Notes under the pieces: model-generated
Told to the model about the DNA's origin: nothing
The model's input: only the letters and a program-made list of their open reading frames with translations
The model's database searches: none
IMG/VR virus record: IMGVR_UViG_3300044970_000368
Location: 1 to 62,060 of that record
Strand: one strand, 5' to 3'
Length of the DNA: 62,060 nucleotides
From: a virus
Taxonomy: Duplodnaviria; Caudoviricetes
Program-made: the position numbers and the translations under genes
Shown: in pieces, positions 1-62,060 of the stretch
Numbering within the stretch: position 1 is the stretch's first letter
Layout of the letters: each line of letters opens with the position of its first letter

Positions 1-1170
<1,170 letters not shown>

Positions 1171-1192
1171 GATAAAAATATAAGCTGATGAA

Positions 1193-1222
1193 GTGGCAGG
1201 GTCAACTTAATGACCCTGCCAC
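1193..1222 (-). terminator. GC-rich hairpin after the capsid gene (terminator or mRNA stabiliser)
   Basis: gtggcagggtca-acttaa-tgaccctgccac, a 12-bp perfect stem; the U-tract is weak. Confidence 0.6.
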
Positions 1223-1237
1223 CGATACCAACTTACA

Positions 1238-2431
1238 TTAAGGAATCACACAAGGTGTCGGATTGCCATCAAATGGGCAACGCTTGTAGACAATAGCGCA
1301 CACGTTTTGTGGGCGAAGTGGCTGAATAGCGCGTTGGATTTGATAGATATGCTGACCGAAGTCACCATACAGGTTACAATCGTTGTCGCGGAAGTAAGTC
1401 CACTCCAGTTCGCCCATGGCGAGTTGAGGAGCGAATTTAAATGTGCCTTCGCCAACATAGTTTTCTGGAACAAGGCGTTTGAACGCTTCACCAGCGATAA
1501 CGAACATGACTTCGTATGGAGCGGCAACCCAAGCTGGGTTGCGGCGTTGAGCGAAACCATTCGTAACGGCAGTCGAAACGATTGGGTTGACCAGAGTCAA
1601 GACACCAGCAACGTTTGCAGTGGCGCGGAGAGGCTGTTGGTCGATACCAAAAGCGAAACCACGATAGCCCATGAATTGATAACCACTGATGGACTCTTCA
1701 CCGAGCTTGAAGCTACCAGCGGAGAGATAGAGAAGGTCTTCCTTGACATCAGCGTCATTGCGGAAGGTTTCGATCTGATCGGCAGAAGCAAGAACTTGGA
1801 AGAACTCGCCATCTTTCGTTGCGAAAGGTTCGGCAAGCATCTCTTCGCGGAGGAAAGTTCCAATGCGATAGAGGGTCTTGAAGTTCATTGGCGCATCAGG
1901 CACTTTGTTAGCAAACAAGGTGTTGATCTGCTGCATATCGCCAGTAAGGTTGTTGGCGAAAGTGTCGGTAGAATCAACAACATACTTGATACCACATTGA
2001 ATCAAATACTGATAGCGGATGTCAGCGTTGATGATCTGAAGGATCGTCTTCTCAAGCGAAACTTGAGCTTGAAGATAAGAACCTTTGAAGGCAGTGCGAG
2101 CTTGCTTGACGCAAACGCGTGGGCCTGCACCACGAAGGGTCTGAAGCTGGAACTGATATTCAGTCGAGCCAACCTGATCGGGAGTAGCACCAACGCCGCA
2201 AAGCGAAAGGTCATTCACGAAGGTAGGAGAAGCGAGCGAAGCGGCAGGAACTGCCATTTCCTCAACAACGCTACGAACAACGTCCGAAACGGAAGGCAGA
2301 GTGCCACCATCAATGGAGTTGATGTAAGGGGATTTGCGAGCAAGCACACGGGCAATTTGTCCGATGATGCGGTTTACGTCTTTGCTGGCGAAGTTTTGAA
2401 CTGTCGCCAATGGAATACAATCGTTAGGCAT
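1238..2431 (-). CDS. Major capsid protein
   Basis: 397 aa, downstream of portal and scaffold, long leader, 3' hairpin, strong codon bias. Confidence 0.75.
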   Translation of the reverse strand: MPNDCIPLATVQNFASKDVNRIIGQIARVLARKSPYINSIDGGTLPSVSDVVRSVVEEMAVPAASLASPTFVNDLSLCGVGATPDQVGSTEYQFQLQTLRGAGPRVCVKQARTAFKGSYLQAQVSLEKTILQIINADIRYQYLIQCGIKYVVDSTDTFANNLTGDMQQINTLFANKVPDAPMNFKTLYRIGTFLREEMLAEPFATKDGEFFQVLASADQIETFRNDADVKEDLLYLSAGSFKLGEESISGYQFMGYRGFAFGIDQQPLRATANVAGVLTLVNPIVSTAVTNGFAQRRNPAWVAAPYEVMFVIAGEAFKRLVPENYVGEGTFKFAPQLAMGELEWTYFRDNDCNLYGDFGQHIYQIQRAIQPLRPQNVCAIVYKRCPFDGNPTPCVIP

Positions 2432-2715
2432 AATATTTGTTTTCTAATTTAGTTTTGTTTGTGTTTTGGGTTTTTGTTCTGCTTGAACCGACCCGTTGTT
2501 TAGAAAACTTCGGGAACGACATTCAAGTTGCTGGAATACCATTTTCGTGATGTCACGAAATTGGTCATCCTGCTTTGTTTCTTGTTTGTTCGCCCCGGCA
2601 CGCTGGGCTTGTTGTGCGGCCTGTAGTGTGGATTCTTTGACTTCCACGGAGTCACCATATACGGAATGGCTCGCCGAGATATTTACGGACTGCAATATTT
2701 TTCAAAAGTTGTCAA
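2432..2715 (-). promoter_or_regulatory. Structured ~250-nt leader of the capsid gene with an upstream TTGACA
   Basis: TTGACA at 2715-2710 (no clear -10), several hairpins, A-rich tract before the ATG. Confidence 0.5.
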
Positions 2716-2747
2716 CAATAATTTTATAAAATATTTTCAAAAAATAT

Positions 2748-2776
2748 TTGACATAGAATCAATCGTCTCGTAGGTT
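2748..2776 (+). promoter_or_regulatory. Sigma70-type promoter facing against the genome's coding direction
   Basis: TTGACA-17bp-TAGGTT with AT-rich upstream sequence. Confidence 0.65.
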
Positions 2777-2782
2777 GCTTTC

Positions 2783-3273
2783 ATCTTACTTGAATCGAGC
2801 AGGGTTCAAGACGAAAAACATTTTCCCTTCTGGTAAAAATAAACCCGTCTTGGTGCTGCTCCATCAAGGCGGGTTTTTACTTGGCATGAAGCTCACGCGG
2901 TTCCCCAAAGTAGCTCGCAAAGGTGCTATATCTGTGAGCGAAATATGACAGAGACAATGGCGACGATCCCTTGGGTTTACTTGCCAAGTTTACGCACATG
3001 ACTGGAATGATGAAGCCATGCCAATCAGTCACAATTATCATATCGTTGGTTTCAACAATATGATTTTTGAATACACGCCACAGCGATGTGGGCGAAGGTG
3101 CTATTGAGGGTGAATGTTGAGTGTTGGTGCGGCCCGATAAAGACAATAGCATTTATGTCGAAATGCCATACTGCCGATTCCTATACGGAATGAGTATTGT
3201 TCAAGACACTTCATCACCATAACAGGCGAAGTGTCTCTTGCCGCCAACCTCAAGCCTTCCAGAATGAGTATTG
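2783..3273 (+). ncRNA. Candidate structured ncRNA with a 5' kissing-loop pair
   Basis: Loops GAGCAG (2797-2802) and CTGCTC (2856-2861) are exact complements. G-U pairs favour the + strand. Further stems extend to ~3240 and there is no credible ORF. Confidence 0.6.
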
Positions 3274-3849
3274 CTACATGAGTGATGCCATGATTTCAGA
3301 CTTTGGCTTATCACTTTTTTCAATGTGTCGAACTTGGTTTAGCATATCCGACAATTTGCTTTCTACTTCGAGAATTTCGGATTCAAAGCGGAGTTTGTTG
3401 TCAACAAAAAAATCTTCTTGAATAAATTTGCTCATTACGGCAGCGCAATGCTCGCGTGTTGCAAAAAACAAGTAGCATGGTTCTCCAGAAACGATGTTGA
3501 GAGTAGATTCAAATCTGACCGCATCGTGTGGAGTGAAATTGATATTGACAACATCGTAATCGCTCATCCACCCACCTCCTGCCGCATGAAGCGCAGACCA
3601 GCGGGAATATCGAGCAATAATCTGCGGGAAGACGTGTTGGTAGTCCATTGGCAAGTCAAATGACATCTTCATTATTTTCGCCATGAACTTTTGATATGCG
3701 TTGCTGGCTTGCGCGTGTGAGCGATTAAGCATCACGCAATCCCAACCATTTTTTTCCCACGATGTCTTCCAATAGTTTGCGCGAGCAAATTGCTCTGCTT
3801 GCGGCAATGTCTGGATACTTTCGTAATATGAGTAGATTTTAGGTTTCAT
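3274..3849 (-). CDS. Putative DXD-type (GT-A) glycosyltransferase
   Basis: WKTSWEKNGW and RWSALHAAGGGWMSDYDV motifs. Confidence 0.6.
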   Translation of the reverse strand: MKPKIYSYYESIQTLPQAEQFARANYWKTSWEKNGWDCVMLNRSHAQASNAYQKFMAKIMKMSFDLPMDYQHVFPQIIARYSRWSALHAAGGGWMSDYDVVNINFTPHDAVRFESTLNIVSGEPCYLFFATREHCAAVMSKFIQEDFFVDNKLRFESEILEVESKLSDMLNQVRHIEKSDKPKSEIMASLM

Positions 3850-4802
3850 TAATACGATTTGTAACCAACGTGGAATACTGGAATTCCAAGATCGATGTGC
3901 GGTTGATGACCTGCATCTTTTGCGCGTTTGCAGAACGAAATGTCATCTGGAAAGAAAAACCCTCCTTGACGCTCGCCAATGTCAGCAAATACGCGACGAT
4001 GGATCAGCATACATCCAGAACCAGTCCAATCTACAGGCACAATCTCTTCGGGATATGATTTGGCTTTTGATCCCAAATCTTTGTTTGAGCAAACAATTGA
4101 ATCCGCGAGTTGGTTTTCAAAGTATGCTGCGCCAATAATAGATTTCCCACTTCCGATTAATCGATGGATAACATGACGCTGCAATGCGGAATCTTGCACG
4201 TTTTGTGCCGCTCCAATCGTTGACTTTGCCCATGCTGGTCTTCCAATGGATGGAACAATGTCATTGTCGATCAAAAGCAGGTATTTTGCGTCTGTCTGAA
4301 GGAACTTTTTAGCAAGCTCGTTTTTGCCATGATAAAAATTACCAGTTGTTGCAAAGTCAAAGCGGATTTTGTCTCGCCCAAAGTCAAGTGCCATGTTGAT
4401 CATGGAAAATGCGGTAATCGGGTTTGTTTGCTTTACGGCAGAGAACCCAACGAAGATATCTCGACCAGCAAACTCTGTTCGGTAGCTCGGCAACCCTTCA
4501 GAAGATCGGGACTCTACAATTGGTTGCTGTAATGGCAATGTTTTGTGTGGTTCCTCTTCAATTTGTGGTTCTGGAACCGCATTTTCGATGGTTTCCAGAG
4601 GTTTTGTCTCGTTCTGTGTGCCAATATCAACATTACGATCCTCATTTTGCTCAGTTACCTCCTCTTTTGGCTTGCGTCCGGGCTTTTTTGCAACCTTGGG
4701 TTGATTTAGAGGTTGCGTAGGAACGCCATTACGCGCAAATGGATCAAAATTGTCCAATGCGTTCATTGTAATGCGTTCATCTGGTGATATTTTTACTTCC
4801 AT
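3849..4802 (-). CDS. GT2-like glycosyltransferase with a disordered N-terminal extension
   Basis: YLLLIDNDIVP, TGSGCMLIHRRVF, DDISFCKRAKDAG, FHVG motifs. Confidence 0.75.
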   Translation of the reverse strand: MEVKISPDERITMNALDNFDPFARNGVPTQPLNQPKVAKKPGRKPKEEVTEQNEDRNVDIGTQNETKPLETIENAVPEPQIEEEPHKTLPLQQPIVESRSSEGLPSYRTEFAGRDIFVGFSAVKQTNPITAFSMINMALDFGRDKIRFDFATTGNFYHGKNELAKKFLQTDAKYLLLIDNDIVPSIGRPAWAKSTIGAAQNVQDSALQRHVIHRLIGSGKSIIGAAYFENQLADSIVCSNKDLGSKAKSYPEEIVPVDWTGSGCMLIHRRVFADIGERQGGFFFPDDISFCKRAKDAGHQPHIDLGIPVFHVGYKSY

Positions 4803-4853
4803 AGTGTCAATTTATAACAAGTTTATCGTAGTTTATGCTAACTTTATAATAAT

Positions 4854-6137
4854 TTACAATCCTGCCTCATCCAAACCAAGGTCAATTGCGTCTGCGGCAT
4901 TCATTTTAATCCGATCAGACAAATTTGATGGTTTATTTGATGACTGACTTGTCACTGTCTGCTTTGGCAACTTGGAACTGCCCTTGAGCTTGTTGTTTTC
5001 GGAAGTGAGTTGCTTGATTTGATCCATGAGTGCGTTCTTTTGCGCCTGCTCGGTGCGTAGCTGCTCTGTAAGCACATGACTGAAAACGGCAGATGCAGCG
5101 ACATTGGCGCGTTCCTGTGCCGTTGTAGGCCACAACGCAGAGTTGAACTTGGTCGCCAAGTCTCCAACCCGTTTATTGTGTTCCTCAACCTGCTTCAGTT
5201 GCTCTGGAGTTGCATTTTGCAGAGGCTCAACAAACCTTGCCCACGGGAGGTCTTTTGTAATCTCCTCCATGTAATTGTCAATCTGCTCAACTTCCTTGCC
5301 ATACCATTCTTTATTTTGCGTTTCGCGTTGAGTTAGGATTTCTTCAGCGTGATCAGCGGCATGAGAAATTTCAGCTTCTTGCTTTTCCTTGAGTTCTGAA
5401 ACATCGACAAGACCACGTTTGAGCCTTTCAGAGTCTGTCAATGGCAGTTTCTGAAATGCAGACTGTTTCCAAAAACTATCTGCAACTTTATCCGGGCCTC
5501 CAGCGTCTTCAATCGACTTGATTACATCATCTCCAGCACCATGCTTTCTTAAAATTCCATATATACTTTCTTTGGCACTTTGGATTGGTGCTTCGTATTT
5601 GCTTTGGAACTCTGGATCGTTTTTGATGTCGAAGATTGCGCGGAACTTTTTGAGTTCTTCGTAGTCTTGCGGGATTTCTTTCCGCTGCTCCGCTTCGGAG
5701 AGTCGTTGACGCAGAACTTCTGCTTCGGCGGCTTGTTGCTTGTATTGACTTGCAGTTTCTTGAAGTTTGCGCCAGTTGCTTTGGTTTTTCTCCGAGAGAT
5801 TTCGAGGTTGCTCGATAGCGGCAATTTCTGGATCGATGTCGATTTTTGGCTCGACTGGTTGCTGCGGTTCTGGCTGAACATTGCTCTGACTCTCTTGAGT
5901 TGGTTTTTCGCCCTGCGTTTCCGTAGGAACAACTGAATCTTCAAGTGAATTGTCTGTATTTTCTCCAGTATCAGTAGTATTAGGTTGTTCATTGTTTTCT
6001 GTAGTTTCTCCAAGTGCTTCATCAAGCAAGTTGTCAATTGTTGCGCTTGTGGTTTCGTCGATTGGGTCTGAGTCAAGACTTGGGTTTCCAAATCCTGTTA
6101 CGTCTGGTTCTACTGTGTTTTCGTTGGTATCTGTCAT
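4854..6137 (-). CDS. Capsid scaffolding protein (putative)
   Basis: Acidic, disordered N-terminus, coiled coils, lies between portal and capsid; likely start MTDTNEN. Confidence 0.6.
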   Translation of the reverse strand: MTDTNENTVEPDVTGFGNPSLDSDPIDETTSATIDNLLDEALGETTENNEQPNTTDTGENTDNSLEDSVVPTETQGEKPTQESQSNVQPEPQQPVEPKIDIDPEIAAIEQPRNLSEKNQSNWRKLQETASQYKQQAAEAEVLRQRLSEAEQRKEIPQDYEELKKFRAIFDIKNDPEFQSKYEAPIQSAKESIYGILRKHGAGDDVIKSIEDAGGPDKVADSFWKQSAFQKLPLTDSERLKRGLVDVSELKEKQEAEISHAADHAEEILTQRETQNKEWYGKEVEQIDNYMEEITKDLPWARFVEPLQNATPEQLKQVEEHNKRVGDLATKFNSALWPTTAQERANVAASAVFSHVLTEQLRTEQAQKNALMDQIKQLTSENNKLKGSSKLPKQTVTSQSSNKPSNLSDRIKMNAADAIDLGLDEAGL

Positions 6138-6141
6138 AAAT

Positions 6142-6396
6142 TTATTTCGTTGATTTAGCTCCCGCACATTTCCATTTGCGGCGGCTTAAATTATTTGGTG
6201 TATTTGGATCGTTTTGTTTGCTTGCAGGAAGTGCTTTTTTAATGCCTAAACTTCTGGCGCAATAAGAATCGCCTTTACTGGTTCCCGGTGCTATCTTTGC
6301 GCCTTTCTGCCCATAGGATACTTTTTTAGTCCTGACAGTTGCTTTGTTCTTAACAATCTTAACCGACTTCTTGCCTTTTGCTGGTGCTGATTTCAT
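6142..6396 (-). CDS. Small basic phage protein
   Basis: 84 aa, K-rich, VSYGQKG, SYCARS and SRRKWKC motifs. Confidence 0.7.
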   Translation of the reverse strand: MKSAPAKGKKSVKIVKNKATVRTKKVSYGQKGAKIAPGTSKGDSYCARSLGIKKALPASKQNDPNTPNNLSRRKWKCAGAKSTK

Positions 6397-6551
6397 TTCT
6401 TTTTTTCTGTTGTCGCTGATTGTTTAATTGCCTTTGCAGTAGGTGCGCCTTTGCTTCCAACTTTCCTCATTTTCTCGCCACTACCAGCGGCGATGCGTTC
6501 ACGTTTTGCGTGGATGTTAGCCCACAATCCTTGTTGTTTAGTTTTTGCCAT
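6393..6551 (-). CDS. Small basic phage protein (52 aa, not in ORF track)
   Basis: MAKTKQQGLWANIHAKRERIAAGSGEKMRKVGSKGAP; stop overlaps the next start. Confidence 0.75.
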   Translation of the reverse strand: MAKTKQQGLWANIHAKRERIAAGSGEKMRKVGSKGAPTAKAIKQSATTEKKK

Positions 6552-6553
6552 AA

Positions 6554-6793
6554 TTACATTGCGGTAAAATTACCAGAGGTTGCGTCTTGGTTTTCCTCCA
6601 TTTCAAAAGCAAGCGTTTGCAGTTCGCGAATAGCGAATTCAAAACCTTCTTTAAACTTTGCTTGCAACGCAACTTCTTCAATAGATTTACCATCGCACAA
6701 CGGAATGCGTGAGCGGTAATATTCTATCAATTTATTACCAGATTTATTTAAATATTCCCGTAAGGTAACGCTATCTGCGCTTGTCCACTTCAT
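6554..6793 (-). CDS. Hypothetical protein, portal-proximal
   Basis: 79-aa ORF with A-rich upstream sequence. Confidence 0.7.
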   Translation of the reverse strand: MKWTSADSVTLREYLNKSGNKLIEYYRSRIPLCDGKSIEEVALQAKFKEGFEFAIRELQTLAFEMEENQDATSGNFTAM

Positions 6794-6826
6794 AATTTAT
6801 TATTTATTTGTTTATTGCAGGATAGC

Positions 6827-7495
6827 TTATCGCAACCCTGCATCAATGGCATCATACGACGACATTGGCTTTTTAGTCAAATTAATATCTTCTTTTTTAA
6901 TAACGGATGCTGGATCAACTTTTTTTGCATCGCGTCCAAATGCGTTAGGAGTAGATGAGTTGTTGTCAAATTTAGCATATGCGTCTGCTGTTTCTTGAGA
7001 CATACCTTCTCCGCGATCAGGTTGTGCTTCCTGCATCGCGTATTTCTTGTAGTTCTTCAGTGCTTGTGAGTTTGATCCGCCCATAGTGTTATTTTGTTTT
7101 TGTTGTTTTGGAACAGAAAAATATCTATCCCCAAATTTTTTAATTTCAAATCCTCTTTCTGCTTCTCCTTCTACCAAGTAATTGTGAGTTGGGTGACTTG
7201 CTCCTTTTAAAACAATATAAGCCTCACCAGAAGGAAGTCCATACTCTTTATATTTTTGGTAAATATTTTGATTGACAGGAGCAACTGAACCCATGTGTCC
7301 AAAATTTTCTCCCGGAGTTAAATCTGGCAGCATTCCAGCATCTTCTGCTGTTGCATAATCATAGTCGCTACTGTCAGCATTAAATTGTTTGTTTAAAACT
7401 TGCTGCCTATCTTTTTGCACTTCTGGAGAATATTGCGATCCATTTGTGCTTGCAATTGAGTTTTGACCTCTTGCTTGATAGTTAGCTCCACCCAT
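6827..7495 (-). CDS. Hypothetical virion-associated protein
   Basis: Likely start MGGANYQ directly after the portal stop; ends DAIDAGLR. Confidence 0.65.
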   Translation of the reverse strand: MGGANYQARGQNSIASTNGSQYSPEVQKDRQQVLNKQFNADSSDYDYATAEDAGMLPDLTPGENFGHMGSVAPVNQNIYQKYKEYGLPSGEAYIVLKGASHPTHNYLVEGEAERGFEIKKFGDRYFSVPKQQKQNNTMGGSNSQALKNYKKYAMQEAQPDRGEGMSQETADAYAKFDNNSSTPNAFGRDAKKVDPASVIKKEDINLTKKPMSSYDAIDAGLR

Positions 7496-7496
7496 A

Positions 7497-9914
7497 TTAT
7501 CCTGCTGTAACTGGTTTCGGAGGATTGGCGATTGCGTCAATCGTTCCAAGTTGTGTTGGTGCTGCTTGCTCTGTCATTTCGCCAACAGCCCTTGCCTGTG
7601 CAACAACTGGCCTGCGTCCTCCTCCTCCAGATGGCAATCCTGCTCCTGCCGCTGGTTGTAATTCTTCTGGTGGTGGCGTTCCGTGACCCGCTGTGAGATG
7701 ATCAAAAGCTTGCTTTGCTGCCTGCTTGTATTGCGTCACTTGCTGCGAATTTGCACCTTTAGCTTCGGCTTGTCCAATGTGCATCATAAAATGCTGCAAC
7801 GCTTTCATAAATGGCGCAACCATTTCTGGAGGCAATGCGCCTGCTGGAGCTTGCTCAATGAGCGGCATAAGTTTTTGCGCCATCGTATCAAGGTGAACAA
7901 TGTCATTGTCTCTCGGAGAGACAGGAACGTCTTGTCCCGCGATGATAGATTGCAACTCGATAATCTGCTGGCGAGTAGCTTCAATTGCCAACGCTTCCAC
8001 CTGATCTTTTGGAAGGATAACTTGGTTTGCAATGCTTTCACCCATCTTGCGTGACCAATCGAGCTTCAGCAACTCGTCTTGGTTGACTTGCGGATTGCCC
8101 ATATAACGCTGGATCATTAGATCAAGCATCGCGTTGTCCTGCGCCTGCGTGTCAGGCAGCAACTCTTCCGCTGGACTATATGCCATGAGCAAGATGTCAG
8201 CAGGAGGAAGATTGCGTTCAAGCATATTCAAGCAACAGAAAATTGCGTCTTCATCCAAATGATCTGGAATCTCGAAAGGCACAAGGAACGATGGCAAATC
8301 CATCACGGAGCGATCAAAAGCATCAACAACTTCACGCCTTGCCCATGTCGCGCTTGGAACCATTTGACGAGCGATGTCAAGACGAGTTTTAAGTTCAGCG
8401 GCAGCCTTGACGTGTTCTGGATGACAGATGCCTCGTTGCATACGCTCAACTGCTTTGCTGTATTGTTTCGTCCAGCGCATTAGGATGCCTTCGCGGAGTT
8501 GGTTTTCAATAGCGGCAACGCGATTTACTTCAGATGCTGTGCGTTTCCCACCTTGCGCTTCCATTGGCATTCCGGGGAGGAACGTGCCAACCTGAATTTC
8601 AGCAAGACCAGAAATAAACTGATCCAGTCGCAGGAAATCATCAACATCCGCTGGCAAGTTTTGCGGAATGACCTCATATCCTTCCGCGATATAGCAGATA
8701 GGATGATGGACAGTCAGAGGTGCTGCGCCTGCCTTTGCATTCGGGCCTTTCTTGAGCAACAACATTCCTTTTAGGTAAACATTGTCCACAACAAGATTTC
8801 GAGCTTTGTCAACTGCAATATGCGTGTTGTAAAGGTCGCGTCCTGCACCACGGGAACCCATGAGATTTCCGTTGCCGATCTCGATGGCAAACAATGCGAG
8901 GCATTCGCTCATCGCGTTGTATCGATCAATCTGTGTGCAGATTTCGTCTCCGCTTTTATCGTCAAACAAAAATCGGCTAATCTTGCCGTGCGGTTCTTTC
9001 ACCAGCAACTCGCCAAGCTCAACATACTTTGCGTCATTCTCGTAGCTTGCGCCATACGATCCTTCACGAATCCAGTCCTCGTAACGACGAGCGTCATCAT
9101 CAGAATCCAGAGTTCTACCAGCGGGAATTGCGTTGTTTATTGACTTAATAAGATTCTTGATATGCCATCCTGCCATTGCTGCCATCTGCGGGTCTTCAAG
9201 GACTGGAAGCAATTCCGCAATCTGGTATCGGCGTTTCCTCGCCCAAATCGGAGTTGCATCAACTTCTTGCGGAGTTTCGATTGAAAAGAAAGTATAATCT
9301 TGGCGCAAGAATTCTGGTTTCCAATCGCGCAAATCGTCCCAACATAGACCACAAAATCCAAATGTGGTATTTTCGTGAACAACTTGTGCCACGATGTCAT
9401 CGTGACCACTCCAACCACGGATGCACTTGGTAATCTCTTCGCGGAAAACTTTTGTCTTGTTTTCTGCGTCTACTCCTTCAACTGGATACTTGGAGAAGGT
9501 GAGAGTTGTAGCCTGCTCGATGACCTGCCTAAAAGGAGGTTGAATTCGACTAACCATCGTGGAAAGAAAACCAGTAGGACGATTAGAACGCCAATTTTGA
9601 CCCATGCTTTCCAGCTTCTTTGCAGCGTATGGAGGTTCATTGTTGAGTTTCTTTTGAATCAGTTGATTCTTCCTATTCCTCTCGACATTCTGCTGTTTAA
9701 GCCTGCGATACGCAGAGTGCGCTTGTGACGCATCCTTGAATGTCCGCTTAACCTGCAAAGTATCTTTATTGACAACATCGTTATTACCAACGGCAGGATC
9801 AATAACATCCAAGTCAAGAATGCGAGGCTTGTCATAAGCGTTCGTAATGCGAGGTGATTTTGTCGCATAGGTATCCGTTACGATAGCGGGAAGTGGTTTA
9901 AGGACATCTGCCAT
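7497..9914 (-). CDS. Portal protein
   Basis: 805 aa, downstream of terL, RTASEVNR portal-type motif, Q/P-rich C-terminus. Confidence 0.75.
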   Translation of the reverse strand: MADVLKPLPAIVTDTYATKSPRITNAYDKPRILDLDVIDPAVGNNDVVNKDTLQVKRTFKDASQAHSAYRRLKQQNVERNRKNQLIQKKLNNEPPYAAKKLESMGQNWRSNRPTGFLSTMVSRIQPPFRQVIEQATTLTFSKYPVEGVDAENKTKVFREEITKCIRGWSGHDDIVAQVVHENTTFGFCGLCWDDLRDWKPEFLRQDYTFFSIETPQEVDATPIWARKRRYQIAELLPVLEDPQMAAMAGWHIKNLIKSINNAIPAGRTLDSDDDARRYEDWIREGSYGASYENDAKYVELGELLVKEPHGKISRFLFDDKSGDEICTQIDRYNAMSECLALFAIEIGNGNLMGSRGAGRDLYNTHIAVDKARNLVVDNVYLKGMLLLKKGPNAKAGAAPLTVHHPICYIAEGYEVIPQNLPADVDDFLRLDQFISGLAEIQVGTFLPGMPMEAQGGKRTASEVNRVAAIENQLREGILMRWTKQYSKAVERMQRGICHPEHVKAAAELKTRLDIARQMVPSATWARREVVDAFDRSVMDLPSFLVPFEIPDHLDEDAIFCCLNMLERNLPPADILLMAYSPAEELLPDTQAQDNAMLDLMIQRYMGNPQVNQDELLKLDWSRKMGESIANQVILPKDQVEALAIEATRQQIIELQSIIAGQDVPVSPRDNDIVHLDTMAQKLMPLIEQAPAGALPPEMVAPFMKALQHFMMHIGQAEAKGANSQQVTQYKQAAKQAFDHLTAGHGTPPPEELQPAAGAGLPSGGGGRRPVVAQARAVGEMTEQAAPTQLGTIDAIANPPKPVTAG

Positions 9915-9915
9915 A

Positions 9916-10497
9916 TTATTTAATAGTCATCCAACAATGTTCTGGAAGAGAAGTTGCTTGAGAAAGTTTTGATTTGTCAAAGAAAATTGCACTGCGATTG
10001 TCATGCCTCATCAACTCGCATCCACCTAATTTGCTTGACGATCTTGTATCTCGACCATTGCGGATTGAAGCAGAAATGCGTTCAGTTGCAGAAACGCACG
10101 ATCCGCATCCTCCTCGCCAATTTTTATTGTATTGACAACTCTTGCAAGTCTTGGCTCGTTGCTCGGCAAGATCATCCGAAACAAGGTTGTTAGCAGTCTT
10201 GGAGTTCAGAAGATTTTTAGCCCAAATCGTAATATCATTCAGCAAAGTTTGCTGACTTGTTTCTGGATGGATTGAAGTCACAACAACCATGTCAACTCCA
10301 TGACAAAAATTAGGCCAGTTGGAACAAATGTAGCTATTAACATCTCCTTCAACGTCTCCAACTGACAGATGATTTTCGGCGCGATAATTCTCAACTGCTT
10401 TTAACAATCCCTCGTAAGAATGCGATGTCAATTTAGCGTCAGAGTCGTAGTAGTGCCACCCTCCCGGTGGAACCATACCGATAATTACTTTTGCCAT
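9916..10497 (-). CDS. Cys-rich hypothetical protein
   Basis: 8 Cys including CKSC and CGSC. Confidence 0.7.
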   Translation of the reverse strand: MAKVIIGMVPPGGWHYYDSDAKLTSHSYEGLLKAVENYRAENHLSVGDVEGDVNSYICSNWPNFCHGVDMVVVTSIHPETSQQTLLNDITIWAKNLLNSKTANNLVSDDLAEQRAKTCKSCQYNKNWRGGCGSCVSATERISASIRNGRDTRSSSKLGGCELMRHDNRSAIFFDKSKLSQATSLPEHCWMTIK

Positions 10498-10671
10498 GAG
10501 TTCAATCCTAATATTCTAAAGCGTTAAATTGTGCAAGCATAATTTATCATTTATGATAAATAAAGCAAGTATTTGCGGGTTAGTGCATCATATTTGATAA
10601 ATAAATCAAGTTTCATTTGATAAAGTGTATCAAGTTATATGCAGTTATACTCTAAATTAGATATAATTCAT

Positions 10672-12540
10672 TTATTCGCTAAAATCGATAAATTCTATTT
10701 TATCCACGATAGATTGCATTCCTCGATCCATTAATCGCGGAGTTTCTTTTTTATTTTCTACCATAGTCGCAGTTGATCCTGCGCGTTGTCTCATAAGAAA
10801 TACCAGCATTGAAAGCGAGTCCAAAGCATCTGGTGATGGTTGCCGTGTCCGCTTAACATAATCTTTTTTACTTTCCACGCGAACCATGCCTTTTCCCTTT
10901 TGCATATAACGCCTTCCAGTAGCTTGCCGCACAAGCTGATCGTTGCGAAATCCCGGTGATATTTTGAGATACTCAAACTCAAGATACTTGGACAGACCAA
11001 ACAGCAATTCAGTAACAACCCCGTTGTAAAGCTCGCTCGCCTTCTGTGAATCATCGCCAAGGATATGCGTGTCCGTTGCCGCCCAAGAATAGTTCACGCC
11101 AAGAACTTCATCTCCAAACAAAGTTTTTAACGAGTCATGGATTCCTGCGCCATTGCCAGTTCGGTCAACGCACAACCAGTTCGGAGAAATCTTCATGTTC
11201 TTACAAAACTTAATAATGTTGTAAGTTTGCTCCAGCGTTGCCGCCTTCGGAAATGTCATCTGCGAATCAAGTTGCAATACTGTTCTCGGAGTCTTGAATG
11301 GAATAAACTGGCCGCTCATAGGTGTCCACCCGTCAGAAAGGCCAAATCTTCCGAAAGAACACACAACGCTATCGTTTCCTTCCAGTGCCAAGTCAAACGC
11401 TGCCAGAGGCACTACAGGCCCAATAAACCGCACGTTACCCATCGCGTTATCAAGCATCGATGGTGTAATTATTGCCATGCTGATACCTTCCTGCGGGAAC
11501 CAGCCACGCGCCATGGTAAAATATTCCGCAGTCCTCCCCTTGGCTTCGTATGCCGTGTAGCCTTCGTTAGTCTGCAAGCCGGGAAAAACAATTTTCTGCT
11601 CAATGACGTTTTCGCATCGTGCGGCATCAAGGCGCAAGACGTGCCAACCATCGCGTGACTCCCATTCAAAGTCATCCTCGCAATCAACCGATCCCCAACC
11701 TCGCTCTGGTTCGCACCGTTTGCCAAACTCGCTTGTCCTATCTTTTGGGTTGGATGCAGCAAAAATTTTAATGCGTCCCTTTGCGCCTTCGGTATCGGCA
11801 GCGGACAAAATGTTTTGCAGACCCTCCCATACACCAGCGGGAACTTCTTCCGCTTCGTCCAGCACAACATGAGTTCTGGACATTTGTCCAAATGTTGGAT
11901 GCGGCTTGCCCGCTCTTGGACTTGGGTGGAAACCACGCAAAGTTCCTGTTCCGCTATCGCCTTTTGGGATAGCTACAAGATGAATTCCGTTTTTTGAGTC
12001 ATTATTTGCCTGTATGCTTTTTACAAGTGTTTCACTACCATCAAATTCTGGTCTTACCAATGCAGTCGTATAAAACTTTTTAATAGCAGCAAATACGTTG
12101 CGTTGAGCGTGTTCAGCAGTAAGTGAAACAACCTTAATGCAAGTGTAGTGAGGGTCACGCATCCAGTCCAGCAGAAACCATGCCGCCGCACCAAAGGTTT
12201 TTCCCATCGCTCCAGCACCTTGTATAAGTAACTTGTCATGATCAAATAAGCATCTCCATGTATCCATCGAAGATTGTGGTCGCCAATCGTAAACCTGCTG
12301 TCCCCACAAAACAGTTGCCGCTGCCTCAAACTGATCCTTGTTAAGCAGTTCGTTTACAAACTGCAATACAACATTTTTTGCAAACGGCAAGTCTACTTTA
12401 AAATTACCAGTTGTATTTGAAACATTTGTTATAATATACTTTGCGGCAAGCAATATCCCGCGATCTTCATCAGTCGCGTTATCAACCTCGGCACGAATTT
12501 TTTCTGCCAAGGCAATTGCGTTTTTAACATCTGCTGTCAA
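10672..12540 (-). CDS. terL: Terminase large subunit
   Basis: Walker A GAGAMGKT, Walker B VVLDEAEE, ASNP, nuclease FDLALEGND and SPDALDS. Confidence 0.9.
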   Translation of the reverse strand: MTADVKNAIALAEKIRAEVDNATDEDRGILLAAKYIITNVSNTTGNFKVDLPFAKNVVLQFVNELLNKDQFEAAATVLWGQQVYDWRPQSSMDTWRCLFDHDKLLIQGAGAMGKTFGAAAWFLLDWMRDPHYTCIKVVSLTAEHAQRNVFAAIKKFYTTALVRPEFDGSETLVKSIQANNDSKNGIHLVAIPKGDSGTGTLRGFHPSPRAGKPHPTFGQMSRTHVVLDEAEEVPAGVWEGLQNILSAADTEGAKGRIKIFAASNPKDRTSEFGKRCEPERGWGSVDCEDDFEWESRDGWHVLRLDAARCENVIEQKIVFPGLQTNEGYTAYEAKGRTAEYFTMARGWFPQEGISMAIITPSMLDNAMGNVRFIGPVVPLAAFDLALEGNDSVVCSFGRFGLSDGWTPMSGQFIPFKTPRTVLQLDSQMTFPKAATLEQTYNIIKFCKNMKISPNWLCVDRTGNGAGIHDSLKTLFGDEVLGVNYSWAATDTHILGDDSQKASELYNGVVTELLFGLSKYLEFEYLKISPGFRNDQLVRQATGRRYMQKGKGMVRVESKKDYVKRTRQPSPDALDSLSMLVFLMRQRAGSTATMVENKKETPRLMDRGMQSIVDKIEFIDFSE

Positions 12541-12818
12541 ATTAGTTCTGGCAATTTTCGTTCGTGAACCATTTCGTTTATGACTTTACGGACATGATAC
12601 AATGTCTCAACGCAGCATTCTTTACGCTCGCCAGTTTCCTCGTCAATGTAATGCGTGAATTCGCCAGTATGGTATCGCACGGCAGACCGAAGTTCTTGAT
12701 CAATGTCGTTCAATGTCAACAACGCATCAAGCCCAGCGCAAGCATATTTAAAATCCCACTCCTGCTCTGGCAGGTTGAATTCAAGAGTTGCTTTTGCTTC
12801 CATTTTCAATCCTCCCAT
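12537..12818 (-). CDS. Hypothetical protein
   Basis: KATLEFNLPE N-terminus; stop overlaps the terL start. Confidence 0.7.
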   Translation of the reverse strand: MGGLKMEAKATLEFNLPEQEWDFKYACAGLDALLTLNDIDQELRSAVRYHTGEFTHYIDEETGERKECCVETLYHVRKVINEMVHERKLPELI

Positions 12819-12937
12819 CTGCTAACCAAATACGGACATTTGACAAGTCATCAAACTCCTTACTCCACTCTTCTCTGGTGATCTCTCCAGACATATACTT
12901 GTCATTAGATTTCCGTTGTGCTTCTGATCTTGTCATT

Positions 12938-13342
12938 TTACCTCCAGTCTGGGTCGTTGTCTCTGAACTCATTAATATCTTTAATAGCCTCAATAAGAAT
13001 TTCGCGCAACCTATTCAATGCGCCTTCATAACTGCTCCAGTTTTCCTCGATGCGATCATAAACATAACCATGATGAATCACGCAGTATGTTGGAACTTGA
13101 CCATAACTCCACTTGGTTTCAATATACCAATGGCAGTCACGATCTTTATGATGATCTTCTCCCATCAATGCATACCATTCCTGCGTCAATCTTGTGATGT
13201 CTTGTTCTATGCTCATATTGATAAGTTTATATCCTTCCTCAAATCCGCCTCGATGAATTTCTTTGCCATTTTCTTTCACAACAAAAACAGATGGTTTCCC
13301 GCTATGATCCCAAAAACTCGTTTTCATTGTCACTTTTTGCAA
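12938..13342 (-). CDS. Hypothetical protein (start uncertain)
   Basis: HHKDRDCHWYI motif; tightly packed operon. Confidence 0.6.
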   Translation of the reverse strand: MQKVTMKTSFWDHSGKPSVFVVKENGKEIHRGGFEEGYKLINMSIEQDITRLTQEWYALMGEDHHKDRDCHWYIETKWSYGQVPTYCVIHHGYVYDRIEENWSSYEGALNRLREILIEAIKDINEFRDNDPDWR

Positions 13343-13644
13343 GAATCTGTCACAATTCGACAGATATGTGCAAGAATTTTGTTTATCCTGACTGCATCAT
13401 GCACCCTGCACGAATTAATGCGCGTTGGATGAAACTCTCTTTCGCTATCACTCACCTCAACAGTATTCAAAATATCCAAGAATTCTTTGCACAATGATTT
13501 CAAGTCTTCAAGCTCATATCGGAGTTGATATGTTTCCTTTGGAGTCCAATCGGCAGGACATCCGCACTCTCCAGCATCATACGCATGGCACTTGCAGTCC
13601 TTGCCTGCGAAATATGTTTTAAGATTTTTCCTCTTCTTCTTCAT
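13330..13644 (-). CDS. Hypothetical protein with CxC...CxC
   Basis: DCKCHAYDAGECGC. Confidence 0.6.
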   Translation of the reverse strand: MKKKRKNLKTYFAGKDCKCHAYDAGECGCPADWTPKETYQLRYELEDLKSLCKEFLDILNTVEVSDSEREFHPTRINSCRVHDAVRINKILAHICRIVTDSCKK

Positions 13645-13915
13645 ATCCCATGTCCTTGTTTAGCCTCGCATGAAACGAATCCTCGCCATCGTCGCCAGAC
13701 AGCAAGTAATCAATCCTCCGAATGTATGTCGCGGCAGTAAGAATGAAAGTCACGCCAAGCATAAACTCGTAAAGCGTTTCTTCCTTATAATTCTTTCCAA
13801 TACGATCTCCCCACTCGTTGACCTCATTAGAATCGTTCTCTTGAACAATCCTCTCAATCTCATCAGCAATATCTTCCAGCTTATATTGAATATAATCCCA
13901 ATGTCCTCCGCTCAT
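13619..13915 (-). CDS. Hypothetical protein
   Basis: MSGGHWDYIQY start and IDYLLSGDDGEDSF motif. Confidence 0.7.
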   Translation of the reverse strand: MSGGHWDYIQYKLEDIADEIERIVQENDSNEVNEWGDRIGKNYKEETLYEFMLGVTFILTAATYIRRIDYLLSGDDGEDSFHARLNKDMGYEEEEEKS

Positions 13916-14079
13916 AGTTTAAAAAAGTTCTGATCTAACCAAGTTACAGCAACCCCAGAATCGATAACATCTTTTGGCTCAATGCAATTGTCGCTGATTA
14001 TTCCATTATCCTGCAATGCGTTCATCGCCTTTACTGGGTCAAGTTTTTCATATTCAATATATTGTTCAAGTGAATTCAT
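13912..14079 (-). CDS. Hypothetical protein (55 aa, not in ORF track)
   Basis: MNSLEQYIEYEKLDPVKAMNALQDNGIISDNC; ATGA overlaps at both ends. Confidence 0.65.
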   Translation of the reverse strand: MNSLEQYIEYEKLDPVKAMNALQDNGIISDNCIEPKDVIDSGVAVTWLDQNFFKL

Positions 14080-14336
14080 CGTTTTCCGAAGATTGTATCG
14101 AAAATGTTCATTGCAGATGCATTGTATTTAATCGGTTCTGGATAATCATATTCCTCCTCATCATCTTCAAATTCTTGATTGAATCCAGACTCAAACGCAA
14201 CATCCCAAGTTTGGTTAAACATTTTACGCAAGCCTCTTGCTGACATTGTTATTGTTCCCAACCCATCAAATGACGGATTTTTCTCGGAGTATTTTGCCCA
14301 CAATTCTTTTTTAGTCATTTCAAACCTTCCTTCCAT
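14076..14336 (-). CDS. Hypothetical protein
   Basis: ORF in a tight operon; likely start MTKKELW. Confidence 0.6.
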   Translation of the reverse strand: MEGRFEMTKKELWAKYSEKNPSFDGLGTITMSARGLRKMFNQTWDVAFESGFNQEFEDDEEEYDYPEPIKYNASAMNIFDTIFGKR

Positions 14337-14791
14337 GCTTTTTCAAGCTCATCAAACGCCCCAGCTTTTAAAGAGTGTATTACATCGTAAACGCAAGAAC
14401 GTAGGTGAATAAGTTGATCCATTGTCTCATCTCGCTCTTTGCAAAGTTTATTAACCTCAAGCATATTTTCTACTGCAAGCGTATCATATTTCTCCCGCGC
14501 CTCGTCGCGCTCTATGCAAACGCCAAGGTAGGCATCTACATTCTCGGAGTCTGCGGCTAAAATCTGTTTGAGTTTGTCGCGCTCGTTTATTAACTCAAAA
14601 ATTCTCGCGTGAAAGTTTGTGGCATCTGCCTCTGCAATATCACGCTCTTGCTTGTATCTTCCGCACATTGCTGCCCACTCGTCGCGTTCGCGCTCCAGTC
14701 GTTCCGCTAAAATGCGTAAGTCGCCTGCACTGTAAGTGTATGGGTTTATGTATTTATCCCATGCCGCATCTGTCTCTGGTGTCTCACTCAT
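14315..14791 (-). CDS. Coiled-coil ERDEA-repeat protein
   Basis: MSETPETD start with several ERD repeats. Confidence 0.7.
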   Translation of the reverse strand: MSETPETDAAWDKYINPYTYSAGDLRILAERLERERDEWAAMCGRYKQERDIAEADATNFHARIFELINERDKLKQILAADSENVDAYLGVCIERDEAREKYDTLAVENMLEVNKLCKERDETMDQLIHLRSCVYDVIHSLKAGAFDELEKAWKEGLK

Positions 14792-15159
14792 TTCACGCCC
14801 TCCAATGCGTTTCTGGCAATAATTCCCATTTTTTCTCTGTCCGCGTAAATGTCTGTGCCATCAATAAATAAATCCTCGATTTTCATCAATGCCTCCCTTG
14901 CCTCGTCGCGCTCGCGCTCCAGTTGGATAATTTTTGACCTCGCCTCGCTCGCAATCATTCTATCTATCCAAGACTCCCGATGGCGATACCTCTGCCACGC
15001 CAAGTTGAGCATCCATGCTAATGTAATGGCGTAGTTGAGAGGATATGCCGCCATCACGATTTCCCTCGTCTGGTAATCCCGATAGCAAGATTTCATCCAA
15101 GGCTTTGTTATGATGTTTTCAGAGACGCGCTCAAAAATGAAACGTTTAATGTCACTCAT
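14788..15159 (-). CDS. Coiled-coil ERDEA-repeat protein
   Basis: QLERERDEAREAL. Confidence 0.65.
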   Translation of the reverse strand: MSDIKRFIFERVSENIITKPWMKSCYRDYQTREIVMAAYPLNYAITLAWMLNLAWQRYRHRESWIDRMIASEARSKIIQLERERDEAREALMKIEDLFIDGTDIYADREKMGIIARNALEGVK

Positions 15160-15593
15160 TCCGCGCCCTCCTTTATCCGTTCCACCCCATTTCGGAGTTC
15201 AGATACGATTCCAAACTTGTCGTTTTCAAAATCTATTTCAGCTAAAGAAATAGCTCGCAACGCAATATAGATTAACTCTTTTACTTGCTCCTTCGCCTCG
15301 TCGCGCTCGCGTTCCATCCTCGCCAGTTCCTCGGTTGTGCGGAGTTCAAGACCAGACAACCTATCTGCAAGTTGCGCTGCATCTTTCCTTGCATTGTTTC
15401 GCTCGCGCTCAAGTTGGCGAGCAAAAATAACAGGAATGTAAACAGAACTTGATTCATCACCACAAGTAGTTACTGAATCTTTGATTGTTACTCCCGAATA
15501 TTTTTCTACTTCATCTATTTCTGGCGTATTTGATGGCGATGAGAAAAACTCCGCTACGGGATTCTCGCTGCCCTTGGTAATTTCAATTGTCAT
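15156..15593 (-). CDS. Coiled-coil ERDEA-repeat protein
   Basis: FARQLERERN and ERERDEAKEQ. Confidence 0.65.
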   Translation of the reverse strand: MTIEITKGSENPVAEFFSSPSNTPEIDEVEKYSGVTIKDSVTTCGDESSSVYIPVIFARQLERERNNARKDAAQLADRLSGLELRTTEELARMERERDEAKEQVKELIYIALRAISLAEIDFENDKFGIVSELRNGVERIKEGAE

Positions 15594-15982
15594 ATATTTA
15601 TTAATTCTATTCCGAAATCTGCCGCCAGAAGAATTGTTGATTCATCTGTTGGATAGGTTTCTCTGTAGACGATACGCCTGATGCCATACGATGCAAGAGA
15701 TTTTAAACAATTATTGCACGGCAGCGTAGTAGACGCAATCAACCGACATTCATTTGGCTTGACATGACGCAATGCGTTTTGCTCCGCATGGACAACATAC
15801 TTCCTCCTGCGCTCACGATCACTCCAGTCCTCCACCATGTGCGCTGGGAATCCATTGTAGCCACAAGCCGCAATCGTGTTGTCATGCCTCAACAACACAG
15901 CACCAACCTGCCTCCACGGGTCCTTGCTTTTCTTCGCAACCACCTCGGCAATGCCAAGTGCGTATTGATCCCAATCACTCAT
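15590..15982 (-). CDS. dCMP deaminase family protein
   Basis: SKDP..QVGA, GYNG, HAEQNA, PCNNC. Confidence 0.9.
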   Translation of the reverse strand: MSDWDQYALGIAEVVAKKSKDPWRQVGAVLLRHDNTIAACGYNGFPAHMVEDWSDRERRRKYVVHAEQNALRHVKPNECRLIASTTLPCNNCLKSLASYGIRRIVYRETYPTDESTILLAADFGIELINI

Positions 15983-16290
15983 TGCATTCCTCTCAAAATT
16001 TTATTTACCGCCAGCAATCGCAACCGCTCGTTCTCATCAGCCAATGATTCATGCGGCAACAAGTCTGCATCGTTATAGGCAACCAATGCGTCAGGAGCAG
16101 CAACGCCAGTGTATGTGTTCTGCTCAACAATTGGAACGGAATCTGGAGCCTTGTCTTCACGCAGATACATTTCCTTCAAGTTCGGAGTTGTGCCTTTCGG
16201 ATATGTCAAGACTCTTTTCTCCGTGTATGTCTCCTTTGCTGTGCCGCACGCGCACAATGCCAAGCAGGATGCAAGCAATATATTTTTCAT
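15979..16290 (-). CDS. Putative lipoprotein
   Basis: MKNILLASCLALCAC signal peptide and lipobox. Confidence 0.55.
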   Translation of the reverse strand: MKNILLASCLALCACGTAKETYTEKRVLTYPKGTTPNLKEMYLREDKAPDSVPIVEQNTYTGVAAPDALVAYNDADLLPHESLADENERLRLLAVNKILRGMQ

Positions 16291-16754
16291 TGGCAGGACT
16301 CGCACTCTTCACCGAGGTTGCAGGCTACTTGCTCGATCTTCACGTCATCAAAATCATCCTCAATAAAAGGAATACTTTTTTCTTGCTTGACTTCTTCTGC
16401 CTTGTCTGCCCTTGAAATCGCCTGCTCGTTGCTGTAGCTGCCGCTCGCGTAGCGTTTGCTTAACTTCTCCCTATTGGCGATAATGCAATCTTCAAGCGAC
16501 ATATCAAGCTCGTTCAATAGACCCGTCAGATAAAACAGGATGTCGCCTGCCTCCTCCTTGATGTTGTCAATGTCAATCTGCTTCTGGTAGACGCAATGCT
16601 TCTTGACGGCATCAAGCAACTCTCCCGCCTCTCCAGATACTCCTACTGCCATGTGCAACAAGTGCGCTTGCTGTGGTGTCAACTGCCTGACTATCTCCTC
16701 GCCCGGCTTGACGATTGAATTCACGAACTGCTGGTATGGTGTTGTATTACTCAT
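16287..16754 (-). CDS. MazG-like NTP pyrophosphohydrolase
   Basis: GVSGEAGELLDAVKK, EEAGDILFY, NREKLSKRY; likely start MSNTT. Confidence 0.88.
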   Translation of the reverse strand: MSNTTPYQQFVNSIVKPGEEIVRQLTPQQAHLLHMAVGVSGEAGELLDAVKKHCVYQKQIDIDNIKEEAGDILFYLTGLLNELDMSLEDCIIANREKLSKRYASGSYSNEQAISRADKAEEVKQEKSIPFIEDDFDDVKIEQVACNLGEECESCQ

Positions 16755-17307
16755 GTGTGTATGTGTTGAAGTATGCTTTACCAAAACATCCTGACTCCGC
16801 AAGCTGAATCGTCTGACCCTCCTTGCCAATCCATGCGTCCAGCTTCTCCTTTGTCAACTCAATTGGATGACCATCATGCGCTGGGATGTCAACCCATTCA
16901 AAGATTCGCAATGTCCTCGCTGCTCCCAATGCATTCTTGATGATCAAATCTGGATCGTCGGTATGCTGAAGGCAGTTGTAAATCCAGCACTCATCGTAAT
17001 CATCTTCAAAAACATCTTCACCACGGCATATTATTGAATCAATGCCCTTCGCGGAATACCTGTCGTATGTCCAATTTGGATAATGCAACGGGTCAACTAC
17101 AAGCGAACGAGGTGCAAGGTTAATCGTCTTGAGCAGCATCGATGTTGGCCCACCACCAATGTCGATGATCCTTGCGCCTGCTACATCGAACGAGTAGCCA
17201 ACTTGCTTCAAGCCCATGTAGCGAGCGTAGACGTAATGCTTCTGGTCTTCGTCGAAGGTATTGCAGCAATCACCCCAGTATTGCGATTCAAATGTGTAGT
17301 CACTCAT
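16747..17307 (-). CDS. SAM-dependent methyltransferase
   Basis: IIDIGGGP motif I, VDPL, NCLQH. Confidence 0.75.
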   Translation of the reverse strand: MSDYTFESQYWGDCCNTFDEDQKHYVYARYMGLKQVGYSFDVAGARIIDIGGGPTSMLLKTINLAPRSLVVDPLHYPNWTYDRYSAKGIDSIICRGEDVFEDDYDECWIYNCLQHTDDPDLIIKNALGAARTLRIFEWVDIPAHDGHPIELTKEKLDAWIGKEGQTIQLAESGCFGKAYFNTYTHE

Positions 17308-17506
17308 ATTTATTTTTAAGCTGGTTAAATTCTTCAAGTGCTAAATCAATGTCGTTAGCAATATGAAATTCGTTTTCATTTACTCCAACGATGGCCGCAA
17401 GCCTTTCAGCGCATTTGCGCCACTCATCACGCTCATTCTGGAATTTAATGCATATTTCAGCCCACTCTTCAACATCTTCAACCTTAACATAATGTATATT
17501 ACTCAT
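17300..17506 (-). CDS. Hypothetical protein
   Basis: ERDEWRKCAERLA; overlaps both neighbours. Confidence 0.6.
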   Translation of the reverse strand: MSNIHYVKVEDVEEWAEICIKFQNERDEWRKCAERLAAIVGVNENEFHIANDIDLALEEFNQLKNKYE

Positions 17507-18618
17507 ATGATACTTGGATAGAACCTCGTCATGGCATCAATGCCGTTGCCATTTGCATACCATCCTGCGCCTTCGTAGACATCAAGGACATCGCTGAAAT
17601 ACTTCTCATACATTGGTGCAACATTCTCCAGCGTGAAGTTCTCACCGAACTTGCGGCAGTCATATGGGTTGATGCAGTCGATATTTTCGACCGCATCCAC
17701 AAAGTCACCCATCGTGCGGCAACGATAACCTGTGATGCCATGCAGGTTGTTTTCTGCGAATGATCCCCAGTCGGTTGTGATGGTAGGAGTGCCAGATAGC
17801 AGGTTCTCGATCTGGACACCGCCGAATGGCTCGACATACATCGATGGCAGGAACGATGCCCTTGCGCCTGCCATGAGCTTCTTGCGCGTTGCAACGTCTG
17901 CATAGCCCACATACTTTACATGGCTCGGTAGCTTGTAGCCTTCCTCCTTCTGGCCAGCGATGACCAGTTTGACTCCTGCACGCTCCGTTGCCTGTATAGC
18001 AACATCAACACCCTTGCCGCTGTAGACCCTGCCAAGGTAGAGGAAATAATCCTCCTTCGCGCTATTGAAGTCGAAATCATCGACATCAAAGTAGTTTGGA
18101 ATGACGACATCATACCAATCTTGTCGGCAGCTACCAACCGATTGTAGACCGCAATACGCATGGTATATGGCATAGCTCTCCCATACCTTCCAACGCGCCC
18201 AGTGACCTCCTGCGTAGCCAATGCCGGGTTCAACGCAGATAAGGTCTGGATGAGCGTCACAGACTGGACGAACGCCGCTACCCCAGAACGGCAGGATAAA
18301 GTCATGCTTGCGCTTGCGCTTGCCAACCTCGCGGATGGCATTAGCGAAGAACGTCTGGTAGGCGTGATCGTTCATGTCGAACTTGAAGAAGGTTTTGCGC
18401 CAGTCATGCGTGCCGTAGGACTTCTTAAAGTCATCGTTGGTCAATACGCTAACGTGTTCCGTGCATCCAAGAATACTATCCTCATGCCCGTAGTGGATGA
18501 CTTCGTGACCTCTGTTGGTCATCATCTTCCCGAATTTAACTACCTTCTGCGTATATGCACAAGCATTAAACTCCTTGCTTGTAACTGTGTGCGGTAAGCC
18601 TAATATGTGGAATCTCAT
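17503..18618 (-). CDS. GT4 (GT-B fold) glycosyltransferase
   Basis: YLGRVYSGKG, PSMYVEPFGGVQIE, GTPTITTDWG. Confidence 0.9.
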   Translation of the reverse strand: MRFHILGLPHTVTSKEFNACAYTQKVVKFGKMMTNRGHEVIHYGHEDSILGCTEHVSVLTNDDFKKSYGTHDWRKTFFKFDMNDHAYQTFFANAIREVGKRKRKHDFILPFWGSGVRPVCDAHPDLICVEPGIGYAGGHWARWKVWESYAIYHAYCGLQSVGSCRQDWYDVVIPNYFDVDDFDFNSAKEDYFLYLGRVYSGKGVDVAIQATERAGVKLVIAGQKEEGYKLPSHVKYVGYADVATRKKLMAGARASFLPSMYVEPFGGVQIENLLSGTPTITTDWGSFAENNLHGITGYRCRTMGDFVDAVENIDCINPYDCRKFGENFTLENVAPMYEKYFSDVLDVYEGAGWYANGNGIDAMTRFYPSII

Positions 18619-18619
18619 G

Positions 18620-18865
18620 TTATTTATTTTTGATCTCTGTGCGTGTTAGTGCGTTATACATATCTGATGTTGATTCTCCCGCATGGAAACAAGCCTTGGC
18701 ATCATCAATTGCCTCCTCCAGTGCCAGAATGTAGCAATTGTCCTCCGCTGCATTGCGACGAAGTGACTTTATGACGGAATGGAGGCTATGAATCTCATCC
18801 TCGATTTCCATTGTATATTGCTTCTCTGCAAGTAGTTCTATTTCGTTTTGATTTGATAACTTCAT
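18620..18865 (-). CDS. Hypothetical protein
   Basis: ORF filling the gap between terS and GT4. Confidence 0.55.
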   Translation of the reverse strand: MKLSNQNEIELLAEKQYTMEIEDEIHSLHSVIKSLRRNAAEDNCYILALEEAIDDAKACFHAGESTSDMYNALTRTEIKNK

Positions 18866-18889
18866 ATAATCTGTGTAGTAGATAATGGA

Positions 18890-19363
18890 CTACTTCTCGC
18901 CCTGTTCCAGCGCAAGTGGTTCAGCGTTCTCCAGTTCGATAACTTCACGCTCATTGCCGCGATTAGGAATAGTGAACGATAGCGTAAGGTTTTGATTGTT
19001 GTTGCTTTCAAGCTCGATCTTATCGCCATATTTCTTGGGAGCAATCTTGCTGGATGCCCACTTCAGAGCGTCCATGCGTAATCGGCCAATGCTTGCGTCA
19101 TGTGCGCCAAAGGATTCGTCAATGATCATCTCGGCGTAATAGTCTGCCTGACGAACTCGCGCCCGTGCGTATTGATCACGAAAGCTTTCGTTGCTATCAA
19201 GCCACCTGTAGATCGTTCCTGCTGGTGGCATATGCTCATCAAGAACCATTTTTCGCAGTGTTTCACCATGTGCGAGACGTTCACAAATCTCATCAGCTAT
19301 TGCTTGATTGTAAATTGTCGGTCTTCCACCTTTATTTTTCTCTTTTGTAACTTCTTCGCTCAT
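18890..19363 (-). CDS. terS: Terminase small subunit
   Basis: GRPTIY..IADEICERLAHGETL and KWASSKIAPKKYGDK (Sf6/P22-type). Confidence 0.88.
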   Translation of the reverse strand: MSEEVTKEKNKGGRPTIYNQAIADEICERLAHGETLRKMVLDEHMPPAGTIYRWLDSNESFRDQYARARVRQADYYAEMIIDESFGAHDASIGRLRMDALKWASSKIAPKKYGDKIELESNNNQNLTLSFTIPNRGNEREVIELENAEPLALEQGEK

Positions 19364-19481
19364 AATCTATTTGCAGTGGGTAAAAATAAGTCTTGACGTG
19401 TTTTGAGTTGTTGTTATTATCTCGGAAACCGAGGTGTTAGTGTATGATGTTTCCTCGAAAGTAACAGTTCTGTTGCTATCT

Positions 19482-19802
19482 TCAATCATCGAGTTTCGCT
19501 GATTTCGATTTCCGTGCGTTCTTCTGTTTTGGTTTTGACTTTGATTTGCCTGAAGTCAACTTCGATGTCTTCTGGCGAGTCGTCTTTGATGAGTTTAGCG
19601 TAACGTAATTGGTCAATAATTGGCTTACAGCCTCCTGCGTAGTTGTCGCAGTCGAGTGGTCTGCAAGAATATCTTGTAATGCGGAGGTGAGTGCGTTGGC
19701 GGCCAGTTTCTTTTCCTTTGCGTAGTGGCTCCAGTGTTTGTTTAGGAGCGTGTTTAGCGAGGGTGTTAAGTAGCCCTTTATGATTAGGTGAATATGATCC
19801 AT
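19482..19802 (-). CDS. Overlapping +1-frame ORF resembling the RusA N-terminus
   Basis: MDHIHLIIKGYLTPSLNTLLNKHWSHYAKEKK; open for 106 codons. Confidence 0.5.
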   Translation of the reverse strand: MDHIHLIIKGYLTPSLNTLLNKHWSHYAKEKKLAANALTSALQDILADHSTATTTQEAVSQLLTNYVTLNSSKTTRQKTSKLTSGKSKSKPKQKNARKSKSAKLDD

Positions 19803-19854
19803 CTGGTTGTTCAGTGTAGCCAAGTTTTTTTAAAAAATTAATACTAATGCTCAT
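19486..19854 (-). CDS. RusA-like Holliday junction resolvase, catalytic part
   Basis: RPLDCDNYAGGCKPIIDQL..AKLIKDDS. Confidence 0.8.
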   Translation of the reverse strand: MSISINFLKKLGYTEQPDGSYSPNHKGLLNTLAKHAPKQTLEPLRKGKETGRQRTHLRITRYSCRPLDCDNYAGGCKPIIDQLRYAKLIKDDSPEDIEVDFRQIKVKTKTEERTEIEISETR

Positions 19855-20327
19855 ATATGGTTCAGCAGTTCAAAGTTATTCCTTGGTGATCCATTCCAGC
19901 GAATTGATGATTGTCCGCATATGTCCTTGAGTCTGTATAATGCCCAGCAGTTTTGTTGTGCAATGTGTGCAGCAAGAACGTCAAAGTCTCCTTCATGATA
20001 ATTTGTGTAAAGCGATCCTCTGTCATTTGGATTTGCAGCGCAAGATGGTTTTTTTGATGACGTTGATATTTGATAAGAATTTATTGATTTTGATCCTGCT
20101 CTTTTAACTTGAACGCTGATTGGCTTTGCTGGTGATTTCCAGATTATGCAGTCAGCTTTTTGAGCATGACCTATTGGCATGAAAACATCAAATCCATTTT
20201 TTGCTGCCTCAATAGCGAACATGATTTCAGACAATGTTCCAGTTCTTGCGTTGTCATTGCCTTTCTTTTCATCGCACTCCAACGAATACTCTGTCAGATC
20301 AAATAATGTTTCTTGCAGGCTAATCAT
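19851..20327 (-). CDS. PD-(D/E)XK endonuclease, homing-type
   Basis: GTLSE, GFDVFMP, ADCII, SVQVK. Confidence 0.75.
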   Translation of the reverse strand: MISLQETLFDLTEYSLECDEKKGNDNARTGTLSEIMFAIEAAKNGFDVFMPIGHAQKADCIIWKSPAKPISVQVKRAGSKSINSYQISTSSKKPSCAANPNDRGSLYTNYHEGDFDVLAAHIAQQNCWALYRLKDICGQSSIRWNGSPRNNFELLNHI

Positions 20328-20330
20328 TTA

Positions 20331-20615
20331 TTATTCATCATCCCAAGTCCAAACATCATTTACATCTGTCAATTCTTCATATACTGAACTATTTTCTGAA
20401 CAGGCTTTTTCAATTGCTAACTCCATAGCTTGTCGCGCAATTGCGCATTGATCGCCTTCATCAAGCAGATCGCTTACCGAAATTATTGCTAAAATTCTTT
20501 GATCAGAAAATATTTCGGTGAACATTTTCTTCATTGCATCGACATATTCGTTAGCCATGCAATTAGAAAGTTGTTCGATTAGTTCTTCTTTTTGTTGTTC
20601 TTGTTTAGTGTTCAT
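20331..20615 (-). CDS. Hypothetical protein
   Basis: 94-aa ORF with A-rich leader. Confidence 0.6.
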   Translation of the reverse strand: MNTKQEQQKEELIEQLSNCMANEYVDAMKKMFTEIFSDQRILAIISVSDLLDEGDQCAIARQAMELAIEKACSENSSVYEELTDVNDVWTWDDE

Positions 20616-20623
20616 ATATTTAT

Positions 20624-20845
20624 TTATGTTTTAAAATAATAATAGCGCAATCTTCTTTCTGCTTTTCCAATTATATTACGAACCCTTTCTCTGTGGCAAT
20701 TAAGAATTGCCGCAATTGAATCCAGTGTCATTTTTTTATTATCATCAAGTCCGTATCGTAATCTCAATACATATTGATGTTCTTGCGGCAATTTGTTTAT
20801 GAAGAAATCTAACTCTTCAAACCGCTCCTCTTCAATATCTGTCAT
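20624..20845 (-). CDS. Stand-alone sigma70 region 4 HTH protein
   Basis: VLRLRYGL...TLDSIA...RERVRNIIGKAERRLR. Confidence 0.8.
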   Translation of the reverse strand: MTDIEEERFEELDFFINKLPQEHQYVLRLRYGLDDNKKMTLDSIAAILNCHRERVRNIIGKAERRLRYYYFKT

Positions 20846-20904
20846 ATGTATGTATGTTGAGCGTTTGAGTGGATGCGCTCCCCCCAGTATCTACACCTTG
20901 TAGA

Positions 20905-21378
20905 TCAGAACGGAATAGTTGATTTCAATTTCTCTTCGTTTATTTCAATATGCCTGTCAGCATGGTGTCTTGAGCATAGCCATATAACATCCAGTGGTTT
21001 TGAGTAGTCTTCGTGATGTGCTTGTGCTTTATTCCCACAAATACAACAAGGATGGCGATGCATTTTCCCAGACCTTAATGCATTTTTAACTGCATTATGT
21101 GCCTTTCTTTTTTCTGGATTTTCTTCGCACCATTTTTTATTTTGCAAATTTGATTTATTAACATTTTTTCCATCGCTTCTATATTTTCTTGATTTTTCTC
21201 TGTGTCTTTTTCTTTCGGATAAAACCCAGTTTATATCTTGTTCTTTATATTTGCGCCTGTTTTCTGAATCTTGTTTTGTGCAAGATTTGCATTTGTTTAA
21301 GTGTCCGTCTGCCATCATTGAGTGCTTGTAGAATTCAAACAACTCAAGATGGCGTTTACATTTGAAGCATTGTTTCAT
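20905..21378 (-). CDS. HNH endonuclease with N-terminal Zn finger
   Basis: CFKC, CKSC, AHHEDYSKPLDVIWLCSRHH. Confidence 0.8.
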   Translation of the reverse strand: MKQCFKCKRHLELFEFYKHSMMADGHLNKCKSCTKQDSENRRKYKEQDINWVLSERKRHREKSRKYRSDGKNVNKSNLQNKKWCEENPEKRKAHNAVKNALRSGKMHRHPCCICGNKAQAHHEDYSKPLDVIWLCSRHHADRHIEINEEKLKSTIPF

Positions 21379-21414
21379 GCCTCTAATTAAAATCAAAACG
21401 GAACACTTGTCAAA

Positions 21415-21690
21415 TCAAAAAGGAATTTGTTCATCGTCGTCGTCTTTCTTGCGTCCTTCGTATTTAGCCTTTGCTGGCGCAGATTTGCCCTGTGGCGCGT
21501 TTTGTTGTTGTTTGGGCTTCACTGATAGGCTGAAGAACTTCTTGCCGTCCTTTTTGGATTCCTTGATCCATGCGTTGATGTAGTATTCTACACCCTCGAT
21601 GTTGAGGCTTCCGTTGTAATCGGAGTGAGAGTCCTGTTCCTTGCGTTCGTTTTTAAAGAGTGATCCGCGATTAGTGTTGTCGTATTCCAT
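21415..21690 (-). CDS. Putative single-stranded DNA-binding protein
   Basis: MEYDNTNRGSLFKN start; acidic tail DDDDEQIPF. Confidence 0.7.
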   Translation of the reverse strand: MEYDNTNRGSLFKNERKEQDSHSDYNGSLNIEGVEYYINAWIKESKKDGKKFFSLSVKPKQQQNAPQGKSAPAKAKYEGRKKDDDDEQIPF

Positions 21691-21721
21691 ATTATTTATT
21701 CCCAAGGGAAGAGTTTGTGTG

Positions 21722-21910
21722 TCATTGTTGTGTTTGTTGTTTTGGTTTCTGCCAGATTTCAACGCCTGTATTGGTTGAGACGAGGCAAATTTCTTTGTTG
21801 TTTCGTTGAGCGTCTTTAATGGCATTATCCATCATCCACTTTTCGTGTGGCAGTTTATATCCATTAGTTAGCGCAACGAATCCGTTTTGTTCTGCGTATT
21901 CAATTGTCAT
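21722..21910 (-). CDS. Hypothetical protein
   Basis: 62-aa ORF in operon. Confidence 0.55.
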   Translation of the reverse strand: MTIEYAEQNGFVALTNGYKLPHEKWMMDNAIKDAQRNNKEICLVSTNTGVEIWQKPKQQTQQ

Positions 21911-22085
21911 TGTTTTGTTTGGTTAAATCATTATCTGGCTTGTGGAGCTTGCATCCCGCTGAGTAGATGTAAACTCCATCCATACCCATGTATCCCTCGC
22001 CATAATGGTTATCGAGAATCGGACAAGTGCAACCTGCATCGATTGCTGCCTTGCTTCCGGGGTTTGGTTTATTAGATTGTTCCAT
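21900..22085 (-). CDS. Small Cys-containing phage protein
   Basis: PNPGSKAAIDAGCTCPILDNHYG. Confidence 0.65.
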   Translation of the reverse strand: MEQSNKPNPGSKAAIDAGCTCPILDNHYGEGYMGMDGVYIYSAGCKLHKPDNDLTKQNNDN

Positions 22086-22287
22086 TTGCTTGTCCGATCC
22101 AGAATGCAAAGTCTTTTGGTGATAGTGCGTCTTCAGTGTTTTCCTCAACGATTGCCCAAATTGCTTTAGCGCGTTCTCCTCCGTCCAGTCCTTGCTCGAT
22201 CCTGTCTTGAGCGTCTGCACCTTCTTGGAAGTCCTGCGGAAATTCTTCCATGAGTCTTTCAGCCAGTGGTGTCATTGTGATTGTCAT
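22072..22287 (-). CDS. Hypothetical protein
   Basis: Likely start MTITMTP. Confidence 0.55.
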   Translation of the reverse strand: MTITMTPLAERLMEEFPQDFQEGADAQDRIEQGLDGGERAKAIWAIVEENTEDALSPKDFAFWIGQANGTI

Positions 22288-22288
22288 A

Positions 22289-22474
22289 TTAGTTATTCCG
22301 TTGAGCGAGTTTTGCATTGATGCGAGCGCAAAGTTCAGCGGTATCAAGGTAGCTTGCCTGTGCATAGCTTGAAGTATTGTGCTTTGAGCAAAGTTCACGC
22401 ACCCGTGTCTTGCGAGTGCGCTTTAGGTGAGCTTTGATGCCGCTCTGTGTCTCCATGTATTTTGGCTCGTTCAT
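22289..22474 (-). CDS. Hypothetical protein
   Basis: First ORF after the promoter at ~22518-22545. Confidence 0.55.
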   Translation of the reverse strand: MNEPKYMETQSGIKAHLKRTRKTRVRELCSKHNTSSYAQASYLDTAELCARINAKLAQRNN

Positions 22475-22517
22475 ATATTTATTGATTGTGAAGAAATGTT
22501 TTTATTGAATGCGAACA

Positions 22518-22650
22518 AATCTACAGCATTGCTAAAACGGGTCAACATTATTTTCAAAAAAAGCATCCCACTCCGCAACCGCATCAATAGTGGGTTTGCG
22601 GTCTACGATGTCCGCTGAACCGCTTGCAGACTCGCTGAAATTTTTTTCAT
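22518..22650 (-). promoter_or_regulatory. Composite promoter/operator element, copy A
   Basis: TTGACC-16-TAGATT; + strand AACCGC boxes at 22577 and 22618. Confidence 0.65.
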
Positions 22651-22789
22651 ATATTTTTCTTGCCTCTTGGTAGTTTTTCTCTGCCAGCGCAAATCGAGTC
22701 TGGATGCGGTTCTCCCATATTCCAATGCTTGTTTCGAGGAGCATGAGACAATGCTCGTATGCGTGATCTTTATTCATGGATTTCCTCAA
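22532..22789 (-). CDS. Hypothetical protein overlapping the regulatory element
   Basis: Start overlaps the dnaB stop; 3' half runs through the operator boxes. Confidence 0.45.
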   Translation of the reverse strand: MRKSMNKDHAYEHCLMLLETSIGIWENRIQTRFALAEKNYQEARKIYEKNFSESASGSADIVDRKPTIDAVAEWDAFFENNVDPF

Positions 22790-24080
22790 AGCGTGAAATT
22801 TCTCCGCGCATTTTGACTGGCACGAACACGTCTCGTTGACCTCGGCGATTCTTATCTATGCGGATGCGTGATGTCGGTTGCGCTGGTGCTGTCTTGCGGT
22901 AGCCAGCAGGTTCTTTCTTCTTATCGTCTGGATGCGAGATAATGAGCAGGAAATCTGTGTGATGCCCGATTGCGCGTGATTCACGCACTGCTCCATCGTC
23001 GTTGAGTTGTGATGCTGTCAGCACCACGGAATTTGTCTTGAGTGCTGTGAGCTTCAGCCTGCGTGATAGTTCGCTCACTGCCTGCTCTCTATTGTCGGCG
23101 TTAGGCATCGTTACAATTTGTAGGTAATCGACCACAATTACATCTGCTTTTCCAAGTGACGCGAGCCTGTTTGCTTCCGCGATTATCTCACCAACCTCGG
23201 ACATATCGTCGCGGATCGTAAGGTTCATCTGCATTAGTTGTCCGATTGCATTGGAAATGTCCTTCGCACTGGCAACTGTCTTCCAGTCTGACACTGCATT
23301 GATCTCACGCATTGGAACGATTGTCTTTCCAATCAAGTTACACGCCATGCGTTGCAGGATAGACTTCGCTGGCATTTCAAGGGAGAAGATCGTTACTGCC
23401 TTTCCCTCCAGCAATGCATTGAGTGCCGCCTGATACAACAAGATTGACTTACCTCCGCTGGTCTGCGCTCCGACAACGAGCATTTCACCTCGGCGCATTC
23501 CACCTCCAAGGTATTTGTCAACCTTTGGAATTCCAGTGGCAAAGTTTTCCAGTGGTGACTTGTTTTCTAAATCGTCAAGGAAATCGCTCAGATGCTCCTT
23601 TACGCTCTTTGAATTGGTTTCTGGCTGGATTGCATTAGCCAGCGCATCAGCGATTGCTGGCAGGTCTGCACGCATGGCGCAAACATCGTCATGCGCTTCC
23701 TCCCATGTCTTGATGGCATCGCGGTATCCTTTTGCCTTGAGAAGTTGTGAGCGATAGTCCGCTGCTGTCTCAACGCACATAGCTCCCGGTGCAAGTAGGA
23801 TTGTCTTGAGCGTTTCGATTACTCCTTCCTTTCCTCCAGCGGAATTTAGCTTGCCAGTGGTTTCGAGGTCAGAAATAGCCCCCAGTGCGTTTGTTGATCC
23901 TGTCCGCTGGTAAACCCTTTCGAGTGCCTTGAAAATCAGTTTATGCTGCTCCAGAGCGAAAAGATCAGCGTTCCATGCGAGGTGCGGTAGAACCTCTGGA
24001 TCGATTGCGATTAGTGATAATGCCGCTTTCTCGGCGGTAATTGCGATAGGTAGTGATTTCATGTATGTATGTATTAGCAA
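22770..24080 (-). CDS. dnaB: DnaB-like replicative helicase
   Basis: GAQTSGGKS, FSLEM, VDYLQ, SQLN, RESRAI, KNRRG. Confidence 0.93.
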   Translation of the reverse strand: MLIHTYMKSLPIAITAEKAALSLIAIDPEVLPHLAWNADLFALEQHKLIFKALERVYQRTGSTNALGAISDLETTGKLNSAGGKEGVIETLKTILLAPGAMCVETAADYRSQLLKAKGYRDAIKTWEEAHDDVCAMRADLPAIADALANAIQPETNSKSVKEHLSDFLDDLENKSPLENFATGIPKVDKYLGGGMRRGEMLVVGAQTSGGKSILLYQAALNALLEGKAVTIFSLEMPAKSILQRMACNLIGKTIVPMREINAVSDWKTVASAKDISNAIGQLMQMNLTIRDDMSEVGEIIAEANRLASLGKADVIVVDYLQIVTMPNADNREQAVSELSRRLKLTALKTNSVVLTASQLNDDGAVRESRAIGHHTDFLLIISHPDDKKKEPAGYRKTAPAQPTSRIRIDKNRRGQRDVFVPVKMRGEISRFEEIHE

Positions 24081-24886
24081 GCCCGTGAGTATGTCATCTC
24101 AACCTGTTGCTGCTTTGGTTTGATCCAGTCAGCTTTGAATGATTGCCATCCACGGGTGACGCATTCTGTCAGAGCATCGTTGAGTGTCAAGCCTGCAAGT
24201 TCAGATTCTTTTTCAATCATGTTCAATGCAGTTTCAGTCAGCGGTGCGCGTTTAGCTTTACGGACTTCGAGGAAGTCATTCCAGACCTGTTGAGAAACTG
24301 ACTCTGGTTTTGTAAGTGTTGCCTTGGTGGGTTTATTGCCTTTACCAGTTGGTAAAGGTAATAAATCCTGCTGTGTTGCTATATTATTAGGTATTTCATT
24401 ATTAGTATTAGGTATTTTGTTATTAGTAATAGGTATTTGGGTGCGGTTTTTCCACAGTGTGGATTCACCACCCTGTGGGAAACCCGTAGGGTGGTTTTCT
24501 GGTAGCTCTGCAACATGGAAATTGCCAAGAGTTGCGTTCTGTGCAAAGCGAACTCCGACATACCAACCGATAACTTTACCGCTGGCATCCTTGCGTTGGA
24601 CATCCTCAATGAATCCAGCTTCCTTGAGTTGAGCTTTTGCTTTTGTGAACTTATCTCGACCCCATTGAAGACCAGTCATGGCATAATCTGATGTTGCATG
24701 AACTGCCGTGTTTTTCTGCCACTTGCGAGTGTAGGCGTAAAATGTGTAAAGCGCGATACAATCGCCGGGATTGTCCATCTTCAATAACCGATCAATTGTC
24801 GGTTTGGTAATTCCAATCAAGTGATCCTCGATTGATCCTTCTGCCATTGTATGGCATCTCTCGTATTGTTCTATTTTAAATTGCAT
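24074..24886 (-). CDS. Phage replication initiator
   Basis: Upstream of dnaB; repetitive linker; C-terminal RKAKRAPLTETA...RGWQSF domain; likely start MQFKIE. Confidence 0.75.
   Translation of the reverse strand: MQFKIEQYERCHTMAEGSIEDHLIGITKPTIDRLLKMDNPGDCIALYTFYAYTRKWQKNTAVHATSDYAMTGLQWGRDKFTKAKAQLKEAGFIEDVQRKDASGKVIGWYVGVRFAQNATLGNFHVAELPENHPTGFPQGGESTLWKNRTQIPITNNKIPNTNNEIPNNIATQQDLLPLPTGKGNKPTKATLTKPESVSQQVWNDFLEVRKAKRAPLTETALNMIEKESELAGLTLNDALTECVTRGWQSFKADWIKPKQQQVEMTYSRAC
24380..24500. repeat. Putative origin inside the initiator gene
   Basis: taggtattt at 24388, 24409 and 24430 (21-bp period), next to degenerate GTGG-containing repeats. Confidence 0.5.
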
Positions 24887-25000
24887 AAGAAAAAAACCCT
24901 GTCTCAAGTGAACCTCCCGCGAGGAAACCCACGGGCATGAGACAGGGTAAATTGTTTGTGTTTTTGACATCGGGTTCAAGCGATGTGCTTCAAATGAAGC
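24887..25000 (-). promoter_or_regulatory. Structured leader of the initiator (terminator plus loop pairing)
   Basis: Loop TGAACC complements GGTTCA inside the terminator stem ACCCTGTCTCA/TGAGACAGGGT, which is followed by a T-tract. Confidence 0.65.
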
Positions 25001-25006
25001 TACACT

Positions 25007-25035
25007 ATATTAAGCGTATCGTGCGCCCTTGTAAA
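25007..25035 (-). promoter_or_regulatory. Sigma70-type promoter for the initiator leader
   Basis: TTTACA-17bp-TAATAT. Confidence 0.55.
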
Positions 25036-25312
25036 GCGAAATTCTCCTTGCGTGTGCGTTGTCGCGTGTAGCCATAATATCACCAACACGGACAATCAGT
25101 TTCATTTTAACCGCTGCATTGAACATAGCTCCAAATGCGTTCGGATGGTTAGGTGGATCGCCAGCAAGCTTGCGGACATCTTCAGCATGAAATTTCATAC
25201 CGCTGGATGCCATTGCTTTTATAATCGCAAGTGTTGCTTCCTTCCAGTCATCGGGAGTGTTATCGATGACTTTGGCGCATCCAGCTTCTTTGAGGTTATA
25301 TCCGCCCATCAT
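25010..25312 (-). CDS. Hypothetical protein, possible wHTH
   Basis: FHAEDVR..PPNHPNAFGA. Confidence 0.65.
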   Translation of the reverse strand: MMGGYNLKEAGCAKVIDNTPDDWKEATLAIIKAMASSGMKFHAEDVRKLAGDPPNHPNAFGAMFNAAVKMKLIVRVGDIMATRDNAHARRISLYKGARYA

Positions 25313-25602
25313 GCTGCCCTCCTTACGCGAGTGTTAGCGCGGTCTTTAGTGTATCCGCAGATCATCAATCCGTTGATCAATGCTCTTGGCGATACATCGT
25401 CATATGGAGGAACGAGGAACTGGTCAAATTGCTCCCACTTGTCCTTGCTTAACTTCTCACTGGCATAGTCCCACCAGATCATGCGAGCTACTAATGCGCG
25501 AGCATATGCTGGAACTTTCATAATGTCTTCAATCCATTCCTCTTGAGTTTTAATGCGAAGGTTAAAACCATCAAGCCATTTGTTTCGTTCTCTGATATTC
25601 AT
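25309..25602 (-). CDS. Hypothetical protein
   Basis: 97-aa ORF with A-rich leader. Confidence 0.6.
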   Translation of the reverse strand: MNIRERNKWLDGFNLRIKTQEEWIEDIMKVPAYARALVARMIWWDYASEKLSKDKWEQFDQFLVPPYDDVSPRALINGLMICGYTKDRANTRVRRAA

Positions 25603-25627
25603 ATATTTATATATTTATTTATTAAGT

Positions 25628-26638
25628 TTACTTCTTTTTCTTGTCTTGTGTTAATTTAGTATATCCTTTTCCTTGAATCACATCAAATTGAAAATCGCAT
25701 TGACGATTATCAAGAAAGTCTTTCATGTCTGATGCCTTTATTTTGTCACCGAGGAACTTAACAACTTCTTGCATTGTTGCTCCAGAAGTGTTTAATGCTC
25801 TGGCAACTTGGGTTGGATCAATGTAATCCGTTCCTTTGACTTTCTGTAGCTTGTATCCGGGAATTTCTTCACCGCTAACAAGTTTCTCCTTCGCCAATTC
25901 CCTTGCCCAGTCAACCAACTGATCGTTGAAGATTGCTGCCTTGGCAATGAATGCCGCAAGCGTTTCTGGCGAGTCTGCCAAATACTTCTTCAATTGCGCG
26001 AGGTTGGCGTTTAAATCGCTATCAACAATCTCCAGTGTATCGGATGCTGCCTTGCCAAGTGGAAGGCACTCTTCCTTATTTTTACACCAGTTACAATACT
26101 CGGAAGGAGTTGGTTTCTTCTCTGGATCGGCAACTGCCTCCAGAATGTTTTCAACAACCATTTTCGCTTGCTCGTAAGTGAAGTGGTGCGTGACTATTTG
26201 TTTCTGGTCGCAGAACAATAAGTAGCAAGTCCAACCCGGAGCGAAGTCGCGTTCCATGTTTCCGTAAGCGTATGCCGCCATCTGCGCATAATAATCCCTC
26301 CGAATTCCTGACTTCAGGTCAAGGCTTGTGCATTTTGATGGAATGCGGGAATCCTCCGTGCCGATATGCTCAAGCCCCGGTGTTTGAACTTTGAGTTGAG
26401 ATTCGTCTGATATGACATTTTCTCCACCAGCAATTAAACGCACTTGGTTGACTGCCCATTGAACCGCTTCCTTGTCTTCCGTGGATTCCAGAACTCGGAA
26501 CTTGCTGGTATCTCCAGCAAGAGCGAAGCGGAATGCCTCGTCCATCCGTGTTCCTCTTGCTGCCGCTGGAGAGTTACCTCCAGCGGATTCATAGCAAGCG
26601 CACTGCTCAAGTTTAGGTAGTGATGAGTGACGGATCAT
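25628..26638 (-). CDS. Cas4-like PD-(D/E)XK exonuclease
   Basis: RGTRMD, GTED, DLKSG, QMAAYA, CNWC..C. Confidence 0.85.
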   Translation of the reverse strand: MIRHSSLPKLEQCACYESAGGNSPAAARGTRMDEAFRFALAGDTSKFRVLESTEDKEAVQWAVNQVRLIAGGENVISDESQLKVQTPGLEHIGTEDSRIPSKCTSLDLKSGIRRDYYAQMAAYAYGNMERDFAPGWTCYLLFCDQKQIVTHHFTYEQAKMVVENILEAVADPEKKPTPSEYCNWCKNKEECLPLGKAASDTLEIVDSDLNANLAQLKKYLADSPETLAAFIAKAAIFNDQLVDWARELAKEKLVSGEEIPGYKLQKVKGTDYIDPTQVARALNTSGATMQEVVKFLGDKIKASDMKDFLDNRQCDFQFDVIQGKGYTKLTQDKKKK

Positions 26639-27522
26639 TTGAATGCCTCAAGTGCTAAAATAAACTTATCAGTTGCCTCCAAGATGCGTTGGCGATATGC
26701 GCCTTCTCCGAGGTCAGTCCATGATTGTCCATCTGTCAGTTGTCCTTTAGCGGCAAGGAAACGAGTCGCAGCATCTGCAACAGGGTCAATCTGTGCCTTG
26801 ATGCCATCATACCAGTTTCCAGAGTCCCACGGAATTTCTGGAGCATCCTCGATGACGATCTCGTTCAAGCGTTCTGGAAATGTTTTCACAACCTCTGCAT
26901 TCTTGAATGGCTCAACTAAAGCGGAATGCTCTGCATCATTTTTGAGCGAGTGCTGAACATAAACTTGTGTTGCACTAACTTTAGTTGCTTCATTTATGAC
27001 GCTCGGTGCTGATGTCCTAATGTTTGTTGGCTTGCTATCGAAATCCTGCACCTCTTCAGCAAGGTAGACTCCGCAAAGGCAGGCAGGAAACACTGCACGG
27101 ACACCTTCAGCTACAACGCGAGCGGAAAGCATCTGGTCTGGATACTGCCGCCATGTTGCCTTGCCAGTGAGTCCAGCGGCATTAGCACGTTCCATTGTCC
27201 ATGTGATCTCAAGCTCTCCACCTTGAGCGTGAGCGAACTTTGCGGAGCATTTGCTTGGCCCTCTGCTTGTCCATTGAATCTTGCCGCCTGCTGCTTGGAA
27301 GCGAGCAAGTGCAGCTTGTGACTTCAGTGCTGGTCTGCCTTGGATGATGTCAAACTCGCTTGCTACGCTTGCTGGATGCCGTCCTTCAGATTGAGCGACG
27401 AGCATCAATGCTACCGCTTGCTCTGGAGACTTGATCCCGAACAAGCCAGACTTGGTAATGGCTTTTGCCATTGTTTCGATGTCCGATACGGACTGGTTGT
27501 GAACTACGATTTGGTTATTCAT
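26635..27522 (-). CDS. RecT/Bet-like ssDNA annealing protein
   Basis: IIQGRP and WRQYPDQMLSARV motifs; coupled to the exonuclease gene. Confidence 0.75.
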   Translation of the reverse strand: MNNQIVVHNQSVSDIETMAKAITKSGLFGIKSPEQAVALMLVAQSEGRHPASVASEFDIIQGRPALKSQAALARFQAAGGKIQWTSRGPSKCSAKFAHAQGGELEITWTMERANAAGLTGKATWRQYPDQMLSARVVAEGVRAVFPACLCGVYLAEEVQDFDSKPTNIRTSAPSVINEATKVSATQVYVQHSLKNDAEHSALVEPFKNAEVVKTFPERLNEIVIEDAPEIPWDSGNWYDGIKAQIDPVADAATRFLAAKGQLTDGQSWTDLGEGAYRQRILEATDKFILALEAFK

Positions 27523-27528
27523 ATATAT

Positions 27529-27678
27529 TTATTTTTTGGTTGTTTTGTTTTGGAAGGAATCTCGTTTGTCGCAATAGTTGCGGAATTGATGAAGGACATT
27601 TTCTTGTCCAAGTCGGAAGCAAGCATAGCAGCTCCCAATACAGATCAAGAACAAAGTTACGGCAAATTCAGCACTCAT
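27529..27678 (-). CDS. Small membrane protein (49 aa, not in ORF track)
   Basis: MSAEFAVTLFLICIGSCYASFRLG. Confidence 0.55.
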   Translation of the reverse strand: MSAEFAVTLFLICIGSCYACFRLGQENVLHQFRNYCDKRDSFQNKTTKK

Positions 27679-27890
27679 TTTGCGGACATCTGAACTGTTG
27701 CCCAGTTGTGGAAGATTCTCGCTGGATGCGATTCTTTGCTGACTCGCTCATGGTGCTTGGCAATACGGATGGCATTGCAGAACGATTTTGCGCGAGGCAC
27801 TGTGATTCGGATTTCGTCGAGATCATGCCGCTGCGCTTGTTTAAGCTGGAATGCGAACAGGTCGTGGATTTCGGTGAGTAGTGGATTCAT
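27675..27890 (-). CDS. Hypothetical protein
   Basis: Likely start MNPLLTE after promoter copy B. Confidence 0.55.
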   Translation of the reverse strand: MNPLLTEIHDLFAFQLKQAQRHDLDEIRITVPRAKSFCNAIRIAKHHERVSKESHPARIFHNWATVQMSAK

Positions 27891-27946
27891 TGTATGTATG
27901 TATTTATTTATTGCGCTTCTGGCGTTGTGCCGTCTGCTTGGAATCA

Positions 27947-28078
27947 AAACTACAGCACTGCATTTCGATGTAAAGTTTTTTTTAAACTTTTTTTAAAGCT
28001 CGTAGAACCGCATGGAATCTACGTTTGCGGACATCAAGCCTCGCGGAACCGCATAAACACTACGCAACAATTTTTTTC
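27947..28078 (-). promoter_or_regulatory. Composite promoter/operator element, copy B
   Basis: TTTACA-16-TAGTTT; AACCGCAT boxes at 28006 and 28047. Confidence 0.65.
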
Positions 28079-28324
28079 AGATTAGAAAAATAATTGTAGA
28101 AAAATGTTGACACTCTGAGAGCCTGATAAAATCAAGCTCTGCGGTCATTGAAAAAACTGCCGCCGCAAAAACATTCCATCGGCATTTCAGTTTCCAAGCA
28201 AACATTGGAGCCGCATGATTCGGTTAGTCGTGCATTTTTGCGCTTCGATCCAGCTTTCTCAAAGGCGTTGCCAACGATATATTCCAGACTCTCGGATTGC
28301 ACAATCACGGCAGTTTTTTCAAAA

Positions 28325-28519
28325 TCAAATACCACTGATTTGCATTGCTGGCTCAGTGGTCAAGCCTCTGTAGATTTCCTGCCTCTGGCAGAGAACATTT
28401 TTGCGATGAGCAGACCAGTCGATCTCGTCAAAGTTTGAGCGAAACTTTTTACGATCCATCGGGCGTTCATCGTCGCCTTTCCCGTTCCTGTTCCACTCGG
28501 AATTTTTGATAGTGTCCAT
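28325..28519 (-). CDS. Hypothetical protein
   Basis: GKGDDERP...NFDEIDW. Confidence 0.6.
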   Translation of the reverse strand: MDTIKNSEWNRNGKGDDERPMDRKKFRSNFDEIDWSAHRKNVLCQRQEIYRGLTTEPAMQISGI

Positions 28520-28764
28520 TAGAATTCCTCCAAAATAATTTCAGCGTCTTCGATGGTGTCGAAGTAGCATTCCATCTCGCCAATGTCGCGTGTGTAGTCT
28601 GGTTGCTCTACATAATGCAGCAAGTCAGCAATGACCCGCTTGCACTCTTGGATTCTCTCACAGAGCGATGTTGGCCCTCGGTGGTCAACCCACTCAACGC
28701 CACACGATGGGCAATTGTGGGACAGGTCTTTCATGTCGGATGCGTGATCGGATATAATGCTCAT
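28519..28764 (-). CDS. Hypothetical Zn-finger protein
   Basis: CPSC..WVDH...C. Confidence 0.6.
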   Translation of the reverse strand: MSIISDHASDMKDLSHNCPSCGVEWVDHRGPTSLCERIQECKRVIADLLHYVEQPDYTRDIGEMECYFDTIEDAEIILEEF

Positions 28765-28839
28765 GTTTTTTTTCAAGAGTGAGTGCGCGAGGATTGAACT
28801 CACGCACTCCAACTAATTTTCGTCGCCAAACGTCTAAAC

Positions 28840-29091
28840 TTATTCTGGCTTCTCGTCGCCTTCCGCTGGCGTTTCTGCGGTGGCATTTGCCATGTCCGAG
28901 ATGGTTTTCTTTTCGAGAAGATACAGGGCAACTGTCATCTCAAAATTAAACCTCTTGAGACGATTGATGACATCGATGAACACTTCGTCTTTTGACACTG
29001 CGTCAATGTCAATGTCCTTCAAGACGTGTTCGATTGCCTTGACTTGATCCTCGCTGAATCCTTCTGCCTTTAGTTCTGTTTGCTCGCTCAT
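28840..29091 (-). CDS. Hypothetical protein
   Basis: 83-aa ORF. Confidence 0.55.
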   Translation of the reverse strand: MSEQTELKAEGFSEDQVKAIEHVLKDIDIDAVSKDEVFIDVINRLKRFNFEMTVALYLLEKKTISDMANATAETPAEGDEKPE

Positions 29092-29231
29092 TTTTTTATT
29101 GATTTTAGTTTGCTTGTTTTCTTGTTTTGTTTGGCTACCGACACATTCATGTTCGATAGCTTCTTCTTGGATTGCCCATTGGATATTACCATTGGCACTC
29201 CAAATTTGATGGTTGCTGATGTTGACATAAA

Positions 29232-29465
29232 TTATTTTTCCCGTTCTTCCAGCATTGCGTCTGCAAACTTGTATGCAAGTTGAGCTACTTCCTCCGCTGG
29301 AGCCTCCATAGCTTCCTCATCTGGATTTGCCAGTATTCCTTCAAGTGCGCGTCCAGCAAACCAGTCTCGCATTCCCATGCCAGAGTTTGGTCTAACTTTA
29401 GGTGTGTGTTGATCTCCTGCGTATGCCTGCACGGGGAATGCAGGGTGATTATTTATTTTTGCCAT
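29232..29465 (-). CDS. Conserved small phage protein
   Basis: PAFP...GMGMRDWFAGRAL...AYKFADAML. Confidence 0.8.
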   Translation of the reverse strand: MAKINNHPAFPVQAYAGDQHTPKVRPNSGMGMRDWFAGRALEGILANPDEEAMEAPAEEVAQLAYKFADAMLEEREK

Positions 29466-29800
29466 ATTCTATTCGTTTATAAATGGATTGTTTCTGCGGT
29501 ATTGGCCGTCAACACTGCGTCTTTCCTCCGTAGTTGTCCAGAACTTATCGCAAGCCCTGCTAACTTCGCCAGACAGCTTAACCAACCATGCGTCTGCTTT
29601 CTCCTCCATGCCAGATGAGTCTCCAGCACCCTTGGCCGAAAGCATCTTTAGTTTTTGACCTCGGTGCTTAGTCATTTTGTGTGATGAGGAATGTTAGTCC
29701 CGCAAGCAACGCAACTGGAGACAGGCACAAGAATGCCTGCCAGCAGTGCTGGAGCGTAACGAGGATCGGTGTATTGATGAATGTATCGATGATGTTCATA

Positions 29801-30058
29801 TTATTTTTTCTGTTCGGAAATTGAGCAAAGGATTTCGGAAAGTTGCATTTTCACGGCATGAAGGTCTTTGAAGTTTTGCTCTCTTTGAGTCCTTGCCTTT
29901 TCCCAATCTCCGTCCTTGACGTAGTAATCACGCGCATTGAATTCGACTGCTGCCAATTTTTCAATTGCAGCGTCAATGGCGTAGTAAGCATCGCTGTATC
30001 CCTCCAGAAGCATTCTTGCTGGAGTTCCGTTCATGTGAATTGTGGGTGTTGTTGTCAT
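29801..30058 (-). CDS. Conserved small phage protein
   Basis: PTIHMNGT...FNARDYY. Confidence 0.7.
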   Translation of the reverse strand: MTTTPTIHMNGTPARMLLEGYSDAYYAIDAAIEKLAAVEFNARDYYVKDGDWEKARTQREQNFKDLHAVKMQLSEILCSISEQKK

Positions 30059-30094
30059 ATATATTTATTGTGTATCGTCAGTGACGATGCCGCG

Positions 30095-30122
30095 AATCTA
30101 TAAGGTTATTCTCGCATGGCAA
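30095..30122 (-). promoter_or_regulatory. Putative promoter
   Basis: TTGCCA-16-TAGATT. Confidence 0.45.
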
Positions 30123-30130
30123 GAATTATT

Positions 30131-30760
30131 TTAGAAGTGCCGCTGCATCCACAATTCCTTCGCGTTCTCAACATCCATCGTTGGCTTGCCAATCCGCATA
30201 TTTACTGCGTTGTGCAGGTCAATACCCCACTCAAAAAATCTGTTCCAGTCTGGAGGATTTTCGCTCATCCACTCGTCAAGATGTTCCTTGCACGGACATC
30301 CATTAAACGGAATAGAATCGCGCCAATCGTTGAGCCAACCAGTCATGTTTTTTCCTGACCTGTGACGCAAGCCAAGGAGGTGAAGTTCTGCCCAGAACCT
30401 CGGCCCATTGAGAAGTATTGCTGGCACTTCGTCGCCTTGTTTGCGCTCCACTTCGTCACCTGCTCGCTGCACCCATTTGTTATGCTCGTCCCAATCAATT
30501 CCTGCCGCTTGACAAACAATGCGCTCGATTTGCGTTGCCGTTTGATGCTCGGAAACATCATTGCTGACCTCATCCTCTCGGATTCCAGCCTTGTTGCATA
30601 GCCACCCTTCTACCATCTGATGCAGATTGACGAGAAATGCGCCATCCTCGTTGCCGTAATCGGCTACAGAGCATTTAAGGTGTCCATTGGGCAACCATTC
30701 CCAATCTCCAGCCTTGACATACCGCATCGCAACTGGATCAATATTTTTAAGCGTGATCAT
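30131..30760 (-). CDS. Two-domain protein with a C-terminal Erv1/Alr-like sulfhydryl oxidase domain
   Basis: GPRFWAELH...GCPCKEHL...FFEWGIDLHNAVNMRIGKP. Confidence 0.75.
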   Translation of the reverse strand: MITLKNIDPVAMRYVKAGDWEWLPNGHLKCSVADYGNEDGAFLVNLHQMVEGWLCNKAGIREDEVSNDVSEHQTATQIERIVCQAAGIDWDEHNKWVQRAGDEVERKQGDEVPAILLNGPRFWAELHLLGLRHRSGKNMTGWLNDWRDSIPFNGCPCKEHLDEWMSENPPDWNRFFEWGIDLHNAVNMRIGKPTMDVENAKELWMQRHF

Positions 30761-30870
30761 TTGTCATCCCACCAGCAGGCAGCGGCAATGCAAAATCCAC
30801 CTGCGATAAAAGACGATATTGCAAGCACCAAAATTGTCCAAGTGTGAATCGTCATTAGAAAAACAATCCG

Positions 30871-31011
30871 TTACTTTTTCTTTTTGGATTTTGCCTTGCG
30901 TTGGACGCTGTATGCGATGGCAAGAGCCTGCTTGATTGGCTTTCCAGATTTGATTTCAGTTTTCAAATTGCGTGTGAAGCAATTTTGCGAGGCACATTTT
31001 CGTAATGGCAT
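30871..31011 (-). CDS. Small basic protein (46 aa, not in ORF track)
   Basis: MPLRKCASQNCFTRNLKTEIKSGKPIKQALAIAYS. Confidence 0.7.
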   Translation of the reverse strand: MPLRKCASQNCFTRNLKTEIKSGKPIKQALAIAYSVQRKAKSKKKK

Positions 31012-31015
31012 AGTG

Positions 31016-31216
31016 TTATTCTTCTCTGTCAAGTTCTGTGTCGAATTCAGCTAACTCATACATTTCGTCCATGTCACCATTGGCATAGTCTTCTGTTAGC
31101 TGAATTATTTTTTCTTCTGATATTTTTTTGGGGTTGTAGAATACATATTCATCTTGAACAGGAATCATCTCCCATCCTTCTGGCCCCTCTTCTTTGTCAG
31201 TTACAAGTATGTTCAT
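31016..31216 (-). CDS. Acidic hypothetical protein
   Basis: Start overlaps the stop of the giant ORF. Confidence 0.6.
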   Translation of the reverse strand: MNILVTDKEEGPEGWEMIPVQDEYVFYNPKKISEEKIIQLTEDYANGDMDEMYELAEFDTELDREE

Positions 31217-34200
31217 TTTAGTATTAATGGTATTTTTGATTTTTTCATTGTCCCAACAATGGTTTCTTTGCTGCCTTCTCTAACTGTTTTCTTGGGATGA
31301 CTGCTTGCGTAGTCAGGAAAAAGTTTAACTGGATCAGCGGGTGTTTCAAGAATAAAATTATTGGCATCCTCTGGCCCAAGCATCATCCAGTCGTAGGAAG
31401 GATGTATTCTGAATTGTGGATTTTTCAAAAATTCATCACGAAGATATCTTTCAGTGGCACTCATTTTAGCCTCTTGCTTTGGATCATCTCCAGTATAGAT
31501 AGCAAAGGCATCCATATCTTTTGATAATTGAACCGCTGCAACAATATCCAAGTTTTTACCTTTATTGAAATCCATTGACTCTAACAATCGTTGTGCAATT
31601 GAGGGAATGAATGGTATTCCACTAATCCTGTCCATTGCGCTTCCACGTTGGTTGAATGTGAATTTAGACGCTTCTTCTGCAAATGTTTTGTTTTTATATT
31701 TATTAACAATTTTTTTATACCAATCTTGATCCTTGTATTTGCTAATATGCTCATCAAATGCTTTATCGAAAGCAGCAATATTTCCTTTTGTTGCTTGGGA
31801 TTTCATTGATCCAAGTGCGCTTAAAAAATCTGAACTTGGTTTATATTTTTCAATGTTTTCGTTTTCAAATCTTTCAATTAAATTAAATTCAGATTGAGTT
31901 ATTTCATTATCTTTTAATAATTTTTGAGCTTTTTTGTATCGTTTTAAATGCTTATCTGGATTTTTTGCTCCAAGTTCAAGAATAACGTGCAACGCATCAA
32001 GTCGTTCTTGCGGTATTGATGTAGACATTGAATCAACTTCAGACATTACATCTTGAACAAATTTGCGATTGCTCTTATGCGCCTTTTCTTTCATCAACTG
32101 GATAAGTGCCATTCCAGAAGTTGTATTCTTAATAACATTTTTTGCTCTTGTAACAAAAGCGGCAGTCATATTTGCCCAAACAGGCTTAAACCCTCTTCCA
32201 TCTGGCAATTTAGCTACAGCTTGATTTGATACAAGCCAAGGATGCAATGGCCCACCCATATTTGATCCTCTTGTGTTGTGCCTGTCAGCTTCCAACATTG
32301 CAACTTGTTCTCCTCCAATTGAAGATATTCCAGCAACATTTGGAAGAACAGTTGTTTGTGGGTCTAATTCGTATTCAATAACTCGACCATCCTCTGTGGG
32401 ATTTGTCGCTATTTTAAAGTATCCTCTTTCTGGAGTTTCAGATGGCAATTTCCCATCAACAGAATGCGTGAAATCTGGTTCAATTTCTCTCTCTAATTCT
32501 TTTTTTGCTGTCTTTGGTTTTTTACCTTCGTCACGCTCTGGCATGAACTGAATGCCACTCAATGGTTGCTTCGTTGGCAACTCGCCAGCAACAGGCTTAT
32601 CGTTCTTGTCAAGAATTGTGATTATATTTTCGTCAAATACGACGTAGTTGTGAGTTGGTGCTGTCTCCGCACTTTTAATTTGTCTTTCAAGAGCAGCGAG
32701 TTCTTGTTCGCTTGAAGTTAGCCAGTCTTCAAATTGCTTCCGCATTTCCCAATCTCTTGGGTTATTTTCAAGTGTTTTTCTTAATTGCGGAACTTCTTTA
32801 AGAAGCTCGTTCCGACGATTGATGTCGGAGGCACTTGTTCTACTCATGCCGTCAAGGTAGCGTATGCCGGGAATGCCTGCTGCAAGCAATGCTTCAGATG
32901 CTCGCTTCTCTGGAGTTCCTTGCGCGCTTTCTCCAAAGCTATCTGAAATCAAAGCGTAGAGCGATCCACCTTTTGTTTTTAATTTATTTAACTGTGCATC
33001 AGCAATTTCTTTTGGAGTGCGCTCCTTGATAAGTTGTATCAATGAATCACGAACACTTTCTGGTTGCTCACTCAATGGCTTATCCCAATCAAGTAAGTCT
33101 TCGTCTTTTACATCGATATCGACTTTGTAGAGGTTGCCTTGTTCAAATGTAATTTCTTTTTTGGATTTAATTTGGTTTAACGCATCATTGAACTTTTTGG
33201 CGTATTCTAAACCACCTTGTTCAACTGTATAAGGCTCACCTTTTTCAGAATCTTTTTGCAGTGTTTTTCCAATTTGTTTTGCTCTGTTTATTCCTTGATG
33301 GTAAACTAATGAAATTGCATGGCGAATTGGATTTTTGTAATCGTCGCTTCGCAATGACATTCCTTTCCATTCATATACTCCGGGCGAATTCCAATCGGTT
33401 AGTTTCTCTTTGTATTCTTGAGCAACCTTTCTCGCCTGTGCAAAGTAAAGCCCCCATCCATACGCTTGCGCTCCTTCGCCAGTTCCGATGTTTGCCAGCT
33501 TGAACTTGTCCACTTCAAATGGAGTGCCATGATATGCAGGAAGAAAATTGATGAGTCCAGCGGATGACACTAAAGCGTTGGAGAATGGCTTGATTACTGC
33601 GTCAGCTTCTGGTTTTGCACTTGTTTGAAAATCAGCGGGTTTGATTGTGTCAGCACCTATCATCTCAGAACTTTGTGGTTTTTCCGAGATAGTAGGTTCC
33701 ATTTCCACCATGTTGCTGTGTAGAACGCCTCTATCAGCATTGAACCTGTCTTCCTCGCTGGTTGCCTCTTTAAGCTGTCCAGATTCCTCGGCAATACGAT
33801 ATGCCTCCTCACGATCTACAACGCGCCCTGTGTCTGTTTTAAATCCATAGTAACGGGATTCACGATCAGTCTGCTCATCAGGCGCATTTGGATTGGCCAC
33901 CTTGTGATTTACACCTTCACGGACTTCGCCAGTGCGAGGATCGGTGTAGGTTGCAGAAACGATGCGTTCTTGGTCTGCTGGTTTTTCTTGCCTAAAATCA
34001 ATTACAGGAATTTCAGTTATTCCAAGTTCTTTTGCTGCAATTGCACGATGTCTTCCATCCTCTTTTCCATCTTGATAAATTGCAAGAGGATCAAGTTTGC
34101 GTCCTTCTTGCATCATGTTTTTTAGATCGTCAATGTTATCCCGCGATGCTTCGTCAATTTCAAGCGGTTTTACTTGAGACAAAAACTCGTCTGGTGACAT

Positions 34201-37200
34201 TTTTACAATTTTTCCACCACGTTTTGCGTAATCTTCGTTGGAATACCACTTTCCTTTTTCTTCAATTGGATATTTGGTTTTTTGTGTAACTTCACCTTCC
34301 ATGCGTTCTGGCATGAAGTTGATTTTAGCAAATCCGTAGTTGACTGGAAGTTTTGTTGCGTTCTCGTTTGGAATCAATTCAGCAATGTGGTCAACGCGAA
34401 TTGACATGATTGTGCGATTCGGGTCTTTGCCGCGAGGATCACCTTTGCGACGAGGAATTTTTGTCCTTTCAAGATTAGTGTATTCCGTTGCCTTGTCGTA
34501 AAGATTAAGAAGATCGTTGAAAATTACTGATTTTGCTTCTGCTATTTTTGGATCAGCATCAAGGTCTGTTTTGCCGGGTTTTCCAGCTTCCCAGTTTTTA
34601 AGATACTTAACAAAATCATCAAATGTGCGCTCAAGGTTATTATCCCAGAAGCGCAAGCGTCCCGGCATACGCTCATTCCACAAGCGCATTTTATCAAATA
34701 TGCGTCCAACAGAAATTGTGGTTACAAGGAAATTGCCCTTGCTCGATAAGTGCATTCCGATTGGCACAAGATCATACATCTTTGGCGAGAATGCTTGATA
34801 CTTGCCATTGTCGTTCATTACTGCCGCATAATCCACGATGAACCTTGTTCCGTCTCCACGAACGATGGCATCGTTGATTTTAAGCATATGCTCCTTGAGT
34901 GTCCTTGGAACAAGACTTTCTGGCATATCCTTGATAGCTTGAATCTGAAGCGGAGTGAATGTTCCTCGATACGTTTCCGATCCTTCCTCAACAGGTTCAA
35001 AACGATTAGGTGTCCCGTAATCATCAGTATCCAGTGCCTCTGTAATCAGCTTTTTGCGGTCTGCATCAATTTTTTTTGCGTCCTTCGGCTCATACATGAC
35101 AGGAGTTACCCCATCTGGTTCCATGACCAAATCACGCGAGACAACAAGAGTTCCACCTTCGGGAACTTGCAATCCTTGCGCTTCCGCTGGAATGTCGCCA
35201 TATCCAGAAAGTTTCTTCATTCCAACATCAGTGCTTTGGAATGTTCCTTCCCGTGGATTGGGCGTTGTCACAGGCATTGACTCGCCAACCTGATTGCCGT
35301 CCTTGTCGAATACCTTGAATTTAAATTCTGTTTTGAATAGCGGAGAATCTTTGCCGAAACGCTCAATCAACGCAGAGTTTTTCATCATCTGCGCCTTGCT
35401 GATAGCAGGCATATCAGCTTCTTGCGCTGGAGGCGAAATTTCGCCATTTAAAGAAACTATCTGGCGCATTGCATCTCTTGCTGCCGCCATCGCTTCTGGC
35501 GGGAATTCTGCGCGTGTATTAGCGGCAGTAACAATGTCACCTCGTCCTCCAAGTCCGTAAAAACGATCAATTGCACGATCCAGCAGGTTTTTCTTTGCCT
35601 TGATCCTTGCACGATCCCACATGGCAAGTGTTGCGGAATCCAAGTCATTTGAAAGATGTCTACTGGATACTTCGCCAAGCAAGTCTGCCATGACTTCGCT
35701 TTTCATGTAGTTGGCAACCTTGTTTTCATCCAACTGACCACGGGATTCATCCCAAAGATTGTTCAGCTTTGAAAACGCTTCTCTTCCTTGCGGGTCTAAA
35801 TGGCGAAGGTATCCATCATTGAAAAGTTCAACGAGTTTTGCCTTGGAGAAAATACCAGAAGTTGTAGCCTTGATGTTTCCAGCGGCATCGCGGATTTCGT
35901 TTTGGAAAAGCATTGAACGCACTGGAGCAAGTGCTTCTTGGAATTCTGGCACAACATCCATGAAGTGCGATGTTTCGTGAACCAATGCTTCGGTTGGTGA
36001 TTCACCAAACAACTTGATGCGCTCACGAATGGAGTCTGCATTGATAACAATCGATGGTTTTCTGCGGTCAAATGCAAGCCCTTGTTGTGCGGGATTTGAA
36101 TAAAATCCAGCTTGGCTTGCCATCTGTGCAAGATCAGCGTCTGGAACATTGCTGTTTGCTGGATCATTACGCAACTTTTGATAAATTTGATCAGTCGAAA
36201 GAACATTGAACCCAACATTGTTCTGACCACTCTTCATAACACCATTGGTAATGTCTTGAAGGTTTGCGTATGTCTTCAAAAACTCCCTGCCAAATTCATT
36301 GCGCGTTTGCACATTGGCGCGTTTAACGTGATCAAGTGCAATCTTGTTTTTTTCCACTTCCGATTGAGCAAGTTTGATTTTTTTAGCATCTTCCGCTGAA
36401 CCCTTGTAAGCTGCCATCAAGTTTGCAAGGTCAGATTCACTTTCGTTCAGCTTTGTTTCTCTTGCAGAAATAGCATTATCAAAGTCAGAAATTTGATCCA
36501 AGTTTGCTTGGGTTTCTGGATCAGCTTCTTGATACCTGCGATGGATGCGAGAATCGTCTGAAATACGCTCGCGTTGCTCAATGATAGGGTCATTGCCCAT
36601 CATCTTGCCCTTGATATGCTGCAATGCGCGTCCACCAAGAGTGATTGCAAGCCCATCGGCAAGCATCTGCTTCATCTCCTCTGGATCAGCGGACTCTAAT
36701 GCTCCAGTAGCAAGAGCAAGCGTAGTTCCGTGGATTCCAGTTTTTGCATACTCAACGGAGTTGGAAAGAATGTTATCAATCGTTTTTCCTCCACGGGAAA
36801 GAATTTTAGCCTTCAATGCCGATCCTTCAGCGGATTTGCCGAGTGTCTCAAATGTCTTGCCAAGAGGTGCAACCTTGCGAGCCTCGGCAAGCTCACGCAC
36901 AAATGTTGGAATTTCAAGTCCAACCTTTGTTCCTTTCAACACTCCCCTTGCAGCAACTCCACCAATAACACCGCTCAAAATTCCAGTAACTGGAGATTCA
37001 TCAGAAACGCTATAACCAGCAATGCCGCCAAGGACAGGAGTAGTAATGTTGCCAAGAATTTTATTTACTTTTTCTGCGGCAGGTTTCCATCCCTCAATCG
37101 CTTTTTCAATCTTGCCTGCACCTTGAGCAACCGCTTCTGCTCGCTCTGTGCGTTTTTTAAGCATTTCTGCAAATTGAGATTTTCGTAATGCTTGTGCTGC

Positions 37201-38343
37201 CTTGTTGATTTCAGCAATTTCATCAGCGGATTTGCCAATGTATTTCAATCCTTTTGCGATGCCTGTTCCTGCCTTTGCAACCGCTGAAACAGCACCCATT
37301 GTTCCCATGCCAAGCTCACCGGGAAGCAAGAACTCACCAGCAATTCTTACGCGAGCATTTTCTTCTGGCAATTCAGACTCCATATCAGAAGTCAAATTAT
37401 CAATTTGCTCACGCGCCATCGCATCTTGTTGAACTTTTGCTTCTTCAACAGAAATATTGTCTCTTACTGCCAATTCTTCTGGCGATTCCATTTGCGATTT
37501 TGCAATGTATGAAAGCGCATCTTTTGCCAACGGATTATCAAGCATCCTACTATAAACAGTTGGATGTTCACGGAAGTATTCAGCTTGAGCTTGCGAAACT
37601 AACCTTCGTCCTTTCCAGCGTTCAAATCGATCTTCTGGATTTACCAAGCCAAGTTTTTCACCAGCAGCATCCGCCCAACCAAAACCACCTTCTTGTGCTT
37701 TTGCTGTTGCCCATGCTACGCTTTCTGGAATCTCAAAAGCTGGAGCCATGAACGAGTAGAATGAACTTTTAGCTTTCTTTAAGTTTTTATAAAATTCCTC
37801 ATCACTAACAGTCATGTCACTTGCTTTAATAGCATCGCGTCCAAATTCAGCAGCACCAAGAGGAACTTTTACTCCAAGTTTTGCTACATTTTTAACAACG
37901 TCAAATGCATCTCCTCCAAGATTATACCAATCTTCCCAAGATGTAGGAACTGATGGCATCTTTGACTTTTCAACCTCAAAAATGCGCCTTGATTGAGCGT
38001 CATCAAGCGGAATATCTTTGCGAGCTTGAGCTACCTTGTATTGCTCATCGTCGCTTAATGCGTTGAACAAATTTTTTTCTTCATCGTCAAGCTCGTTTGA
38101 ACGTTTATTTGAAATAAGTCCAAGGAAAATATCTCCGCTGGATTTTTGCGTTGGAGCAGGTTCTAACCACCTTTCGGCAGACTCAAAAAAATCACCTTGC
38201 GGTTCTTCAACTGGAGCTTGTTGTGGTTCTGCCGAAACCTCCTGCTTAACATCTTCAAGAACGCTTGCTGGCTTTTCTTCTTGAGGTTGTTGAGATAGTT
38301 CCGCTTCGACTTCTGCCTTGATTTCGTCAAGAATGCTTGCCAT
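31213..38343 (-). CDS. Giant polyvalent/ejection protein with metallopeptidase, ParB-like and ADP-ribosyltransferase-like domains
   Basis: HETSH; DGRHRAIAAKELG..EIPV; YHGT...GEGAQAYGWGLYF...YVVFD. Confidence 0.8.
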   Translation of the reverse strand: MASILDEIKAEVEAELSQQPQEEKPASVLEDVKQEVSAEPQQAPVEEPQGDFFESAERWLEPAPTQKSSGDIFLGLISNKRSNELDDEEKNLFNALSDDEQYKVAQARKDIPLDDAQSRRIFEVEKSKMPSVPTSWEDWYNLGGDAFDVVKNVAKLGVKVPLGAAEFGRDAIKASDMTVSDEEFYKNLKKAKSSFYSFMAPAFEIPESVAWATAKAQEGGFGWADAAGEKLGLVNPEDRFERWKGRRLVSQAQAEYFREHPTVYSRMLDNPLAKDALSYIAKSQMESPEELAVRDNISVEEAKVQQDAMAREQIDNLTSDMESELPEENARVRIAGEFLLPGELGMGTMGAVSAVAKAGTGIAKGLKYIGKSADEIAEINKAAQALRKSQFAEMLKKRTERAEAVAQGAGKIEKAIEGWKPAAEKVNKILGNITTPVLGGIAGYSVSDESPVTGILSGVIGGVAARGVLKGTKVGLEIPTFVRELAEARKVAPLGKTFETLGKSAEGSALKAKILSRGGKTIDNILSNSVEYAKTGIHGTTLALATGALESADPEEMKQMLADGLAITLGGRALQHIKGKMMGNDPIIEQRERISDDSRIHRRYQEADPETQANLDQISDFDNAISARETKLNESESDLANLMAAYKGSAEDAKKIKLAQSEVEKNKIALDHVKRANVQTRNEFGREFLKTYANLQDITNGVMKSGQNNVGFNVLSTDQIYQKLRNDPANSNVPDADLAQMASQAGFYSNPAQQGLAFDRRKPSIVINADSIRERIKLFGESPTEALVHETSHFMDVVPEFQEALAPVRSMLFQNEIRDAAGNIKATTSGIFSKAKLVELFNDGYLRHLDPQGREAFSKLNNLWDESRGQLDENKVANYMKSEVMADLLGEVSSRHLSNDLDSATLAMWDRARIKAKKNLLDRAIDRFYGLGGRGDIVTAANTRAEFPPEAMAAARDAMRQIVSLNGEISPPAQEADMPAISKAQMMKNSALIERFGKDSPLFKTEFKFKVFDKDGNQVGESMPVTTPNPREGTFQSTDVGMKKLSGYGDIPAEAQGLQVPEGGTLVVSRDLVMEPDGVTPVMYEPKDAKKIDADRKKLITEALDTDDYGTPNRFEPVEEGSETYRGTFTPLQIQAIKDMPESLVPRTLKEHMLKINDAIVRGDGTRFIVDYAAVMNDNGKYQAFSPKMYDLVPIGMHLSSKGNFLVTTISVGRIFDKMRLWNERMPGRLRFWDNNLERTFDDFVKYLKNWEAGKPGKTDLDADPKIAEAKSVIFNDLLNLYDKATEYTNLERTKIPRRKGDPRGKDPNRTIMSIRVDHIAELIPNENATKLPVNYGFAKINFMPERMEGEVTQKTKYPIEEKGKWYSNEDYAKRGGKIVKMSPDEFLSQVKPLEIDEASRDNIDDLKNMMQEGRKLDPLAIYQDGKEDGRHRAIAAKELGITEIPVIDFRQEKPADQERIVSATYTDPRTGEVREGVNHKVANPNAPDEQTDRESRYYGFKTDTGRVVDREEAYRIAEESGQLKEATSEEDRFNADRGVLHSNMVEMEPTISEKPQSSEMIGADTIKPADFQTSAKPEADAVIKPFSNALVSSAGLINFLPAYHGTPFEVDKFKLANIGTGEGAQAYGWGLYFAQARKVAQEYKEKLTDWNSPGVYEWKGMSLRSDDYKNPIRHAISLVYHQGINRAKQIGKTLQKDSEKGEPYTVEQGGLEYAKKFNDALNQIKSKKEITFEQGNLYKVDIDVKDEDLLDWDKPLSEQPESVRDSLIQLIKERTPKEIADAQLNKLKTKGGSLYALISDSFGESAQGTPEKRASEALLAAGIPGIRYLDGMSRTSASDINRRNELLKEVPQLRKTLENNPRDWEMRKQFEDWLTSSEQELAALERQIKSAETAPTHNYVVFDENIITILDKNDKPVAGELPTKQPLSGIQFMPERDEGKKPKTAKKELEREIEPDFTHSVDGKLPSETPERGYFKIATNPTEDGRVIEYELDPQTTVLPNVAGISSIGGEQVAMLEADRHNTRGSNMGGPLHPWLVSNQAVAKLPDGRGFKPVWANMTAAFVTRAKNVIKNTTSGMALIQLMKEKAHKSNRKFVQDVMSEVDSMSTSIPQERLDALHVILELGAKNPDKHLKRYKKAQKLLKDNEITQSEFNLIERFENENIEKYKPSSDFLSALGSMKSQATKGNIAAFDKAFDEHISKYKDQDWYKKIVNKYKNKTFAEEASKFTFNQRGSAMDRISGIPFIPSIAQRLLESMDFNKGKNLDIVAAVQLSKDMDAFAIYTGDDPKQEAKMSATERYLRDEFLKNPQFRIHPSYDWMMLGPEDANNFILETPADPVKLFPDYASSHPKKTVREGSKETIVGTMKKSKIPLILK

Positions 38344-38344
38344 T

Positions 38345-40075
38345 TTATCTATTTCCCAAGAATGATTCTAATGTTTCTCCGTATTGTGTTGCTGTCTGGC
38401 GAGGAACCGCTGGTTGAAATGTTGGTTGTGGAACTGGAGTAGTAGTAGGAGTTGGTTTTGGTTGTGATTTCTTTTTCAACTCTTCTTGTTGTTTAACAAG
38501 ATCAAATAATACTTTGCGCTTTGCAAGGAAGTCTGGAGAGTTTCTTTGATCTACTGGAAATTGTTCAAGCTCCATTGAAAGCGTTGAAATTTGGTCTTGT
38601 TGAGCTTGTCCTGTAGTTATTTCTTCTGGCATATCAAACTCAACAACAACTCGTTTTGGTTCTAAACCATATTCTTTTGCAAGTGAAGTATATGATTTTT
38701 TTAATTCACCATATTCATCACGTCGAGAATCGTATTGTTTTTTAGCCTGTCCAAGAAAATCTTTTCTTTGTGAATCTGAAAGGATTTGACCATTTAAAAG
38801 TTTATTATATGAAGCAACAACCCTATCTGGAACTCCACCTGCATTTTGAGCATTTGCGTATTCGCCCTCACGAACAGTTGATCCGGGATCAAGAAGTTTC
38901 ATGTAACCAAAAATCAAAGACATATCTCCAGCAGCAGAAGGTTCACCGCCAGATGTTTTAATACTTCTCCATGCGCTTTGAATTGTTTTGAAGTCTTTTG
39001 TTTGACCTACATATTCATCGCGCAATTTCTTTTCCGTTTCAAAATTAACTCCAGTGTCCGTTGCTTTTCTTGCTTCAGCTTCTGCCTTTTGTTCAGCGGC
39101 AATTTCTGATCGGCTCATTTTTTCACGAGGTTCAACACGGAAAAATGGAATTCCATTTTCGTCAACTTCTTGCGTGTATTTTCCTTGCTTGAAACCGGGA
39201 ATGTCACGATATGCCATTTGTTGGGCTTGTTCCTCTGTATCAACATCTCCAGACTCTGGCATTTGAATCTTTACTTCTTCTTTAGGTTGAGCTTTTTCAA
39301 TTGACAGCAAAGTTTTTGGAGGTGTTTTTTCAAGAACACTTGGAATTCCGTAAGGTTCAAACTTTGATTGAATTTCTTTTTCTTGTTCTGGAGAAATCAA
39401 TCCTGTTGAAACCTTTCCAAGTTGCATTGATTTAGGTTGTTCAATTGGTGCAAATGGCCCAATTCCAGAATTAGTTGATGCTGTTAAATATTCAGCAGAA
39501 ATATTTTCAAGTGCTTTTGCTTGATCTGCAATGTTTGCAGACATATCGCTTTCTTGCATTGAAATAGTTTCTGCTTCTGATGGAGTTAAATTAAAATCAA
39601 TTTTATCATCAGTTGTTTCCGTTGATTCTGGAAGCGGTTCTGTATCTATTGAACGATAAATTCTTCTTTTTGCTCCAGCGGGAACAGAACCTTCAATTCT
39701 TTTATCAATTGCATCTGCCTCTAATTCTAATTTTCTTGTTTTAAGTGATTCAATATATGGATCGTATTGTTTTGATTTAAGAGCGGCTACTTTCAAGTCA
39801 TGCGCTCTTTCAGCAAGTTTCTCCTCTTTAGCTTGCTCGGTCTTGTATTTAGCAGTAATGCCTTCAGTAATGCCTCCAACAGCAGCAAGAATGCCTTTGG
39901 AGATACCTTCAGACACAAGTTCTGGACGCGAGGATGGAATAGGAGCGTATGTCAATGGCTGAAGCTGGAATTCAGCTTTGCGAGTAACATCAAGCGGTTG
40001 CAATCCTTGCAATGCGCCAAGATTGGCAAATTGAGGTTGGAATTTGTATCCCTCGCCAGAGTATGAAATTGCCAT
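38345..40075 (-). CDS. Putative DNA ejection/internal virion protein
   Basis: Position before the giant ORF; GDMSLIFGYMKLLDPGSTVREGE. Confidence 0.6.
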   Translation of the reverse strand: MAISYSGEGYKFQPQFANLGALQGLQPLDVTRKAEFQLQPLTYAPIPSSRPELVSEGISKGILAAVGGITEGITAKYKTEQAKEEKLAERAHDLKVAALKSKQYDPYIESLKTRKLELEADAIDKRIEGSVPAGAKRRIYRSIDTEPLPESTETTDDKIDFNLTPSEAETISMQESDMSANIADQAKALENISAEYLTASTNSGIGPFAPIEQPKSMQLGKVSTGLISPEQEKEIQSKFEPYGIPSVLEKTPPKTLLSIEKAQPKEEVKIQMPESGDVDTEEQAQQMAYRDIPGFKQGKYTQEVDENGIPFFRVEPREKMSRSEIAAEQKAEAEARKATDTGVNFETEKKLRDEYVGQTKDFKTIQSAWRSIKTSGGEPSAAGDMSLIFGYMKLLDPGSTVREGEYANAQNAGGVPDRVVASYNKLLNGQILSDSQRKDFLGQAKKQYDSRRDEYGELKKSYTSLAKEYGLEPKRVVVEFDMPEEITTGQAQQDQISTLSMELEQFPVDQRNSPDFLAKRKVLFDLVKQQEELKKKSQPKPTPTTTPVPQPTFQPAVPRQTATQYGETLESFLGNR

Positions 40076-40077
40076 AA

Positions 40078-40671
40078 TTAAACGCCACCAAATTTAAGGT
40101 CAGATGAAGAAGGAAGCGAGAACATATTTGCTTTTTTAGATGCTGCTCCTGCACCTTGATTCACAAGTCCTGCCAAAGCGGGATTTACAGAGGTTGTAGG
40201 CGCATTAGAATATGTTGATGGCAGCATACCGCTTGCCGCACCAAGATTTGCAAGTGCCTCTTCACGCGATTTGTTGAAATCAAATCCACCACCAGTTGCT
40301 TGCTGTCCAGCGGTAGCCTGCGCTTGTTGAGCGGCAAGAAGTGCATTTGCATCACGGATAGACTGCATTGAACCCATTGTTGCAAGTTCTTGGCGAGCCG
40401 CTTGCTCTGCTTGCTGTTGGCGTTGCGTTCCAGCAGTAATTTGCGATTGCTTTAATGCTTCTTCTTGAGCTTTTTGAGCGGCAGCAGCTTGAGCGGCTTG
40501 TTGCGCTTGCATTTGAGACAAAAATTCCATTGTTGGATCAACTGGGGTTCCGCCTCCACCACCGCCCTTGCTTTTAGTTTTTGTTCCAAAAATAGCTTGC
40601 CGTCCATAATAACCAACAGGATTCAAAAATTTATATGGTGAATTTTTTGAAACCTTTAATGATCCACCCAT
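40078..40671 (-). CDS. Q/A-rich internal virion protein (paralog B2)
   Basis: MGG start, VDP motif, ends NMFSLPSSSDLKFGGV. Confidence 0.65.
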   Translation of the reverse strand: MGGSLKVSKNSPYKFLNPVGYYGRQAIFGTKTKSKGGGGGGTPVDPTMEFLSQMQAQQAAQAAAAQKAQEEALKQSQITAGTQRQQQAEQAARQELATMGSMQSIRDANALLAAQQAQATAGQQATGGGFDFNKSREEALANLGAASGMLPSTYSNAPTTSVNPALAGLVNQGAGAASKKANMFSLPSSSDLKFGGV

Positions 40672-40672
40672 A

Positions 40673-41134
40673 TTATGCTCCTCCGAAAGTTAAACCAGTT
40701 GTAGTTGGAACGGAGAACATATTTGAGCGTTGCTGTGTTCCTCCAGCACCAGCGTTTGCCGCCATTGCCATTGCTCCTTGTTGACCTCCCATTGTTCCAA
40801 GAGATGCTTGACGATACTGACCAGCATCACCAACAGGAGATGGCGTTGCTCCTCCAACTGGAGCAGATGCCTTTTGTGCAGCAGCCATAGTAGCTTGATC
40901 TTGCGCCTGTTGACCAACATTCATTCCACTCAATGCGCTTTTTGCAGCAGCTTCGCCTTGTTGTTGCGCCTGCATTCCAGCTTGTTGTTGAGCTTGAATT
41001 TGAGCTTGCTTTTGCCTTTCCGCTTCAGCAGCAGCTTGAGCGGCTTGCTGTTGTTGTTGCATAGCCATGAATGCAATCATTGGATCAACGCCAGAAGGTT
41101 GCTGTTGCTGTTGTTGTTTAGGTTGTCCTCCCAT
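40673..41134 (-). CDS. Q/A-rich internal virion protein (paralog B1)
   Basis: MGG start, VDP motif, ends NMFSVPTTTGLTFGGA. Confidence 0.65.
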   Translation of the reverse strand: MGGQPKQQQQQQPSGVDPMIAFMAMQQQQQAAQAAAEAERQKQAQIQAQQQAGMQAQQQGEAAAKSALSGMNVGQQAQDQATMAAAQKASAPVGGATPSPVGDAGQYRQASLGTMGGQQGAMAMAANAGAGGTQQRSNMFSVPTTTGLTFGGA

Positions 41135-41169
41135 AAATTAAAAGAATTTGTTGGTTGTTAGCACGGCAT

Positions 41170-41466
41170 TTAACTTTGTTCAAGAACTTTTTTGCGAGCT
41201 TCTTTGCAAAGTTCACTTCCGGGTTCAAATTGTCTGCAAGAATTTGGTCTATCATCGTAAATTTTGCAACAAACAAATTCTCCAACTTTGCCATCAAGTG
41301 CAATGCAACGATTATCAATTGTTTTCATCAACGGATAATCTGTCCTTACCATTTCTTTCGGAATGTTTATAGCGTCTGAACGATCTCGTCTCAATACAGG
41401 CCAAGACCATTTGAAACAACAACAAGCACCGCATGATTTGCAATCAAAATCATCTACTTGCTCCAT
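41170..41466 (-). CDS. YkgJ-family Cys-cluster (Zn/Fe-S) protein
   Basis: CKSCGACC, CIAL, CKIYDDRPNSCRQF. Confidence 0.85.
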   Translation of the reverse strand: MEQVDDFDCKSCGACCCFKWSWPVLRRDRSDAINIPKEMVRTDYPLMKTIDNRCIALDGKVGEFVCCKIYDDRPNSCRQFEPGSELCKEARKKVLEQS

Positions 41467-42290
41467 GTTACAGGTCGGAATCCAAGGTCTTCATTAACCA
41501 AATCTTCATATGGCGCAAGGTGAGAAATATTGGATATTTTAGCCTTCAATTTAGGACAATCAACATACTTTCCTTCATGCCTGTTTACGCAGTTGAAGCA
41601 AATAGGATAGAAGTCTGCATTAAGCGACTTGTCTGGATTGTTCTTCCATTTGTGGTAATCCTTAACATATCTTGTCGGGTCTGGCTGAACTGCGTTGTCT
41701 TCAAGATACTGGAAAATATTTTCATCAGTCCAATCTCGCATTGGATACAATGACATTGGCGAGTTTTCAGCGTATCGAATGTCAACCGCAAGCGGAACAT
41801 GACCTTTAATCAAATCTGTATCGCTATATTTAGTTCCGATATACACTGCTCCCCAAGGCCAGTTAAATGTGCCTGTAGGACGCTGCAAGACATCAGTAAC
41901 GCCACACAAGAAATCCTCACCTTCCTTTGGTCTTTCAGTCCCAAGAGAAAGACACACGGCAGTTCCTTGACCCCATTGGTAATACTTGATAAAATCAAGC
42001 CTTAACTCGCCAGTCTCGACATCTGGCCCGTCTGCAATCGCTATTTTGCTTGGAGCATAATCGTAAACTTCCAACTTCCACTCTTTGATCAAACGATCCG
42101 AATAAGCGTATCGCTCGCGAAATTTTGGCTCTCGATATTGAATGACAGGAAGATCAATTCCTGCGCCAAACTTGATCAAGTGCAGAAGTGCCGTGGAGTC
42201 TTTACCTCCGCTCCACAAAACCACTGCTCTGGGCCACCTTTTGTTCCATTCTTTTATTTTATGTATTGTTGTATCTATTAGTTGTTTCAT
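41454..42290 (-). CDS. PAPS-reductase-family (PP-loop) protein
   Basis: VLWSGGKDS, PMRDWTDENIFQY, C-terminal CFNC..CPK. Confidence 0.8.
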   Translation of the reverse strand: MKQLIDTTIHKIKEWNKRWPRAVVLWSGGKDSTALLHLIKFGAGIDLPVIQYREPKFRERYAYSDRLIKEWKLEVYDYAPSKIAIADGPDVETGELRLDFIKYYQWGQGTAVCLSLGTERPKEGEDFLCGVTDVLQRPTGTFNWPWGAVYIGTKYSDTDLIKGHVPLAVDIRYAENSPMSLYPMRDWTDENIFQYLEDNAVQPDPTRYVKDYHKWKNNPDKSLNADFYPICFNCVNRHEGKYVDCPKLKAKISNISHLAPYEDLVNEDLGFRPVTWSK

Positions 42291-43081
42291 TAAATAATAA
42301 TCGCTACACCTGCCAAAGCACCAATTGCAGCACCACCAGTTGAAAGCATTTGACTTTGTTGCGCGTTTGCGCTTGCGGCATTTTGTTGAGCATTTTGGAG
42401 CATCATTTGCTCGTAATTTTGCTGACTTTGCTGTTGGTTTTGATTGATTTTTTGAAGTTGTCCAAGGTTTGAATTAATCCAATCTGTTGTCGATTGATTA
42501 AGTTGCTGCGCTCCTTGCATAACATTTCCTTGATACTGCTGCATTGCTGCGAGATTTTGAGATTTTGCGGCTTGTTCAGCGGCAATAATAGACGCTGGAT
42601 CAAGACCTCCGATTGGTGCTGGAGTTTGAGCCAGATAACCCTGCTGAATCGCAAGGTTCTGTAACCTTGCCTGCCTTCCAGCTTCTGTTGCTTGATCGTA
42701 AACGGCAGACCTCCCAATTAGGCTATCAGTCCCAAGTCCAGATTGGTTCATCAATCCTTTTTTGACTGCCCAATTGTCCATCCAAGTTTTTGTTGCGCCC
42801 AAGTTAGTCGCTTCTGCAACTTTAGAACCAAGCTCATCGCGCATCTTGGCGATCTCTGGATTAAGCAAGCGATCAAACTCTCTTGAGCGTTGCAAATTAT
42901 CCATTCCGAATTCCGCTGCCTGCTGCGAAGTCTTTGCAGCATCAAATGACTGCATCAACGGAGCTTGAGATGCGTAAGATTTAAGAAGATTTGCTTGATT
43001 TTGCAACATCGCAAGTTGTCCTTGCGATTGTATATTTAAACCTTGAAGTGCTGCTGTTGAATCTGGTTTTTGATATGCCAT
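42290..43081 (-). CDS. Ejection/pilot-like protein (paralog A2)
   Basis: KPDS, APIGGLDP, hydrophobic G/A-rich C-terminus. Confidence 0.6.
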   Translation of the reverse strand: MAYQKPDSTAALQGLNIQSQGQLAMLQNQANLLKSYASQAPLMQSFDAAKTSQQAAEFGMDNLQRSREFDRLLNPEIAKMRDELGSKVAEATNLGATKTWMDNWAVKKGLMNQSGLGTDSLIGRSAVYDQATEAGRQARLQNLAIQQGYLAQTPAPIGGLDPASIIAAEQAAKSQNLAAMQQYQGNVMQGAQQLNQSTTDWINSNLGQLQKINQNQQQSQQNYEQMMLQNAQQNAASANAQQSQMLSTGGAAIGALAGVAIII

Positions 43082-43099
43082 AAATTAATGCAACATTAT

Positions 43100-44038
43100 C
43101 TAAATTGTTCCACTAATTGGAGCGTAAAATTGCCCTCCAGTAGAAGATGTTTTTGGAACATATTGTTGTCCACCATATCCAGTAATTCCTTTGCTTGCAG
43201 CTCCAGCACCTTTTGATGCCGCTCCATATCCTTGTGCCGCTCCGCTAACAATATTTCCTGCCGCTTGAGCATATGCGCCAGTCATTGCTCTGTCTGCTGC
43301 AAGATTTTGAGCTTGTTGCCCAAGCAATGCGCCTTGGTAATTCAATTTGTTTTGCATCGCGTTTTGTTGCAAATTTTGGAAGTTTGCTCCAGCTTGCGCC
43401 ATTTGATCAGAGACAGATTGATTAAATCCTCCAATGTTTCCATACATTGCATTCTGCCAATTTTGAAGTGCTTGCAAATTAGATGCCTTATTTGCTTCTT
43501 GCGCTGAAATTGATGTAGATGGATCAATGCCTCCAACCGGAGCTTGCATTTGACGAAGAATTTCTTGCTGCAATGCAAGGTTTTGCTGATCGTAGTTAGC
43601 TTTTGCTTTCAATGCAGCATCGTATGTTGCAGCTTGCCCAATAGTGGAATTGCCAAGTCCAGTTTCGTATCCTTGAATAAGACCTTGATTACGCGCCCAT
43701 TCATTCATGTAGCGAGTTGCGTTATCCATGCTTGCAAGTCTCGCAAGTTCTGCGCCTTGAGCTTGCCGCATTTTTGCTGCTTCTGGAGAAACCATTTTCT
43801 CAAGTTCACGGGAACGCTGAACATTAGCCATTCCGAGTTGAGCAAGTCGCTTTGATTCAGCGGCGGCATCATACTCCTGCTGCGCTGGAGCCATTCTTGC
43901 ATAAGCATCAAGCAATTGAGCTTGCGTTGCTTGTTGCTGTGTTTGGGCTTGCTGCATGGCAAGCATAATAGCCAAATTCCGCGAAGAATCTGGTTTTGTC
44001 AAATACTTTTTAGCATCAACTTTTTTTGCGCCACCCAT
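43100..44038 (-). CDS. Ejection/pilot-like protein (paralog A1)
   Basis: MGG start, KPDS, APVGGIDP. Confidence 0.6.
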   Translation of the reverse strand: MGGAKKVDAKKYLTKPDSSRNLAIMLAMQQAQTQQQATQAQLLDAYARMAPAQQEYDAAAESKRLAQLGMANVQRSRELEKMVSPEAAKMRQAQGAELARLASMDNATRYMNEWARNQGLIQGYETGLGNSTIGQAATYDAALKAKANYDQQNLALQQEILRQMQAPVGGIDPSTSISAQEANKASNLQALQNWQNAMYGNIGGFNQSVSDQMAQAGANFQNLQQNAMQNKLNYQGALLGQQAQNLAADRAMTGAYAQAAGNIVSGAAQGYGAASKGAGAASKGITGYGGQQYVPKTSSTGGQFYAPISGTI

Positions 44039-44040
44039 GA

Positions 44041-44427
44041 TTAAAAATTGGTCATACTATAAATTTCACGATCTGTTTTTGTCAAACCTAATTTAGTCAT
44101 AATTTCATTGCTAAAATTAGGGCGATCATTGATTAGCGGAACTCCGATATATCCGGGTTGTCCAGAAAGTTGCGAGTGTGCTTTCCAATCGCTCATCACT
44201 TGGATGACATCTTGTGGTCGCGTGTGTTGTGGGTGAAAGGCAGGATAGACGACAGGAAGAAATACATGATCAGAATATCCAAATAACTTGCCATTAGAAT
44301 AATGCGCGTAAACATTGATATTCGGATGTTCGATGATTTCATGGTCAAATTCTTGTGCAAAATCTTGCAATTCGTAGAATTCATTTGATCCATGCCTTGC
44401 TAATTTGTATTCAATTTTTGTTCTCAT
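44041..44427 (-). CDS. Hypothetical protein, possibly GNAT-like tail-region protein
   Basis: Position between nozzle and ejection genes; C-terminal MTKLGL. Confidence 0.5.
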   Translation of the reverse strand: MRTKIEYKLARHGSNEFYELQDFAQEFDHEIIEHPNINVYAHYSNGKLFGYSDHVFLPVVYPAFHPQHTRPQDVIQVMSDWKAHSQLSGQPGYIGVPLINDRPNFSNEIMTKLGLTKTDREIYSMTNF

Positions 44428-44435
44428 ATATTTAT

Positions 44436-44690
44436 TTAATTTGTTCCAACTACCACTTCATTTCCGCTCAATTCCGTTGGCAAGTATCCTTTGAACCTTT
44501 CGGCTTGCTGCTGAATAACCTTGTTCCGTGTGGCAAAATTACCGCATACAACGCAAGGCAGGCAATTTTCAGCATCAATTGGAATTGGAACAGAAGAATA
44601 AAGAGGCGCAACTGGATCATCGCCGAATGGTGAAACAAATCGGTTAGGAAAACTGGTAACTTTTACAGAAGCGTCAACGATGGATGGCAT
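44436..44690 (-). CDS. Small Cys-containing virion protein
   Basis: CLPCVVC. Confidence 0.6.
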   Translation of the reverse strand: MPSIVDASVKVTSFPNRFVSPFGDDPVAPLYSSVPIPIDAENCLPCVVCGNFATRNKVIQQQAERFKGYLPTELSGNEVVVGTN

Positions 44691-44691
44691 A

Positions 44692-46794
44692 TTAGCAAGG
44701 ATTTAATATTCTGTATTGATTTGCCGCTGCATTTGCGGCCTGTTGAGCAAGAATTCCAGCTTGTTCCTCGGCGTGAGTAAATGAAATGCTTGACAGGAAC
44801 GATGCTGCTGCCGTTGCTGAAATTGATGACAAAGATGGACAAGTCAAAGTCACAGTTCGATAAACTTTGGCATACCAACTTTGCTGGTCTGTTTGTGGAA
44901 TTTCATACGGACTTGGAAGAAGATCAAGAGTCAAAGTTGATCCATCTTGAGCAAGCAAACAAGATTTTTTTTCATCCGAATTTGGAACGCCAGTTGACCT
45001 TTCGCTCCACGGGTCTTGAAACATCCTAATAATTTCTACACCTAACTCTCCACACCATTCAACGAGCATAGAAAAGCCCTTATCTATATCCGTTGTGAGA
45101 TAAGATTCGCACGTTTCTGCAACTGCATTTCGAGTTGCAGATTCAGTAATCAAACGTCGATGCTGCGTGTTCAAAAAACCAAACTTTTCAATCTCTGGCG
45201 CGAATGGAGTATCCTGCCATTGGTAGTCTTCAGTTACCGCCAGAATGCGCGTGTCAAGAATATTTTGATACGGCCCCTTGCTGCCTCGATAGGATGCTTT
45301 GACATCTACTGTGCCCCCAATTTCGCAACATTCCAGTTCAGCGTAAACAAACTGCTTGAAGTCCATACCATCACCGAGCAATGCGGTTTCAACTTGCGAA
45401 TAAATGCGATTGAATAGTTCAGTCGTTGAACCATCGGCATTGATGCTCAAATATGAATCAACTCGATTTTGAGTAAATGATTCCCAAAGCGAAATGTAAG
45501 AACCATCGTTTGTCGCTGAATAATCAACGGAGAAATGAAAGCAACGAGGTTGTCCATCAACAATGCCTGTAGTCCACTCAACAGGTCGCGTTCCCGTCCA
45601 AACACCGCACCAAGCAGGTTGGCGCGATGATCCCATTTCCGCTGCAACTGCCCAATCCATGACCATTGTAGCTGAATTTAGTGGTTCAAGATACGGAATG
45701 CTATAGAGTAAATAATTCTCAAATGATGTAGCGCAAATGCCAGTTTGGTTGCCTGCCATGTATGCCTTTGCTCGCACCATTTCGACATCTTTATACAATA
45801 CCTGCGACGAAAGGTAAGCGTTGCCAGCAACGTCCGCTGATACAAGTCCACCTTGCGAAAACCACCACATTTGACCAGCTTGAAACGCGATGGACTTGCC
45901 AGCGATGCAACCTACATTCGCAAACAAAATAGTCTGGAAATTAGGCGTTGTTCCCCATGCCGCCCTGTCGTAAATCCCGCTTGAAAGAGCATAGGTTTCA
46001 CGATCTGTGAATACATACAATTTCTGGTCGTTATTCTGACCTACATAGTTCACCAATGCCGTTACAGGTCGAGTAAACGAGAAGTCTCCGCGCCCTGATC
46101 CTGTAGTGCGTTCCTGCCAACTTGTAGGGTCGCCAAGATCAGATGCAAGCACGATGTTTTTGTTAGCAACCCAAAGTCGATTTCCAGAATATGCCATCCA
46201 GAAACCAATTGGAACGTCTGCATCTTGCACTCCAGTTGTATTTGATCCGTCCCAATACACAGGAGCATTCACGCCATCTTGGATGAACAATACGCGATGC
46301 GATGGGGTAACAGAAACATCGCCACCAGTAGAAATGTTTGCTGATTTTGTTGCCAGAGTGAAACAAAATTGTGAAACATTTGGATCAAGCGAAACATTTG
46401 TAAGTTGGAATGGTTTCCAATCTTGAGGTTGCGTTAGTGGGAATGGACTCCAATAAACCTTGCCGTTTACAGCAAATACAATGTATGGCAACTCATCCGC
46501 TTCAACTCCTTCGCCATTTGTTCCGTAAATTTGCGTAGATGTTGTAGCATTTGCCGCTTTGAATTGCTTGTTTGCAAGAAAAAGAATGCCGCCTTGAAAG
46601 TTACCCGGAGGCAATGACAAACGCATGGATTGTCCCGGTCTTGTTTGTGCAATTCCACCTCGAAATTGACAATTTACCGCCCATTTCACTTGATTCTCTG
46701 GCAACGCCCAAGGATTGCGAACAGAGTTAATTCCTTGAGTCCAACCAGCAGTTGTTTTTACCTGCCGACCAGCTGTAATTTGAGGTGATTTCAT
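44692..46794 (-). CDS. Tail nozzle/stabilisation protein (podovirus-like)
   Basis: 700 aa, beta-rich, NRLWVA..ASDLGDP, position in tail module. Confidence 0.6.
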   Translation of the reverse strand: MKSPQITAGRQVKTTAGWTQGINSVRNPWALPENQVKWAVNCQFRGGIAQTRPGQSMRLSLPPGNFQGGILFLANKQFKAANATTSTQIYGTNGEGVEADELPYIVFAVNGKVYWSPFPLTQPQDWKPFQLTNVSLDPNVSQFCFTLATKSANISTGGDVSVTPSHRVLFIQDGVNAPVYWDGSNTTGVQDADVPIGFWMAYSGNRLWVANKNIVLASDLGDPTSWQERTTGSGRGDFSFTRPVTALVNYVGQNNDQKLYVFTDRETYALSSGIYDRAAWGTTPNFQTILFANVGCIAGKSIAFQAGQMWWFSQGGLVSADVAGNAYLSSQVLYKDVEMVRAKAYMAGNQTGICATSFENYLLYSIPYLEPLNSATMVMDWAVAAEMGSSRQPAWCGVWTGTRPVEWTTGIVDGQPRCFHFSVDYSATNDGSYISLWESFTQNRVDSYLSINADGSTTELFNRIYSQVETALLGDGMDFKQFVYAELECCEIGGTVDVKASYRGSKGPYQNILDTRILAVTEDYQWQDTPFAPEIEKFGFLNTQHRRLITESATRNAVAETCESYLTTDIDKGFSMLVEWCGELGVEIIRMFQDPWSERSTGVPNSDEKKSCLLAQDGSTLTLDLLPSPYEIPQTDQQSWYAKVYRTVTLTCPSLSSISATAAASFLSSISFTHAEEQAGILAQQAANAAANQYRILNPC

Positions 46795-46795
46795 G

Positions 46796-49700
46796 TTACC
46801 ACATCACAGGGTCAGCACCATCACCTTCCGCATAGCAAACGGAATTGATTTGCGGCACTGCCATAGCGTGACCATCAATTGATTCTTGTTGGTTTTTAAG
46901 GTATCCAAACGCAATCTGCCAATAGCGCATAGCTTGATCAGCAAAATCCTTGTCTTCCAAGTCAACTGCGTGAACCGCTGCAATGATTGCGCGTTCTTGT
47001 TCAAGCGGGATATAATCATAAACGCTCGAAATGCTTGGATTGGTAACTTTGTAAATGATCCTTGCCCACGCACAAGGCTTGCCAATGCGGATTCTGCGAT
47101 ACTGCGGATTGATTTCAGTTGGATGATATTGACCGATCAAAGTCATGTCGTTGCTGCGTCCGTAATCCCATGCGTAAAGGCTAACATATCCGTCCGTAAG
47201 AGGCTTTTCAATGTGTGCAACGCTTTTCACAAAGATTGGATCGGAAATTGCATCAACAAAGAACGTGGATGACACAGAATTGCCTGTTGTCGTGTAAGTC
47301 TTGCGTCCAGTTGTTGATGTTAAATCACGCGCATTGGCAAGCGTGTTGTAAAGCTCGAAAGAATTGTTATCAATGCGACGAACATAGTAATTTGTATTCG
47401 GCAACAATCCAGTTGGCAGCGTGTCTCCTTCTTTTGCGCGAGCTACAAGCAGCGTTCCTGTCTCGTATAGCGATGAATCAGCAACAATGTTGTTGGATGG
47501 TTGCACTGTGACATCACGAATAATGTCAAGGCTCAACTGACCACTTCCAGTTGAAGAAAGAATTACTGGAGATGCGCCGTTATACACTCGCACAGAATCA
47601 CCTATGATTTTAATAGTGTAATTAGTTGCAGCAAGCAGAGGAGTCGGCAATGTATTAGATGAACTAAAACGAACAACTTGATCTTCAGTCAAGAACGCAG
47701 TATTTACAGGTTTGATCAAGTTTGAGTCAACTGATGGAGAAACTTGCGTCCGAATCGCGTAATATGTTTGACCAGTTCCAAACGAATCAATGTTGATAAG
47801 CGTTGTCAATCCAACGTTTGCGTATACTTTTGCAAGCGTATTTGATGCAACGCTCAAATAGAATGGTGTTACTCCATTATCAATTGAAGGAGATGTTGTT
47901 GGAAGAATATAATCTGTTCCAAAGTAAATTTGTTGACCAGTTACAAGAGTTGTAAAATCTCCAAGCCAATTATTTGTAAAATCAACTCCAAATGAGCGTG
48001 AAAGAACAACATAAAATGTTCCAGTTCCTGAAGAAGTAATATTTACATCGCTAAAATCTGTGTTTTGAACTGTAAATGTTTTATTAATTATATCTGGAGA
48101 TTCAGCCCTGTATGCAGTGCCTGATATTAATGGAGAAGGCAATACTCCAGTTGAAGAAAAATTTACAAATACACCAGTAGATGGAGTTATTGTCACATCT
48201 GGAGTTGTAGCATATCCACTTCCAGATGTTATTACATTTAAACTTGTAACAATTCCACCGCTAACATTTGCTGTTGCAGTTGCTCCACTTCCAGAACCTC
48301 CAGTTATTTTAACTTGCGGAGCTTCCGTATATCCGGAGCCTCCAGATATTTGAGTAAAGTGAGAAAGAAAAGATGTTGTAATTATTGCTGTTGCAGTTGC
48401 TTGTGATCCAGACAATTTTTGAGAAGTTATGTTTACACCACTTGCCGGACTGCCAAGCAATGAAGAAACAGAATATGTAAATGTTTTTGCCGCTGCATTT
48501 ACAGAAATAATTGTTATTGTTCCATTAAATCCAGATGGTGAAGCTCCGCTAATTATTACTTTGTCTCCAACAGCATAGCCATGCGTTTCATTTGTAGTTG
48601 CAGTTGCTATTGTTCCAGTATATGCGGTTGAAATTATTGTTCCAGTTGCTGTAGTTACAGTTATTGGAGAAAGTGTAGTATATGTAAATGTATTTGCACC
48701 AGTTACATTTATTGTAAATGTGCCATTATATTCGGTTTCAGTTGCGCCACTAATTGTAACAACTTGACCATTTCCATATCCATGAGCATTTAGCGCAACA
48801 TTTGCTGTAGTTCCACCAATTGTTCCAGTTAAATTTCCAGCAGAAATTGTTTTGTTTGCACCAACTTTAGTTATTGATGTTACTTCTAACAATTGCTGAA
48901 CTGGTTGATCAATTGTAATTGTTGGTGGTGTAACATATCCAAATCCCGGATCAGTAATTACAATATTTAATAGTGTGTTATTTATTGTGTCTCTTACTGA
49001 ATAGCCTGTAGCCGTTTTTTGTTTTCCATACAATGGGCTTGTTATTGGAGGAGTTGGAGGGTCTGAAAATGTAATATTAGGGTCTGAAACATATCCGCTT
49101 CCTTTAAATACAACTCTTGTTGATGTTACAACTCCAACTACAACAGCTTGAAAAACTGCACCATCTCCAGATGGAGTAGAAATATTTAACCCAGTTGCTG
49201 TAATTTGATTTTCTTTACCAGATTTTGCTGTTGCTTGAAGTAATTTTACAAGAGAATTTGTTCCTGTTCCAGCAGTTGTAATCTTGATTGGATTTACAAA
49301 ATTTGTTGTTGTTGATGCAATGGCATCAGCTTGATTTTCGTGCAATGAAACAGAGAAATCGTCAACAACATTTACAAAATAATTTTGATTTTCAATTAAT
49401 GGTTGCGGCAATGTGCCGCCATTGGTTGTCGCTTGAACTTGATCTCCGTCATTAAAATAATGCTTAACATTAAAAACAAGTTTTGTCTCTGGAACGATTG
49501 CCTTCCGAACATCAATGTCAATCGGAGACATTGAACCAGTTGTGTAGATCGGATTGCTATTACTCTTCGCGTCAGAAAGTGAACTAAAAATGTTTAAATG
49601 CGTCGAATCTATCGGTTGTGCAAAGTATGTTTTCTTTTGTTCTAATGGCGCAGGAAGCGGCAATGTGGGAAAAACAACCTCGTTAGGCGAGTCAATAGCA

Positions 49701-50551
49701 AACGATGGAGCAGATGCAAATTCCAGCGAAGTTATCACTTGAGCATTACGCTGATCGCGTAATTGCATTGTTCCAAATCCAACTATGCTTGAAAGCGCGA
49801 TTGGGTATTGCAATGCTTCAGCGTTTAGCGAATCGCTGAAAAGCTGGACTGTAACTGCGTCAATAACTCCAACATAATATGTTTGACCATCGTTTAGCGG
49901 AACTGGAATTGTGCCTGTAAGAACCCTTGCCGACATTCCTTGACCAGATGTCAACCCATGTGGAGTTGAGGTTCTGAAGTCAGTTATTGGATCAACCGCA
50001 ACATCACGGGTTGCAATTGTTGCGTCATCTGGAGCAATCGTTCCATATTGGAAATCTTGCTGCGAGTGAATGGAAACAAGAATGCCATCAACTCCAGCAC
50101 CATTTGGCATCTGCGAACGGAGATTGCGATTATTTTGATCAAGTCCAAGAACGCGAATTTTCTTTCCAACATCGTTATTGCTTTCAGCAACCGCAACAAG
50201 TTGTGAAGGCTGAACAATGTCCATCAGCGTTGAGACATAGCCTCGATCATCCCATGCCCACTCAACGGAATTATACATTCCCCCTTTGTTCACATGGTAT
50301 TGGAACAAACGATTGCGGAAGTATGTCGGAGAACCATCGACGTTGACAGCAAGAGGCACATCAATGCCGCGAGGCAATGCGAGACTGCAACGATCCCAAC
50401 CAGTGCAGACATCGACCTCCGCTGTGGTATGCGTCCAGTGTCCAGATTCCATCAAGGTCTGAACTGCCTGCTGAATTTTACGAAATACCTTCTTGGTATC
50501 TGTTGATCCTAAAATTTCAGCGCATTCATCGAAGATTTCCGAGACAAACAT
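46796..50551 (-). CDS. Head-tail adaptor-like protein with a large inserted array of beta domains
   Basis: Helical termini; repeated HG..G..V.ISGA, GSGY...P and LP.PL....YY motifs. Confidence 0.55.
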   Translation of the reverse strand: MFVSEIFDECAEILGSTDTKKVFRKIQQAVQTLMESGHWTHTTAEVDVCTGWDRCSLALPRGIDVPLAVNVDGSPTYFRNRLFQYHVNKGGMYNSVEWAWDDRGYVSTLMDIVQPSQLVAVAESNNDVGKKIRVLGLDQNNRNLRSQMPNGAGVDGILVSIHSQQDFQYGTIAPDDATIATRDVAVDPITDFRTSTPHGLTSGQGMSARVLTGTIPVPLNDGQTYYVGVIDAVTVQLFSDSLNAEALQYPIALSSIVGFGTMQLRDQRNAQVITSLEFASAPSFAIDSPNEVVFPTLPLPAPLEQKKTYFAQPIDSTHLNIFSSLSDAKSNSNPIYTTGSMSPIDIDVRKAIVPETKLVFNVKHYFNDGDQVQATTNGGTLPQPLIENQNYFVNVVDDFSVSLHENQADAIASTTTNFVNPIKITTAGTGTNSLVKLLQATAKSGKENQITATGLNISTPSGDGAVFQAVVVGVVTSTRVVFKGSGYVSDPNITFSDPPTPPITSPLYGKQKTATGYSVRDTINNTLLNIVITDPGFGYVTPPTITIDQPVQQLLEVTSITKVGANKTISAGNLTGTIGGTTANVALNAHGYGNGQVVTISGATETEYNGTFTINVTGANTFTYTTLSPITVTTATGTIISTAYTGTIATATTNETHGYAVGDKVIISGASPSGFNGTITIISVNAAAKTFTYSVSSLLGSPASGVNITSQKLSGSQATATAIITTSFLSHFTQISGGSGYTEAPQVKITGGSGSGATATANVSGGIVTSLNVITSGSGYATTPDVTITPSTGVFVNFSSTGVLPSPLISGTAYRAESPDIINKTFTVQNTDFSDVNITSSGTGTFYVVLSRSFGVDFTNNWLGDFTTLVTGQQIYFGTDYILPTTSPSIDNGVTPFYLSVASNTLAKVYANVGLTTLINIDSFGTGQTYYAIRTQVSPSVDSNLIKPVNTAFLTEDQVVRFSSSNTLPTPLLAATNYTIKIIGDSVRVYNGASPVILSSTGSGQLSLDIIRDVTVQPSNNIVADSSLYETGTLLVARAKEGDTLPTGLLPNTNYYVRRIDNNSFELYNTLANARDLTSTTGRKTYTTTGNSVSSTFFVDAISDPIFVKSVAHIEKPLTDGYVSLYAWDYGRSNDMTLIGQYHPTEINPQYRRIRIGKPCAWARIIYKVTNPSISSVYDYIPLEQERAIIAAVHAVDLEDKDFADQAMRYWQIAFGYLKNQQESIDGHAMAVPQINSVCYAEGDGADPVMW

Positions 50552-50560
50552 GGCGCGAAA

Positions 50561-50881
50561 TTAGCGCATGGAACCTTCTTGTGCAAGAGAATTCAGAAAC
50601 TCTTCATCAGCACCCATTGCAGCGGCTTCTGCGGCCATTGCTTCTCCTTCTGGAGCGGTTGCGCCACCCTTTTGAGCTTCAACATCTGCCTTGAGCGTTT
50701 CAAGGCCAGTTGCAAGCTGTGTGACGAGCGTGTAGATGGCATCAAATGCGTCAGAAGGCATTTCAACCATTACTTGACCACCAGCAGGAGCCATGTCAGG
50801 AGTTGGTGCGGCCATTTCACCCGGCATCGCGTCTGTTGTTGGTGTTGGTGCTTCAGTTGGAAGCTCATTTTTAGGAGGCAT
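50561..50881 (-). CDS. Hypothetical protein
   Basis: 106-aa P/A/E-rich ORF. Confidence 0.65.
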   Translation of the reverse strand: MPPKNELPTEAPTPTTDAMPGEMAAPTPDMAPAGGQVMVEMPSDAFDAIYTLVTQLATGLETLKADVEAQKGGATAPEGEAMAAEAAAMGADEEFLNSLAQEGSMR

Positions 50882-50886
50882 AAATT

Positions 50887-51306
50887 TTAATCTTCGTCTT
50901 CTTCAGTTTCGTTCTCTTCGGATTCGCCAGAAGCAGCTTTCAAGCCCATCTCGATAGCGTCTTCATCATCCTCTTCTTCCATTTCTCCATCTGGCATTTC
51001 CTCGCAGCATTCTGGCTTGATACCACAAATACATAACTCAACTGAATGACGCTTTTCAGTTTTGCCATTGCGAGTAATGTCTTCCATGCGTTCCATTACT
51101 TTCTTGTAATGGATAATTGCCATACCTTCTTTTTTGAGCTTTTCCAAACCTTTTACATTGTCAAAGTAAAGCGAAGGATAGTGATATTTTGGAGATTCGC
51201 TGGATTCATCAGAACCCATAGAAATCGTCATTCCACCAGATTTTAGTTCTTCTCCGAGATCAATGAAATCGGATTTGAGTTTAGATTTTTCTTTTGTGTA
51301 TGGCAT
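50887..51306 (-). CDS. Hypothetical protein
   Basis: CICGIKPECC, DAIEMGL, acidic tail. Confidence 0.65.
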   Translation of the reverse strand: MPYTKEKSKLKSDFIDLGEELKSGGMTISMGSDESSESPKYHYPSLYFDNVKGLEKLKKEGMAIIHYKKVMERMEDITRNGKTEKRHSVELCICGIKPECCEEMPDGEMEEEDDEDAIEMGLKAASGESEENETEEDED

Positions 51307-51307
51307 A

Positions 51308-51712
51308 TTAATTCAGAATATCAGGCCAAGTTGCTTTGATGCCAGCAAGATCATCTGGAAGCGCAGTCAAAGTAACATCGCGGAGTGCTTGTTTAGCGGC
51401 AATGATTTCAGCTTTCTTCTCTTCGTCGTTAGCCTCAACTGCCTTCATAAAGTCAATGTCAAGCTTGGCGAGTTTAGGAGCGCGAGCGGCACGGAACTTA
51501 TCAAGATGAATAGCTTTCGCCTTCTCAATGTTTACCTTTGCGCCAGTTTCAGCATCAAACTCGTAAGCGTTGAAGTAGTCATTATCAATGTCAACTGACT
51601 CAACGATCTTGTATTCTACTCCTTCTGGAACATCCTTGATTGCATTATTAACATCTCCAGTAGGGATGACTACTGCTACTTGTCCGTTTGGTTGTGGGTA
51701 GGTGATAAACAT
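51308..51712 (-). CDS. Tail fibre assembly-like protein
   Basis: RAARAPKL..LD and KQALRDVT..WP. Confidence 0.6.
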   Translation of the reverse strand: MFITYPQPNGQVAVVIPTGDVNNAIKDVPEGVEYKIVESVDIDNDYFNAYEFDAETGAKVNIEKAKAIHLDKFRAARAPKLAKLDIDFMKAVEANDEEKKAEIIAAKQALRDVTLTALPDDLAGIKATWPDILN

Positions 51713-51716
51713 AAGA

Positions 51717-52400
51717 TTAGTTTCCGAAGATTGCTACATTTACTTGAAGGGTGTCTCTAAATGTTGAAAAATCAGATACTTCAAATCTAACAGATGCTGT
51801 TGATTGCCTACTATTTCTTGAGAGAGCGCAAATGACCCCGCCATTTGTTGGATTTGTTCCTTGACTATCTCCAGTAAGCAAAACACTATAATTTGCATCA
51901 GCCAATGCAGCAGTAAAATTCACAGTATAATCACCAGTTCCATTCTTCGTAATGCTGGATACATTGTAGCTGGAGCGGATTGTTGATCCTTGGAATGTAA
52001 TAGCAACGGCATTTAGAGCAGTAGTTGCAACAGTTGTTATTGTAAATGTATTTGAAGTAAGAACAGTTACTGTATATGAACCAGCAACAACACCAGTTAA
52101 AACATATACTATATTACCAGTTGTTAAACCATGAGCATTTGTTGTAGTTACAGTTGCAGTAGTGCTTCCAGCAATTCTTGTGACTGTGGAAGCTCCTCCA
52201 TCCCATGTGCCAGATGTAGTGCCATTAAAATTCACCCATGCTTTAGCAATCTGCTTCTGCTCGTTAGTGCCAAGTTTTGCTGCGGTGACTGAACCATTTG
52301 CAATTTGCGTTGCACCTACTGCGTTTGCTGGAATAACAGCACTCGTCAACGAAGTTGCATCGTTAAAAGTAATTCCTGCGGAGTCGATTGTTGTTGGCAT
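51717..52400 (-). CDS. Small fibre/decoration protein
   Basis: AWVNFNG, NVSSITKNGTGDYTVNF, ends VAIFGN. Confidence 0.65.
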   Translation of the reverse strand: MPTTIDSAGITFNDATSLTSAVIPANAVGATQIANGSVTAAKLGTNEQKQIAKAWVNFNGTTSGTWDGGASTVTRIAGSTTATVTTTNAHGLTTGNIVYVLTGVVAGSYTVTVLTSNTFTITTVATTALNAVAITFQGSTIRSSYNVSSITKNGTGDYTVNFTAALADANYSVLLTGDSQGTNPTNGGVICALSRNSRQSTASVRFEVSDFSTFRDTLQVNVAIFGN

Positions 52401-52405
52401 AATAA

Positions 52406-52936
52406 TTAGTTTCCGAAGATAGCTACATTAATAACTGTTACATCTGCATTTGCACCACTTGAATTTGATCCAGTCTCAATTCTAACACTTGATGATAAAA
52501 TAAAACTTGAATCAACACCTCTTATTGTTGTTCCTGAAGAAACATTCCCCAATGCGACTTGATTTGTATTTGCGATAGTAACATAATTCGCATCACTCAT
52601 CGCAGTAGTAAATGTAATAGTATAATCACCAAGTCCATTACGAAGAACGCTTGTTACATTACCACTTGAGCGAATGAAACGATTTGTGTTTGCTGTGCTA
52701 ACTGCTCCAGTAGTATCGCGTGTTCCATCAAAGTTCACCCATGCACGGCAAGCGTAAGATGGAGCGGAACCAGTCGTAGTTGAGAACTTGGTAGCAGTAT
52801 CAGCATTACCAATAACATTCCCAGTTAAGTTTCCTGTAATGCCACTCGTAGTCAGCGTAGCGGCAGTTGATCCATTGACCTTGAGATACCCTTGCGCGAG
52901 GCTGGAGTCGTTTTCTAATGAGAGTGATGTTGCCAT
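52406..52936 (-). CDS. Small fibre/decoration protein (paralog of 51717)
   Basis: RAWVNFDG, GDYTITF, ends VAIFGN. Confidence 0.65.
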   Translation of the reverse strand: MATSLSLENDSSLAQGYLKVNGSTAATLTTSGITGNLTGNVIGNADTATKFSTTTGSAPSYACRAWVNFDGTRDTTGAVSTANTNRFIRSSGNVTSVLRNGLGDYTITFTTAMSDANYVTIANTNQVALGNVSSGTTIRGVDSSFILSSSVRIETGSNSSGANADVTVINVAIFGN

Positions 52937-52939
52937 ATG

Positions 52940-53521
52940 TTATTCGTAAGAAATGTTAATTGTTCCAGCGTCAAATGTGTCTGTGCCGTTTACTGTTGTA
53001 AGACGAATTCGATCAATAGATGAAGAAAGCGTTACACTTCCTGCTGAAGATATAAAAACAGCACTATCTGATCGTGTAAGGTTTCCAGATGCAACCCAAG
53101 TATTTGATGAAAAATTATTTATTACCATTGTTCCTGTAACAATTGCGAGAGACGAACCAGTTCTAATACCAAAACCAGTTGTAAAAAGCGTTCCAACTAT
53201 CGCTGGCGCATCTACGCACGATCCTACATATCCATTATTTGCAAATGATCCAGACCCAATCTGAATTTGAAAATGACTTCCTCCACTTGCACTTGCGCCA
53301 TCAAGCATGACAGTAATCCGCTTCGCCCAACTTGGGATTCCAGTAAAGTTAACAGCAGTTCCAGATGCGGATTGTGCAGTTGCAAGTGTCAGTTGCGAAT
53401 AATCAGTCCCAACACTTGCTTGCGATACTACTCCAGAAGATGACTTCAAAATACCATTGATTGATCCAATGGTTGCTCCGGGTGTTACTACTCCTGTTGT
53501 TCCGTTAATTGTTACTGGCAT
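52940..53521 (-). CDS. Small fibre/decoration protein
   Basis: FTGIPSWAKRITV and DTFDAGTINISYE. Confidence 0.65.
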   Translation of the reverse strand: MPVTINGTTGVVTPGATIGSINGILKSSSGVVSQASVGTDYSQLTLATAQSASGTAVNFTGIPSWAKRITVMLDGASASGGSHFQIQIGSGSFANNGYVGSCVDAPAIVGTLFTTGFGIRTGSSLAIVTGTMVINNFSSNTWVASGNLTRSDSAVFISSAGSVTLSSSIDRIRLTTVNGTDTFDAGTINISYE

Positions 53522-53533
53522 AATTTTAATCCT

Positions 53534-54262
53534 TTATACTACTGTCCATGTTGATCCACTTGGCACTGTCACAGTAACCCCAGAGTCAATCGTAACTGGG
53601 CCTGCGGTCATTGCATTTTTATTTGTAGAAATTGTGTAGCTGGCGGTGACATTCTGATCATTCTCCCAGAAGATTTCGTCTGTTCCTGCGCCAGTTGCGC
53701 CACCAGTTCCAGCAGGGCCAGTCGATCCTGTGGCTCCATCAAGGCCAGTTGCGCCAACATCTCCAGTTGCACCAACCAAGCCAGTTGCTCCAGTTGCTCC
53801 AGTTGCTCCAGTTGGCCCTTCAACACCAGTAGCCCCAGTAGGCCCACCACTTGGGCCAGTAGCTCCACTTGGGCCAGTTGCACCAGTCGGGCCACCACTT
53901 GGGCCAGTAGCACCAGTAAGTCCAGTTGCGCCAGTGGAGCCATTTGAACCAATAAATCCGCTTGCCCCTGTAGCTCCAATCGGGCCAGTCGCACCCATGA
54001 ATGTGCCATCATTAGCAAGGCGAATAAAATAACACATCAAACCTTCATCGGTAAGGCGAGGTTGATCAAAAATCTCTGTGGTATTATTTGGATCGCATGG
54101 AATATTCCAAATTACTCGACCATGAGAAACCGATTTCTCAATAGTTCCATAAAGAGCATAAACAAGATTTCCAATCAGTGATGGAACTGACTCTGGAGAA
54201 ATCGTAGGATATGGAACCTCTGGGCAGGCTGTTGAAGTAGAGTTAGAGCATCCGCAAGACAT
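53534..54262 (-). CDS. Collagen-like fibre with Cys-rich N-terminus
   Basis: Likely start MSCGCSNS; GAT repeats; ends WTVV. Confidence 0.75.
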
Positions 54263-54311
54263 ATAAGATTTCGTTAAAATTGCATTATTAAAAATTAAAG
54301 TCAAACATTTT

Positions 54312-55994
54312 TTACACTACAGTCCAAACTCCACCAGTTGGAACAGTAACAACAGCTCCAGATGCAATTGTTATAGGGCCAAAACTACCAGCGTTTTGCG
54401 CTACTGGTATTGTGTAAGATGTATTTACAATTTGTCCATTCAAAAAGAAAATAGCATCTGTTCCTGCTCCTGTTGCACCTCCACCACTTCCAGCAGGGCC
54501 GGTAGCACCAGTTGCACCCTGCGTTCCAACGCCCGTGGCTCCAGTTGCTCCACTCGCTCCAACCCCAGTAGCACCCGTTGATCCCGTCGAACCTTGTATT
54601 CCTTGGATGCCTTGAACACCCTGCACACCAGTAGCTCCAGTAGCTCCATCAATACCTTGAATTCCGGTGGCTCCAGTGCCACCTTGAATACCTTGAATTC
54701 CGGTTGCGCCAGTCGCGCCTGTGGAACCTTGTATTCCTTGAGGCCCAGTAGCACCAGTGCTTCCGTTAATACCTTGAATTCCGGTTGCGCCAGTAGAACC
54801 TTCTGGGCCAGTCAATCCTGTAGAGCCAGTGGCTCCTTGAATTCCTTGTATACCTTGAACTCCAGTTGCACCAGTTGATCCATCAATGCCTTGGATACCA
54901 GTGCTTCCCGTTGATCCAGTCGCGCCTTGCCCTCCAACCACACCAGTTGCGCCCGTGCTACCAGTCAACCCTGTTGCTCCAGTAAGACCAGATGTAACGA
55001 TAGCAAAGATCAATTGCTGGTTGTTTGAGAATTGCGATACTCCAGCAGATGTAACAAATGTTACTGGTATTGAAACATAGCTATTAGAAACAACAGTTGG
55101 AGTTGCGGAGATTTGCCAAGTTTGGTAATTACTGGAATTTCCTTGGTCTTGAATAATAAATGTATCTCCCGTCTTAAATAGAGAGAAGAAAACATCAATA
55201 TCATTTCCCAGTGCATCAATGTGAGAGAGCGTTACAATCGTAGCAGAAGTTTGAGTAGCATTATCCCAATACAATGTCTGAACTGAAGGAACTCCTGATG
55301 TTATTGTTGTATCTGCTTTATAGTTGTAAAAAGTAGATGACTGCCCAGCCGCTCCAGTTGCACCAGTAAGACCTGTTGAGCCAGTTGCACCAATTCCCGT
55401 TGCCCCTGTTGATCCATCTAATCCAGAAACACCTGTCGCGCCCGTGATTCCCGTTGCGCCTTGACCTCCTGTTAGTCCCGTTGCGCCTTGACCTCCAGTC
55501 GCACCAGTCGCACCAGTCGATCCAGTGGCTCCCTGTCCTCCTATCACGCCAGTCGCACCTTGAATACCTTGAATTCCAGTAGAGCCTGTAGCTCCCGTGG
55601 AACCTTGTTCGCCTTGAATGCCAGTCGCACCAGTGGCTCCCGTGCTGCCTTGACCTCCTGTTAATCCAGTAGCCCCTGTTGAACCATCGTCACCTTGGTT
55701 TCCTTGAATGCCTTGAACACCTTGAGGCCCAGTAGCTCCAATTAAACCTTGACTTCCTGTTGCGCCAGTTGATCCAATCCCAGTTGCTCCTATTAAACCT
55801 GTGGCTCCCGTGCTGCCGTCTGGCCCAGTCGATCCAGTAGAACCTGTAAGTCCAGTCGCACCTGTTGGCCCAGTTGCACCAATTGCAGCAGTATTAGCTA
55901 TAGAATCCCATGCAAACCCATTCCATTGCCAACCTTTTCCTCCAGCAAAAAAAGTTTCTCCAATAAAAGTCGGAATAGGAAAAGTGATTGGCAT
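54312..55994 (-). CDS. Collagen-like fibre
   Basis: Two G-X-Y blocks; ends WTVV like 53534. Confidence 0.8.
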
Positions 55995-56015
55995 ATCTTA
56001 AATCAAAAGGTTTAT

Positions 56016-56312
56016 TTACTTTTCTGCTTTCTTTTTGTCAAAGGAAAGTTTTAGAACTTGCCAGTAAACCTCGTCAATAAGCGTTCCGAGTTCCTCTACT
56101 GTTTCTTCCTGCAAGTCGGATAGTCTTGCGTGAATTAGTTCGTGCGATAAAACATTAAGAAGGTTGCTTTGCGAGTTTGGATTGATCGTAATCAAGCGTT
56201 TTTCGTAATCACAGCAACCATCGTCTGTGACACCATCAGTCTTGCCGGGATGTCCAAACTTAATAGTCCACAATTGACCATTAATTCTTGCTTTTACGCT
56301 TTTTTTCGTCAT
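56016..56312 (-). CDS. Small HExxH metallopeptidase-like protein
   Basis: SHELIHA. Confidence 0.65.
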   Translation of the reverse strand: MTKKSVKARINGQLWTIKFGHPGKTDGVTDDGCCDYEKRLITINPNSQSNLLNVLSHELIHARLSDLQEETVEELGTLIDEVYWQVLKLSFDKKKAEK

Positions 56313-56544
56313 GGAAAAAATAATGTGGAGTCTTGTGCATTGCGTTGTTTTTACGAGGCAGGAAATAATCTTTTCTTTCAACAATTCCAAGCTCAACTCC
56401 TGCATTTAGTCGCTTATTGGTTGCAGTTGAATTAAGATTCCACAACTTGCACAAGTCTTTGCATGAATACCACCCTTTAGGAACTGGTTCGTATCGTTTA
56501 TGGATACTATCTTGGATGATTTTTAGAAAGTCGTTTGGAGTCAT
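56281..56544 (-). CDS. Hypothetical protein, possible HTH
   Basis: VPKGWYS..DL..LW; likely start MTPNDF. Confidence 0.55.
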   Translation of the reverse strand: MTPNDFLKIIQDSIHKRYEPVPKGWYSCKDLCKLWNLNSTATNKRLNAGVELGIVERKDYFLPRKNNAMHKTPHYFFHDEKKRKSKN

Positions 56545-57305
56545 ATTGGAAGTCTCCACACATCTCCTTTTGCGCGTTGCGTGATTTGAAGTGATGATTG
56601 ATGCAATGACTCGCAATACTCTCCCCACAACCATCCTTGACACCAACTAAATGTGCTTCTGCGATTTTTAGCATATTCCAATGCTCCGCGAGCAGTAAGA
56701 GTTCCAATATTATAGCAAGTTCCACCATGATATGTTCTGGCATTTTGAATCGCTACACGATGAGTATGCCCCATGATTATTTTGCGCCTGCTTCTATCGC
56801 AATATTGCTCTGCCATGTCTCTTGCCGCAGATTCTCCATAACAAGTTCCATGAGTAAATCCCATGTCTGCTATATCAACAATTTGTTCAATTCCAGAATA
56901 CGGAATCAACCTTGCTTTAAGTTTTTTTGATGTATCTTCAATTGCAGAAATAATTTTGTGGGCGCAATATGATGTAACGGCATTTTTACTATTTGTTAGC
57001 TTCCACGCTCGATCTTCATGGTTGCCACAAAGGATATATGGGTCTTTGCATCCTGCCATTAGTTGTCGCAAATGAGTTAATCCAGTATCAATATCTGGAG
57101 TTATTTCATCTCCATCATTACCAGACCCTGCGCCATTTCCCATTAGCGCAGACATATCAATAAAGTCACCAAGATGAAGTATTGTGTCTGGCTTAAATTT
57201 TTCTTTGAATGCCATCACTTGTTTCCATGCTTCGGAATCGCAATAACGGGCATGACTGCAAGAAACTGCCAGCACTTTTTTCCATTTGTGTGCAATATTA
57301 GCCAT
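56541..57305 (-). CDS. Calcineurin-like metallophosphoesterase
   Basis: HLGDFID, GNHEDR, THG, GHTH. Confidence 0.88.
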   Translation of the reverse strand: MANIAHKWKKVLAVSCSHARYCDSEAWKQVMAFKEKFKPDTILHLGDFIDMSALMGNGAGSGNDGDEITPDIDTGLTHLRQLMAGCKDPYILCGNHEDRAWKLTNSKNAVTSYCAHKIISAIEDTSKKLKARLIPYSGIEQIVDIADMGFTHGTCYGESAARDMAEQYCDRSRRKIIMGHTHRVAIQNARTYHGGTCYNIGTLTARGALEYAKNRRSTFSWCQGWLWGEYCESLHQSSLQITQRAKGDVWRLPI

Positions 57306-57311
57306 ATTTAT

Positions 57312-57833
57312 TTATATCGATGCAATACTTGGATGAATGCGAATCAAATCTTTTACAAGAGATTTCTTTCTAACTTTTCTCCAGACTCCATCTCCGCTTG
57401 TTGAATCTCTTTCACCTTTGCCATTCGTATTTCCTTCCAAAGTCACAATTTCTTTCCCTGTGTCTTCAACAACAAATCCAACATGAGAGAAGTCAAATGT
57501 TACGATGTCGCCAAGTTGCGCCTTGTGCGTTTCATTATATACTTTAGTGGTGCTTGGACGCTGTAATGCCCAAGATTTTAGTCCATACGCAAGTGCTGTC
57601 TTTGGTCGCCATTCTTCTGGAGTCCTGCGTTGAAGATTAAGCCAAATTACAACTTGAGGAATAGCCAACCATTCACGAATACACCAATCCGTATAAGCGG
57701 CACACCAAGGCCAAGCTCCGGGGTTTAAATCTGTCGCGGATTGATACTCGCGGATTCGTGATCCACGATTATTTCCGCCTTCTTCCCTCACGCCAACTTC
57801 AGCAGAAGCAATGGCGATAAGTTTGTGAAGCAT
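57312..57833 (-). CDS. CHAP-domain endolysin
   Basis: PWCAAY, SHVGFV, EGNT. Confidence 0.85.
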   Translation of the reverse strand: MLHKLIAIASAEVGVREEGGNNRGSRIREYQSATDLNPGAWPWCAAYTDWCIREWLAIPQVVIWLNLQRRTPEEWRPKTALAYGLKSWALQRPSTTKVYNETHKAQLGDIVTFDFSHVGFVVEDTGKEIVTLEGNTNGKGERDSTSGDGVWRKVRKKSLVKDLIRIHPSIASI

Positions 57834-57836
57834 GAA

Positions 57837-58001
57837 TTATTTGTTGCTATCTTTGGCAAGGATTAAGCCAACGCCAGCGGTAACTGCCGCAAAAAGTAGG
57901 CCAATATCACCAAGCGTTCCGTTAGTCAAGAATTCTTTGCCTGCGTCAGCAACTGCTGCGAGGATTGTAAATACTCCGAGGAGCGAGGTTTTCCAGTTCA
58001 T
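57837..58001 (-). CDS. Holin-like two-TM protein (54 aa, not in ORF track)
   Basis: MNWKTSLLGVFTILAAV...GVGLILAKD. Confidence 0.7.
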   Translation of the reverse strand: MNWKTSLLGVFTILAAVADAGKEFLTNGTLGDIGLLFAAVTAGVGLILAKDSNK

Positions 58002-58156
58002 TTTTTTGTTCCTTTTGGTTCGGGAAGTTCATAAGTAAAACTTCCGTATTGTGTCTGTAGAGAGATACCAAGTGTCTCGCACCCTGTCAAGAATGCCATT
58101 GCTAAAAATGCAAACGAGATGATAACTAATCCAACTGCGATTTGTTTAGGGTTCAT
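57998..58156 (-). CDS. Small lipoprotein, possible spanin component (52 aa, not in ORF track)
   Basis: Hydrophobic signal plus LTGC lipobox within the lysis cassette. Confidence 0.6.
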   Translation of the reverse strand: MNPKQIAVGLVIISFAFLAMAFLTGCETLGISLQTQYGSFTYELPEPKGTKK

Positions 58157-58329
58157 TGTTTACGGATTTTGTTGAACATATAAACTGCTGTGAGAAGTCC
58201 CGCAATAAGAGAAACAAACAATCCGCTCACTCGCAAACCAGTTTCAATGTGTGGCATCATGCTAACCATGAAACCAGTAAAACTTGTGGTGGTTCCTAAA
58301 ATACCTGTGAGTGTCGTATTGTCGTTCAT
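58153..58329 (-). CDS. Holin-like membrane protein (58 aa, not in ORF track)
   Basis: Hydrophobic segments with basic C-terminus KIRKQ. Confidence 0.55.
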   Translation of the reverse strand: MNDNTTLTGILGTTTSFTGFMVSMMPHIETGLRVSGLFVSLIAGLLTAVYMFNKIRKQ

Positions 58330-58490
58330 TCTTCTGGCTTCTCGTTAATAGTTGAATAATCTAAATCTTTTCGCTTAACTGCATAAGTTCCTTCTGGCAA
58401 AGGCCAAGTTTCGGTGTTGCCATCCCAGCGGATGACCATTTCTACGAAATTTCCTTCTTTGTTGATGATTGCCCAGTCGTCGATTTCCAT
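58326..58490 (-). CDS. Small fibre-partner protein, copy 2 (54 aa, not in ORF track)
   Basis: MEIDDW...IRWDGNTETWPLPEGTYAVKR. Confidence 0.7.
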   Translation of the reverse strand: MEIDDWAIINKEGNFVEMVIRWDGNTETWPLPEGTYAVKRKDLDYSTINEKPEE

Positions 58491-58492
58491 AA

Positions 58493-60589
58493 TTAAAAAT
58501 AAGTTGTGATCATTACAATTCCGGGTGCGCCATCACCTCCGTTGCCGCCAGTTCCTGTTGCAGCAGATACCGATCCTCCACCGCCACCGCCACAACCAAA
58601 CCCAGTGGCATTTGCTCCTGCCCCGCCATTTCCTCCAGCAAATGTAGATGCACCCCCACCCCCACCACCACTACCATTGATTACGAGCGATGGTATTGCG
58701 CGAGGGGTAACAGCTGCTCCATTCCCTCCATTGCCAGTAGTTGAGGCAATTCCGCCAACCCCAGTTCCGCCCGAAATAAACTGCGCTGCTCCACCCGTTC
58801 CTCCGTTAAATGGAGTTGTTATTGAACATCCGCCTCCAGCACCACCAGCTGACGGGGCGTAACTTTGTCCTGATCCACTTCCTCCAGCGGCAGTTATATT
58901 TCCAGCTCCTCCTATATTTCCAGCAGGCGCACCGGGCAAACCCGCAGTTGATGCCCCTCCTGCCACTCCAACCCCACCAATACCCCCTCCGTTGGCGTTT
59001 ACAAAAACACCTAAAGTTGATCCGCTTACATTTGACGGAGTTCCTGCTGTTGCATTTCCCGTAGTTCCTCCAGACCCACCAGAACCAACTGTTACTGTAT
59101 ATGTTGCATCTGTTAAATTGGCGGCATTTACCAATACCCTTGTGTAACCAGCAGACGCACCGCCACCACCTCCAGATACGGAAGCTCCAGCGGCAACTTG
59201 AATTCCTCTGCCACCACCGCCACCACCACCAACGCATTCAACTACAACTTGTTTTGCGCCTGCTGGTTTTGTCCATGTGCCAGCACCTACGAATCGGTCA
59301 ATTTGTGGAGAAATCGTTCCGCCAGTCGCTCCGGTTGCGCCTTGCTCTCCAACTCCAGTTGCTCCAGTCGCTCCAACCCCAGTTGCCCCAGTGCTACCCG
59401 TTGCTCCAACGCCTGTTGCACCTTGAACGCCAGTTGCGCCTTGAGGCCCAAGCTGGTTATACATCACCTGCATTACTGAAATAATTACAGATGGAATATT
59501 CGGTGCTGGTGCAGTTGCTGTATTGTGGTCAATACCAATATTGGTATTGTTAGTTGACCACATGATCTGGAAATTGTCTCCAGCGGCAAAATTATCCATG
59601 AAGTCCCACGCAGCAACCACATATGGATTATTTGTTGGAACAGATACGCGAGTAGCAGAATCTGGAATATCAGTTCCATTTTTACGGAACCAAATTTGAA
59701 CAATATCGCCGCCACCTCCACCACCATTGTTATGCAATTGAGCGGAGAATTGAATGTCGTATGTTCCCGAACTTGTAAAAGTAATTTGTGATCCACTAAC
59801 TACTGAAATACCATTTTGTCCAATGACATTATTTACTGTCATTGCATATGCAGTATTAATAACGGCAGCAGTTTGATCAACATTGCTAAAATATGATCCG
59901 TAAAAACCAGACGCTCCACCAGCACCTGTCAAACCTGTAGCACCTTGCAAACCTGTAGCTCCCGTAGCTCCGCTTGCACCTACTCCAGTAGCTCCTGTAG
60001 CACCATCGTTACCTGCGGCTCCAGTGGCTCCAGTGCTTCCTGTAGCACCATCCGCGCCAGCAACGCCCGTAGCCCCGGTCGATCCTGTAGCTCCATCTGC
60101 CCCAGCAATACCCGTGGCTCCAGTCGCACCATCGTTTCCACTTAACCCAGTCGCGCCTGTGCTTCCTGTAGCTCCGTCATTGCCAGACAAACCAGTGGCT
60201 CCTGTGCTACCTTGACCACCTGCGGTTCCTGTCGCGCCAGTTGCTCCATTAGTTCCAGCAGTTCCAGTAGCACCTGTGGAGCCTTGGTTGCCTTGCACGC
60301 CAGTAGCACCAGTGCTACCTTGACCACCTGCAACTCCTGTAGCACCAGTCGATCCAACTCCTGTAGCTCCTGTAGCCCCTGTTACACTTGATCCCGTAGC
60401 ACCTGTCGCGCCAACTAAACCAGTTGCCCCAGTGCTTCCAGAACCTGTCGCGCCTGTGCTGCCCTGAATTCCGGTAGCTCCTGTCGGGCCACCACTTGGG
60501 CCAGTGGCTCCTGTTGCGCCAATTCCAGCGGTTGCTGAACTTCCGATAAAATCAAGTTTACCTGTGAATGGATTGAATGTAAGTGCCAT
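58493..60589 (-). CDS. Collagen-like fibre with Gly-rich tip domain
   Basis: GAT repeats; [12 protein letters not shown]; ends [12 protein letters not shown]. Confidence 0.8.
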
Positions 60590-60591
60590 AA

Positions 60592-60861
60592 TTAAGAAAT
60601 TACTACATTAACAAGATTGGCATCATTTACTGTTGGAGGCTGAACTGAATATGTCAGTGTAAGCGTAGCAACAACAACAGAGTTGTTTTTATATACAACA
60701 GTAGCAATGTTGTTTGTTGTTCCGTAATATGTCAATGCAAGTTCGTCATATTCTGGAATTTGAAAACCTTGCAGATTTGCAATTGATGTTTCAATTGAAT
60801 TGAATCCATCTAAAACAAGGTGACGATATTTTGCTGTGTCAAGAATTGAGGGTATATCCAT
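60592..60861 (-). CDS. Small structural protein
   Basis: 89 aa, beta-rich, between fibre genes. Confidence 0.6.
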
Positions 60862-60877
60862 AATTTAAATATAAATG

Positions 60878-61057
60878 TTAAGTGAGTGTATGTCCATCGT
60901 TTTGTTTTTCTTTGATAATTGAATAGTCAACTTCGCTCCGTTTGACGGCATATGTTCCTTCTGGCAAAGGCCAAGTTTCCGTATTGCCGTCCCAACGAAT
61001 TCCCATTTCAATCTCGTGTGTTTCAGAATTAACAATAAGCCAGTCGTCGATTTCCAT
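60878..61057 (-). CDS. Small fibre-partner protein, copy 1 (59 aa, not in ORF track)
   Basis: Paralog of 58326..58490. Confidence 0.7.
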   Translation of the reverse strand: MEIDDWLIVNSETHEIEMGIRWDGNTETWPLPEGTYAVKRSEVDYSIIKEKQNDGHTLT

Positions 61058-61059
61058 AA

Positions 61060-61962
61060 TTAAAAATAAGTTGTGATCATTACAATACCGGGTGCGCCAT
61101 TACCTCCATTGCCTGCTACTAAACCAACAGTATCGCTTGAGCAAGAACCACCTCCACCACCACCACAACCAAATCCAGAAGCATTTCCGCCTGCGCCACC
61201 ATTTGATGTTCTTGATGATCCACCACCTCCACCACCTCCGCCACTCATAAGGAGGGATGGAATGCTAGTAATTGGTGTAACTATGCCGCCTGCGCCACCT
61301 CCAAGCGTCCCTGCTGCTGCTGTAGGCAATCCCGATATGCTGTTATTTCCACCCAGCCCTCCTGCAAATGCTGCTGTTGTAGATGTCCCGCCTCCAGACC
61401 CACCAGCACTTGGCCCGTGATTGGCTGCTGCACCAGAACCTGTTGTTCCTCCTGCTGCTCCTGCTGTTCCAGAAAGTCCAAAAGTTCCCTGCGGAAGCCC
61501 TGAAAAACCTCCCGTTGAATTGCCCGGAGTAGCCCCGACTCCACCACCACCACCTCTACTGGCAGAAATAAATGTTCCAAGCGTGCTTCCAGCAATAGAT
61601 GAATTTCCACCCGGCCCTGCGCTTGCACCACCAGCAGTTCCACCAGACCCTCCAGCCCCAACTGTTACTGTATATGTGGCATCTGTTAAATCAGCGGCAT
61701 TTAGTGTTACACGGGAATATCCCCCAGACCCTCCAGCACCACCACCAGAAGAAATTGTAGCAGCGGCAACTTTCAAGCCTGCACCACCCCCGCCACCACC
61801 AGCAACAATCTCAAAGAAAACTTGCTTTGCGCCTGCTGGTTTTGTCCATGTGCCAGAACCAATGAATCGGTCAATTTGAGGAGAAAGCGTTGCTCCAGTT
61901 GCGCCAGTTGCGCCTTGCGCCCCGACTCCAGTTGCTCCAGTAGCTCCAACTCCAGTAGCACC
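61060..61962 (-). CDS. Collagen-like fibre, C-terminal Gly-rich tip (continuation of 1..1170)
   Basis: In frame across the junction; tip is paralogous to 58493..60589. Confidence 0.85.
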
Positions 61963-62060
61963 TGTGCTACCCGTTGCACCATCGTTGCCGCTCAATCCAG
62001 TAGCACCTGTTGCGCCAACATCACCTTGAACGCCCGTTGCTCCTGTTGCTCCATCAATGC
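61963..62060. repeat. Terminal direct repeat, copy 2
   Basis: Identical to 1-98. Confidence 0.95.

What the first reader, a model, noticed from the sequence alone, without database searches (positions are those of the whole stretch)
2783..2880. Perfect kissing-loop RNA behind an antisense-strand promoter
Seen: TTGACA-17-TAGGTT, then hairpin CTTGAATC-[GAGCAG]-GGTTCAAG, an A-rich linker, and a 15-bp terminator-like hairpin with loop [CTGCTC] and a T-tract. The two 6-nt loops are exact complements. Three G-U pairs work only on the + strand, opposite to the genes. Inference: an attenuator switch, or an RNA that multimerises by loop-loop contacts as phi29 pRNA does.
Basis: partly seen in the sequence, partly recalled or inferred. 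Interest (0 to 1): 0.75.

Follow-up and report, generated by a model that had tools for sequence, protein, structure and literature searches.

The report
Kissing-loop terminator leader of phage RNA
An uncultured phage carries a short RNA leader in which the tip of a first hairpin always matches the tip of a transcription-stop hairpin, although the letters differ from phage to phage; it most likely sets how much transcription runs on into a large folded RNA.

Summary
Promoter, hairpin 1 (loop GAGCAG), a small middle hairpin and a 15-bp terminator hairpin (loop CTGCTC, T-tract) are where stated. A covariance model found the element in 54 distinct sequences. They carry 27 different loop pairs, and all 27 form a 6-7 bp duplex.

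It is not a free-standing antisense sRNA. In 52 of 53 cases a roughly 370-nt ornate RNA starts 3-6 nt after the T-tract on the same strand. The transcript's first 6-8 nt pair with a site inside that RNA. Relatives continue into dCMP deaminase or HNH genes.

In all 54 sequences the nascent RNA, cut after loop 2, folds best into a long helix joining loop 1 plus its 3' arm to the terminator's 5' arm plus loop 2. That helix is an antiterminator.

My best reading is a zipper-type or kissing-loop transcription attenuator. The loops change about ten times faster than their surroundings, which hints at a private, trans-acting specificity. There is no Rfam match and no expression data. This scan has noted similar leaders in at least 17 other phage genomes.

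The parts
2748..2776 (+). Sigma-70-type promoter: -35 TTGACA (2748-2753), 17-nt spacer, -10 TAGGTT (2771-2776), preceded by an A/T-rich tract
   Evidence: Read. TTGAC is at the same position in 53 of 53 relatives with at least 45 nt upstream. The simple scan does not list it because the -10 is weak.
2782..2787 (+). Conserved 5' end of the transcript (CATCTT). It is the 5' strand of a long-range helix P0, whose partner lies at 2920-2925 inside the large RNA.
   Evidence: In 44 of 52 sequences, nt 1-2 onward pair (6-8 bp) with a site 40-49 nt into the large RNA. Matched changes occur: CATCTTT:AAAGATG, CATCTTA:TAAGATG, CATTCT:AGAATG.
2789..2810 (+). Hairpin P1 (8 bp, one U-G) with loop L1 GAGCAG at 2797-2802. 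Acts as the anti-antiterminator.
   Evidence: 86.9% of cells are paired across 54 distinct sequences.
2821..2838 (+). Weak middle hairpin P2 with a pyrimidine-rich loop. It forms the apex of the zipped antiterminator.
   Evidence: for the fold. A hairpin can be drawn here in the variants, read by eye and not counted.
2841..2878 (+). Terminator hairpin P3 (15 bp, two G-U) with loop L2 CTGCTC at 2856-2861, and T-tract 2874-2878
   Evidence: On the alignment, 6 of the 13 modelled stem pairs never vary, and a U-G pair is present in 54 of 54 sequences.
2797..2861 (+). Alternative antiterminator helix: L1 (2797-2802) with L2 (2856-2861), plus 2806-2813 with 2846-2853, enclosing P2
   Evidence: this is the minimum-energy fold of the transcript cut after L2 in 54 of 54 sequences; the L1:L2 part has changes on both sides at 7 of 7 pairs. 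The inner part is paired in 70% of cells, with almost no independent covariation.
2884..3255 (+). Large ornate RNA that starts right after the T-tract. It is closed by GCATGA (2884-2889) pairing with TCAAGC (3250-3255).
   Evidence: 79 predicted pairs, 31 with compensatory changes in 10 sequences. GNRA loops and invariant G-U pairs place it on the + strand. Its start motif follows the leader in 52 of 53 cases. No Rfam match.
24890..25035 (-). Second leader of the same design, ahead of the O-like replication initiator gene (ATG 24886). Parts: promoter TTTACA-17-TAATAT; hairpin with loop CTTGAACC (24980-24973); terminator (arms 24947-24938 and 24906-24897) holding GGTTCA (24914-24909); T-tract.
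   Evidence: Five distinct matched pairs in relatives.

Best explanation
The element is the 5' leader of a phage transcription unit and works as a transcription attenuator.

Host RNA polymerase starts at about 2782. Hairpin P1 folds first. If P1 persists, the terminator P3 forms and a roughly 97-nt RNA is released at the T-tract.

Alternatively, loop L1 captures the L2 sequence as it emerges. Pairing then zips on between the 3' arm of P1 and the 5' arm of P3, over the small hairpin P2. This long helix withholds the terminator's 5' arm, so the polymerase reads on.

Read-through produces a roughly 475-nt RNA: the leader plus the ornate domain 2884-3255. Its very 5' end is then tied into the ornate domain by helix P0. 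In relatives, read-through also produces mRNA for downstream genes.

Shown by comparison: the L1:L2 pairing, the P0 pairing, the conserved promoter and terminator, and the same-strand downstream RNA or genes.

Inferred: that the terminator works, that L1:L2 favours read-through rather than termination, and what tips the balance.

The loops evolve much faster than the rest. I therefore infer that the pairing is also read between molecules: released leaders acting on nascent ones. That would give each lineage a private specificity.
For: 1. The loop pairing is selected. All 27 distinct loop pairs are complementary. 7 of 7 pairs changed on both sides, and 0 of 500 shuffles reach the score.

2. It is a leader. 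TTGAC is at the -35 position in 53 of 53 relatives. The large-RNA start motif lies 3-6 nt after the T-tract in 52 of 53, which leaves no room for a second promoter. The one exception, L024, has an HNH endonuclease gene downstream on the same strand.

3. Genes follow in relatives. 12 of 42 distinct loci with at least 1 kb downstream carry a dCMP-deaminase-like ORF on the same strand after the large RNA. Pfam confirmed this for 2 of the 2 tested.

4. Read-through RNA is under selection. The transcript's 5' end pairs with a site inside the large RNA, with matched changes.

5. The antiterminator is conserved. In 54 of 54 sequences the nascent RNA cut after L2 folds best into the long helix (8-17 pairs; 12-17 in 53 of the 54), 2.8 to 12.4 kcal/mol below the fold with P1 kept in the 42 sequences where the P1 constraint applied cleanly.

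6. The terminator is canonical and frozen. 6 of 13 stem pairs are invariant and the T-tract is conserved. Arms that must pair with two partners would be expected to freeze in this way.

7. An independent second leader of the same layout precedes the replication initiator gene. It has five matched pairs in relatives, and the ATG is 4-10 nt after the T-tract in the window and in three of the four relatives whose sequence reaches it; in L123 it is about 18 nt away.

8. There are precedents for this direction of action.
   - The guanidine-IV riboswitch is proposed to use a kissing loop to give read-through (PMC11611296; one passage read).

9. Loops evolve fast. Among element pairs with at most 2 differences outside the loops, there are 0.181 differences per loop site against 0.016 elsewhere. 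In one clade the loops differ at 2-3 of 7 positions each, while 700 nt downstream differ by 13-20 positions.
Against: No transcript data exist: no RNA run was listed. Start, stop and read-through are therefore all inferred from sequence.

The inner part of the antiterminator helix has almost no covariation of its own. One of its 7 pairs changed on both sides, and 70% of cells are paired. The nested helix therefore rests mainly on L1:L2, which a plain loop-loop kiss explains equally well.

In the second leader no nested alternative is evident by inspection. There the pairing would be a pseudoknot, so a single mechanism for both leaders is an assumption.

The final fold with P1 and P3 is more stable than the antiterminator (-33.4 against -21.4 kcal/mol in the window). 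Any switch must therefore be kinetic.

No sensor is visible: no leader peptide, no known aptamer, and no antisense promoter.

The window's -10 hexamer is weak.

Because 52 of 53 leaders are joined to the large RNA and tied to it by P0, the leader could simply be a structural domain of that RNA.
Confidence: 0.55

Rival explanations
1. The loops pair between molecules and assemble the RNA into dimers, rings or cages. The RNA assembled could be the 97-nt product or the full roughly 475-nt RNA. phi29 pRNA assembles this way, as do the kissing-loop bridges of the ROOL and GOLLD phage RNAs.
For: Covariation cannot tell pairing within a molecule from pairing between molecules. In ROOL and GOLLD, loop pairings first found by covariation proved to be bridges between molecules (PMC12286853, passages read). 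The leader is joined to a large ornate phage RNA in 52 of 53 cases and tied to it by P0.
Against: The same design precedes a protein gene with no large RNA, both in the second leader and in L024. A conserved intrinsic terminator with its T-tract is not needed for assembly. There is no match to pRNA, ROOL or GOLLD models.
Confidence: 0.15
2. The loops form a fixed kiss within one molecule. It merely compacts or stabilises the leader domain or a stand-alone small RNA. The terminator gives a constant split between short and long RNA, with no regulation.
For: Both loops are displayed on stable hairpins in the lowest-energy fold. The 27-40 nt linker looks long enough to let them meet (my estimate, not computed).
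Against: This does not explain why the loops change about ten times faster than their surroundings, always with matched changes. It also does not explain why the 3' arm of P1 stays complementary to the 5' arm of the terminator in every sequence.
Confidence: 0.15
3. The signal lies in the DNA or on the other strand. Either the two loops are half-sites of an inverted repeat bound by a protein, or the hairpin is only the terminator of the - strand operon upstream.
For: 26 of the 27 loop pairs are pure Watson-Crick, so DNA symmetry is not excluded by the loops alone. The P3 hairpin on the - strand has an A/T-rich tail and could stop - strand transcription (read).
Against: An invariant U-G pair in P3 in 54 of 54 sequences, and the G-U pairs in P1, would be C-A mismatches on the - strand. 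The loops sit exactly at the tips of conserved hairpins. The promoter, P0 and the large RNA all lie on the + strand.
Confidence: 0.03

Closest known systems
Zipper-type transcription attenuator cATTpLS20 of Bacillus plasmid pLS20 (PMC13401043, NAR 2026; abstract and first part of the Discussion read)
   Same: The order of parts matches: weak upstream hairpin, central hairpin, intrinsic terminator. [quoted passage not shown] In both, the 5' part of the upstream hairpin is the most conserved stretch, and the trigger is unknown.
   Different: The pLS20 attenuator lies in a 456-nt leader ahead of the conAn antitermination genes of Gram-positive conjugative plasmids. This element is about 97 nt, lies in uncultured phages, and precedes a non-coding RNA. 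Its upstream hairpin LOOP takes part, and the loop pair is hypervariable with perfect matching. No sequence similarity was tested or is expected.
Guanidine-IV (mepA motif) riboswitch (PMC11611296, one passage read)
   Same: A kissing loop that involves the terminator hairpin is proposed to dissolve the terminator and give read-through.
   Different: In my recollection its loops are conserved because they bind guanidine. Here the loops are the most variable part, so a ligand pocket is unlikely. No Rfam match.
Satellite phage P4 immunity: CI RNA pairing with seqA and seqC (passage in PMC4825925; heteroimmune relatives recalled from my own knowledge)
   Same: A short RNA made from the leader of the unit it controls carries a sequence complementary to other sites of the same leader, and it governs premature termination ahead of replication genes. 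Matched changes would create new specificities.
   Different: P4 CI RNA is made by processing, and it promotes termination in a lysogen. Here the short RNA would be a terminated product in an apparently lytic phage, and trans action is only inferred. No match to the Rfam C4 or IsrK families.
Countertranscript attenuation and kissing control in plasmids (pT181, pIP501, ColE1 RNA I/II; own knowledge; orthogonal engineered versions in PMC3753616, search listing only)
   Same: Fully paired 6-7 nt loop-loop contacts start the interaction. The loop sequence sets the specificity or incompatibility group. The outcome is termination or read-through ahead of a replication gene.
   Different: Those regulators are transcribed from the opposite strand, so complementarity comes for free. 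Here both loops lie on one strand and must be kept matched by selection. No antisense promoter was found.
phi29 pRNA and the ROOL/GOLLD ornate phage RNAs (PMC12286853, passages read)
   Same: These are phage RNAs in which co-varying loop pairings hold copies together. The large RNAs have variable 5' parts.
   Different: No model match. This element carries a canonical terminator and also occurs ahead of protein genes. Assembly is untested.

Membership tests
Zipper-type attenuator (cATTpLS20-like) | Lies in the 5' leader between a promoter and the first downstream gene or RNA | tested here: met
   TTGAC at -35 in 53 of 53. The large RNA or a gene follows on the same strand.
Zipper-type attenuator (cATTpLS20-like) | Intrinsic terminator at the 3' end of the leader | tested here: met
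   Met by sequence only: a 13-15 bp G+C-based stem plus T-tract. Function not tested.
Zipper-type attenuator (cATTpLS20-like) | The upstream hairpin's 3' part is complementary to the terminator's 5' stem and loop, extending a central hairpin into an antiterminator | tested here: met
   Predicted in 54 of 54 nascent transcripts. The L1:L2 segment co-varies at 7 of 7 pairs. The inner segment is compatible only.
Zipper-type attenuator (cATTpLS20-like) | Switching between the two folds changes termination, as shown in vitro and in vivo for pLS20 | not testable with these tools
   Needs transcription assays.
Zipper-type attenuator (cATTpLS20-like) | Context: ahead of the conAn1/conAn2 genes of conjugative plasmids of Gram-positive bacteria | tested here: not met
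   This is a phage record. Downstream is a non-coding RNA, a dCMP deaminase or an HNH gene. It therefore works like this family but is not a homologous member.
Guanidine-IV riboswitch (mepA motif) | Match to the Rfam model; conserved loop nucleotides | tested here: not met
   No Rfam match at gathering score or at E up to 10. The loops are the most variable columns.
phi29 pRNA | Match to the Rfam pRNA model | tested here: not met
   No match.
phi29 pRNA | Loop pairing between molecules forms a ring on the packaging motor | not testable with these tools
   Covariation cannot separate pairing within a molecule from pairing between molecules.
P4 CI / C4-type immunity RNAs | Match to the Rfam C4 or IsrK families | tested here: not met
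   No match.
Countertranscript-driven attenuators (pT181 type) | Antisense promoter within the leader that produces the regulator | tested here: not met
   No - strand promoter-like site in 2300-3500 by the consensus scan. That scan is crude.
GOLLD / ROOL large RNAs (for the attached RNA) | Match to the Rfam models | tested here: not met
   No match in the window or in five relatives' loci at E up to 0.01.

The most novel reading that the evidence does not exclude
The terminated 97-nt leader is itself the regulator. Its two exposed loops let it dock on nascent copies of the same leader and block the zipper. The unit would then count its own gene dosage, as a plasmid copy-control RNA does, but using a sense-strand RNA that is its own antisense.

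Related phages in one cell would cross-repress each other, so lineages are driven to invent new matched loop pairs. That would be a phage counterpart of plasmid incompatibility groups or P4 heteroimmunity. In this phage it would act on a new ornate RNA and, through the second leader, on the replication initiator.
Probability: 0.2. Interest if true: 0.85.

Novelty: new variant of a known kind. Interest (0 to 1): 0.72.

Why it matters
Three reasons.

1. It would be a compact, protein-free transcription gate of about 97 nt. Nature has already produced at least 27 mutually distinct, perfectly matched address pairs for it. That is a ready-made set of candidate orthogonal RNA switches, and a clean system for studying how a loop contact decides between termination and read-through.

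2. It shows that a group of abundant uncultured phages places such gates ahead of a large, uncatalogued ornate RNA and ahead of the replication initiator. This makes the regulation of both testable.

3. The very fast matched evolution of the loops is a rare sign of diversifying selection on an RNA-RNA contact. It points to competition between co-infecting phages.

The same design has turned up repeatedly in this scan in unrelated phage groups. It may therefore be a widespread regulatory principle in phages. My literature searches found no description of it.

Tried and rejected
**Known families.** Rfam at gathering score over the whole window gave 0 matches. At E up to 10 over 2400-3300 it gave six weak matches, all far below threshold; the best on the + strand was Atu_C9 at 14.7 bits against the 40 needed. 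I rejected these as chance.

**Cultured relatives.** I found no DNA match in GenBank phages and no tblastn match for the capsid-like protein. The terminase gave only distant matches, at most 30% identity.

**Host.** The terminator pattern hit 5 bacterial contigs. None is the element by the covariance model (0 of 5).

**Expression.** No RNA holder was listed.

**A third co-varying partner for the loops.** Exact loop words elsewhere in the 54 loci numbered 102. I estimated by hand, not by a call, that chance would give about 80. No offset was consistent. The one candidate, about 800 nt upstream inside the capsid gene, is broken by L086. Rejected.

**Cross-talk with the second leader.** In the window, the 3' arm of P1 is complementary to the loop of the second leader at 24.9 kb. 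In the relative G001 the first leader is identical but the second leader's loop has changed. The match is therefore not maintained. Rejected.

**A coding reading.** The 57-aa + strand ORF 2775-2948 starts upstream of the conserved transcript start. Element lengths vary from 86 to 103 nt in steps that are not multiples of three. Rejected.

**The 91-aa - strand ORF 2877-3152.** It lies antisense to the ornate RNA and has no family match. It is probably spurious.

**tRNA-anticodon-like or YUNR loop motifs.** I looked at the loop lists by eye and saw no consistent pattern.

**Tool-based count for P0.** The two forms of the large RNA do not align at the site. P0 therefore rests on my script.

**Unseen supplements.** Fremin et al. 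2023 (PMC10690425, outline and abstract seen) predicted 10,006 structured RNAs in IMG/VR. Their list is in supplements I could not open, so it may include this element or the large RNA.

Full report
**What the window is.** The window is a complete virus record of 62,060 bp with direct terminal repeats. All long ORFs lie on the - strand. They include collagen-like tail fibres, a terminase, a DnaB helicase, an O-like replication initiator and a 2376-aa polyvalent protein. No cultured phage is close.

The finding lies between a 191-aa gene (3274-3849, -) and a 397-aa gene that I take to be the major capsid gene from its position and abundance. It has no family match.

**The observation.**
- TTGACA-17-TAGGTT at 2748-2776.
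- Hairpin P1 at 2789-2810 with loop GAGCAG.
- An A-rich linker that also holds a weak hairpin P2 (2821-2838).
- A 15-bp hairpin P3 at 2841-2876 with loop CTGCTC, followed by a T-tract.
- Three G-U pairs that need the + strand.

The fold is much more stable than shuffles. The consensus scanner does not accept the promoter, because its -10 is weak.

**Relatives.** The 397-aa protein has 156 relatives in viral contigs, of which 80 loci were kept. I built a covariance model from 14 hand-checked sequences. It finds the element upstream of that gene in 19 of these 80 loci.

In the seven model-negative loci that I read, the preceding gene or other sequence runs up to the capsid promoter and I saw no such RNA. 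The element is therefore an insert present in a sub-clade.

A pattern for the terminator then fetched more loci:
- 40 viral loci, all confirmed by the model.
- 60 metagenome loci, of which 46 were confirmed.
- 5 bacterial contigs, of which none was confirmed.

Together this gives 54 distinct element sequences. For the final alignment I gave the model 69 of the 88 sources with hits, leaving out those that repeated another source's hit. The number of distinct sequences stayed at 54.

**The loops.** The 54 sequences carry 27 different loop pairs. Each pair forms a contiguous duplex of 7 bp (21 pairs) or 6 bp (6 pairs), with a single G-U in all. Only 48 of 700 non-cognate combinations reach 6 bp.

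On the alignment, all seven loop-loop pairs change on both sides, with 3-4 pair types each. By contrast, 6 of the 13 terminator stem pairs never vary, and one U-G pair is present in 54 of 54. The pairing is therefore real and sits on the + strand RNA.

**What follows the terminator.** The DNA after the T-tract is not spacer. From 2884 to about 3255 it is a large structured RNA on the same strand. RNAalifold on 10 relatives gives 79 pairs, 31 of them with compensatory changes. There are GNRA tetraloops, several invariant G-U pairs, and a closing helix between 2884-2889 and 3250-3255.

Relatives carry one of two quite different interiors, forms A and B, behind the same first 30-40 nt. No Rfam family matches either form.

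The start motif of this RNA lies 3-6 nt after the leader in 52 of 53 cases, so it has no room for a promoter of its own.

The first 6-8 nt of the leader pair with a site 40-49 nt into the large RNA in 44 of 52 sequences. The changes are matched:
- Position 7 is U:A in 19 sequences, A:U in 9, and unpaired in 9.
- CATTCT pairs with AGAATG or AGGATG in six sequences.
- Two divergent sequences keep a 6-bp match with other letters.

Read-through transcripts are therefore under selection.

In other phage genomes the same unit is followed on the same strand by a dCMP deaminase gene and further on by DnaB. In L024 the leader alone precedes an HNH endonuclease gene.

**The alternative fold.** I cut each transcript just after loop 2, that is, before the 3' arm of the terminator exists. 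The best fold in 54 of 54 sequences is then one long interrupted helix. Loop 1 pairs with loop 2, the 3' arm of P1 and the next few bases pair with the 5' arm of P3, and P2 sits at the tip. That helix is an antiterminator, and P1 is its competitor.

This also explains why the stems are frozen while the loops roam. Each arm must fit two partners, whereas the loops must fit only each other. The inner segment has little covariation of its own, so this part of the model is compatible with the data rather than proven.

**A second leader.** At 24,890-25,035 on the - strand there is a promoter, then a hairpin with loop CTTGAACC, an A-rich linker, and a terminator whose interior holds GGTTCA. The initiator's ATG follows 4 nt after the T-tract.

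Relatives keep the match with five different pairs: TGAACC/GGTTCA, TAGAACC/GGTTCTA, TCAAAC/GTTTGA, TGATAC/GTATCA and TAAGAC/GTCTTA. My scan of the window for such arrangements singled out just these two elements.

**Rate of change.** Among element pairs that differ at no more than 2 positions outside the loops (15 pairs), the loops differ at 0.181 per site and the rest at 0.016 per site. That selection of pairs biases the comparison, so I also used the flanks. In the clade L088/L091/L112/L162, 700 nt downstream differ at 13-20 positions (2-3%), while each 7-nt loop differs at 2-3 positions, always matched.

L088 and L142 have identical backbones (0 of 74 differences) and two matched changes per loop. 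However, their downstream sequence differs widely, at 238 positions against 537 matches over 700 nt, so this pair is no clock for the loops.

This looks like selection for new specificities. A contact used only within one molecule would not be under such pressure.

**Comparison with what is known.** Its layout is the same as the fold found, and it has been shown by experiment to switch termination.
- The guanidine-IV riboswitch is proposed to use a kissing loop at its terminator to give read-through (PMC11611296).
- P4 immunity uses a short RNA made from the leader that it controls (PMC4825925).
- ROOL and GOLLD show that co-varying loop pairings in phage RNAs can lie between molecules (PMC12286853).

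The element matches none of these by sequence model. It shares the working principle of the first. It differs from all of them in its size, its hosts, its non-coding cargo and its hypervariable matched loops.

My literature searches found no description of such a phage leader. This scan itself has noted look-alike leaders in at least 17 other genomes. One is a near-identical copy of this very element in another genome.

**Verdict.** The attenuator reading is the best supported, at about 0.55. Assembly between molecules and a passive structural kiss remain open, at about 0.15 each. The step that decides between them is a transcription assay with loop and compensatory mutants, with and without added leader RNA.

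Noticed in passing
window 2884-3255 (+): A roughly 370-nt ornate RNA with 79 predicted pairs, 31 of them with compensatory changes, plus GNRA loops and a closing helix. Relatives carry two unrelated interiors (forms A and B) behind the same first 30-40 nt. No Rfam match. The 91-aa ORF 2877-3152 (-) that overlaps it is probably spurious.
   Followed up: partly
window 2444-2715 (-): The '83-aa ORF' ahead of the capsid-like gene looks like a structured 5' leader rather than a gene. A -35 TTGACA lies on the - strand at 2715-2710, back to back with the leader's promoter. The conserved stretch CCCGGCACG.TGG and a hairpin with loop TCCGTAT recur in distant relatives that lack the kissing-loop element.
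   Followed up: no
L085:2904-2940 (-) and L105:5628-5664 (+): Two relatives carry a match above threshold to the Rfam abiF RNA motif (44.5 bits against 37 needed). It lies on the phage gene strand, just beyond the large RNA. This could be a mimic of a host abortive-infection RNA. It is absent from this window.
   Followed up: partly
window 24890-25035 (-): A second leader in which a hairpin loop pairs with the terminator interior, directly ahead of the O-like replication initiator and DnaB. Five matched pairs occur in relatives.
   Followed up: partly
L109:4263-4652, L091:3478-3918, L024:1228-1689: The promoter-leader unit is modular. In other phages it heads a same-strand unit carrying a dCMP deaminase and later DnaB. 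In L024 it heads an HNH endonuclease gene with no large RNA.
   Followed up: partly
window 3188-3199 and 3262-3273: A 12-nt direct repeat, GAATGAGTATTG. One copy is inside the large RNA and one is at its 3' edge, next to the stop codon of the 191-aa gene.
   Followed up: no
form A large RNAs, e.g. L085 downstream of 2470: GCAGTTCC near the 5' end can pair either with GGAACTGC near the 3' end or with a local competitor hairpin (GCAGTTTC...GGAACTGC). This may be a second switch. I read it by eye.
   Followed up: no

What the first reader, a model, noticed from the sequence alone, without database searches (positions are those of the whole stretch)
19482..19854. RusA-like resolvase split across two fully overlapping reading frames
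Seen: frame 0 (19854-19486) has the catalytic half RPLDCDN..K...D.L...IKDDS but an atypical N-terminus. The +1 frame (ATG 19802 to 19482) encodes IHLIIKGYLTPSLN..NKHW..YAKEKK, which resembles the missing RusA N-terminal strand, PSxN motif and helix. That helix overlaps the frame-0 strand THLRITRY, so a single sequencing indel does not easily explain it. Inference: a two-chain enzyme from overprinted genes, or a -1 frameshift near AAG GAA AAG AAA (~19720-19710).
Basis: partly seen in the sequence, partly recalled or inferred. Interest (0 to 1): 0.8.

Follow-up and report, generated by a model that had tools for sequence, protein, structure and literature searches.

The report
RusA-like resolvase in two overlapping frames
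In this lake-water phage and its fetched relatives, the front and catalytic halves of a RusA-like DNA-junction-cutting enzyme lie in two reading frames of the same 370 bases, so it is probably built from two proteins.

Summary
On the minus strand, f0 (19854-19486, 122 aa) carries the RusA-like catalytic half. The nested +1 frame f1 (ATG 19802 to 19482, 106 aa) carries the strand, PSLN motif and helix that begin unsplit relatives.

This is not an assembly error. The layout recurs in 86 unique related loci, in 61 more distant viral loci and in 9 MAG loci.

Codon-position variation shows selection on:
- f0 in codons 1-23;
- f1 over f0 codons 24-59;
- f0 again from codon 60.

About seven codons (19674-19695) are constrained in both frames. 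A single frameshift product therefore cannot hold all the conserved residues.

- Every locus has its own f1 start codon.
- The f1 tail is kept free of stops.
- 0 of 130 unique loci has a canonical -1 slippery heptamer.

Best reading: two chains that rebuild one RusA-like fold. That both frames are translated is inferred strongly. That the chains assemble is inferred, with only weak support from complex prediction (0.44 against 0.01 for the best control). Activity is untested.

This scan has noted the same layout before on other DNA (13 notes, at least 12 genomes). My three paper searches found no description of it. Interest is high: a new variant of a known kind.

The parts
19486..19854 (-). 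f0 ORF, 122 aa plus TGA stop. It holds an N-terminal motif, an unconserved linker and the RusA-like C-terminal half.
   Evidence: PHROG RusA-like families phrog_1682 (E 9.4e-07) and phrog_34 (E 5.3e-06) match residues 33/51-121. 128 full-length homologues.
19482..19802 (-). f1 ORF (+1 relative to f0), 106 aa plus TGA stop. It holds strand beta1, the TPSLN motif, helix alpha1 and a Ser/Thr/Lys-rich tail.
   Evidence: Called as a gene in 13 database proteins. hhalign of the f1 profile against the N-terminus of the unsplit relative P0276 gives probability 86.9%, E 4.2e-06.
19786..19854 (-). f0 codons 1-23: conserved N-terminal motif (short helix plus GY....DG.Y hairpin), selected in f0 only.
   Evidence: Variation sits at f0 third positions (G12 0/0/1.05, Y13 0/0/0.63, G19 0/0/1.32 bits). 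G12, Y13 and G19 are invariant. The AF2 model has H5-10, E13-15 and E21-23.
19696..19785 (-). f0 codons 24-53: unconserved f0 linker, which is the out-of-frame shadow of the f1 coding part.
   Evidence: Variation sits at f0 first positions, which are f1 third positions. Majority-residue frequency is 0.51 in f0 and 0.75 in f1. No secondary structure, pLDDT 56-60.
19674..19802 (-). f1 residues 1-43: beta1 (IHLIIKG), TPSLN and alpha1 (through ..ALTSALQ). This is the part of f1 under purifying selection.
   Evidence: Y11, T13, P14, S15, L16, N17, L20, H23, K31 and L38 are invariant in 38 diverse sequences. Synonymous variation fits f1.
19674..19695 (-). Zone constrained in both frames: f0 R54-T60 and f1 A37-Q43.
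   Evidence: f0 R54 is CGC in 69 of 70 sequences, while the preceding f1 codon always ends in C although its residue varies. The f1 Ser is present in 83 of 86 with TCC35/TCA21/TCG15/TCT12. f0 I59 is ATT in 84 of 86, with the preceding f1 codon ending in A in 85 of 86. The f1 Leu is TTA79/TTG6.
19489..19695 (-). f0 R54-R122: beta2, LDCDN...GGCK helix alpha2, DD, beta3 and beta4. This is the catalytic half.
   Evidence: AF2 gives E55-63, H69-85, E97-105 and E113-120. VIA-align rank 1 is 1q8r_A E. coli RusA (Z 4.8, rmsd 2.9, 65 aligned, model 52-122 against chain 52-118), tied with other folds. hhalign against unsplit P0291 gives 96.5%, E 9.9e-10.
19642..19656 (-). f0 L67-D68-C69-D70-N71: candidate catalytic DxDN motif.
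   Evidence: L67, D68, D70 and N71 are invariant in 38 sequences. D68, D70, N71, K77 and D92 are invariant in 24 distant family members.
19579..19584 (-). f0 D91-D92: second acidic motif.
   Evidence: D92 is invariant and D91 at least 90% conserved.
19485..19673 (-). f1 residues 44-106: tail read out of frame over the f0 catalytic half. Its sequence is not conserved but it is kept free of stops.
   Evidence: Synonymous resampling gives P(open) = 0.046 for the window and 0.001-0.05 in its clade. Stop-making codon choices are avoided only in dangerous contexts. Net charge is no higher than f0 forces.
19851..19854 (-). ATGA: the f0 start codon overlaps the TGA stop of the upstream gene (19851-20327), which lies in the f1 frame.
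   Evidence: [AG]TGA at the f0 start in 86 of 86 unique loci; most have an upstream ORF in the f1 phase ending there.
19707..19715 (-).
   Evidence: The codons vary synonymously. 18 of 130 loci lack any A_AAR in phase. Not favoured as a recoding site.

Best explanation
The locus encodes one RusA-like Holliday-junction resolvase as two nested genes on the same strand.

Ribosomes start at two nearby start codons. The f0 ATG (19854) overlaps the stop of the upstream gene. The f1 ATG (19802) lies 52 nt downstream in the +1 frame.

- Chain f1 supplies strand beta1, the PSLN motif and helix alpha1, followed by a basic tail of unconserved sequence.
- Chain f0 supplies a small conserved N-terminal hairpin motif, an unconserved linker, and the catalytic half: beta2, DxDN...K helix, DD, beta3 and beta4.

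The two chains then associate non-covalently and rebuild the RusA-type alpha/beta fold. That fold would cut branched DNA before packaging; the gene sits just upstream of the small terminase gene.

Shown by comparative sequence analysis:
- Both frames are open, and each is under purifying selection in complementary segments.
- The two selected segments overlap by about 7 codons.
- Each frame has its own start codon.

Inferred, not shown: translation of both chains in vivo, their association, the stoichiometry, and nuclease activity.

The likely origin is a frameshifting indel in the alpha1-beta2 loop of an unsplit ancestor, followed by loss of the loop.
For: 1. Conservation of the layout
- +1 frame open with the motif in 19 of 19 full viral loci.
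- 97 of 103 records pass the filters, 86 unique; all have PSLN and an ATG in f1. Of the 6 dropped, the 4 that show both motifs agree; 2 show only one motif.
- 9 of 9 MAG loci.
- 61 of 61 unique distant viral loci: 60 with PSxN and 1 with TTSLN in the +1 frame, none with the motif next to the catalytic half in f0 (L183 has a chance match far upstream).

2. Frame-specific selection
- Per-position entropy switches from f0 (codons 1-23) to f1 (24-59) to f0 (60-122).
- Majority-residue frequency, f0/f1: 0.51/0.75 over beta1-alpha1, 0.72/0.84 in the zone, 0.86/0.64 over the catalytic half. The synonymous-codon counts are mirror-image.

3. Dual-coded zone
- f0 R54 is CGC in 69 of 70.
- f0 I59 is ATT in 84 of 86.
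- f1 Ser is present in 83 of 86 with all four TCN codons.
- f1 Leu is present in 85 of 86.
- No single shift can place all of these in one chain.

4. Own starts
- f1 has an ATG in 86 of 86.
- Asp18 is GAT, which creates the f1 ATG, in 62 of 83. Elsewhere in the gene GAT is 176 of 559 Asp codons. The 21 GAC cases use another f1 ATG.
- In some distant loci, such as L141 and L178, the f1 ATG sits directly before beta1.
- The f0 start is [AG]TGA in 86 of 86.

5. f1 tail kept open
- P(open) is 0.001-0.05 in the window's clade and mostly 0.01-0.2 elsewhere.
- Leu codons ending in A or G: 1 of 154 before A, against 62 of 128 before C/T.
- Val codons ending in A or G: 0 of 107 before A, against 16 of 63 before C/T.

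6. Homology of the halves to unsplit relatives
- f1 profile against P0276 residues 1-31: E 4.2e-06.
- The same P0276 matches f0 positions 52-111.
- f0 against P0291: E 9.9e-10.
- P0291 matches RusA-like PHROGs from its residue 6 or 12.

7. Structure
- f0 alone folds as hairpin, disordered 24-54, then beta-alpha-beta-beta.
- Its best solved match among 48,161 chains is the C-terminal half (52-118) of E. coli RusA: Z 4.8, rmsd 2.9, 65 aligned. This is tied with unrelated folds.

8. Complex prediction, f0 with f1 residues 1-52: weak support
- Score 0.44, best of 3 controls 0.01.
- The mark was reached by 58 of 80 solved complexes and 2 of 110 mismatched pairs.
- At 0.60 or under, it was reached by only 7 of those 80 solved complexes and by both mismatches that passed.
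- The runs agree in at least 82% of contacts. The partner's pLDDT is at least 59.

9. No recoding signal: 0 of 130 unique loci have X_XXY_YYZ in f1 phase.

10. No indel in the contigs of 3 DNA runs laid on the gene.
Against: - No direct evidence of translation. The only RNA-library data are contigs of relatives over parts of the gene, and these may be DNA carry-over.
- The complex score is only a weak pass.
- f1 by itself hits no RusA model: Pfam and PHROGs gave none; 0 of 38 f1 sequences hit a RusA-like PHROG; the PDB profile search gave none. Its assignment rests on unsplit metagenomic relatives, two of which (P0276, P0275) are singletons. The f1 match to the recurrent P0291 is only 11 columns, E 0.011.
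- Two in-frame fused forms exist as singletons: P0198 and P0104. A single chain may therefore be viable.
- The model of P0198 is of low confidence (pLDDT 57). RusA is only rank 4 there (Z 5.0, rmsd 4.3, 97 aligned).
- The f1 tail is cut short in L047 and L112, so it is not always needed.
- Neither start has a Shine-Dalgarno sequence, though most genes of this phage lack one too.
- All counts are on related sequences, not independent events.
Confidence: 0.6

Rival explanations
1. Recoding. A programmed -1 ribosomal frameshift, or another recoding event, joins the f1 N-terminal half to the f0 catalytic half. This gives a normal single-chain RusA-like enzyme, with the unshifted f1 and full-length f0 products as by-products or additional forms.
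For: - The frame relation is the classical one: f1 to f0 is -1.
- A_AAR sites in f1 phase occur in 112 of 130 loci.
- In L112, f1 stops right after alpha1 and an 8-9 residue f0 loop precedes beta2. This looks like an orfA/orfB frameshift pair.
- A natural in-frame fusion, P0198, joins f1 ...LAL to f0 RVRITRH.
I did not test that genome.
Against: - 0 of 130 loci have a canonical heptamer, and 18 of 130 have no A_AAR.
- The E-K-K codons vary synonymously.
- Conserved f1 residues (S40, L42) lie downstream of conserved f0 residues (R54), so no single shift keeps both.
- It does not explain the f0 conserved start and N-terminal motif.
- It does not explain why f0 stays open across the whole f1 part in all loci.
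- It does not explain the stop-free f1 tail.
- P0198 and P0104 are singletons and could be sequencing errors.
Confidence: 0.15
2. The f0 protein alone is the nuclease. Its N-terminal hairpin replaces the missing strand. f1 is a separate small protein derived from the old N-terminal half, with another role such as regulator, inhibitor or DNA-binding accessory. It is not a structural part of the fold.
For: - f0 has a widely conserved N-terminal motif, predicted as a beta-hairpin. My motif pattern found it in 26 of the 150 best family representatives.
- f1 has a basic tail, net charge +3 to +14 (0 in the truncated L047).
- Complex prediction gave only a weak pass.
Against: - The f1 conserved part is exactly the strand-PSLN-helix segment that is contiguous with the catalytic half in unsplit relatives.
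- f0 lacks any counterpart of alpha1: residues 24-54 are unconserved and unstructured.
- Some family members lack the f0 N-terminal motif but keep f1.
- The tail charge is no higher than f0 coding forces: mean z 0.26, with 39 of 62 above 0.
Confidence: 0.15
3. Artefact or decay: an assembly indel, or a pseudogene whose second frame is open by chance.
For: A single window cannot exclude an indel. A 106-codon open +1 run has a chance of about 1-5% per sequence.
Against: - The same layout occurs in about 150 unique loci from many independent assemblies.
- Selection is frame-specific.
- Contigs of 3 DNA runs show no indel within the gene.
Confidence: 0.01

Closest known systems
E. coli RusA Holliday-junction resolvase (PDB 1q8r; Pfam PF05866; PHROGs 34 and 1682, 'RusA-like')
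   Same: - f0 residues 52-122 superpose on RusA 52-118: Z 4.8, rmsd 2.9, 65 aligned, 20% identity, rank 1 of 48,161 but tied.
- PHROG RusA-like families match f0.
- The DxDN, K and DD residues are invariant.
- The genomic place, at the end of the replication/recombination module and before the terminase, is typical of lambdoid phages. That last point is recalled, not tested.
   Different: - RusA is one chain of about 120 aa. Here the first ~50 residues of the fold are in another reading frame of the same DNA.
- The Pfam RusA model is not matched by f0 at all.
- The PDB sequence search finds no RusA.
Unsplit metagenomic RusA-like proteins P0291 (133 aa, 8 contigs) and P0276 (117 aa, singleton)
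   Same: - Same TPSLN...W...basic helix start, and the same (V/L)D.DN..GG.K...D.L.....I.DD catalytic half.
- hhalign: f0 against P0291, E 9.9e-10; f1 against P0276, E 4.2e-06.
   Different: - In these proteins alpha1, a loop of about 10 residues and beta2 are contiguous in one frame.
- In the window the loop is absent. The DNA for the end of alpha1 (f1) is also the DNA for beta2 (f0).
Phage lambda Rz/Rz1 spanin genes (recalled, not tested here)
   Same: One gene is nested in the +1 frame of another on the same strand, and both products are needed for one function as a complex.
   Different: Rz and Rz1 are unrelated proteins, and Rz1 is a de novo overprinted gene. Here the two products are the two halves of one ancestral single-domain enzyme, and each ORF is half ancestral and half overprinted.
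Programmed -1 frameshift pairs: phage tail assembly chaperones G/GT, dnaX, IS3 orfA/orfB (recalled; tail chaperone cases seen in passages of PMC10927666 and PMC5506516)
   Same: Two overlapping ORFs with the downstream part in the -1 frame.
   Different: - Those have a conserved slippery heptamer, and the upstream ORF ends soon after it. The downstream ORF has no start of its own far upstream.
- Here there is no heptamer (0 of 130). f0 starts upstream of f1, and both frames are constrained across the junction.

Membership tests
RusA (Pfam PF05866) | Sequence match to the Pfam RusA model at or above its gathering score (22.8 bits) | tested here: not met
   f0 and f1 have no RusA hit at E <= 1. 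The fused variant P0104 scores 13.8 bits. The unsplit relatives score 20.1 bits (P0276) and 17.2 bits (P0291), both below the cut-off.
RusA-like Holliday junction resolvases (PHROGs phrog_1682 and phrog_34) | Significant match to the family profile | tested here: met
   f0 matches phrog_1682 at E 9.4e-07 (residues 33-121) and phrog_34 at E 5.3e-06 (51-121). Only the C-terminal half is matched. f1 matches none: and 0 of 38.
RusA fold (PDB 1q8r) | Alpha/beta fold in the order beta1-alpha1-beta2-alpha2-beta3-beta4 (topology recalled) | tested here: inconclusive
   The f0 model 52-122 against 1q8r_A 52-118 gives Z 4.8, rmsd 2.9, 65 aligned, rank 1 but tied with 4-OT/MIF folds. The low-confidence model of the natural fusion P0198 has E-H-E-H-E-E order, with 1q8r_A at rank 4 (Z 5.0, rmsd 4.3, 97 aligned, chain 1-118). 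Foldseek found nothing at E <= 0.001.
RusA | Catalytic acidic residues and a lysine (Asp70, Asp72, Lys76 and Asp91 in E. coli RusA; numbers recalled, not from a call) | tested here: inconclusive
   f0 D68, D70, N71, K77 and D92 are invariant and D91 is at least 90% conserved. I did not see a residue-level equivalence to the E. coli residues; only ranges were returned.
RusA | One polypeptide per subunit (homodimer of a single chain) | tested here: not met
   The N-terminal and C-terminal halves are in different reading frames in all loci examined. No single reading gives both.
RusA | Mg-dependent, sequence-selective cleavage of Holliday junctions | not testable with these tools
Programmed -1 ribosomal frameshift genes | Conserved slippery heptamer X_XXY_YYZ in the upstream frame at the junction | tested here: not met
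   0 of 130 unique loci have one between PSLN and three codons past I59.

The most novel reading that the evidence does not exclude
A single-domain enzyme was split for good by a frameshift ('frameshift fission') into two nested overlapping genes that share one translation-start region. Both chains are obligatory and together rebuild one catalytic fold. The state has been stable across hundreds of phage lineages, with a stretch of DNA that encodes the end of a helix in one frame and a beta-strand of the same fold in the other.
Probability: 0.55. Interest if true: 0.85.

Novelty: new variant of a known kind. Interest (0 to 1): 0.75.

Why it matters
- **Protein evolution.** If true, this is a natural, long-lived case in which one protein fold is written in two reading frames of the same DNA and assembled from two chains. 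Overlapping phage genes normally pair an old gene with a de novo, often disordered, one. Here each ORF is half ancestral and half overprinted. A short stretch codes structured parts of the same fold in both frames. That makes it a test case for how far dual coding can go and for fragment complementation in nature.
- **Annotation.** Gene callers report only f0. The searches returned 128 f0 proteins against 13 f1 proteins. The family profile finds 2,481 cluster representatives at E <= 0.001. Only 3 of the best 150 have the PSxN motif in frame. Many 'RusA-like' or 'hypothetical' annotations may therefore miss half of the enzyme.
- **Translation.** It points to routine use of two closely spaced start codons in different frames after a coupled stop.

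Tried and rejected
- **Cultured phages.** The DNA search (distant mode) found no match. tblastn of f0 against the same collection found none either, so no cultured host is known.
- **Solved structures by sequence.** The f1 profile gave 0 hits. The f0 profile gave only an unrelated weak hit, 4tn0 at E 0.036.
- **Foldseek.** The f0 model against PDB gave nothing at E <= 0.001.
- **Family libraries for f1.** Pfam and PHROGs gave no RusA hit, and 0 of 38 f1 sequences hit a RusA-like PHROG.
- **ESM Atlas.** The f0 N-terminal motif gave no usable hit.
- **hhalign.** The f1 profile against unsplit P0291 aligned only 11 columns (E 0.011).
- **Fusion-scaffold alignment, first attempt (A4).** MAFFT put beta2 of the C-terminal rows onto beta1, so I discarded it.
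- **Fusion-scaffold alignment, second attempt (A6).** Three residues are still misplaced and there is no alignment cover over beta2. The P0198 model from it is of low confidence (mean pLDDT 57). Its fold search is inconclusive.
- **Selection on the f1 tail's positive charge.** No signal: mean z 0.26.
- **f0 linker openness.** The test is weak in G+C-rich clades, where P is about 0.3-0.7.
- **Sequencing runs.** Only contigs were available. They show no indel in the gene, but they cannot show transcription, starts or frames. The one RNA-library run holds only relatives' pieces.
- **Papers.** Three searches found no paper on a split, overlapping or frameshifted RusA. The terms were RusA with overlapping and frameshift; RusA with programmed and slippery; and RusA with overprinting. 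I read passages only of PMC10885494, PMC10927666, PMC5506516 and PMC12908700. PMC10885494 lists 'RusA/RuvC' among predicted frameshift genes, and the one RuvC/Holliday reference my term search found in its list is a 1991 ruvC paper. Supplements were not seen and might list those phage genes.
- **Rejected idea: double frameshift.** An f0 to f1 to f0 double shift giving one chain is ruled out by the dual-coded zone and by the independent f1 start codons.
- **First hand-in.** I added it and sent the same report again.
Full report
**What is there**

The window is a complete 62,060-bp virus record with direct terminal repeats. All its long genes lie on the minus strand.

The finding sits at the end of the replication and recombination module. 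Upstream are an O-like initiator, a DnaB-like helicase, an SSB, an HNH endonuclease, a sigma-like regulator and phrog_5018. The small terminase subunit gene follows directly.

Two ORFs are nested on the minus strand:
- f0: ATG 19854 to a TGA ending at 19486, 122 aa.
- f1: in the +1 frame, ATG 19802 to a TGA ending at 19482, 106 aa.

f0 holds RTHLRITRYSCRPLDCDNYAGGCKPIIDQLRYAKLIKDDS... f1 begins MDHIHLIIKGYLTPSLNTLLNKHWSHYAKEKKLAANALTSALQD. That includes the point that the end of the f1 helix and the f0 strand use the same nucleotides.

**Family assignment**

- f0 matches the PHROG 'RusA-like Holliday junction resolvase' families phrog_1682 (E 9.4e-07) and phrog_34 (E 5.3e-06). The match covers only its C-terminal part.
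- f0 does not match Pfam RusA.
- f1 matches nothing by itself.

An exhaustive HMMER search with the f0 profile found 2,481 cluster representatives at E <= 0.001. A few of them are unsplit, single-frame relatives.
- P0276 has strand, TPSLN, a long helix, a loop and then VKITRRSTKLLDVDN in one frame.
- P0275 starts at the HW of the helix and runs on through a loop into RLRITSY...LLDQDN.
- P0291, seen on 8 contigs, was returned by the search with P0276. It is a full unsplit form that matches the RusA-like PHROGs from its residue 6 or 12.

Profile comparisons tie the two window frames to the two ends of such proteins.
- f1 against P0276 residues 1-31: probability 86.9%, E 4.2e-06.
- The same P0276 matches f0 positions 52-111.
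- f0 against P0291 residues 57-123: probability 96.5%, E 9.9e-10.

So f1 carries the N-terminal half and f0 the C-terminal half of one RusA-like domain. The weak points are that P0276 and P0275 are singletons and that f1 aligns to P0291 over only 11 columns.

**Not an artefact**

- f0 has 128 homologues, most of them 122-125 aa and full length.
- I fetched 22 viral loci and 80 metagenome loci.
- In 19 of 19 full viral loci the +1 frame is open from an ATG to about the f0 stop.
- Of 103 records, 97 passed my filters and 86 were unique. All of these have [TS]PS[LV]N and an upstream ATG in the +1 frame.
- Of the 6 dropped records, 4 were cut by contig ends and 2 had no start by my rule. The 4 that show both motifs (L022, L035, L040, L064) have them in the same relative frames; L015 and L021 show only one motif each.
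- Nine MAG loci, mostly Verrucomicrobiota, are all split.
- A scan with 24 distant family members gave 61 more unique viral loci. Sixty have PSxN and one has TTSLN in the +1 frame. None has the motif next to the catalytic half in f0; L183 has a chance match far upstream.
- Contigs of three DNA runs show no indel in the gene. Two of those runs may be the source of this DNA.

**Which frame is selected where**

I used a codon alignment of 51 unique sequences.
- In f0 codons 1-23, variation sits at f0 third positions.
- In f0 codons 24-59, it sits at f0 first positions, which are f1 third positions. The other two positions are near zero.
- From codon 60 on, it sits at f0 third positions again.

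In 70 loci with the standard spacing, the figures are as follows.

| Segment | Majority-residue frequency, f0 / f1 | Synonymous codons per majority residue, f0 / f1 |
|---|---|---|
| beta1-alpha1 | 0.51 / 0.75 | 1.45 / 2.94 |
| Catalytic half | 0.86 / 0.64 | 2.4 / 1.6 |

The two selected segments overlap.
- f0 R54 is CGC in 69 of 70. The f1 codon before it always ends in C although its residue varies (R, L, I, N, T).
- f0 I59 is ATT in 84 of 86, with the preceding f1 codon ending in A in 85 of 86.
- The f1 Ala is GCA54/GCT9/GCG6.
- The f1 Ser is present in 83 of 86 with TCC35/TCA21/TCG15/TCT12.
- The f1 Leu is TTA79/TTG6.

About seven codons (19674-19695) are therefore constrained in both frames. 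A chain made by one -1 shift cannot contain both the conserved f1 residues (to L42) and the conserved f0 residues (from R54). Two translation products must cross this stretch in different frames. One clade (L037 and 15 others) has 8 extra codons here and a 30-nt stretch that is almost invariant.

**Starts**

- The f0 start is [AG]TGA in 86 of 86. In most loci it overlaps the TGA of an upstream ORF that lies in the f1 phase.
- f1 always has an ATG upstream of beta1, but not always the same one.
  - In the window it lies inside f0 Asp18-Gly19.
  - In G+C-rich clades there is also, or only, one inside Thr-His-Glu, four codons after the f0 start.
  - In the L037 clade it is a few codons further on.
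  - In some distant loci, such as L141 and L178, it sits directly before beta1, and in L141 upstream of the f0 ATG.
- Asp18 is GAT, which makes the ATG, in 62 of 83 sequences. Elsewhere in the gene GAT is 176 of 559 Asp codons. The 21 GAC cases have another f1 ATG.
- Most genes of this phage have A/T-rich leaders without a Shine-Dalgarno sequence, so the lack of one here says little.

**The f1 tail**

After the helix, f1 reads the f0 catalytic half out of frame. Its sequence is not conserved, but it stays open.
- It is open for at least 53 further codons in 66 of 67 sequences. L047 stops at codon 88.
- L112 stops right after the helix.
- Synonymous resampling of f0 with flank codon usage gives P(open) = 0.046 for the window. 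The range is 0.001-0.05 in its clade and mostly 0.01-0.2 elsewhere.
- An internal control agrees. Leu codons ending in A or G are 1 of 154 before an A, against 62 of 128 before C/T. Val codons ending in A or G are 0 of 107, against 16 of 63.
- The tail's positive charge is no more than f0 coding forces.

Why stops are avoided is unexplained. A functional basic tail and termination near the next start codon are both guesses.

**Structure**

- f0 alone (AF2, 38-row alignment, mean pLDDT 72.7) gives a short helix and hairpin (5-23), no structure over 24-54, and then strand 55-63, helix 69-85 and strands 97-105 and 113-120.
- Foldseek finds nothing.
- VIA-align ranks E. coli RusA first of 48,161 chains: Z 4.8, rmsd 2.9, 65 aligned, model 52-122 against chain 52-118. 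It is tied with 4-OT/MIF-type folds.
- Complex prediction of f0 with f1 residues 1-52 gave 'weak support'.
  - Score 0.44, best of 3 controls 0.01.
  - The mark was reached by 58 of 80 solved complexes and 2 of 110 mismatched pairs.
  - At 0.60 or under, it was reached by only 7 of those 80 and by both mismatches that passed.
  - The runs agree in at least 82% of contacts, and the partner's pLDDT is at least 59.
- A model of the natural in-frame fusion P0198 has the expected strand-helix-strand-helix-strand-strand order but low confidence (pLDDT 57). RusA is only rank 4 there (Z 5.0, rmsd 4.3, 97 aligned).

**Recoding**

- No canonical X_XXY_YYZ heptamer lies in f1 phase in 0 of 130 unique loci, and 18 have no A_AAR at all.
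- Two in-frame fused proteins exist (P0198, P0104), but each is a single sequence on a single contig.
- Recoding as an extra route is not excluded, least of all in branches such as L112.

**Conclusion**

The best-supported reading is two chains from nested genes that together make a RusA-like resolvase. The likely origin is a frameshift in the alpha1-beta2 loop of an unsplit ancestor.

- Selection on both frames, and therefore translation of both, is well supported.
- Assembly of the chains and enzymatic activity are inferred.
- My three paper searches found no description of such a RusA.
- The scan itself has noted the same layout on other DNA: 13 notes in at least 12 genomes, three of them with follow-ups that reached the same reading. 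Those are unchecked AI notes, not independent evidence.

Noticed in passing
window 19367-19489 (-): A 40-codon ORF starts at an ATG that overlaps the f0 stop (ATGA). The f1 stop follows 4 nt later, so both frames end within 5 nt of this start. The small terminase gene begins at 19363.
   Followed up: no
window, whole (gene starts listed): Most genes have A/T-rich leaders (such as aaataaatat before the ATG) and no Shine-Dalgarno sequence. Only a few have GGAGG. Together with MAG hits mainly in Verrucomicrobiota, this hints at a host with weak Shine-Dalgarno use. The host is unknown.
   Followed up: partly
L037 and 15 related loci, between the f1 KQKK and the f0 ITRF: This clade has 8 extra codons at the junction. 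About 30 nt are almost invariant at every codon position. They read LARTALLSAIR in f1 and SKDCTAKCNP in f0, so the dual-constrained stretch is longer here, or an RNA element is present.
   Followed up: partly
L112 (MAG, Verrucomicrobiia): The most distant split locus (37% identity). f1 stops right after the helix, and f0 has a Gly/Ala-rich insert before beta2. It looks like an early stage of the split or a classical frameshift pair.
   Followed up: no
P0198 (112 aa) and P0104 (100 aa): These are natural in-frame fusions of the f1 start with the f0 catalytic half. Each is known from one sequence on one contig. They may be revertants, deletion variants or sequencing errors.
   Followed up: partly
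f0 residues 1-23 of the window and many family members: An N-terminal motif (L..LG[YF]....DGS[YF]) recurs in f0 proteins of very different subfamilies. My pattern found it in 26 of the 150 best representatives. Its role is unknown, and other subfamilies have different N-termini.
   Followed up: partly
window 19851-20327 (-): The upstream 158-aa gene (phrog_5018, unknown function) lies in the f1 phase and ends at the TGA that overlaps the f0 ATG. The same coupling, with different upstream genes, occurs in most related loci.
   Followed up: partly

Follow-up and report, generated by a model that had tools for sequence, protein, structure and literature searches.

An optional Erv/ALR-like gene with a Cys-Pro-Cys site in an uncultured tailed-phage group does not account for the cysteines conserved in its core proteins

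We describe a two-domain gene in the genome of an uncultured tailed phage, hereinafter the window, by which we mean the whole 62,060-bp stretch of DNA that was analyzed. The gene (30131..30760, minus strand) codes for a protein of 209 residues plus stop, in which a weakly zincin-like N-terminal domain is fused to a domain homologous to the Erv/ALR sulfhydryl oxidases. We favor, if with some reserve, the interpretation that it specifies a selectively maintained, dispensable two-domain enzyme, a homologue of the FAD-linked Erv/ALR oxidases in which the flavin-proximal CxxC has been replaced by an invariant Cys-Pro-Cys. It is part of a variable accessory cassette, comprising sometimes an ATP-grasp-like gene, often a small hydrophobic peptide, and then the Erv gene, which lies just downstream of the gene for a giant cysteine-free protein. 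The Erv gene does not account for the conserved cysteines of the phage core proteins, and it is not on this cassette that the cysteines conserved across the phage group rely.

The window is a complete genome with direct terminal repeats of 98 bp; nearly all of its genes are carried on the minus strand and it has no tRNA genes. The genes were delimited crudely, by taking the longest open reading frame, and wrong starts inflate some of the cysteine counts (e.g. that of the terminase). Contamination with giant-virus DNA was considered as a source of the gene and ruled out on the grounds of the complete 62-kb phage genome, its 98-bp terminal repeats and the synteny seen in six genomes. A scan for promoters and terminators around the Erv gene returned background levels (11 promoter-like sites against 8.0 expected).

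The Erv/ALR domain and its Cys-Pro-Cys site

The motifs that a preliminary description had read from this ORF are all present, namely HQMVE (residues 47-51), GPRFWAELH (119-127), CPCKEH (155-160) and WGIDLHNAVNMRIGKP (178-193), and its proposal that the C-terminal part is a true Erv/ALR homologue is borne out. The Pfam family Evr1_Alr (PF04777) matches residues 123-204 with 35.3 bits, above the curated cut-off of 27.6 (a six-frame family search of the genome gives the gene 37.7 bits), and is likewise present in all 33 homologues. Searches of the PDB sequences with phmmer recover ALR of human and rat (about 1e-4) as well as pB119L of African swine fever virus (ASFV; 4e-4), and a profile of 18 homologues matches the latter (3gwl) with an E-value of 7.3e-11, bringing the GPxxWxxLH and HNxVNxxxxK motifs into register. 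In the AF2 model of the 209-residue protein (pLDDT 87), three strands and three helices precede a domain of five helices (residues 114-206), for which Foldseek returns a probability of 1.0 to 3gwl, 3w4y, 3o55, 1oqc, 2hj3 and 1jr8 (TM-score on the target up to 0.77, reached with 3gwl), matches that comprise pB119L, yeast Erv1, ALR, plant Erv1 and Erv2. In a viral structure library, the top Foldseek matches are giant-virus sulfhydryl oxidases without exception. Given these Pfam, phmmer, profile, model and Foldseek matches, the assignment to the Erv fold is sound; we place the domain at residues 112-209 (30134..30427, minus strand). PHROGs holds no family for the 209-residue ORF, and a search for shorter, Erv-only relatives gave no candidate.

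Among 18 aligned sequences, W123 and H127 of the first helix of this domain, and H183, N184 and N187 of the H183-N184-x-x-N187..G191-K192 stretch in the fourth, are invariant, with K192 near-invariant. In the profile, the helix-1 W..H and helix-4 HNxVN..K motifs align with their equivalents in 3gwl, 2hj3 and 3o55, and we take these residues to be the FAD contacts of Erv/ALR enzymes. The departure from the canonical enzymes lies in the redox site: the third helix (158-167) does not open with a CxxC, and the place directly before this helix is occupied by C155-P156-C157 (codons at 30290..30298, minus strand), which phmmer aligns opposite the C-E-E-C of ALR with a gap of one residue. The Cys-Pro-Cys is found in all 18 aligned homologues (49-93% identical to the window protein) and in all of the 23 two-domain (fusion) loci of IMG/VR, numbered L002-L024. 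Erv/ALR oxidases are homodimers, many of them with a second, shuttle pair of cysteines. The only other cysteines of the window protein, C30, C55 and C83, belong to the N-terminal domain, and none of them forms part of a CxxC or CxC. Thus, both the CxC in place of the CxxC and the fusion to a second, N-terminal domain hold as first described. Because CPC replaces CxxC, we file the protein as a fold homologue and a new variant, distinct from the canonical enzymes. Strain is inherent in a CxC disulfide, which Erv enzymes are not known to use at the flavin.

The other 35 loci recovered in the scan that yielded the fusions carry CxxC in 31 cases (including giant-virus bins), CSC, CDC or CGC in three and neither spacing in one. 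In a tree of the 42 distinct domain sequences out of these 58 loci, the CxC forms cluster together with moderate support (94/75), the rooting being by midpoint only. A tblastn search of 50,697 GenBank phage records found no phage Erv, its sole match being a giant virus filed there. No phage Erv or sulfhydryl oxidase was found in the main texts of the literature, to the supplements of which (e.g. the trees of PMC10598087) some may have been consigned. Hence the CxC-type Erv seems to be confined to uncultured tailed phages. Comparisons of the window gene with L002, L003 and L004 gave dN/dS values of 0.03 in the Erv half, as against 0.08-0.14 in the N-terminal one (dS of the latter was saturated in two of the six pairs computed); these low values in both halves indicate that this PF04777 protein evolves under purifying selection.

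The N-terminal domain

The N-terminal domain (residues 1-110; 30431..30760, minus strand), delimited by alignment and model, represents a viral family that also occurs on its own. With the two-domain profile as query, HMMER run in full against 1.84 billion representatives produced 4,269 matches at E<=0.001, of which 1,603 had E<=1e-10. The best 150 of these are mostly proteins of 110-200 residues aligning only with the first ~130 profile positions; since the top matches cover the front half alone, we regard the domain as a member of a large, mostly stand-alone family. It has neither a Pfam nor a PHROG model (six stand-alone proteins were also tried against PHROGs), and its look-alikes according to a language model are unnamed clusters, mainly viral (77-91% in the top three). 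Neither a tblastn search of the GenBank phages with two stand-alone members nor a related-locus search with a single one gave a match.

Alignments of 24 and 48 sequences show H47, E51, D69, Y86, H90 and E97 to be invariant, and GDW, E48, C55 and PG to be near-invariant. The family consensus is accordingly H-E-x-x-E...C, without the HExxH that serves the zincins as metal and catalytic motif, and the HQMVE of the window copy is a variant of it with E48 changed to Q. An 18-residue loop bearing EPGD..APY, and with it the invariant Y86, is deleted from the same copy, which, judging by these alignments, is degraded relative to its family. The AF2 model of a stand-alone member (pLDDT 96.5) was compared to known folds with VIA-align, and the best matches, in the middling range of Z for that tool, were to small zincin-like hydrolases, namely selecase (Z 6.0), AQ_1354/YbeY (5.4), abylysin (5.1), CapP (5.0), BepA (5.0), PprI (4.9) and Spartan (4.5). 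Foldseek found nothing below 1e-3, and a profile search of the PDB sequences no match. The model thus points weakly to a zincin-like domain. C55, the one conserved cysteine of the domain, lies on the same helix face as H47 and E51, an arrangement that looks like a metal site.

Genomic context and distribution among relatives

The putative capsid protein of the window (397 residues, 8 Cys; 1238..2431, minus strand), which owes its label to the preliminary description and matches no Pfam or PHROG family, has 739 homologues, the 120 listed being at least 89% identical to it. A scan of viral contigs with this protein was used to collect relatives: of the best 80 loci, we retained 19, all on records of at least 57 kb, and set aside 61 on shorter records. 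The retained relatives are near-complete (CheckV completeness 91-100%). The Erv fusion gene is found in only five of them; in the other 14, which have a putative capsid protein at least 85% identical to that of the window, a search with PF04777 comes up empty even at E<=1, and there is no match to the N-terminal domain either. For a gene-by-gene comparison we used 15 of the 19 records (all five carriers of the gene and 10 of the 14 non-carriers) together with the window, i.e. 16 genomes.

In all six genomes that have it, the Erv gene is situated one to four genes downstream of a homologue of the 2376-aa protein, which in the window (31213..38343, minus strand) is devoid of cysteine and serves as a positional landmark, and it heads a region rich in singleton genes. 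Apart from Erv itself, no gene is common to all the Erv-containing genomes and missing from all those lacking it. A nearby gene for a 53-aa basic protein (30871..31032, minus strand; C13 and C18), the location of the KCASQNC motif noted earlier, is a neighbor only: homologues with 73-86% identity are present in seven of the 10 genomes without the Erv gene.

Directly upstream of the Erv gene, a hydrophobic ORF of 32 codons (30757..30855, minus strand) has a stop that overlaps the Erv start (ATGA). The peptide (W..IL...F..GG.C....WW) is conserved in this position in 15 of the 23 fusion loci and exists in two diverged forms, the copy in L022 being without cysteine. A complex prediction for the fusion protein with the peptide scored 0.00, which is uninformative either way. 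In 10 of the 23 fusion loci a gene for a protein of 422-432 residues is directly upstream of the Erv gene; it occurs in four of the six complete genomes with Erv as against none of the 10 without. Its language-model look-alikes are clusters labeled 'biotin carboxylase family', two of which have GARS_A on 32-42% of their members; the protein has no sequence relative in the PDB and its Pfam match is sub-threshold, so that an ATP-grasp-like product is to be taken as a lead only. A neighbor rich in cysteine (at least 5%) is absent from all 23 fusion loci, and the neighborhood consequently offers no substrate candidate.

Cysteines of the core proteins

The preliminary description had combined the oxidase with a set of cysteine-rich structural proteins into a pathway for disulfide-bonding of the virion. 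Its raw observations are accurate: 1238-2431 has 8 Cys and ends in ...RCPFDGNPTPCVIP; 9916-10497 likewise has 8 Cys; CLPCVVC is in 44436-44690, ...NPC at the end of 44692-46794 and CICG..ECC in 50887-51306; and MSCGC and SCAPNPC are in collagen-like fibre ORFs. What they were taken to mean is another matter. The 70 minus-strand ORFs are 1.14% cysteine overall, which is not high. The last 15 residues contain a cysteine in 11 of the 70 proteins, where 11.1 are expected, and the count for the first 15 is the same; terminal cysteines were accordingly discarded as a signal, being at chance level. Several of the proteins listed as Cys-rich belong by Pfam to metal-binding or enzyme families. A 98-aa protein with 10 Cys is a CxxCxxCC metal-chelating domain (PF03692) whose gene adjoins a PAPS-reductase-like gene, a 254-aa protein with 10 Cys is a metallophosphoesterase, and proteins of 336 and 371 aa are a DUF2800 protein and a glycosyltransferase, respectively. 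A 193-aa protein with 8 Cys has two CxxC pairs with 10 residues between them. The putative capsid protein, with its 8 Cys in 397 aa, and a 700-aa protein with 13 Cys are moderately Cys-rich; the latter, previously called a nozzle, has no Pfam match and only a weak PHROG match to 'internal virion protein'. At the other extreme, eleven proteins of at least 120 aa, amounting to 5,272 aa and including the 2,376-aa one, are free of cysteine (P = 1.5e-12 at the cysteine frequency of the genome).

Comparison across genomes revealed no dependence of these cysteines on the Erv gene. Those at positions 5, 78, 107, 352, 385 and 394 of the putative capsid protein are kept in 20 of 20 genomes, with or without Erv, and the total in this protein is 6-8 in the presence of the gene and 6-9 in its absence. 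Cysteine makes up 1.11 +/- 0.12% of the proteome in the six genomes that have the gene, the window included, and 1.06 +/- 0.11% in the 10 that do not. No difference in cysteine count was seen in any of 13 protein clusters present in at least 13 genomes; for instance, the means with and without Erv are 10.7 and 10.0 for the 700-aa protein and 8.7 and 9.0 for the 193-aa protein. A correlation across genomes, the lack of which had been named beforehand as telling against the pathway, is thus lacking: positions and counts are the same whether or not the gene is there. The small CxxC relays postulated for it did not materialize either, in that thioredoxin (PF00085) and glutaredoxin (PF00462) have no match at E<=1 in the 62-kb genome, although the same search finds matches in 14 of 14 control genomes. 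Since most of the closest relatives do without the gene and yet have the same cysteines in their conserved proteins, it looks like an optional extra and not like a pathway for virion cross-linking.

Stand-alone CxC Erv genes of a sister clade

A different picture emerges from siphovirus-like uncultured phages with CxC Erv genes that stand alone (L025, L026, L029 and L206-L281). The gene order in L029 is a tape-measure gene (PHROG E 7e-36), two further genes, the gene for a 460-aa protein with 37 Cys and the Erv gene. The best 80 loci of a dedicated scan comprise 76 of this stand-alone CxC type (CGC, CSC, CQC, CAC, CDC or CPC), three of the fusion type with CPC and one with CxxC. In 74 of the 76, a gene for a protein of 433-523 aa with 31-48 Cys ends within 600 nt upstream of the Erv gene; the remaining two (L217 and L279) have no upstream sequence because the Erv gene is within 72 nt and 541 nt, respectively, of the contig end. 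As the set includes many near-identical loci and was used without de-replication, the 74 reflect a single conserved gene pair or a small number of them, rather than 74 independent events. These hyper-Cys tail-module proteins are 7-9% cysteine and match no Pfam family, nor, in the case of the L029 one, any PHROG family.

The three fusion-type loci of the dedicated scan are without such a neighbor, as are all 23 fusion loci, and none of the 16 genomes of the window's group has a homologue of the hyper-Cys protein. Accordingly, the earlier idea that tailed phages deploy Erv oxidases on Cys-rich structural proteins has strong guilt-by-association from the sister group, but not from the group of the window, for whose phage it is not supported. 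It is from the adjacency of the stand-alone genes to the genes for 31-48-Cys proteins that we argue that the CxC Erv clade acts on thiols of phage proteins.

Discussion

By homology, the Erv domain would bind FAD, the Cys-Pro-Cys disulfide would accept two electrons from a substrate dithiol, and these would pass via the flavin to O2, so that disulfides might arise in a bacterial cytoplasm that is otherwise reducing. By analogy with the fused front domain of QSOX, the N-terminal domain could serve either for substrate binding or as a further catalytic unit. Weighing against this reading are the strain of a CxC disulfide, the degraded N-terminal domain of the window copy, the lack of Cys-rich neighbors at the fusion loci and the moderate support, on a midpoint-rooted tree, for a CxC clade. 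As for the substrate, an optional role in helping those late phage proteins that have conserved cysteines is possible, if on the unlikely side; host thiol proteins or low-molecular-weight thiols are a rather doubtful choice, a partner encoded in the cassette is more doubtful again, and non-redox or other functions take up the remainder. Should the CxC Erv domains be active, an enzyme of just one domain, with altered chemistry at its active site, would allow phages to make disulfides inside the reducing cytoplasm of bacteria, and this would bear on virion stability, the folding of Cys-rich receptor-binding proteins and tools for cytoplasmic disulfide formation.

Three other explanations deserve to be weighed against that of a dispensable enzyme. 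The one originally advanced makes the oxidase the core of a virion disulfide pathway, in which capsid, portal and tail would be cross-linked in the cytoplasm via CxxC relays in the manner of the poxviruses. It draws on the 6-13 conserved cysteines that the putative capsid, 805-aa, 700-aa and 193-aa proteins keep across the group, on the position of the Erv gene directly after the block of internal and structural genes, on the coupling of CxC Erv genes with hyper-Cys tail-module proteins in the sister clade, and on the virion disulfides known from other phages (PMC13576161). We nevertheless deem it improbable: the 14 of 19 relatives without any Erv retain the same cysteine positions and counts, the proteomes with and without the gene hardly differ in cysteine content, no thioredoxin or glutaredoxin fold is encoded, terminal cysteines are at chance level and several of the supposed Cys-rich proteins fall in metal-binding families. 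Given the missing correlation across genomes and the missing relay, this reading is not supported for the phage of the window, in which a gene with five carriers among 19 relatives and unchanged core cysteines would hardly be what cross-links a Cys-rich virion. The useful result from the window is therefore a negative and specific one: the Erv gene is optional and the cysteines of the core proteins are not explained by it.

The patchy, accessory distribution of the gene and its placement in a hypervariable region, as is typical of genes for host interaction, would suit a redox weapon directed at the host, which might oxidize host thioredoxin, glutaredoxin or low-molecular-weight thiols, or generate H2O2, and thus disable host processes or defenses, with the zincin-like domain targeting or cleaving a host protein. 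The fold neighbors of that domain include the regulatory or defense-linked zincins CapP, PprI/IrrE, Spartan and ArdC (Z 3.4-5.0), and there is no Cys-rich phage partner nearby. However, those fold matches are weak (Z<=6), the motif is HExxE and not HExxH, and the evidence from the sister clade favors structural proteins of the phage as substrates, on which account we rate this alternative as unlikely. Still less probable, in our view, is a non-redox relic, with the Erv fold reduced to a scaffold or dimerization module, the Cys-Pro-Cys to a metal-binding or structural element, and the N-terminal domain as the active part. The missing canonical CxxC would fit, as would the far larger size of the N-domain family, which works alone elsewhere. 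Yet it is the Erv half that evolves more slowly, no variation is seen in the residues aligned to the flavin-contact motifs of oxidases with known structures, and the part degraded in the window copy is the N-terminal domain. More speculatively, and with considerable doubt on our part, the CxC Erv proteins might be a tailed-phage-specific clade and the first disulfide-forming machinery of phages, one branch of which serves the 7-9%-Cys tail protein; the branch of the window, with its zincin-like fusion, small membrane peptide and frequent ATP-grasp, would then be a new accessory redox cassette aimed not at the capsid but at a non-virion target, whether in the host (a protein or the pool of thiols) or a product of the cassette.

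Returning to the dispensable two-domain enzyme that we prefer, it finds partial parallels in several systems. The closest is ASFV pB119L, the best match by profile and structure, which shares the ~100-residue five-helix domain with GPxxWxxLH and HNxVN..K, but has CxxC and no N-terminal domain where the window protein has CPC and the N-domain. ASFV is a eukaryotic giant virus in which, according to PMC10598087, the oxidase is a conserved gene, in contrast to the five of 19 relatives with the phage Erv. With the poxvirus E10R - A2.5L - G4L pathway, the phage protein has in common a virus-encoded, Erv-type oxidase that would act in a reducing cytoplasm; however, the phage encodes no thioredoxin- or glutaredoxin-like relay, its Erv is not a core gene, and the virion cysteines show no dependence on it. 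A modular front domain joined to an Erv flavin domain is also the plan of QSOX, the mechanism of which is treated in PMC12561257, but there the front domain is a thioredoxin, whereas that of the phage is weakly zincin-like (Z<=6) and without CxxC. The stand-alone CxC Erv genes share with the fusions the CxC site and a ...PPD(F/W)...FF.WG(V/I).LHNAVN..(L/I)GKP core, and cluster with them on the tree; they differ in having no zincin-like domain and in their hyper-Cys tail-module neighbor and location next to the tape-measure gene. Finally, Cys-x-Cys disulfides can be redox-active in thiol-transfer proteins, as exemplified by the CPC of Mia40 and the C-terminal CGC shuttle of yeast Erv2. Those are substrate-facing or shuttle sites, whereas the CPC of the phage protein takes the flavin-proximal position of the Erv fold.

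Genomic neighbours of the Erv domain genes

One gene found beside the Erv fusion gene codes for an ATP-grasp-like protein of 422-432 amino acids with 7-10 cysteines, which in 10 of the 23 loci with the two-domain fusion (L005-L007, L015, L017-L021 and L023) lies upstream, overlapping or abutting the fusion gene. Among the 16 near-complete genomes of the phage group that we compared, this gene is confined to those carrying the Erv gene, being found in four of the six with it as against none of the ten without it; the copy in genome G013 lies at L160:3327-4595. In the window, the Erv gene is translationally coupled to a conserved upstream ORF (30757-30855, minus strand) for a hydrophobic peptide of 30-32 amino acids. 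The lone cysteine of this peptide is retained in 14 copies out of 15, the exception having alanine instead. We also observed that genome G012 (loci L142 and L145; a record of 66,054 bp) has the ATP-grasp-like and Erv pair twice, as diverged copies with one at each end, which may represent either a chimeric assembly of two strains or an extended terminal redundancy.

A different neighbour accompanies the stand-alone CxC Erv genes of the sister clade on siphovirus-like contigs (L206-L281; also L025, L026 and L029). Here, 74 of 76 such genes directly follow a gene for a 433-523-residue protein with 31-48 cysteines (7-9%), as in the pair L206:2550-3932 and L206:4001-4327, with a tape-measure gene upstream of both. 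These hyper-cysteine proteins matched no Pfam family, and the one scanned against PHROG, that of L029, had no family there either. At L031, an Erv-like gene with neither the CxC nor the CxxC spacing is followed by one for a 639-residue protein with 62 cysteines.

The N-terminal domain of the fusion, in turn, belongs to a very large, unannotated and apparently viral family of mostly stand-alone proteins (profile-search matches P0040-P0181), some of which are fused to an HNH endonuclease domain (P0094, P0102). Its signature is H-E-x-x-E...C...D...Y...H...E, and its confidently modeled fold is predicted to be weakly zincin-like.

Cysteine-free proteins

Eleven window proteins of at least 120 amino acids, summing to 5,272 residues, are devoid of cysteine (31213-44427, 4854-6167 and 54312-55994, minus strand). 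They include the giant protein of 2,376 amino acids (P ~1.5e-12 at the genome's cysteine frequency), whose homologues have 0-1 cysteines each. Five of the set form core clusters; across the 15-16 genomes with homologues of these five, the homologues have zero or nearly zero cysteines, both where the Erv gene is present and where it is absent. The cysteine-free proteins may be ejected or internal proteins under selection against thiols.

Other genes of the window

A 98-residue CxxCxxCC (PF03692) protein gene overlaps a PAPS-reductase-like gene (41170-42290, minus strand). The two appear to form a metal or redox pair that has no link with the Erv gene; at least one partner occurs in eight of the ten genomes lacking the latter, and both in six. 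A 129-residue protein with an HELIH motif (56016-56405, minus strand), possibly a small zincin, has no Pfam match and is present only in genomes G000, G001 and, as a weak match, G010. Several fibre-like ORFs (1-1170, 53534-54304, 58493-60589 and 61060-61995, minus strand) show collagen-like triplet repeats (G-x-T/G-A-T-G-P) and have C-terminal ends in common, one such ending being seen twice; their block is the genome's most variable part among relatives.
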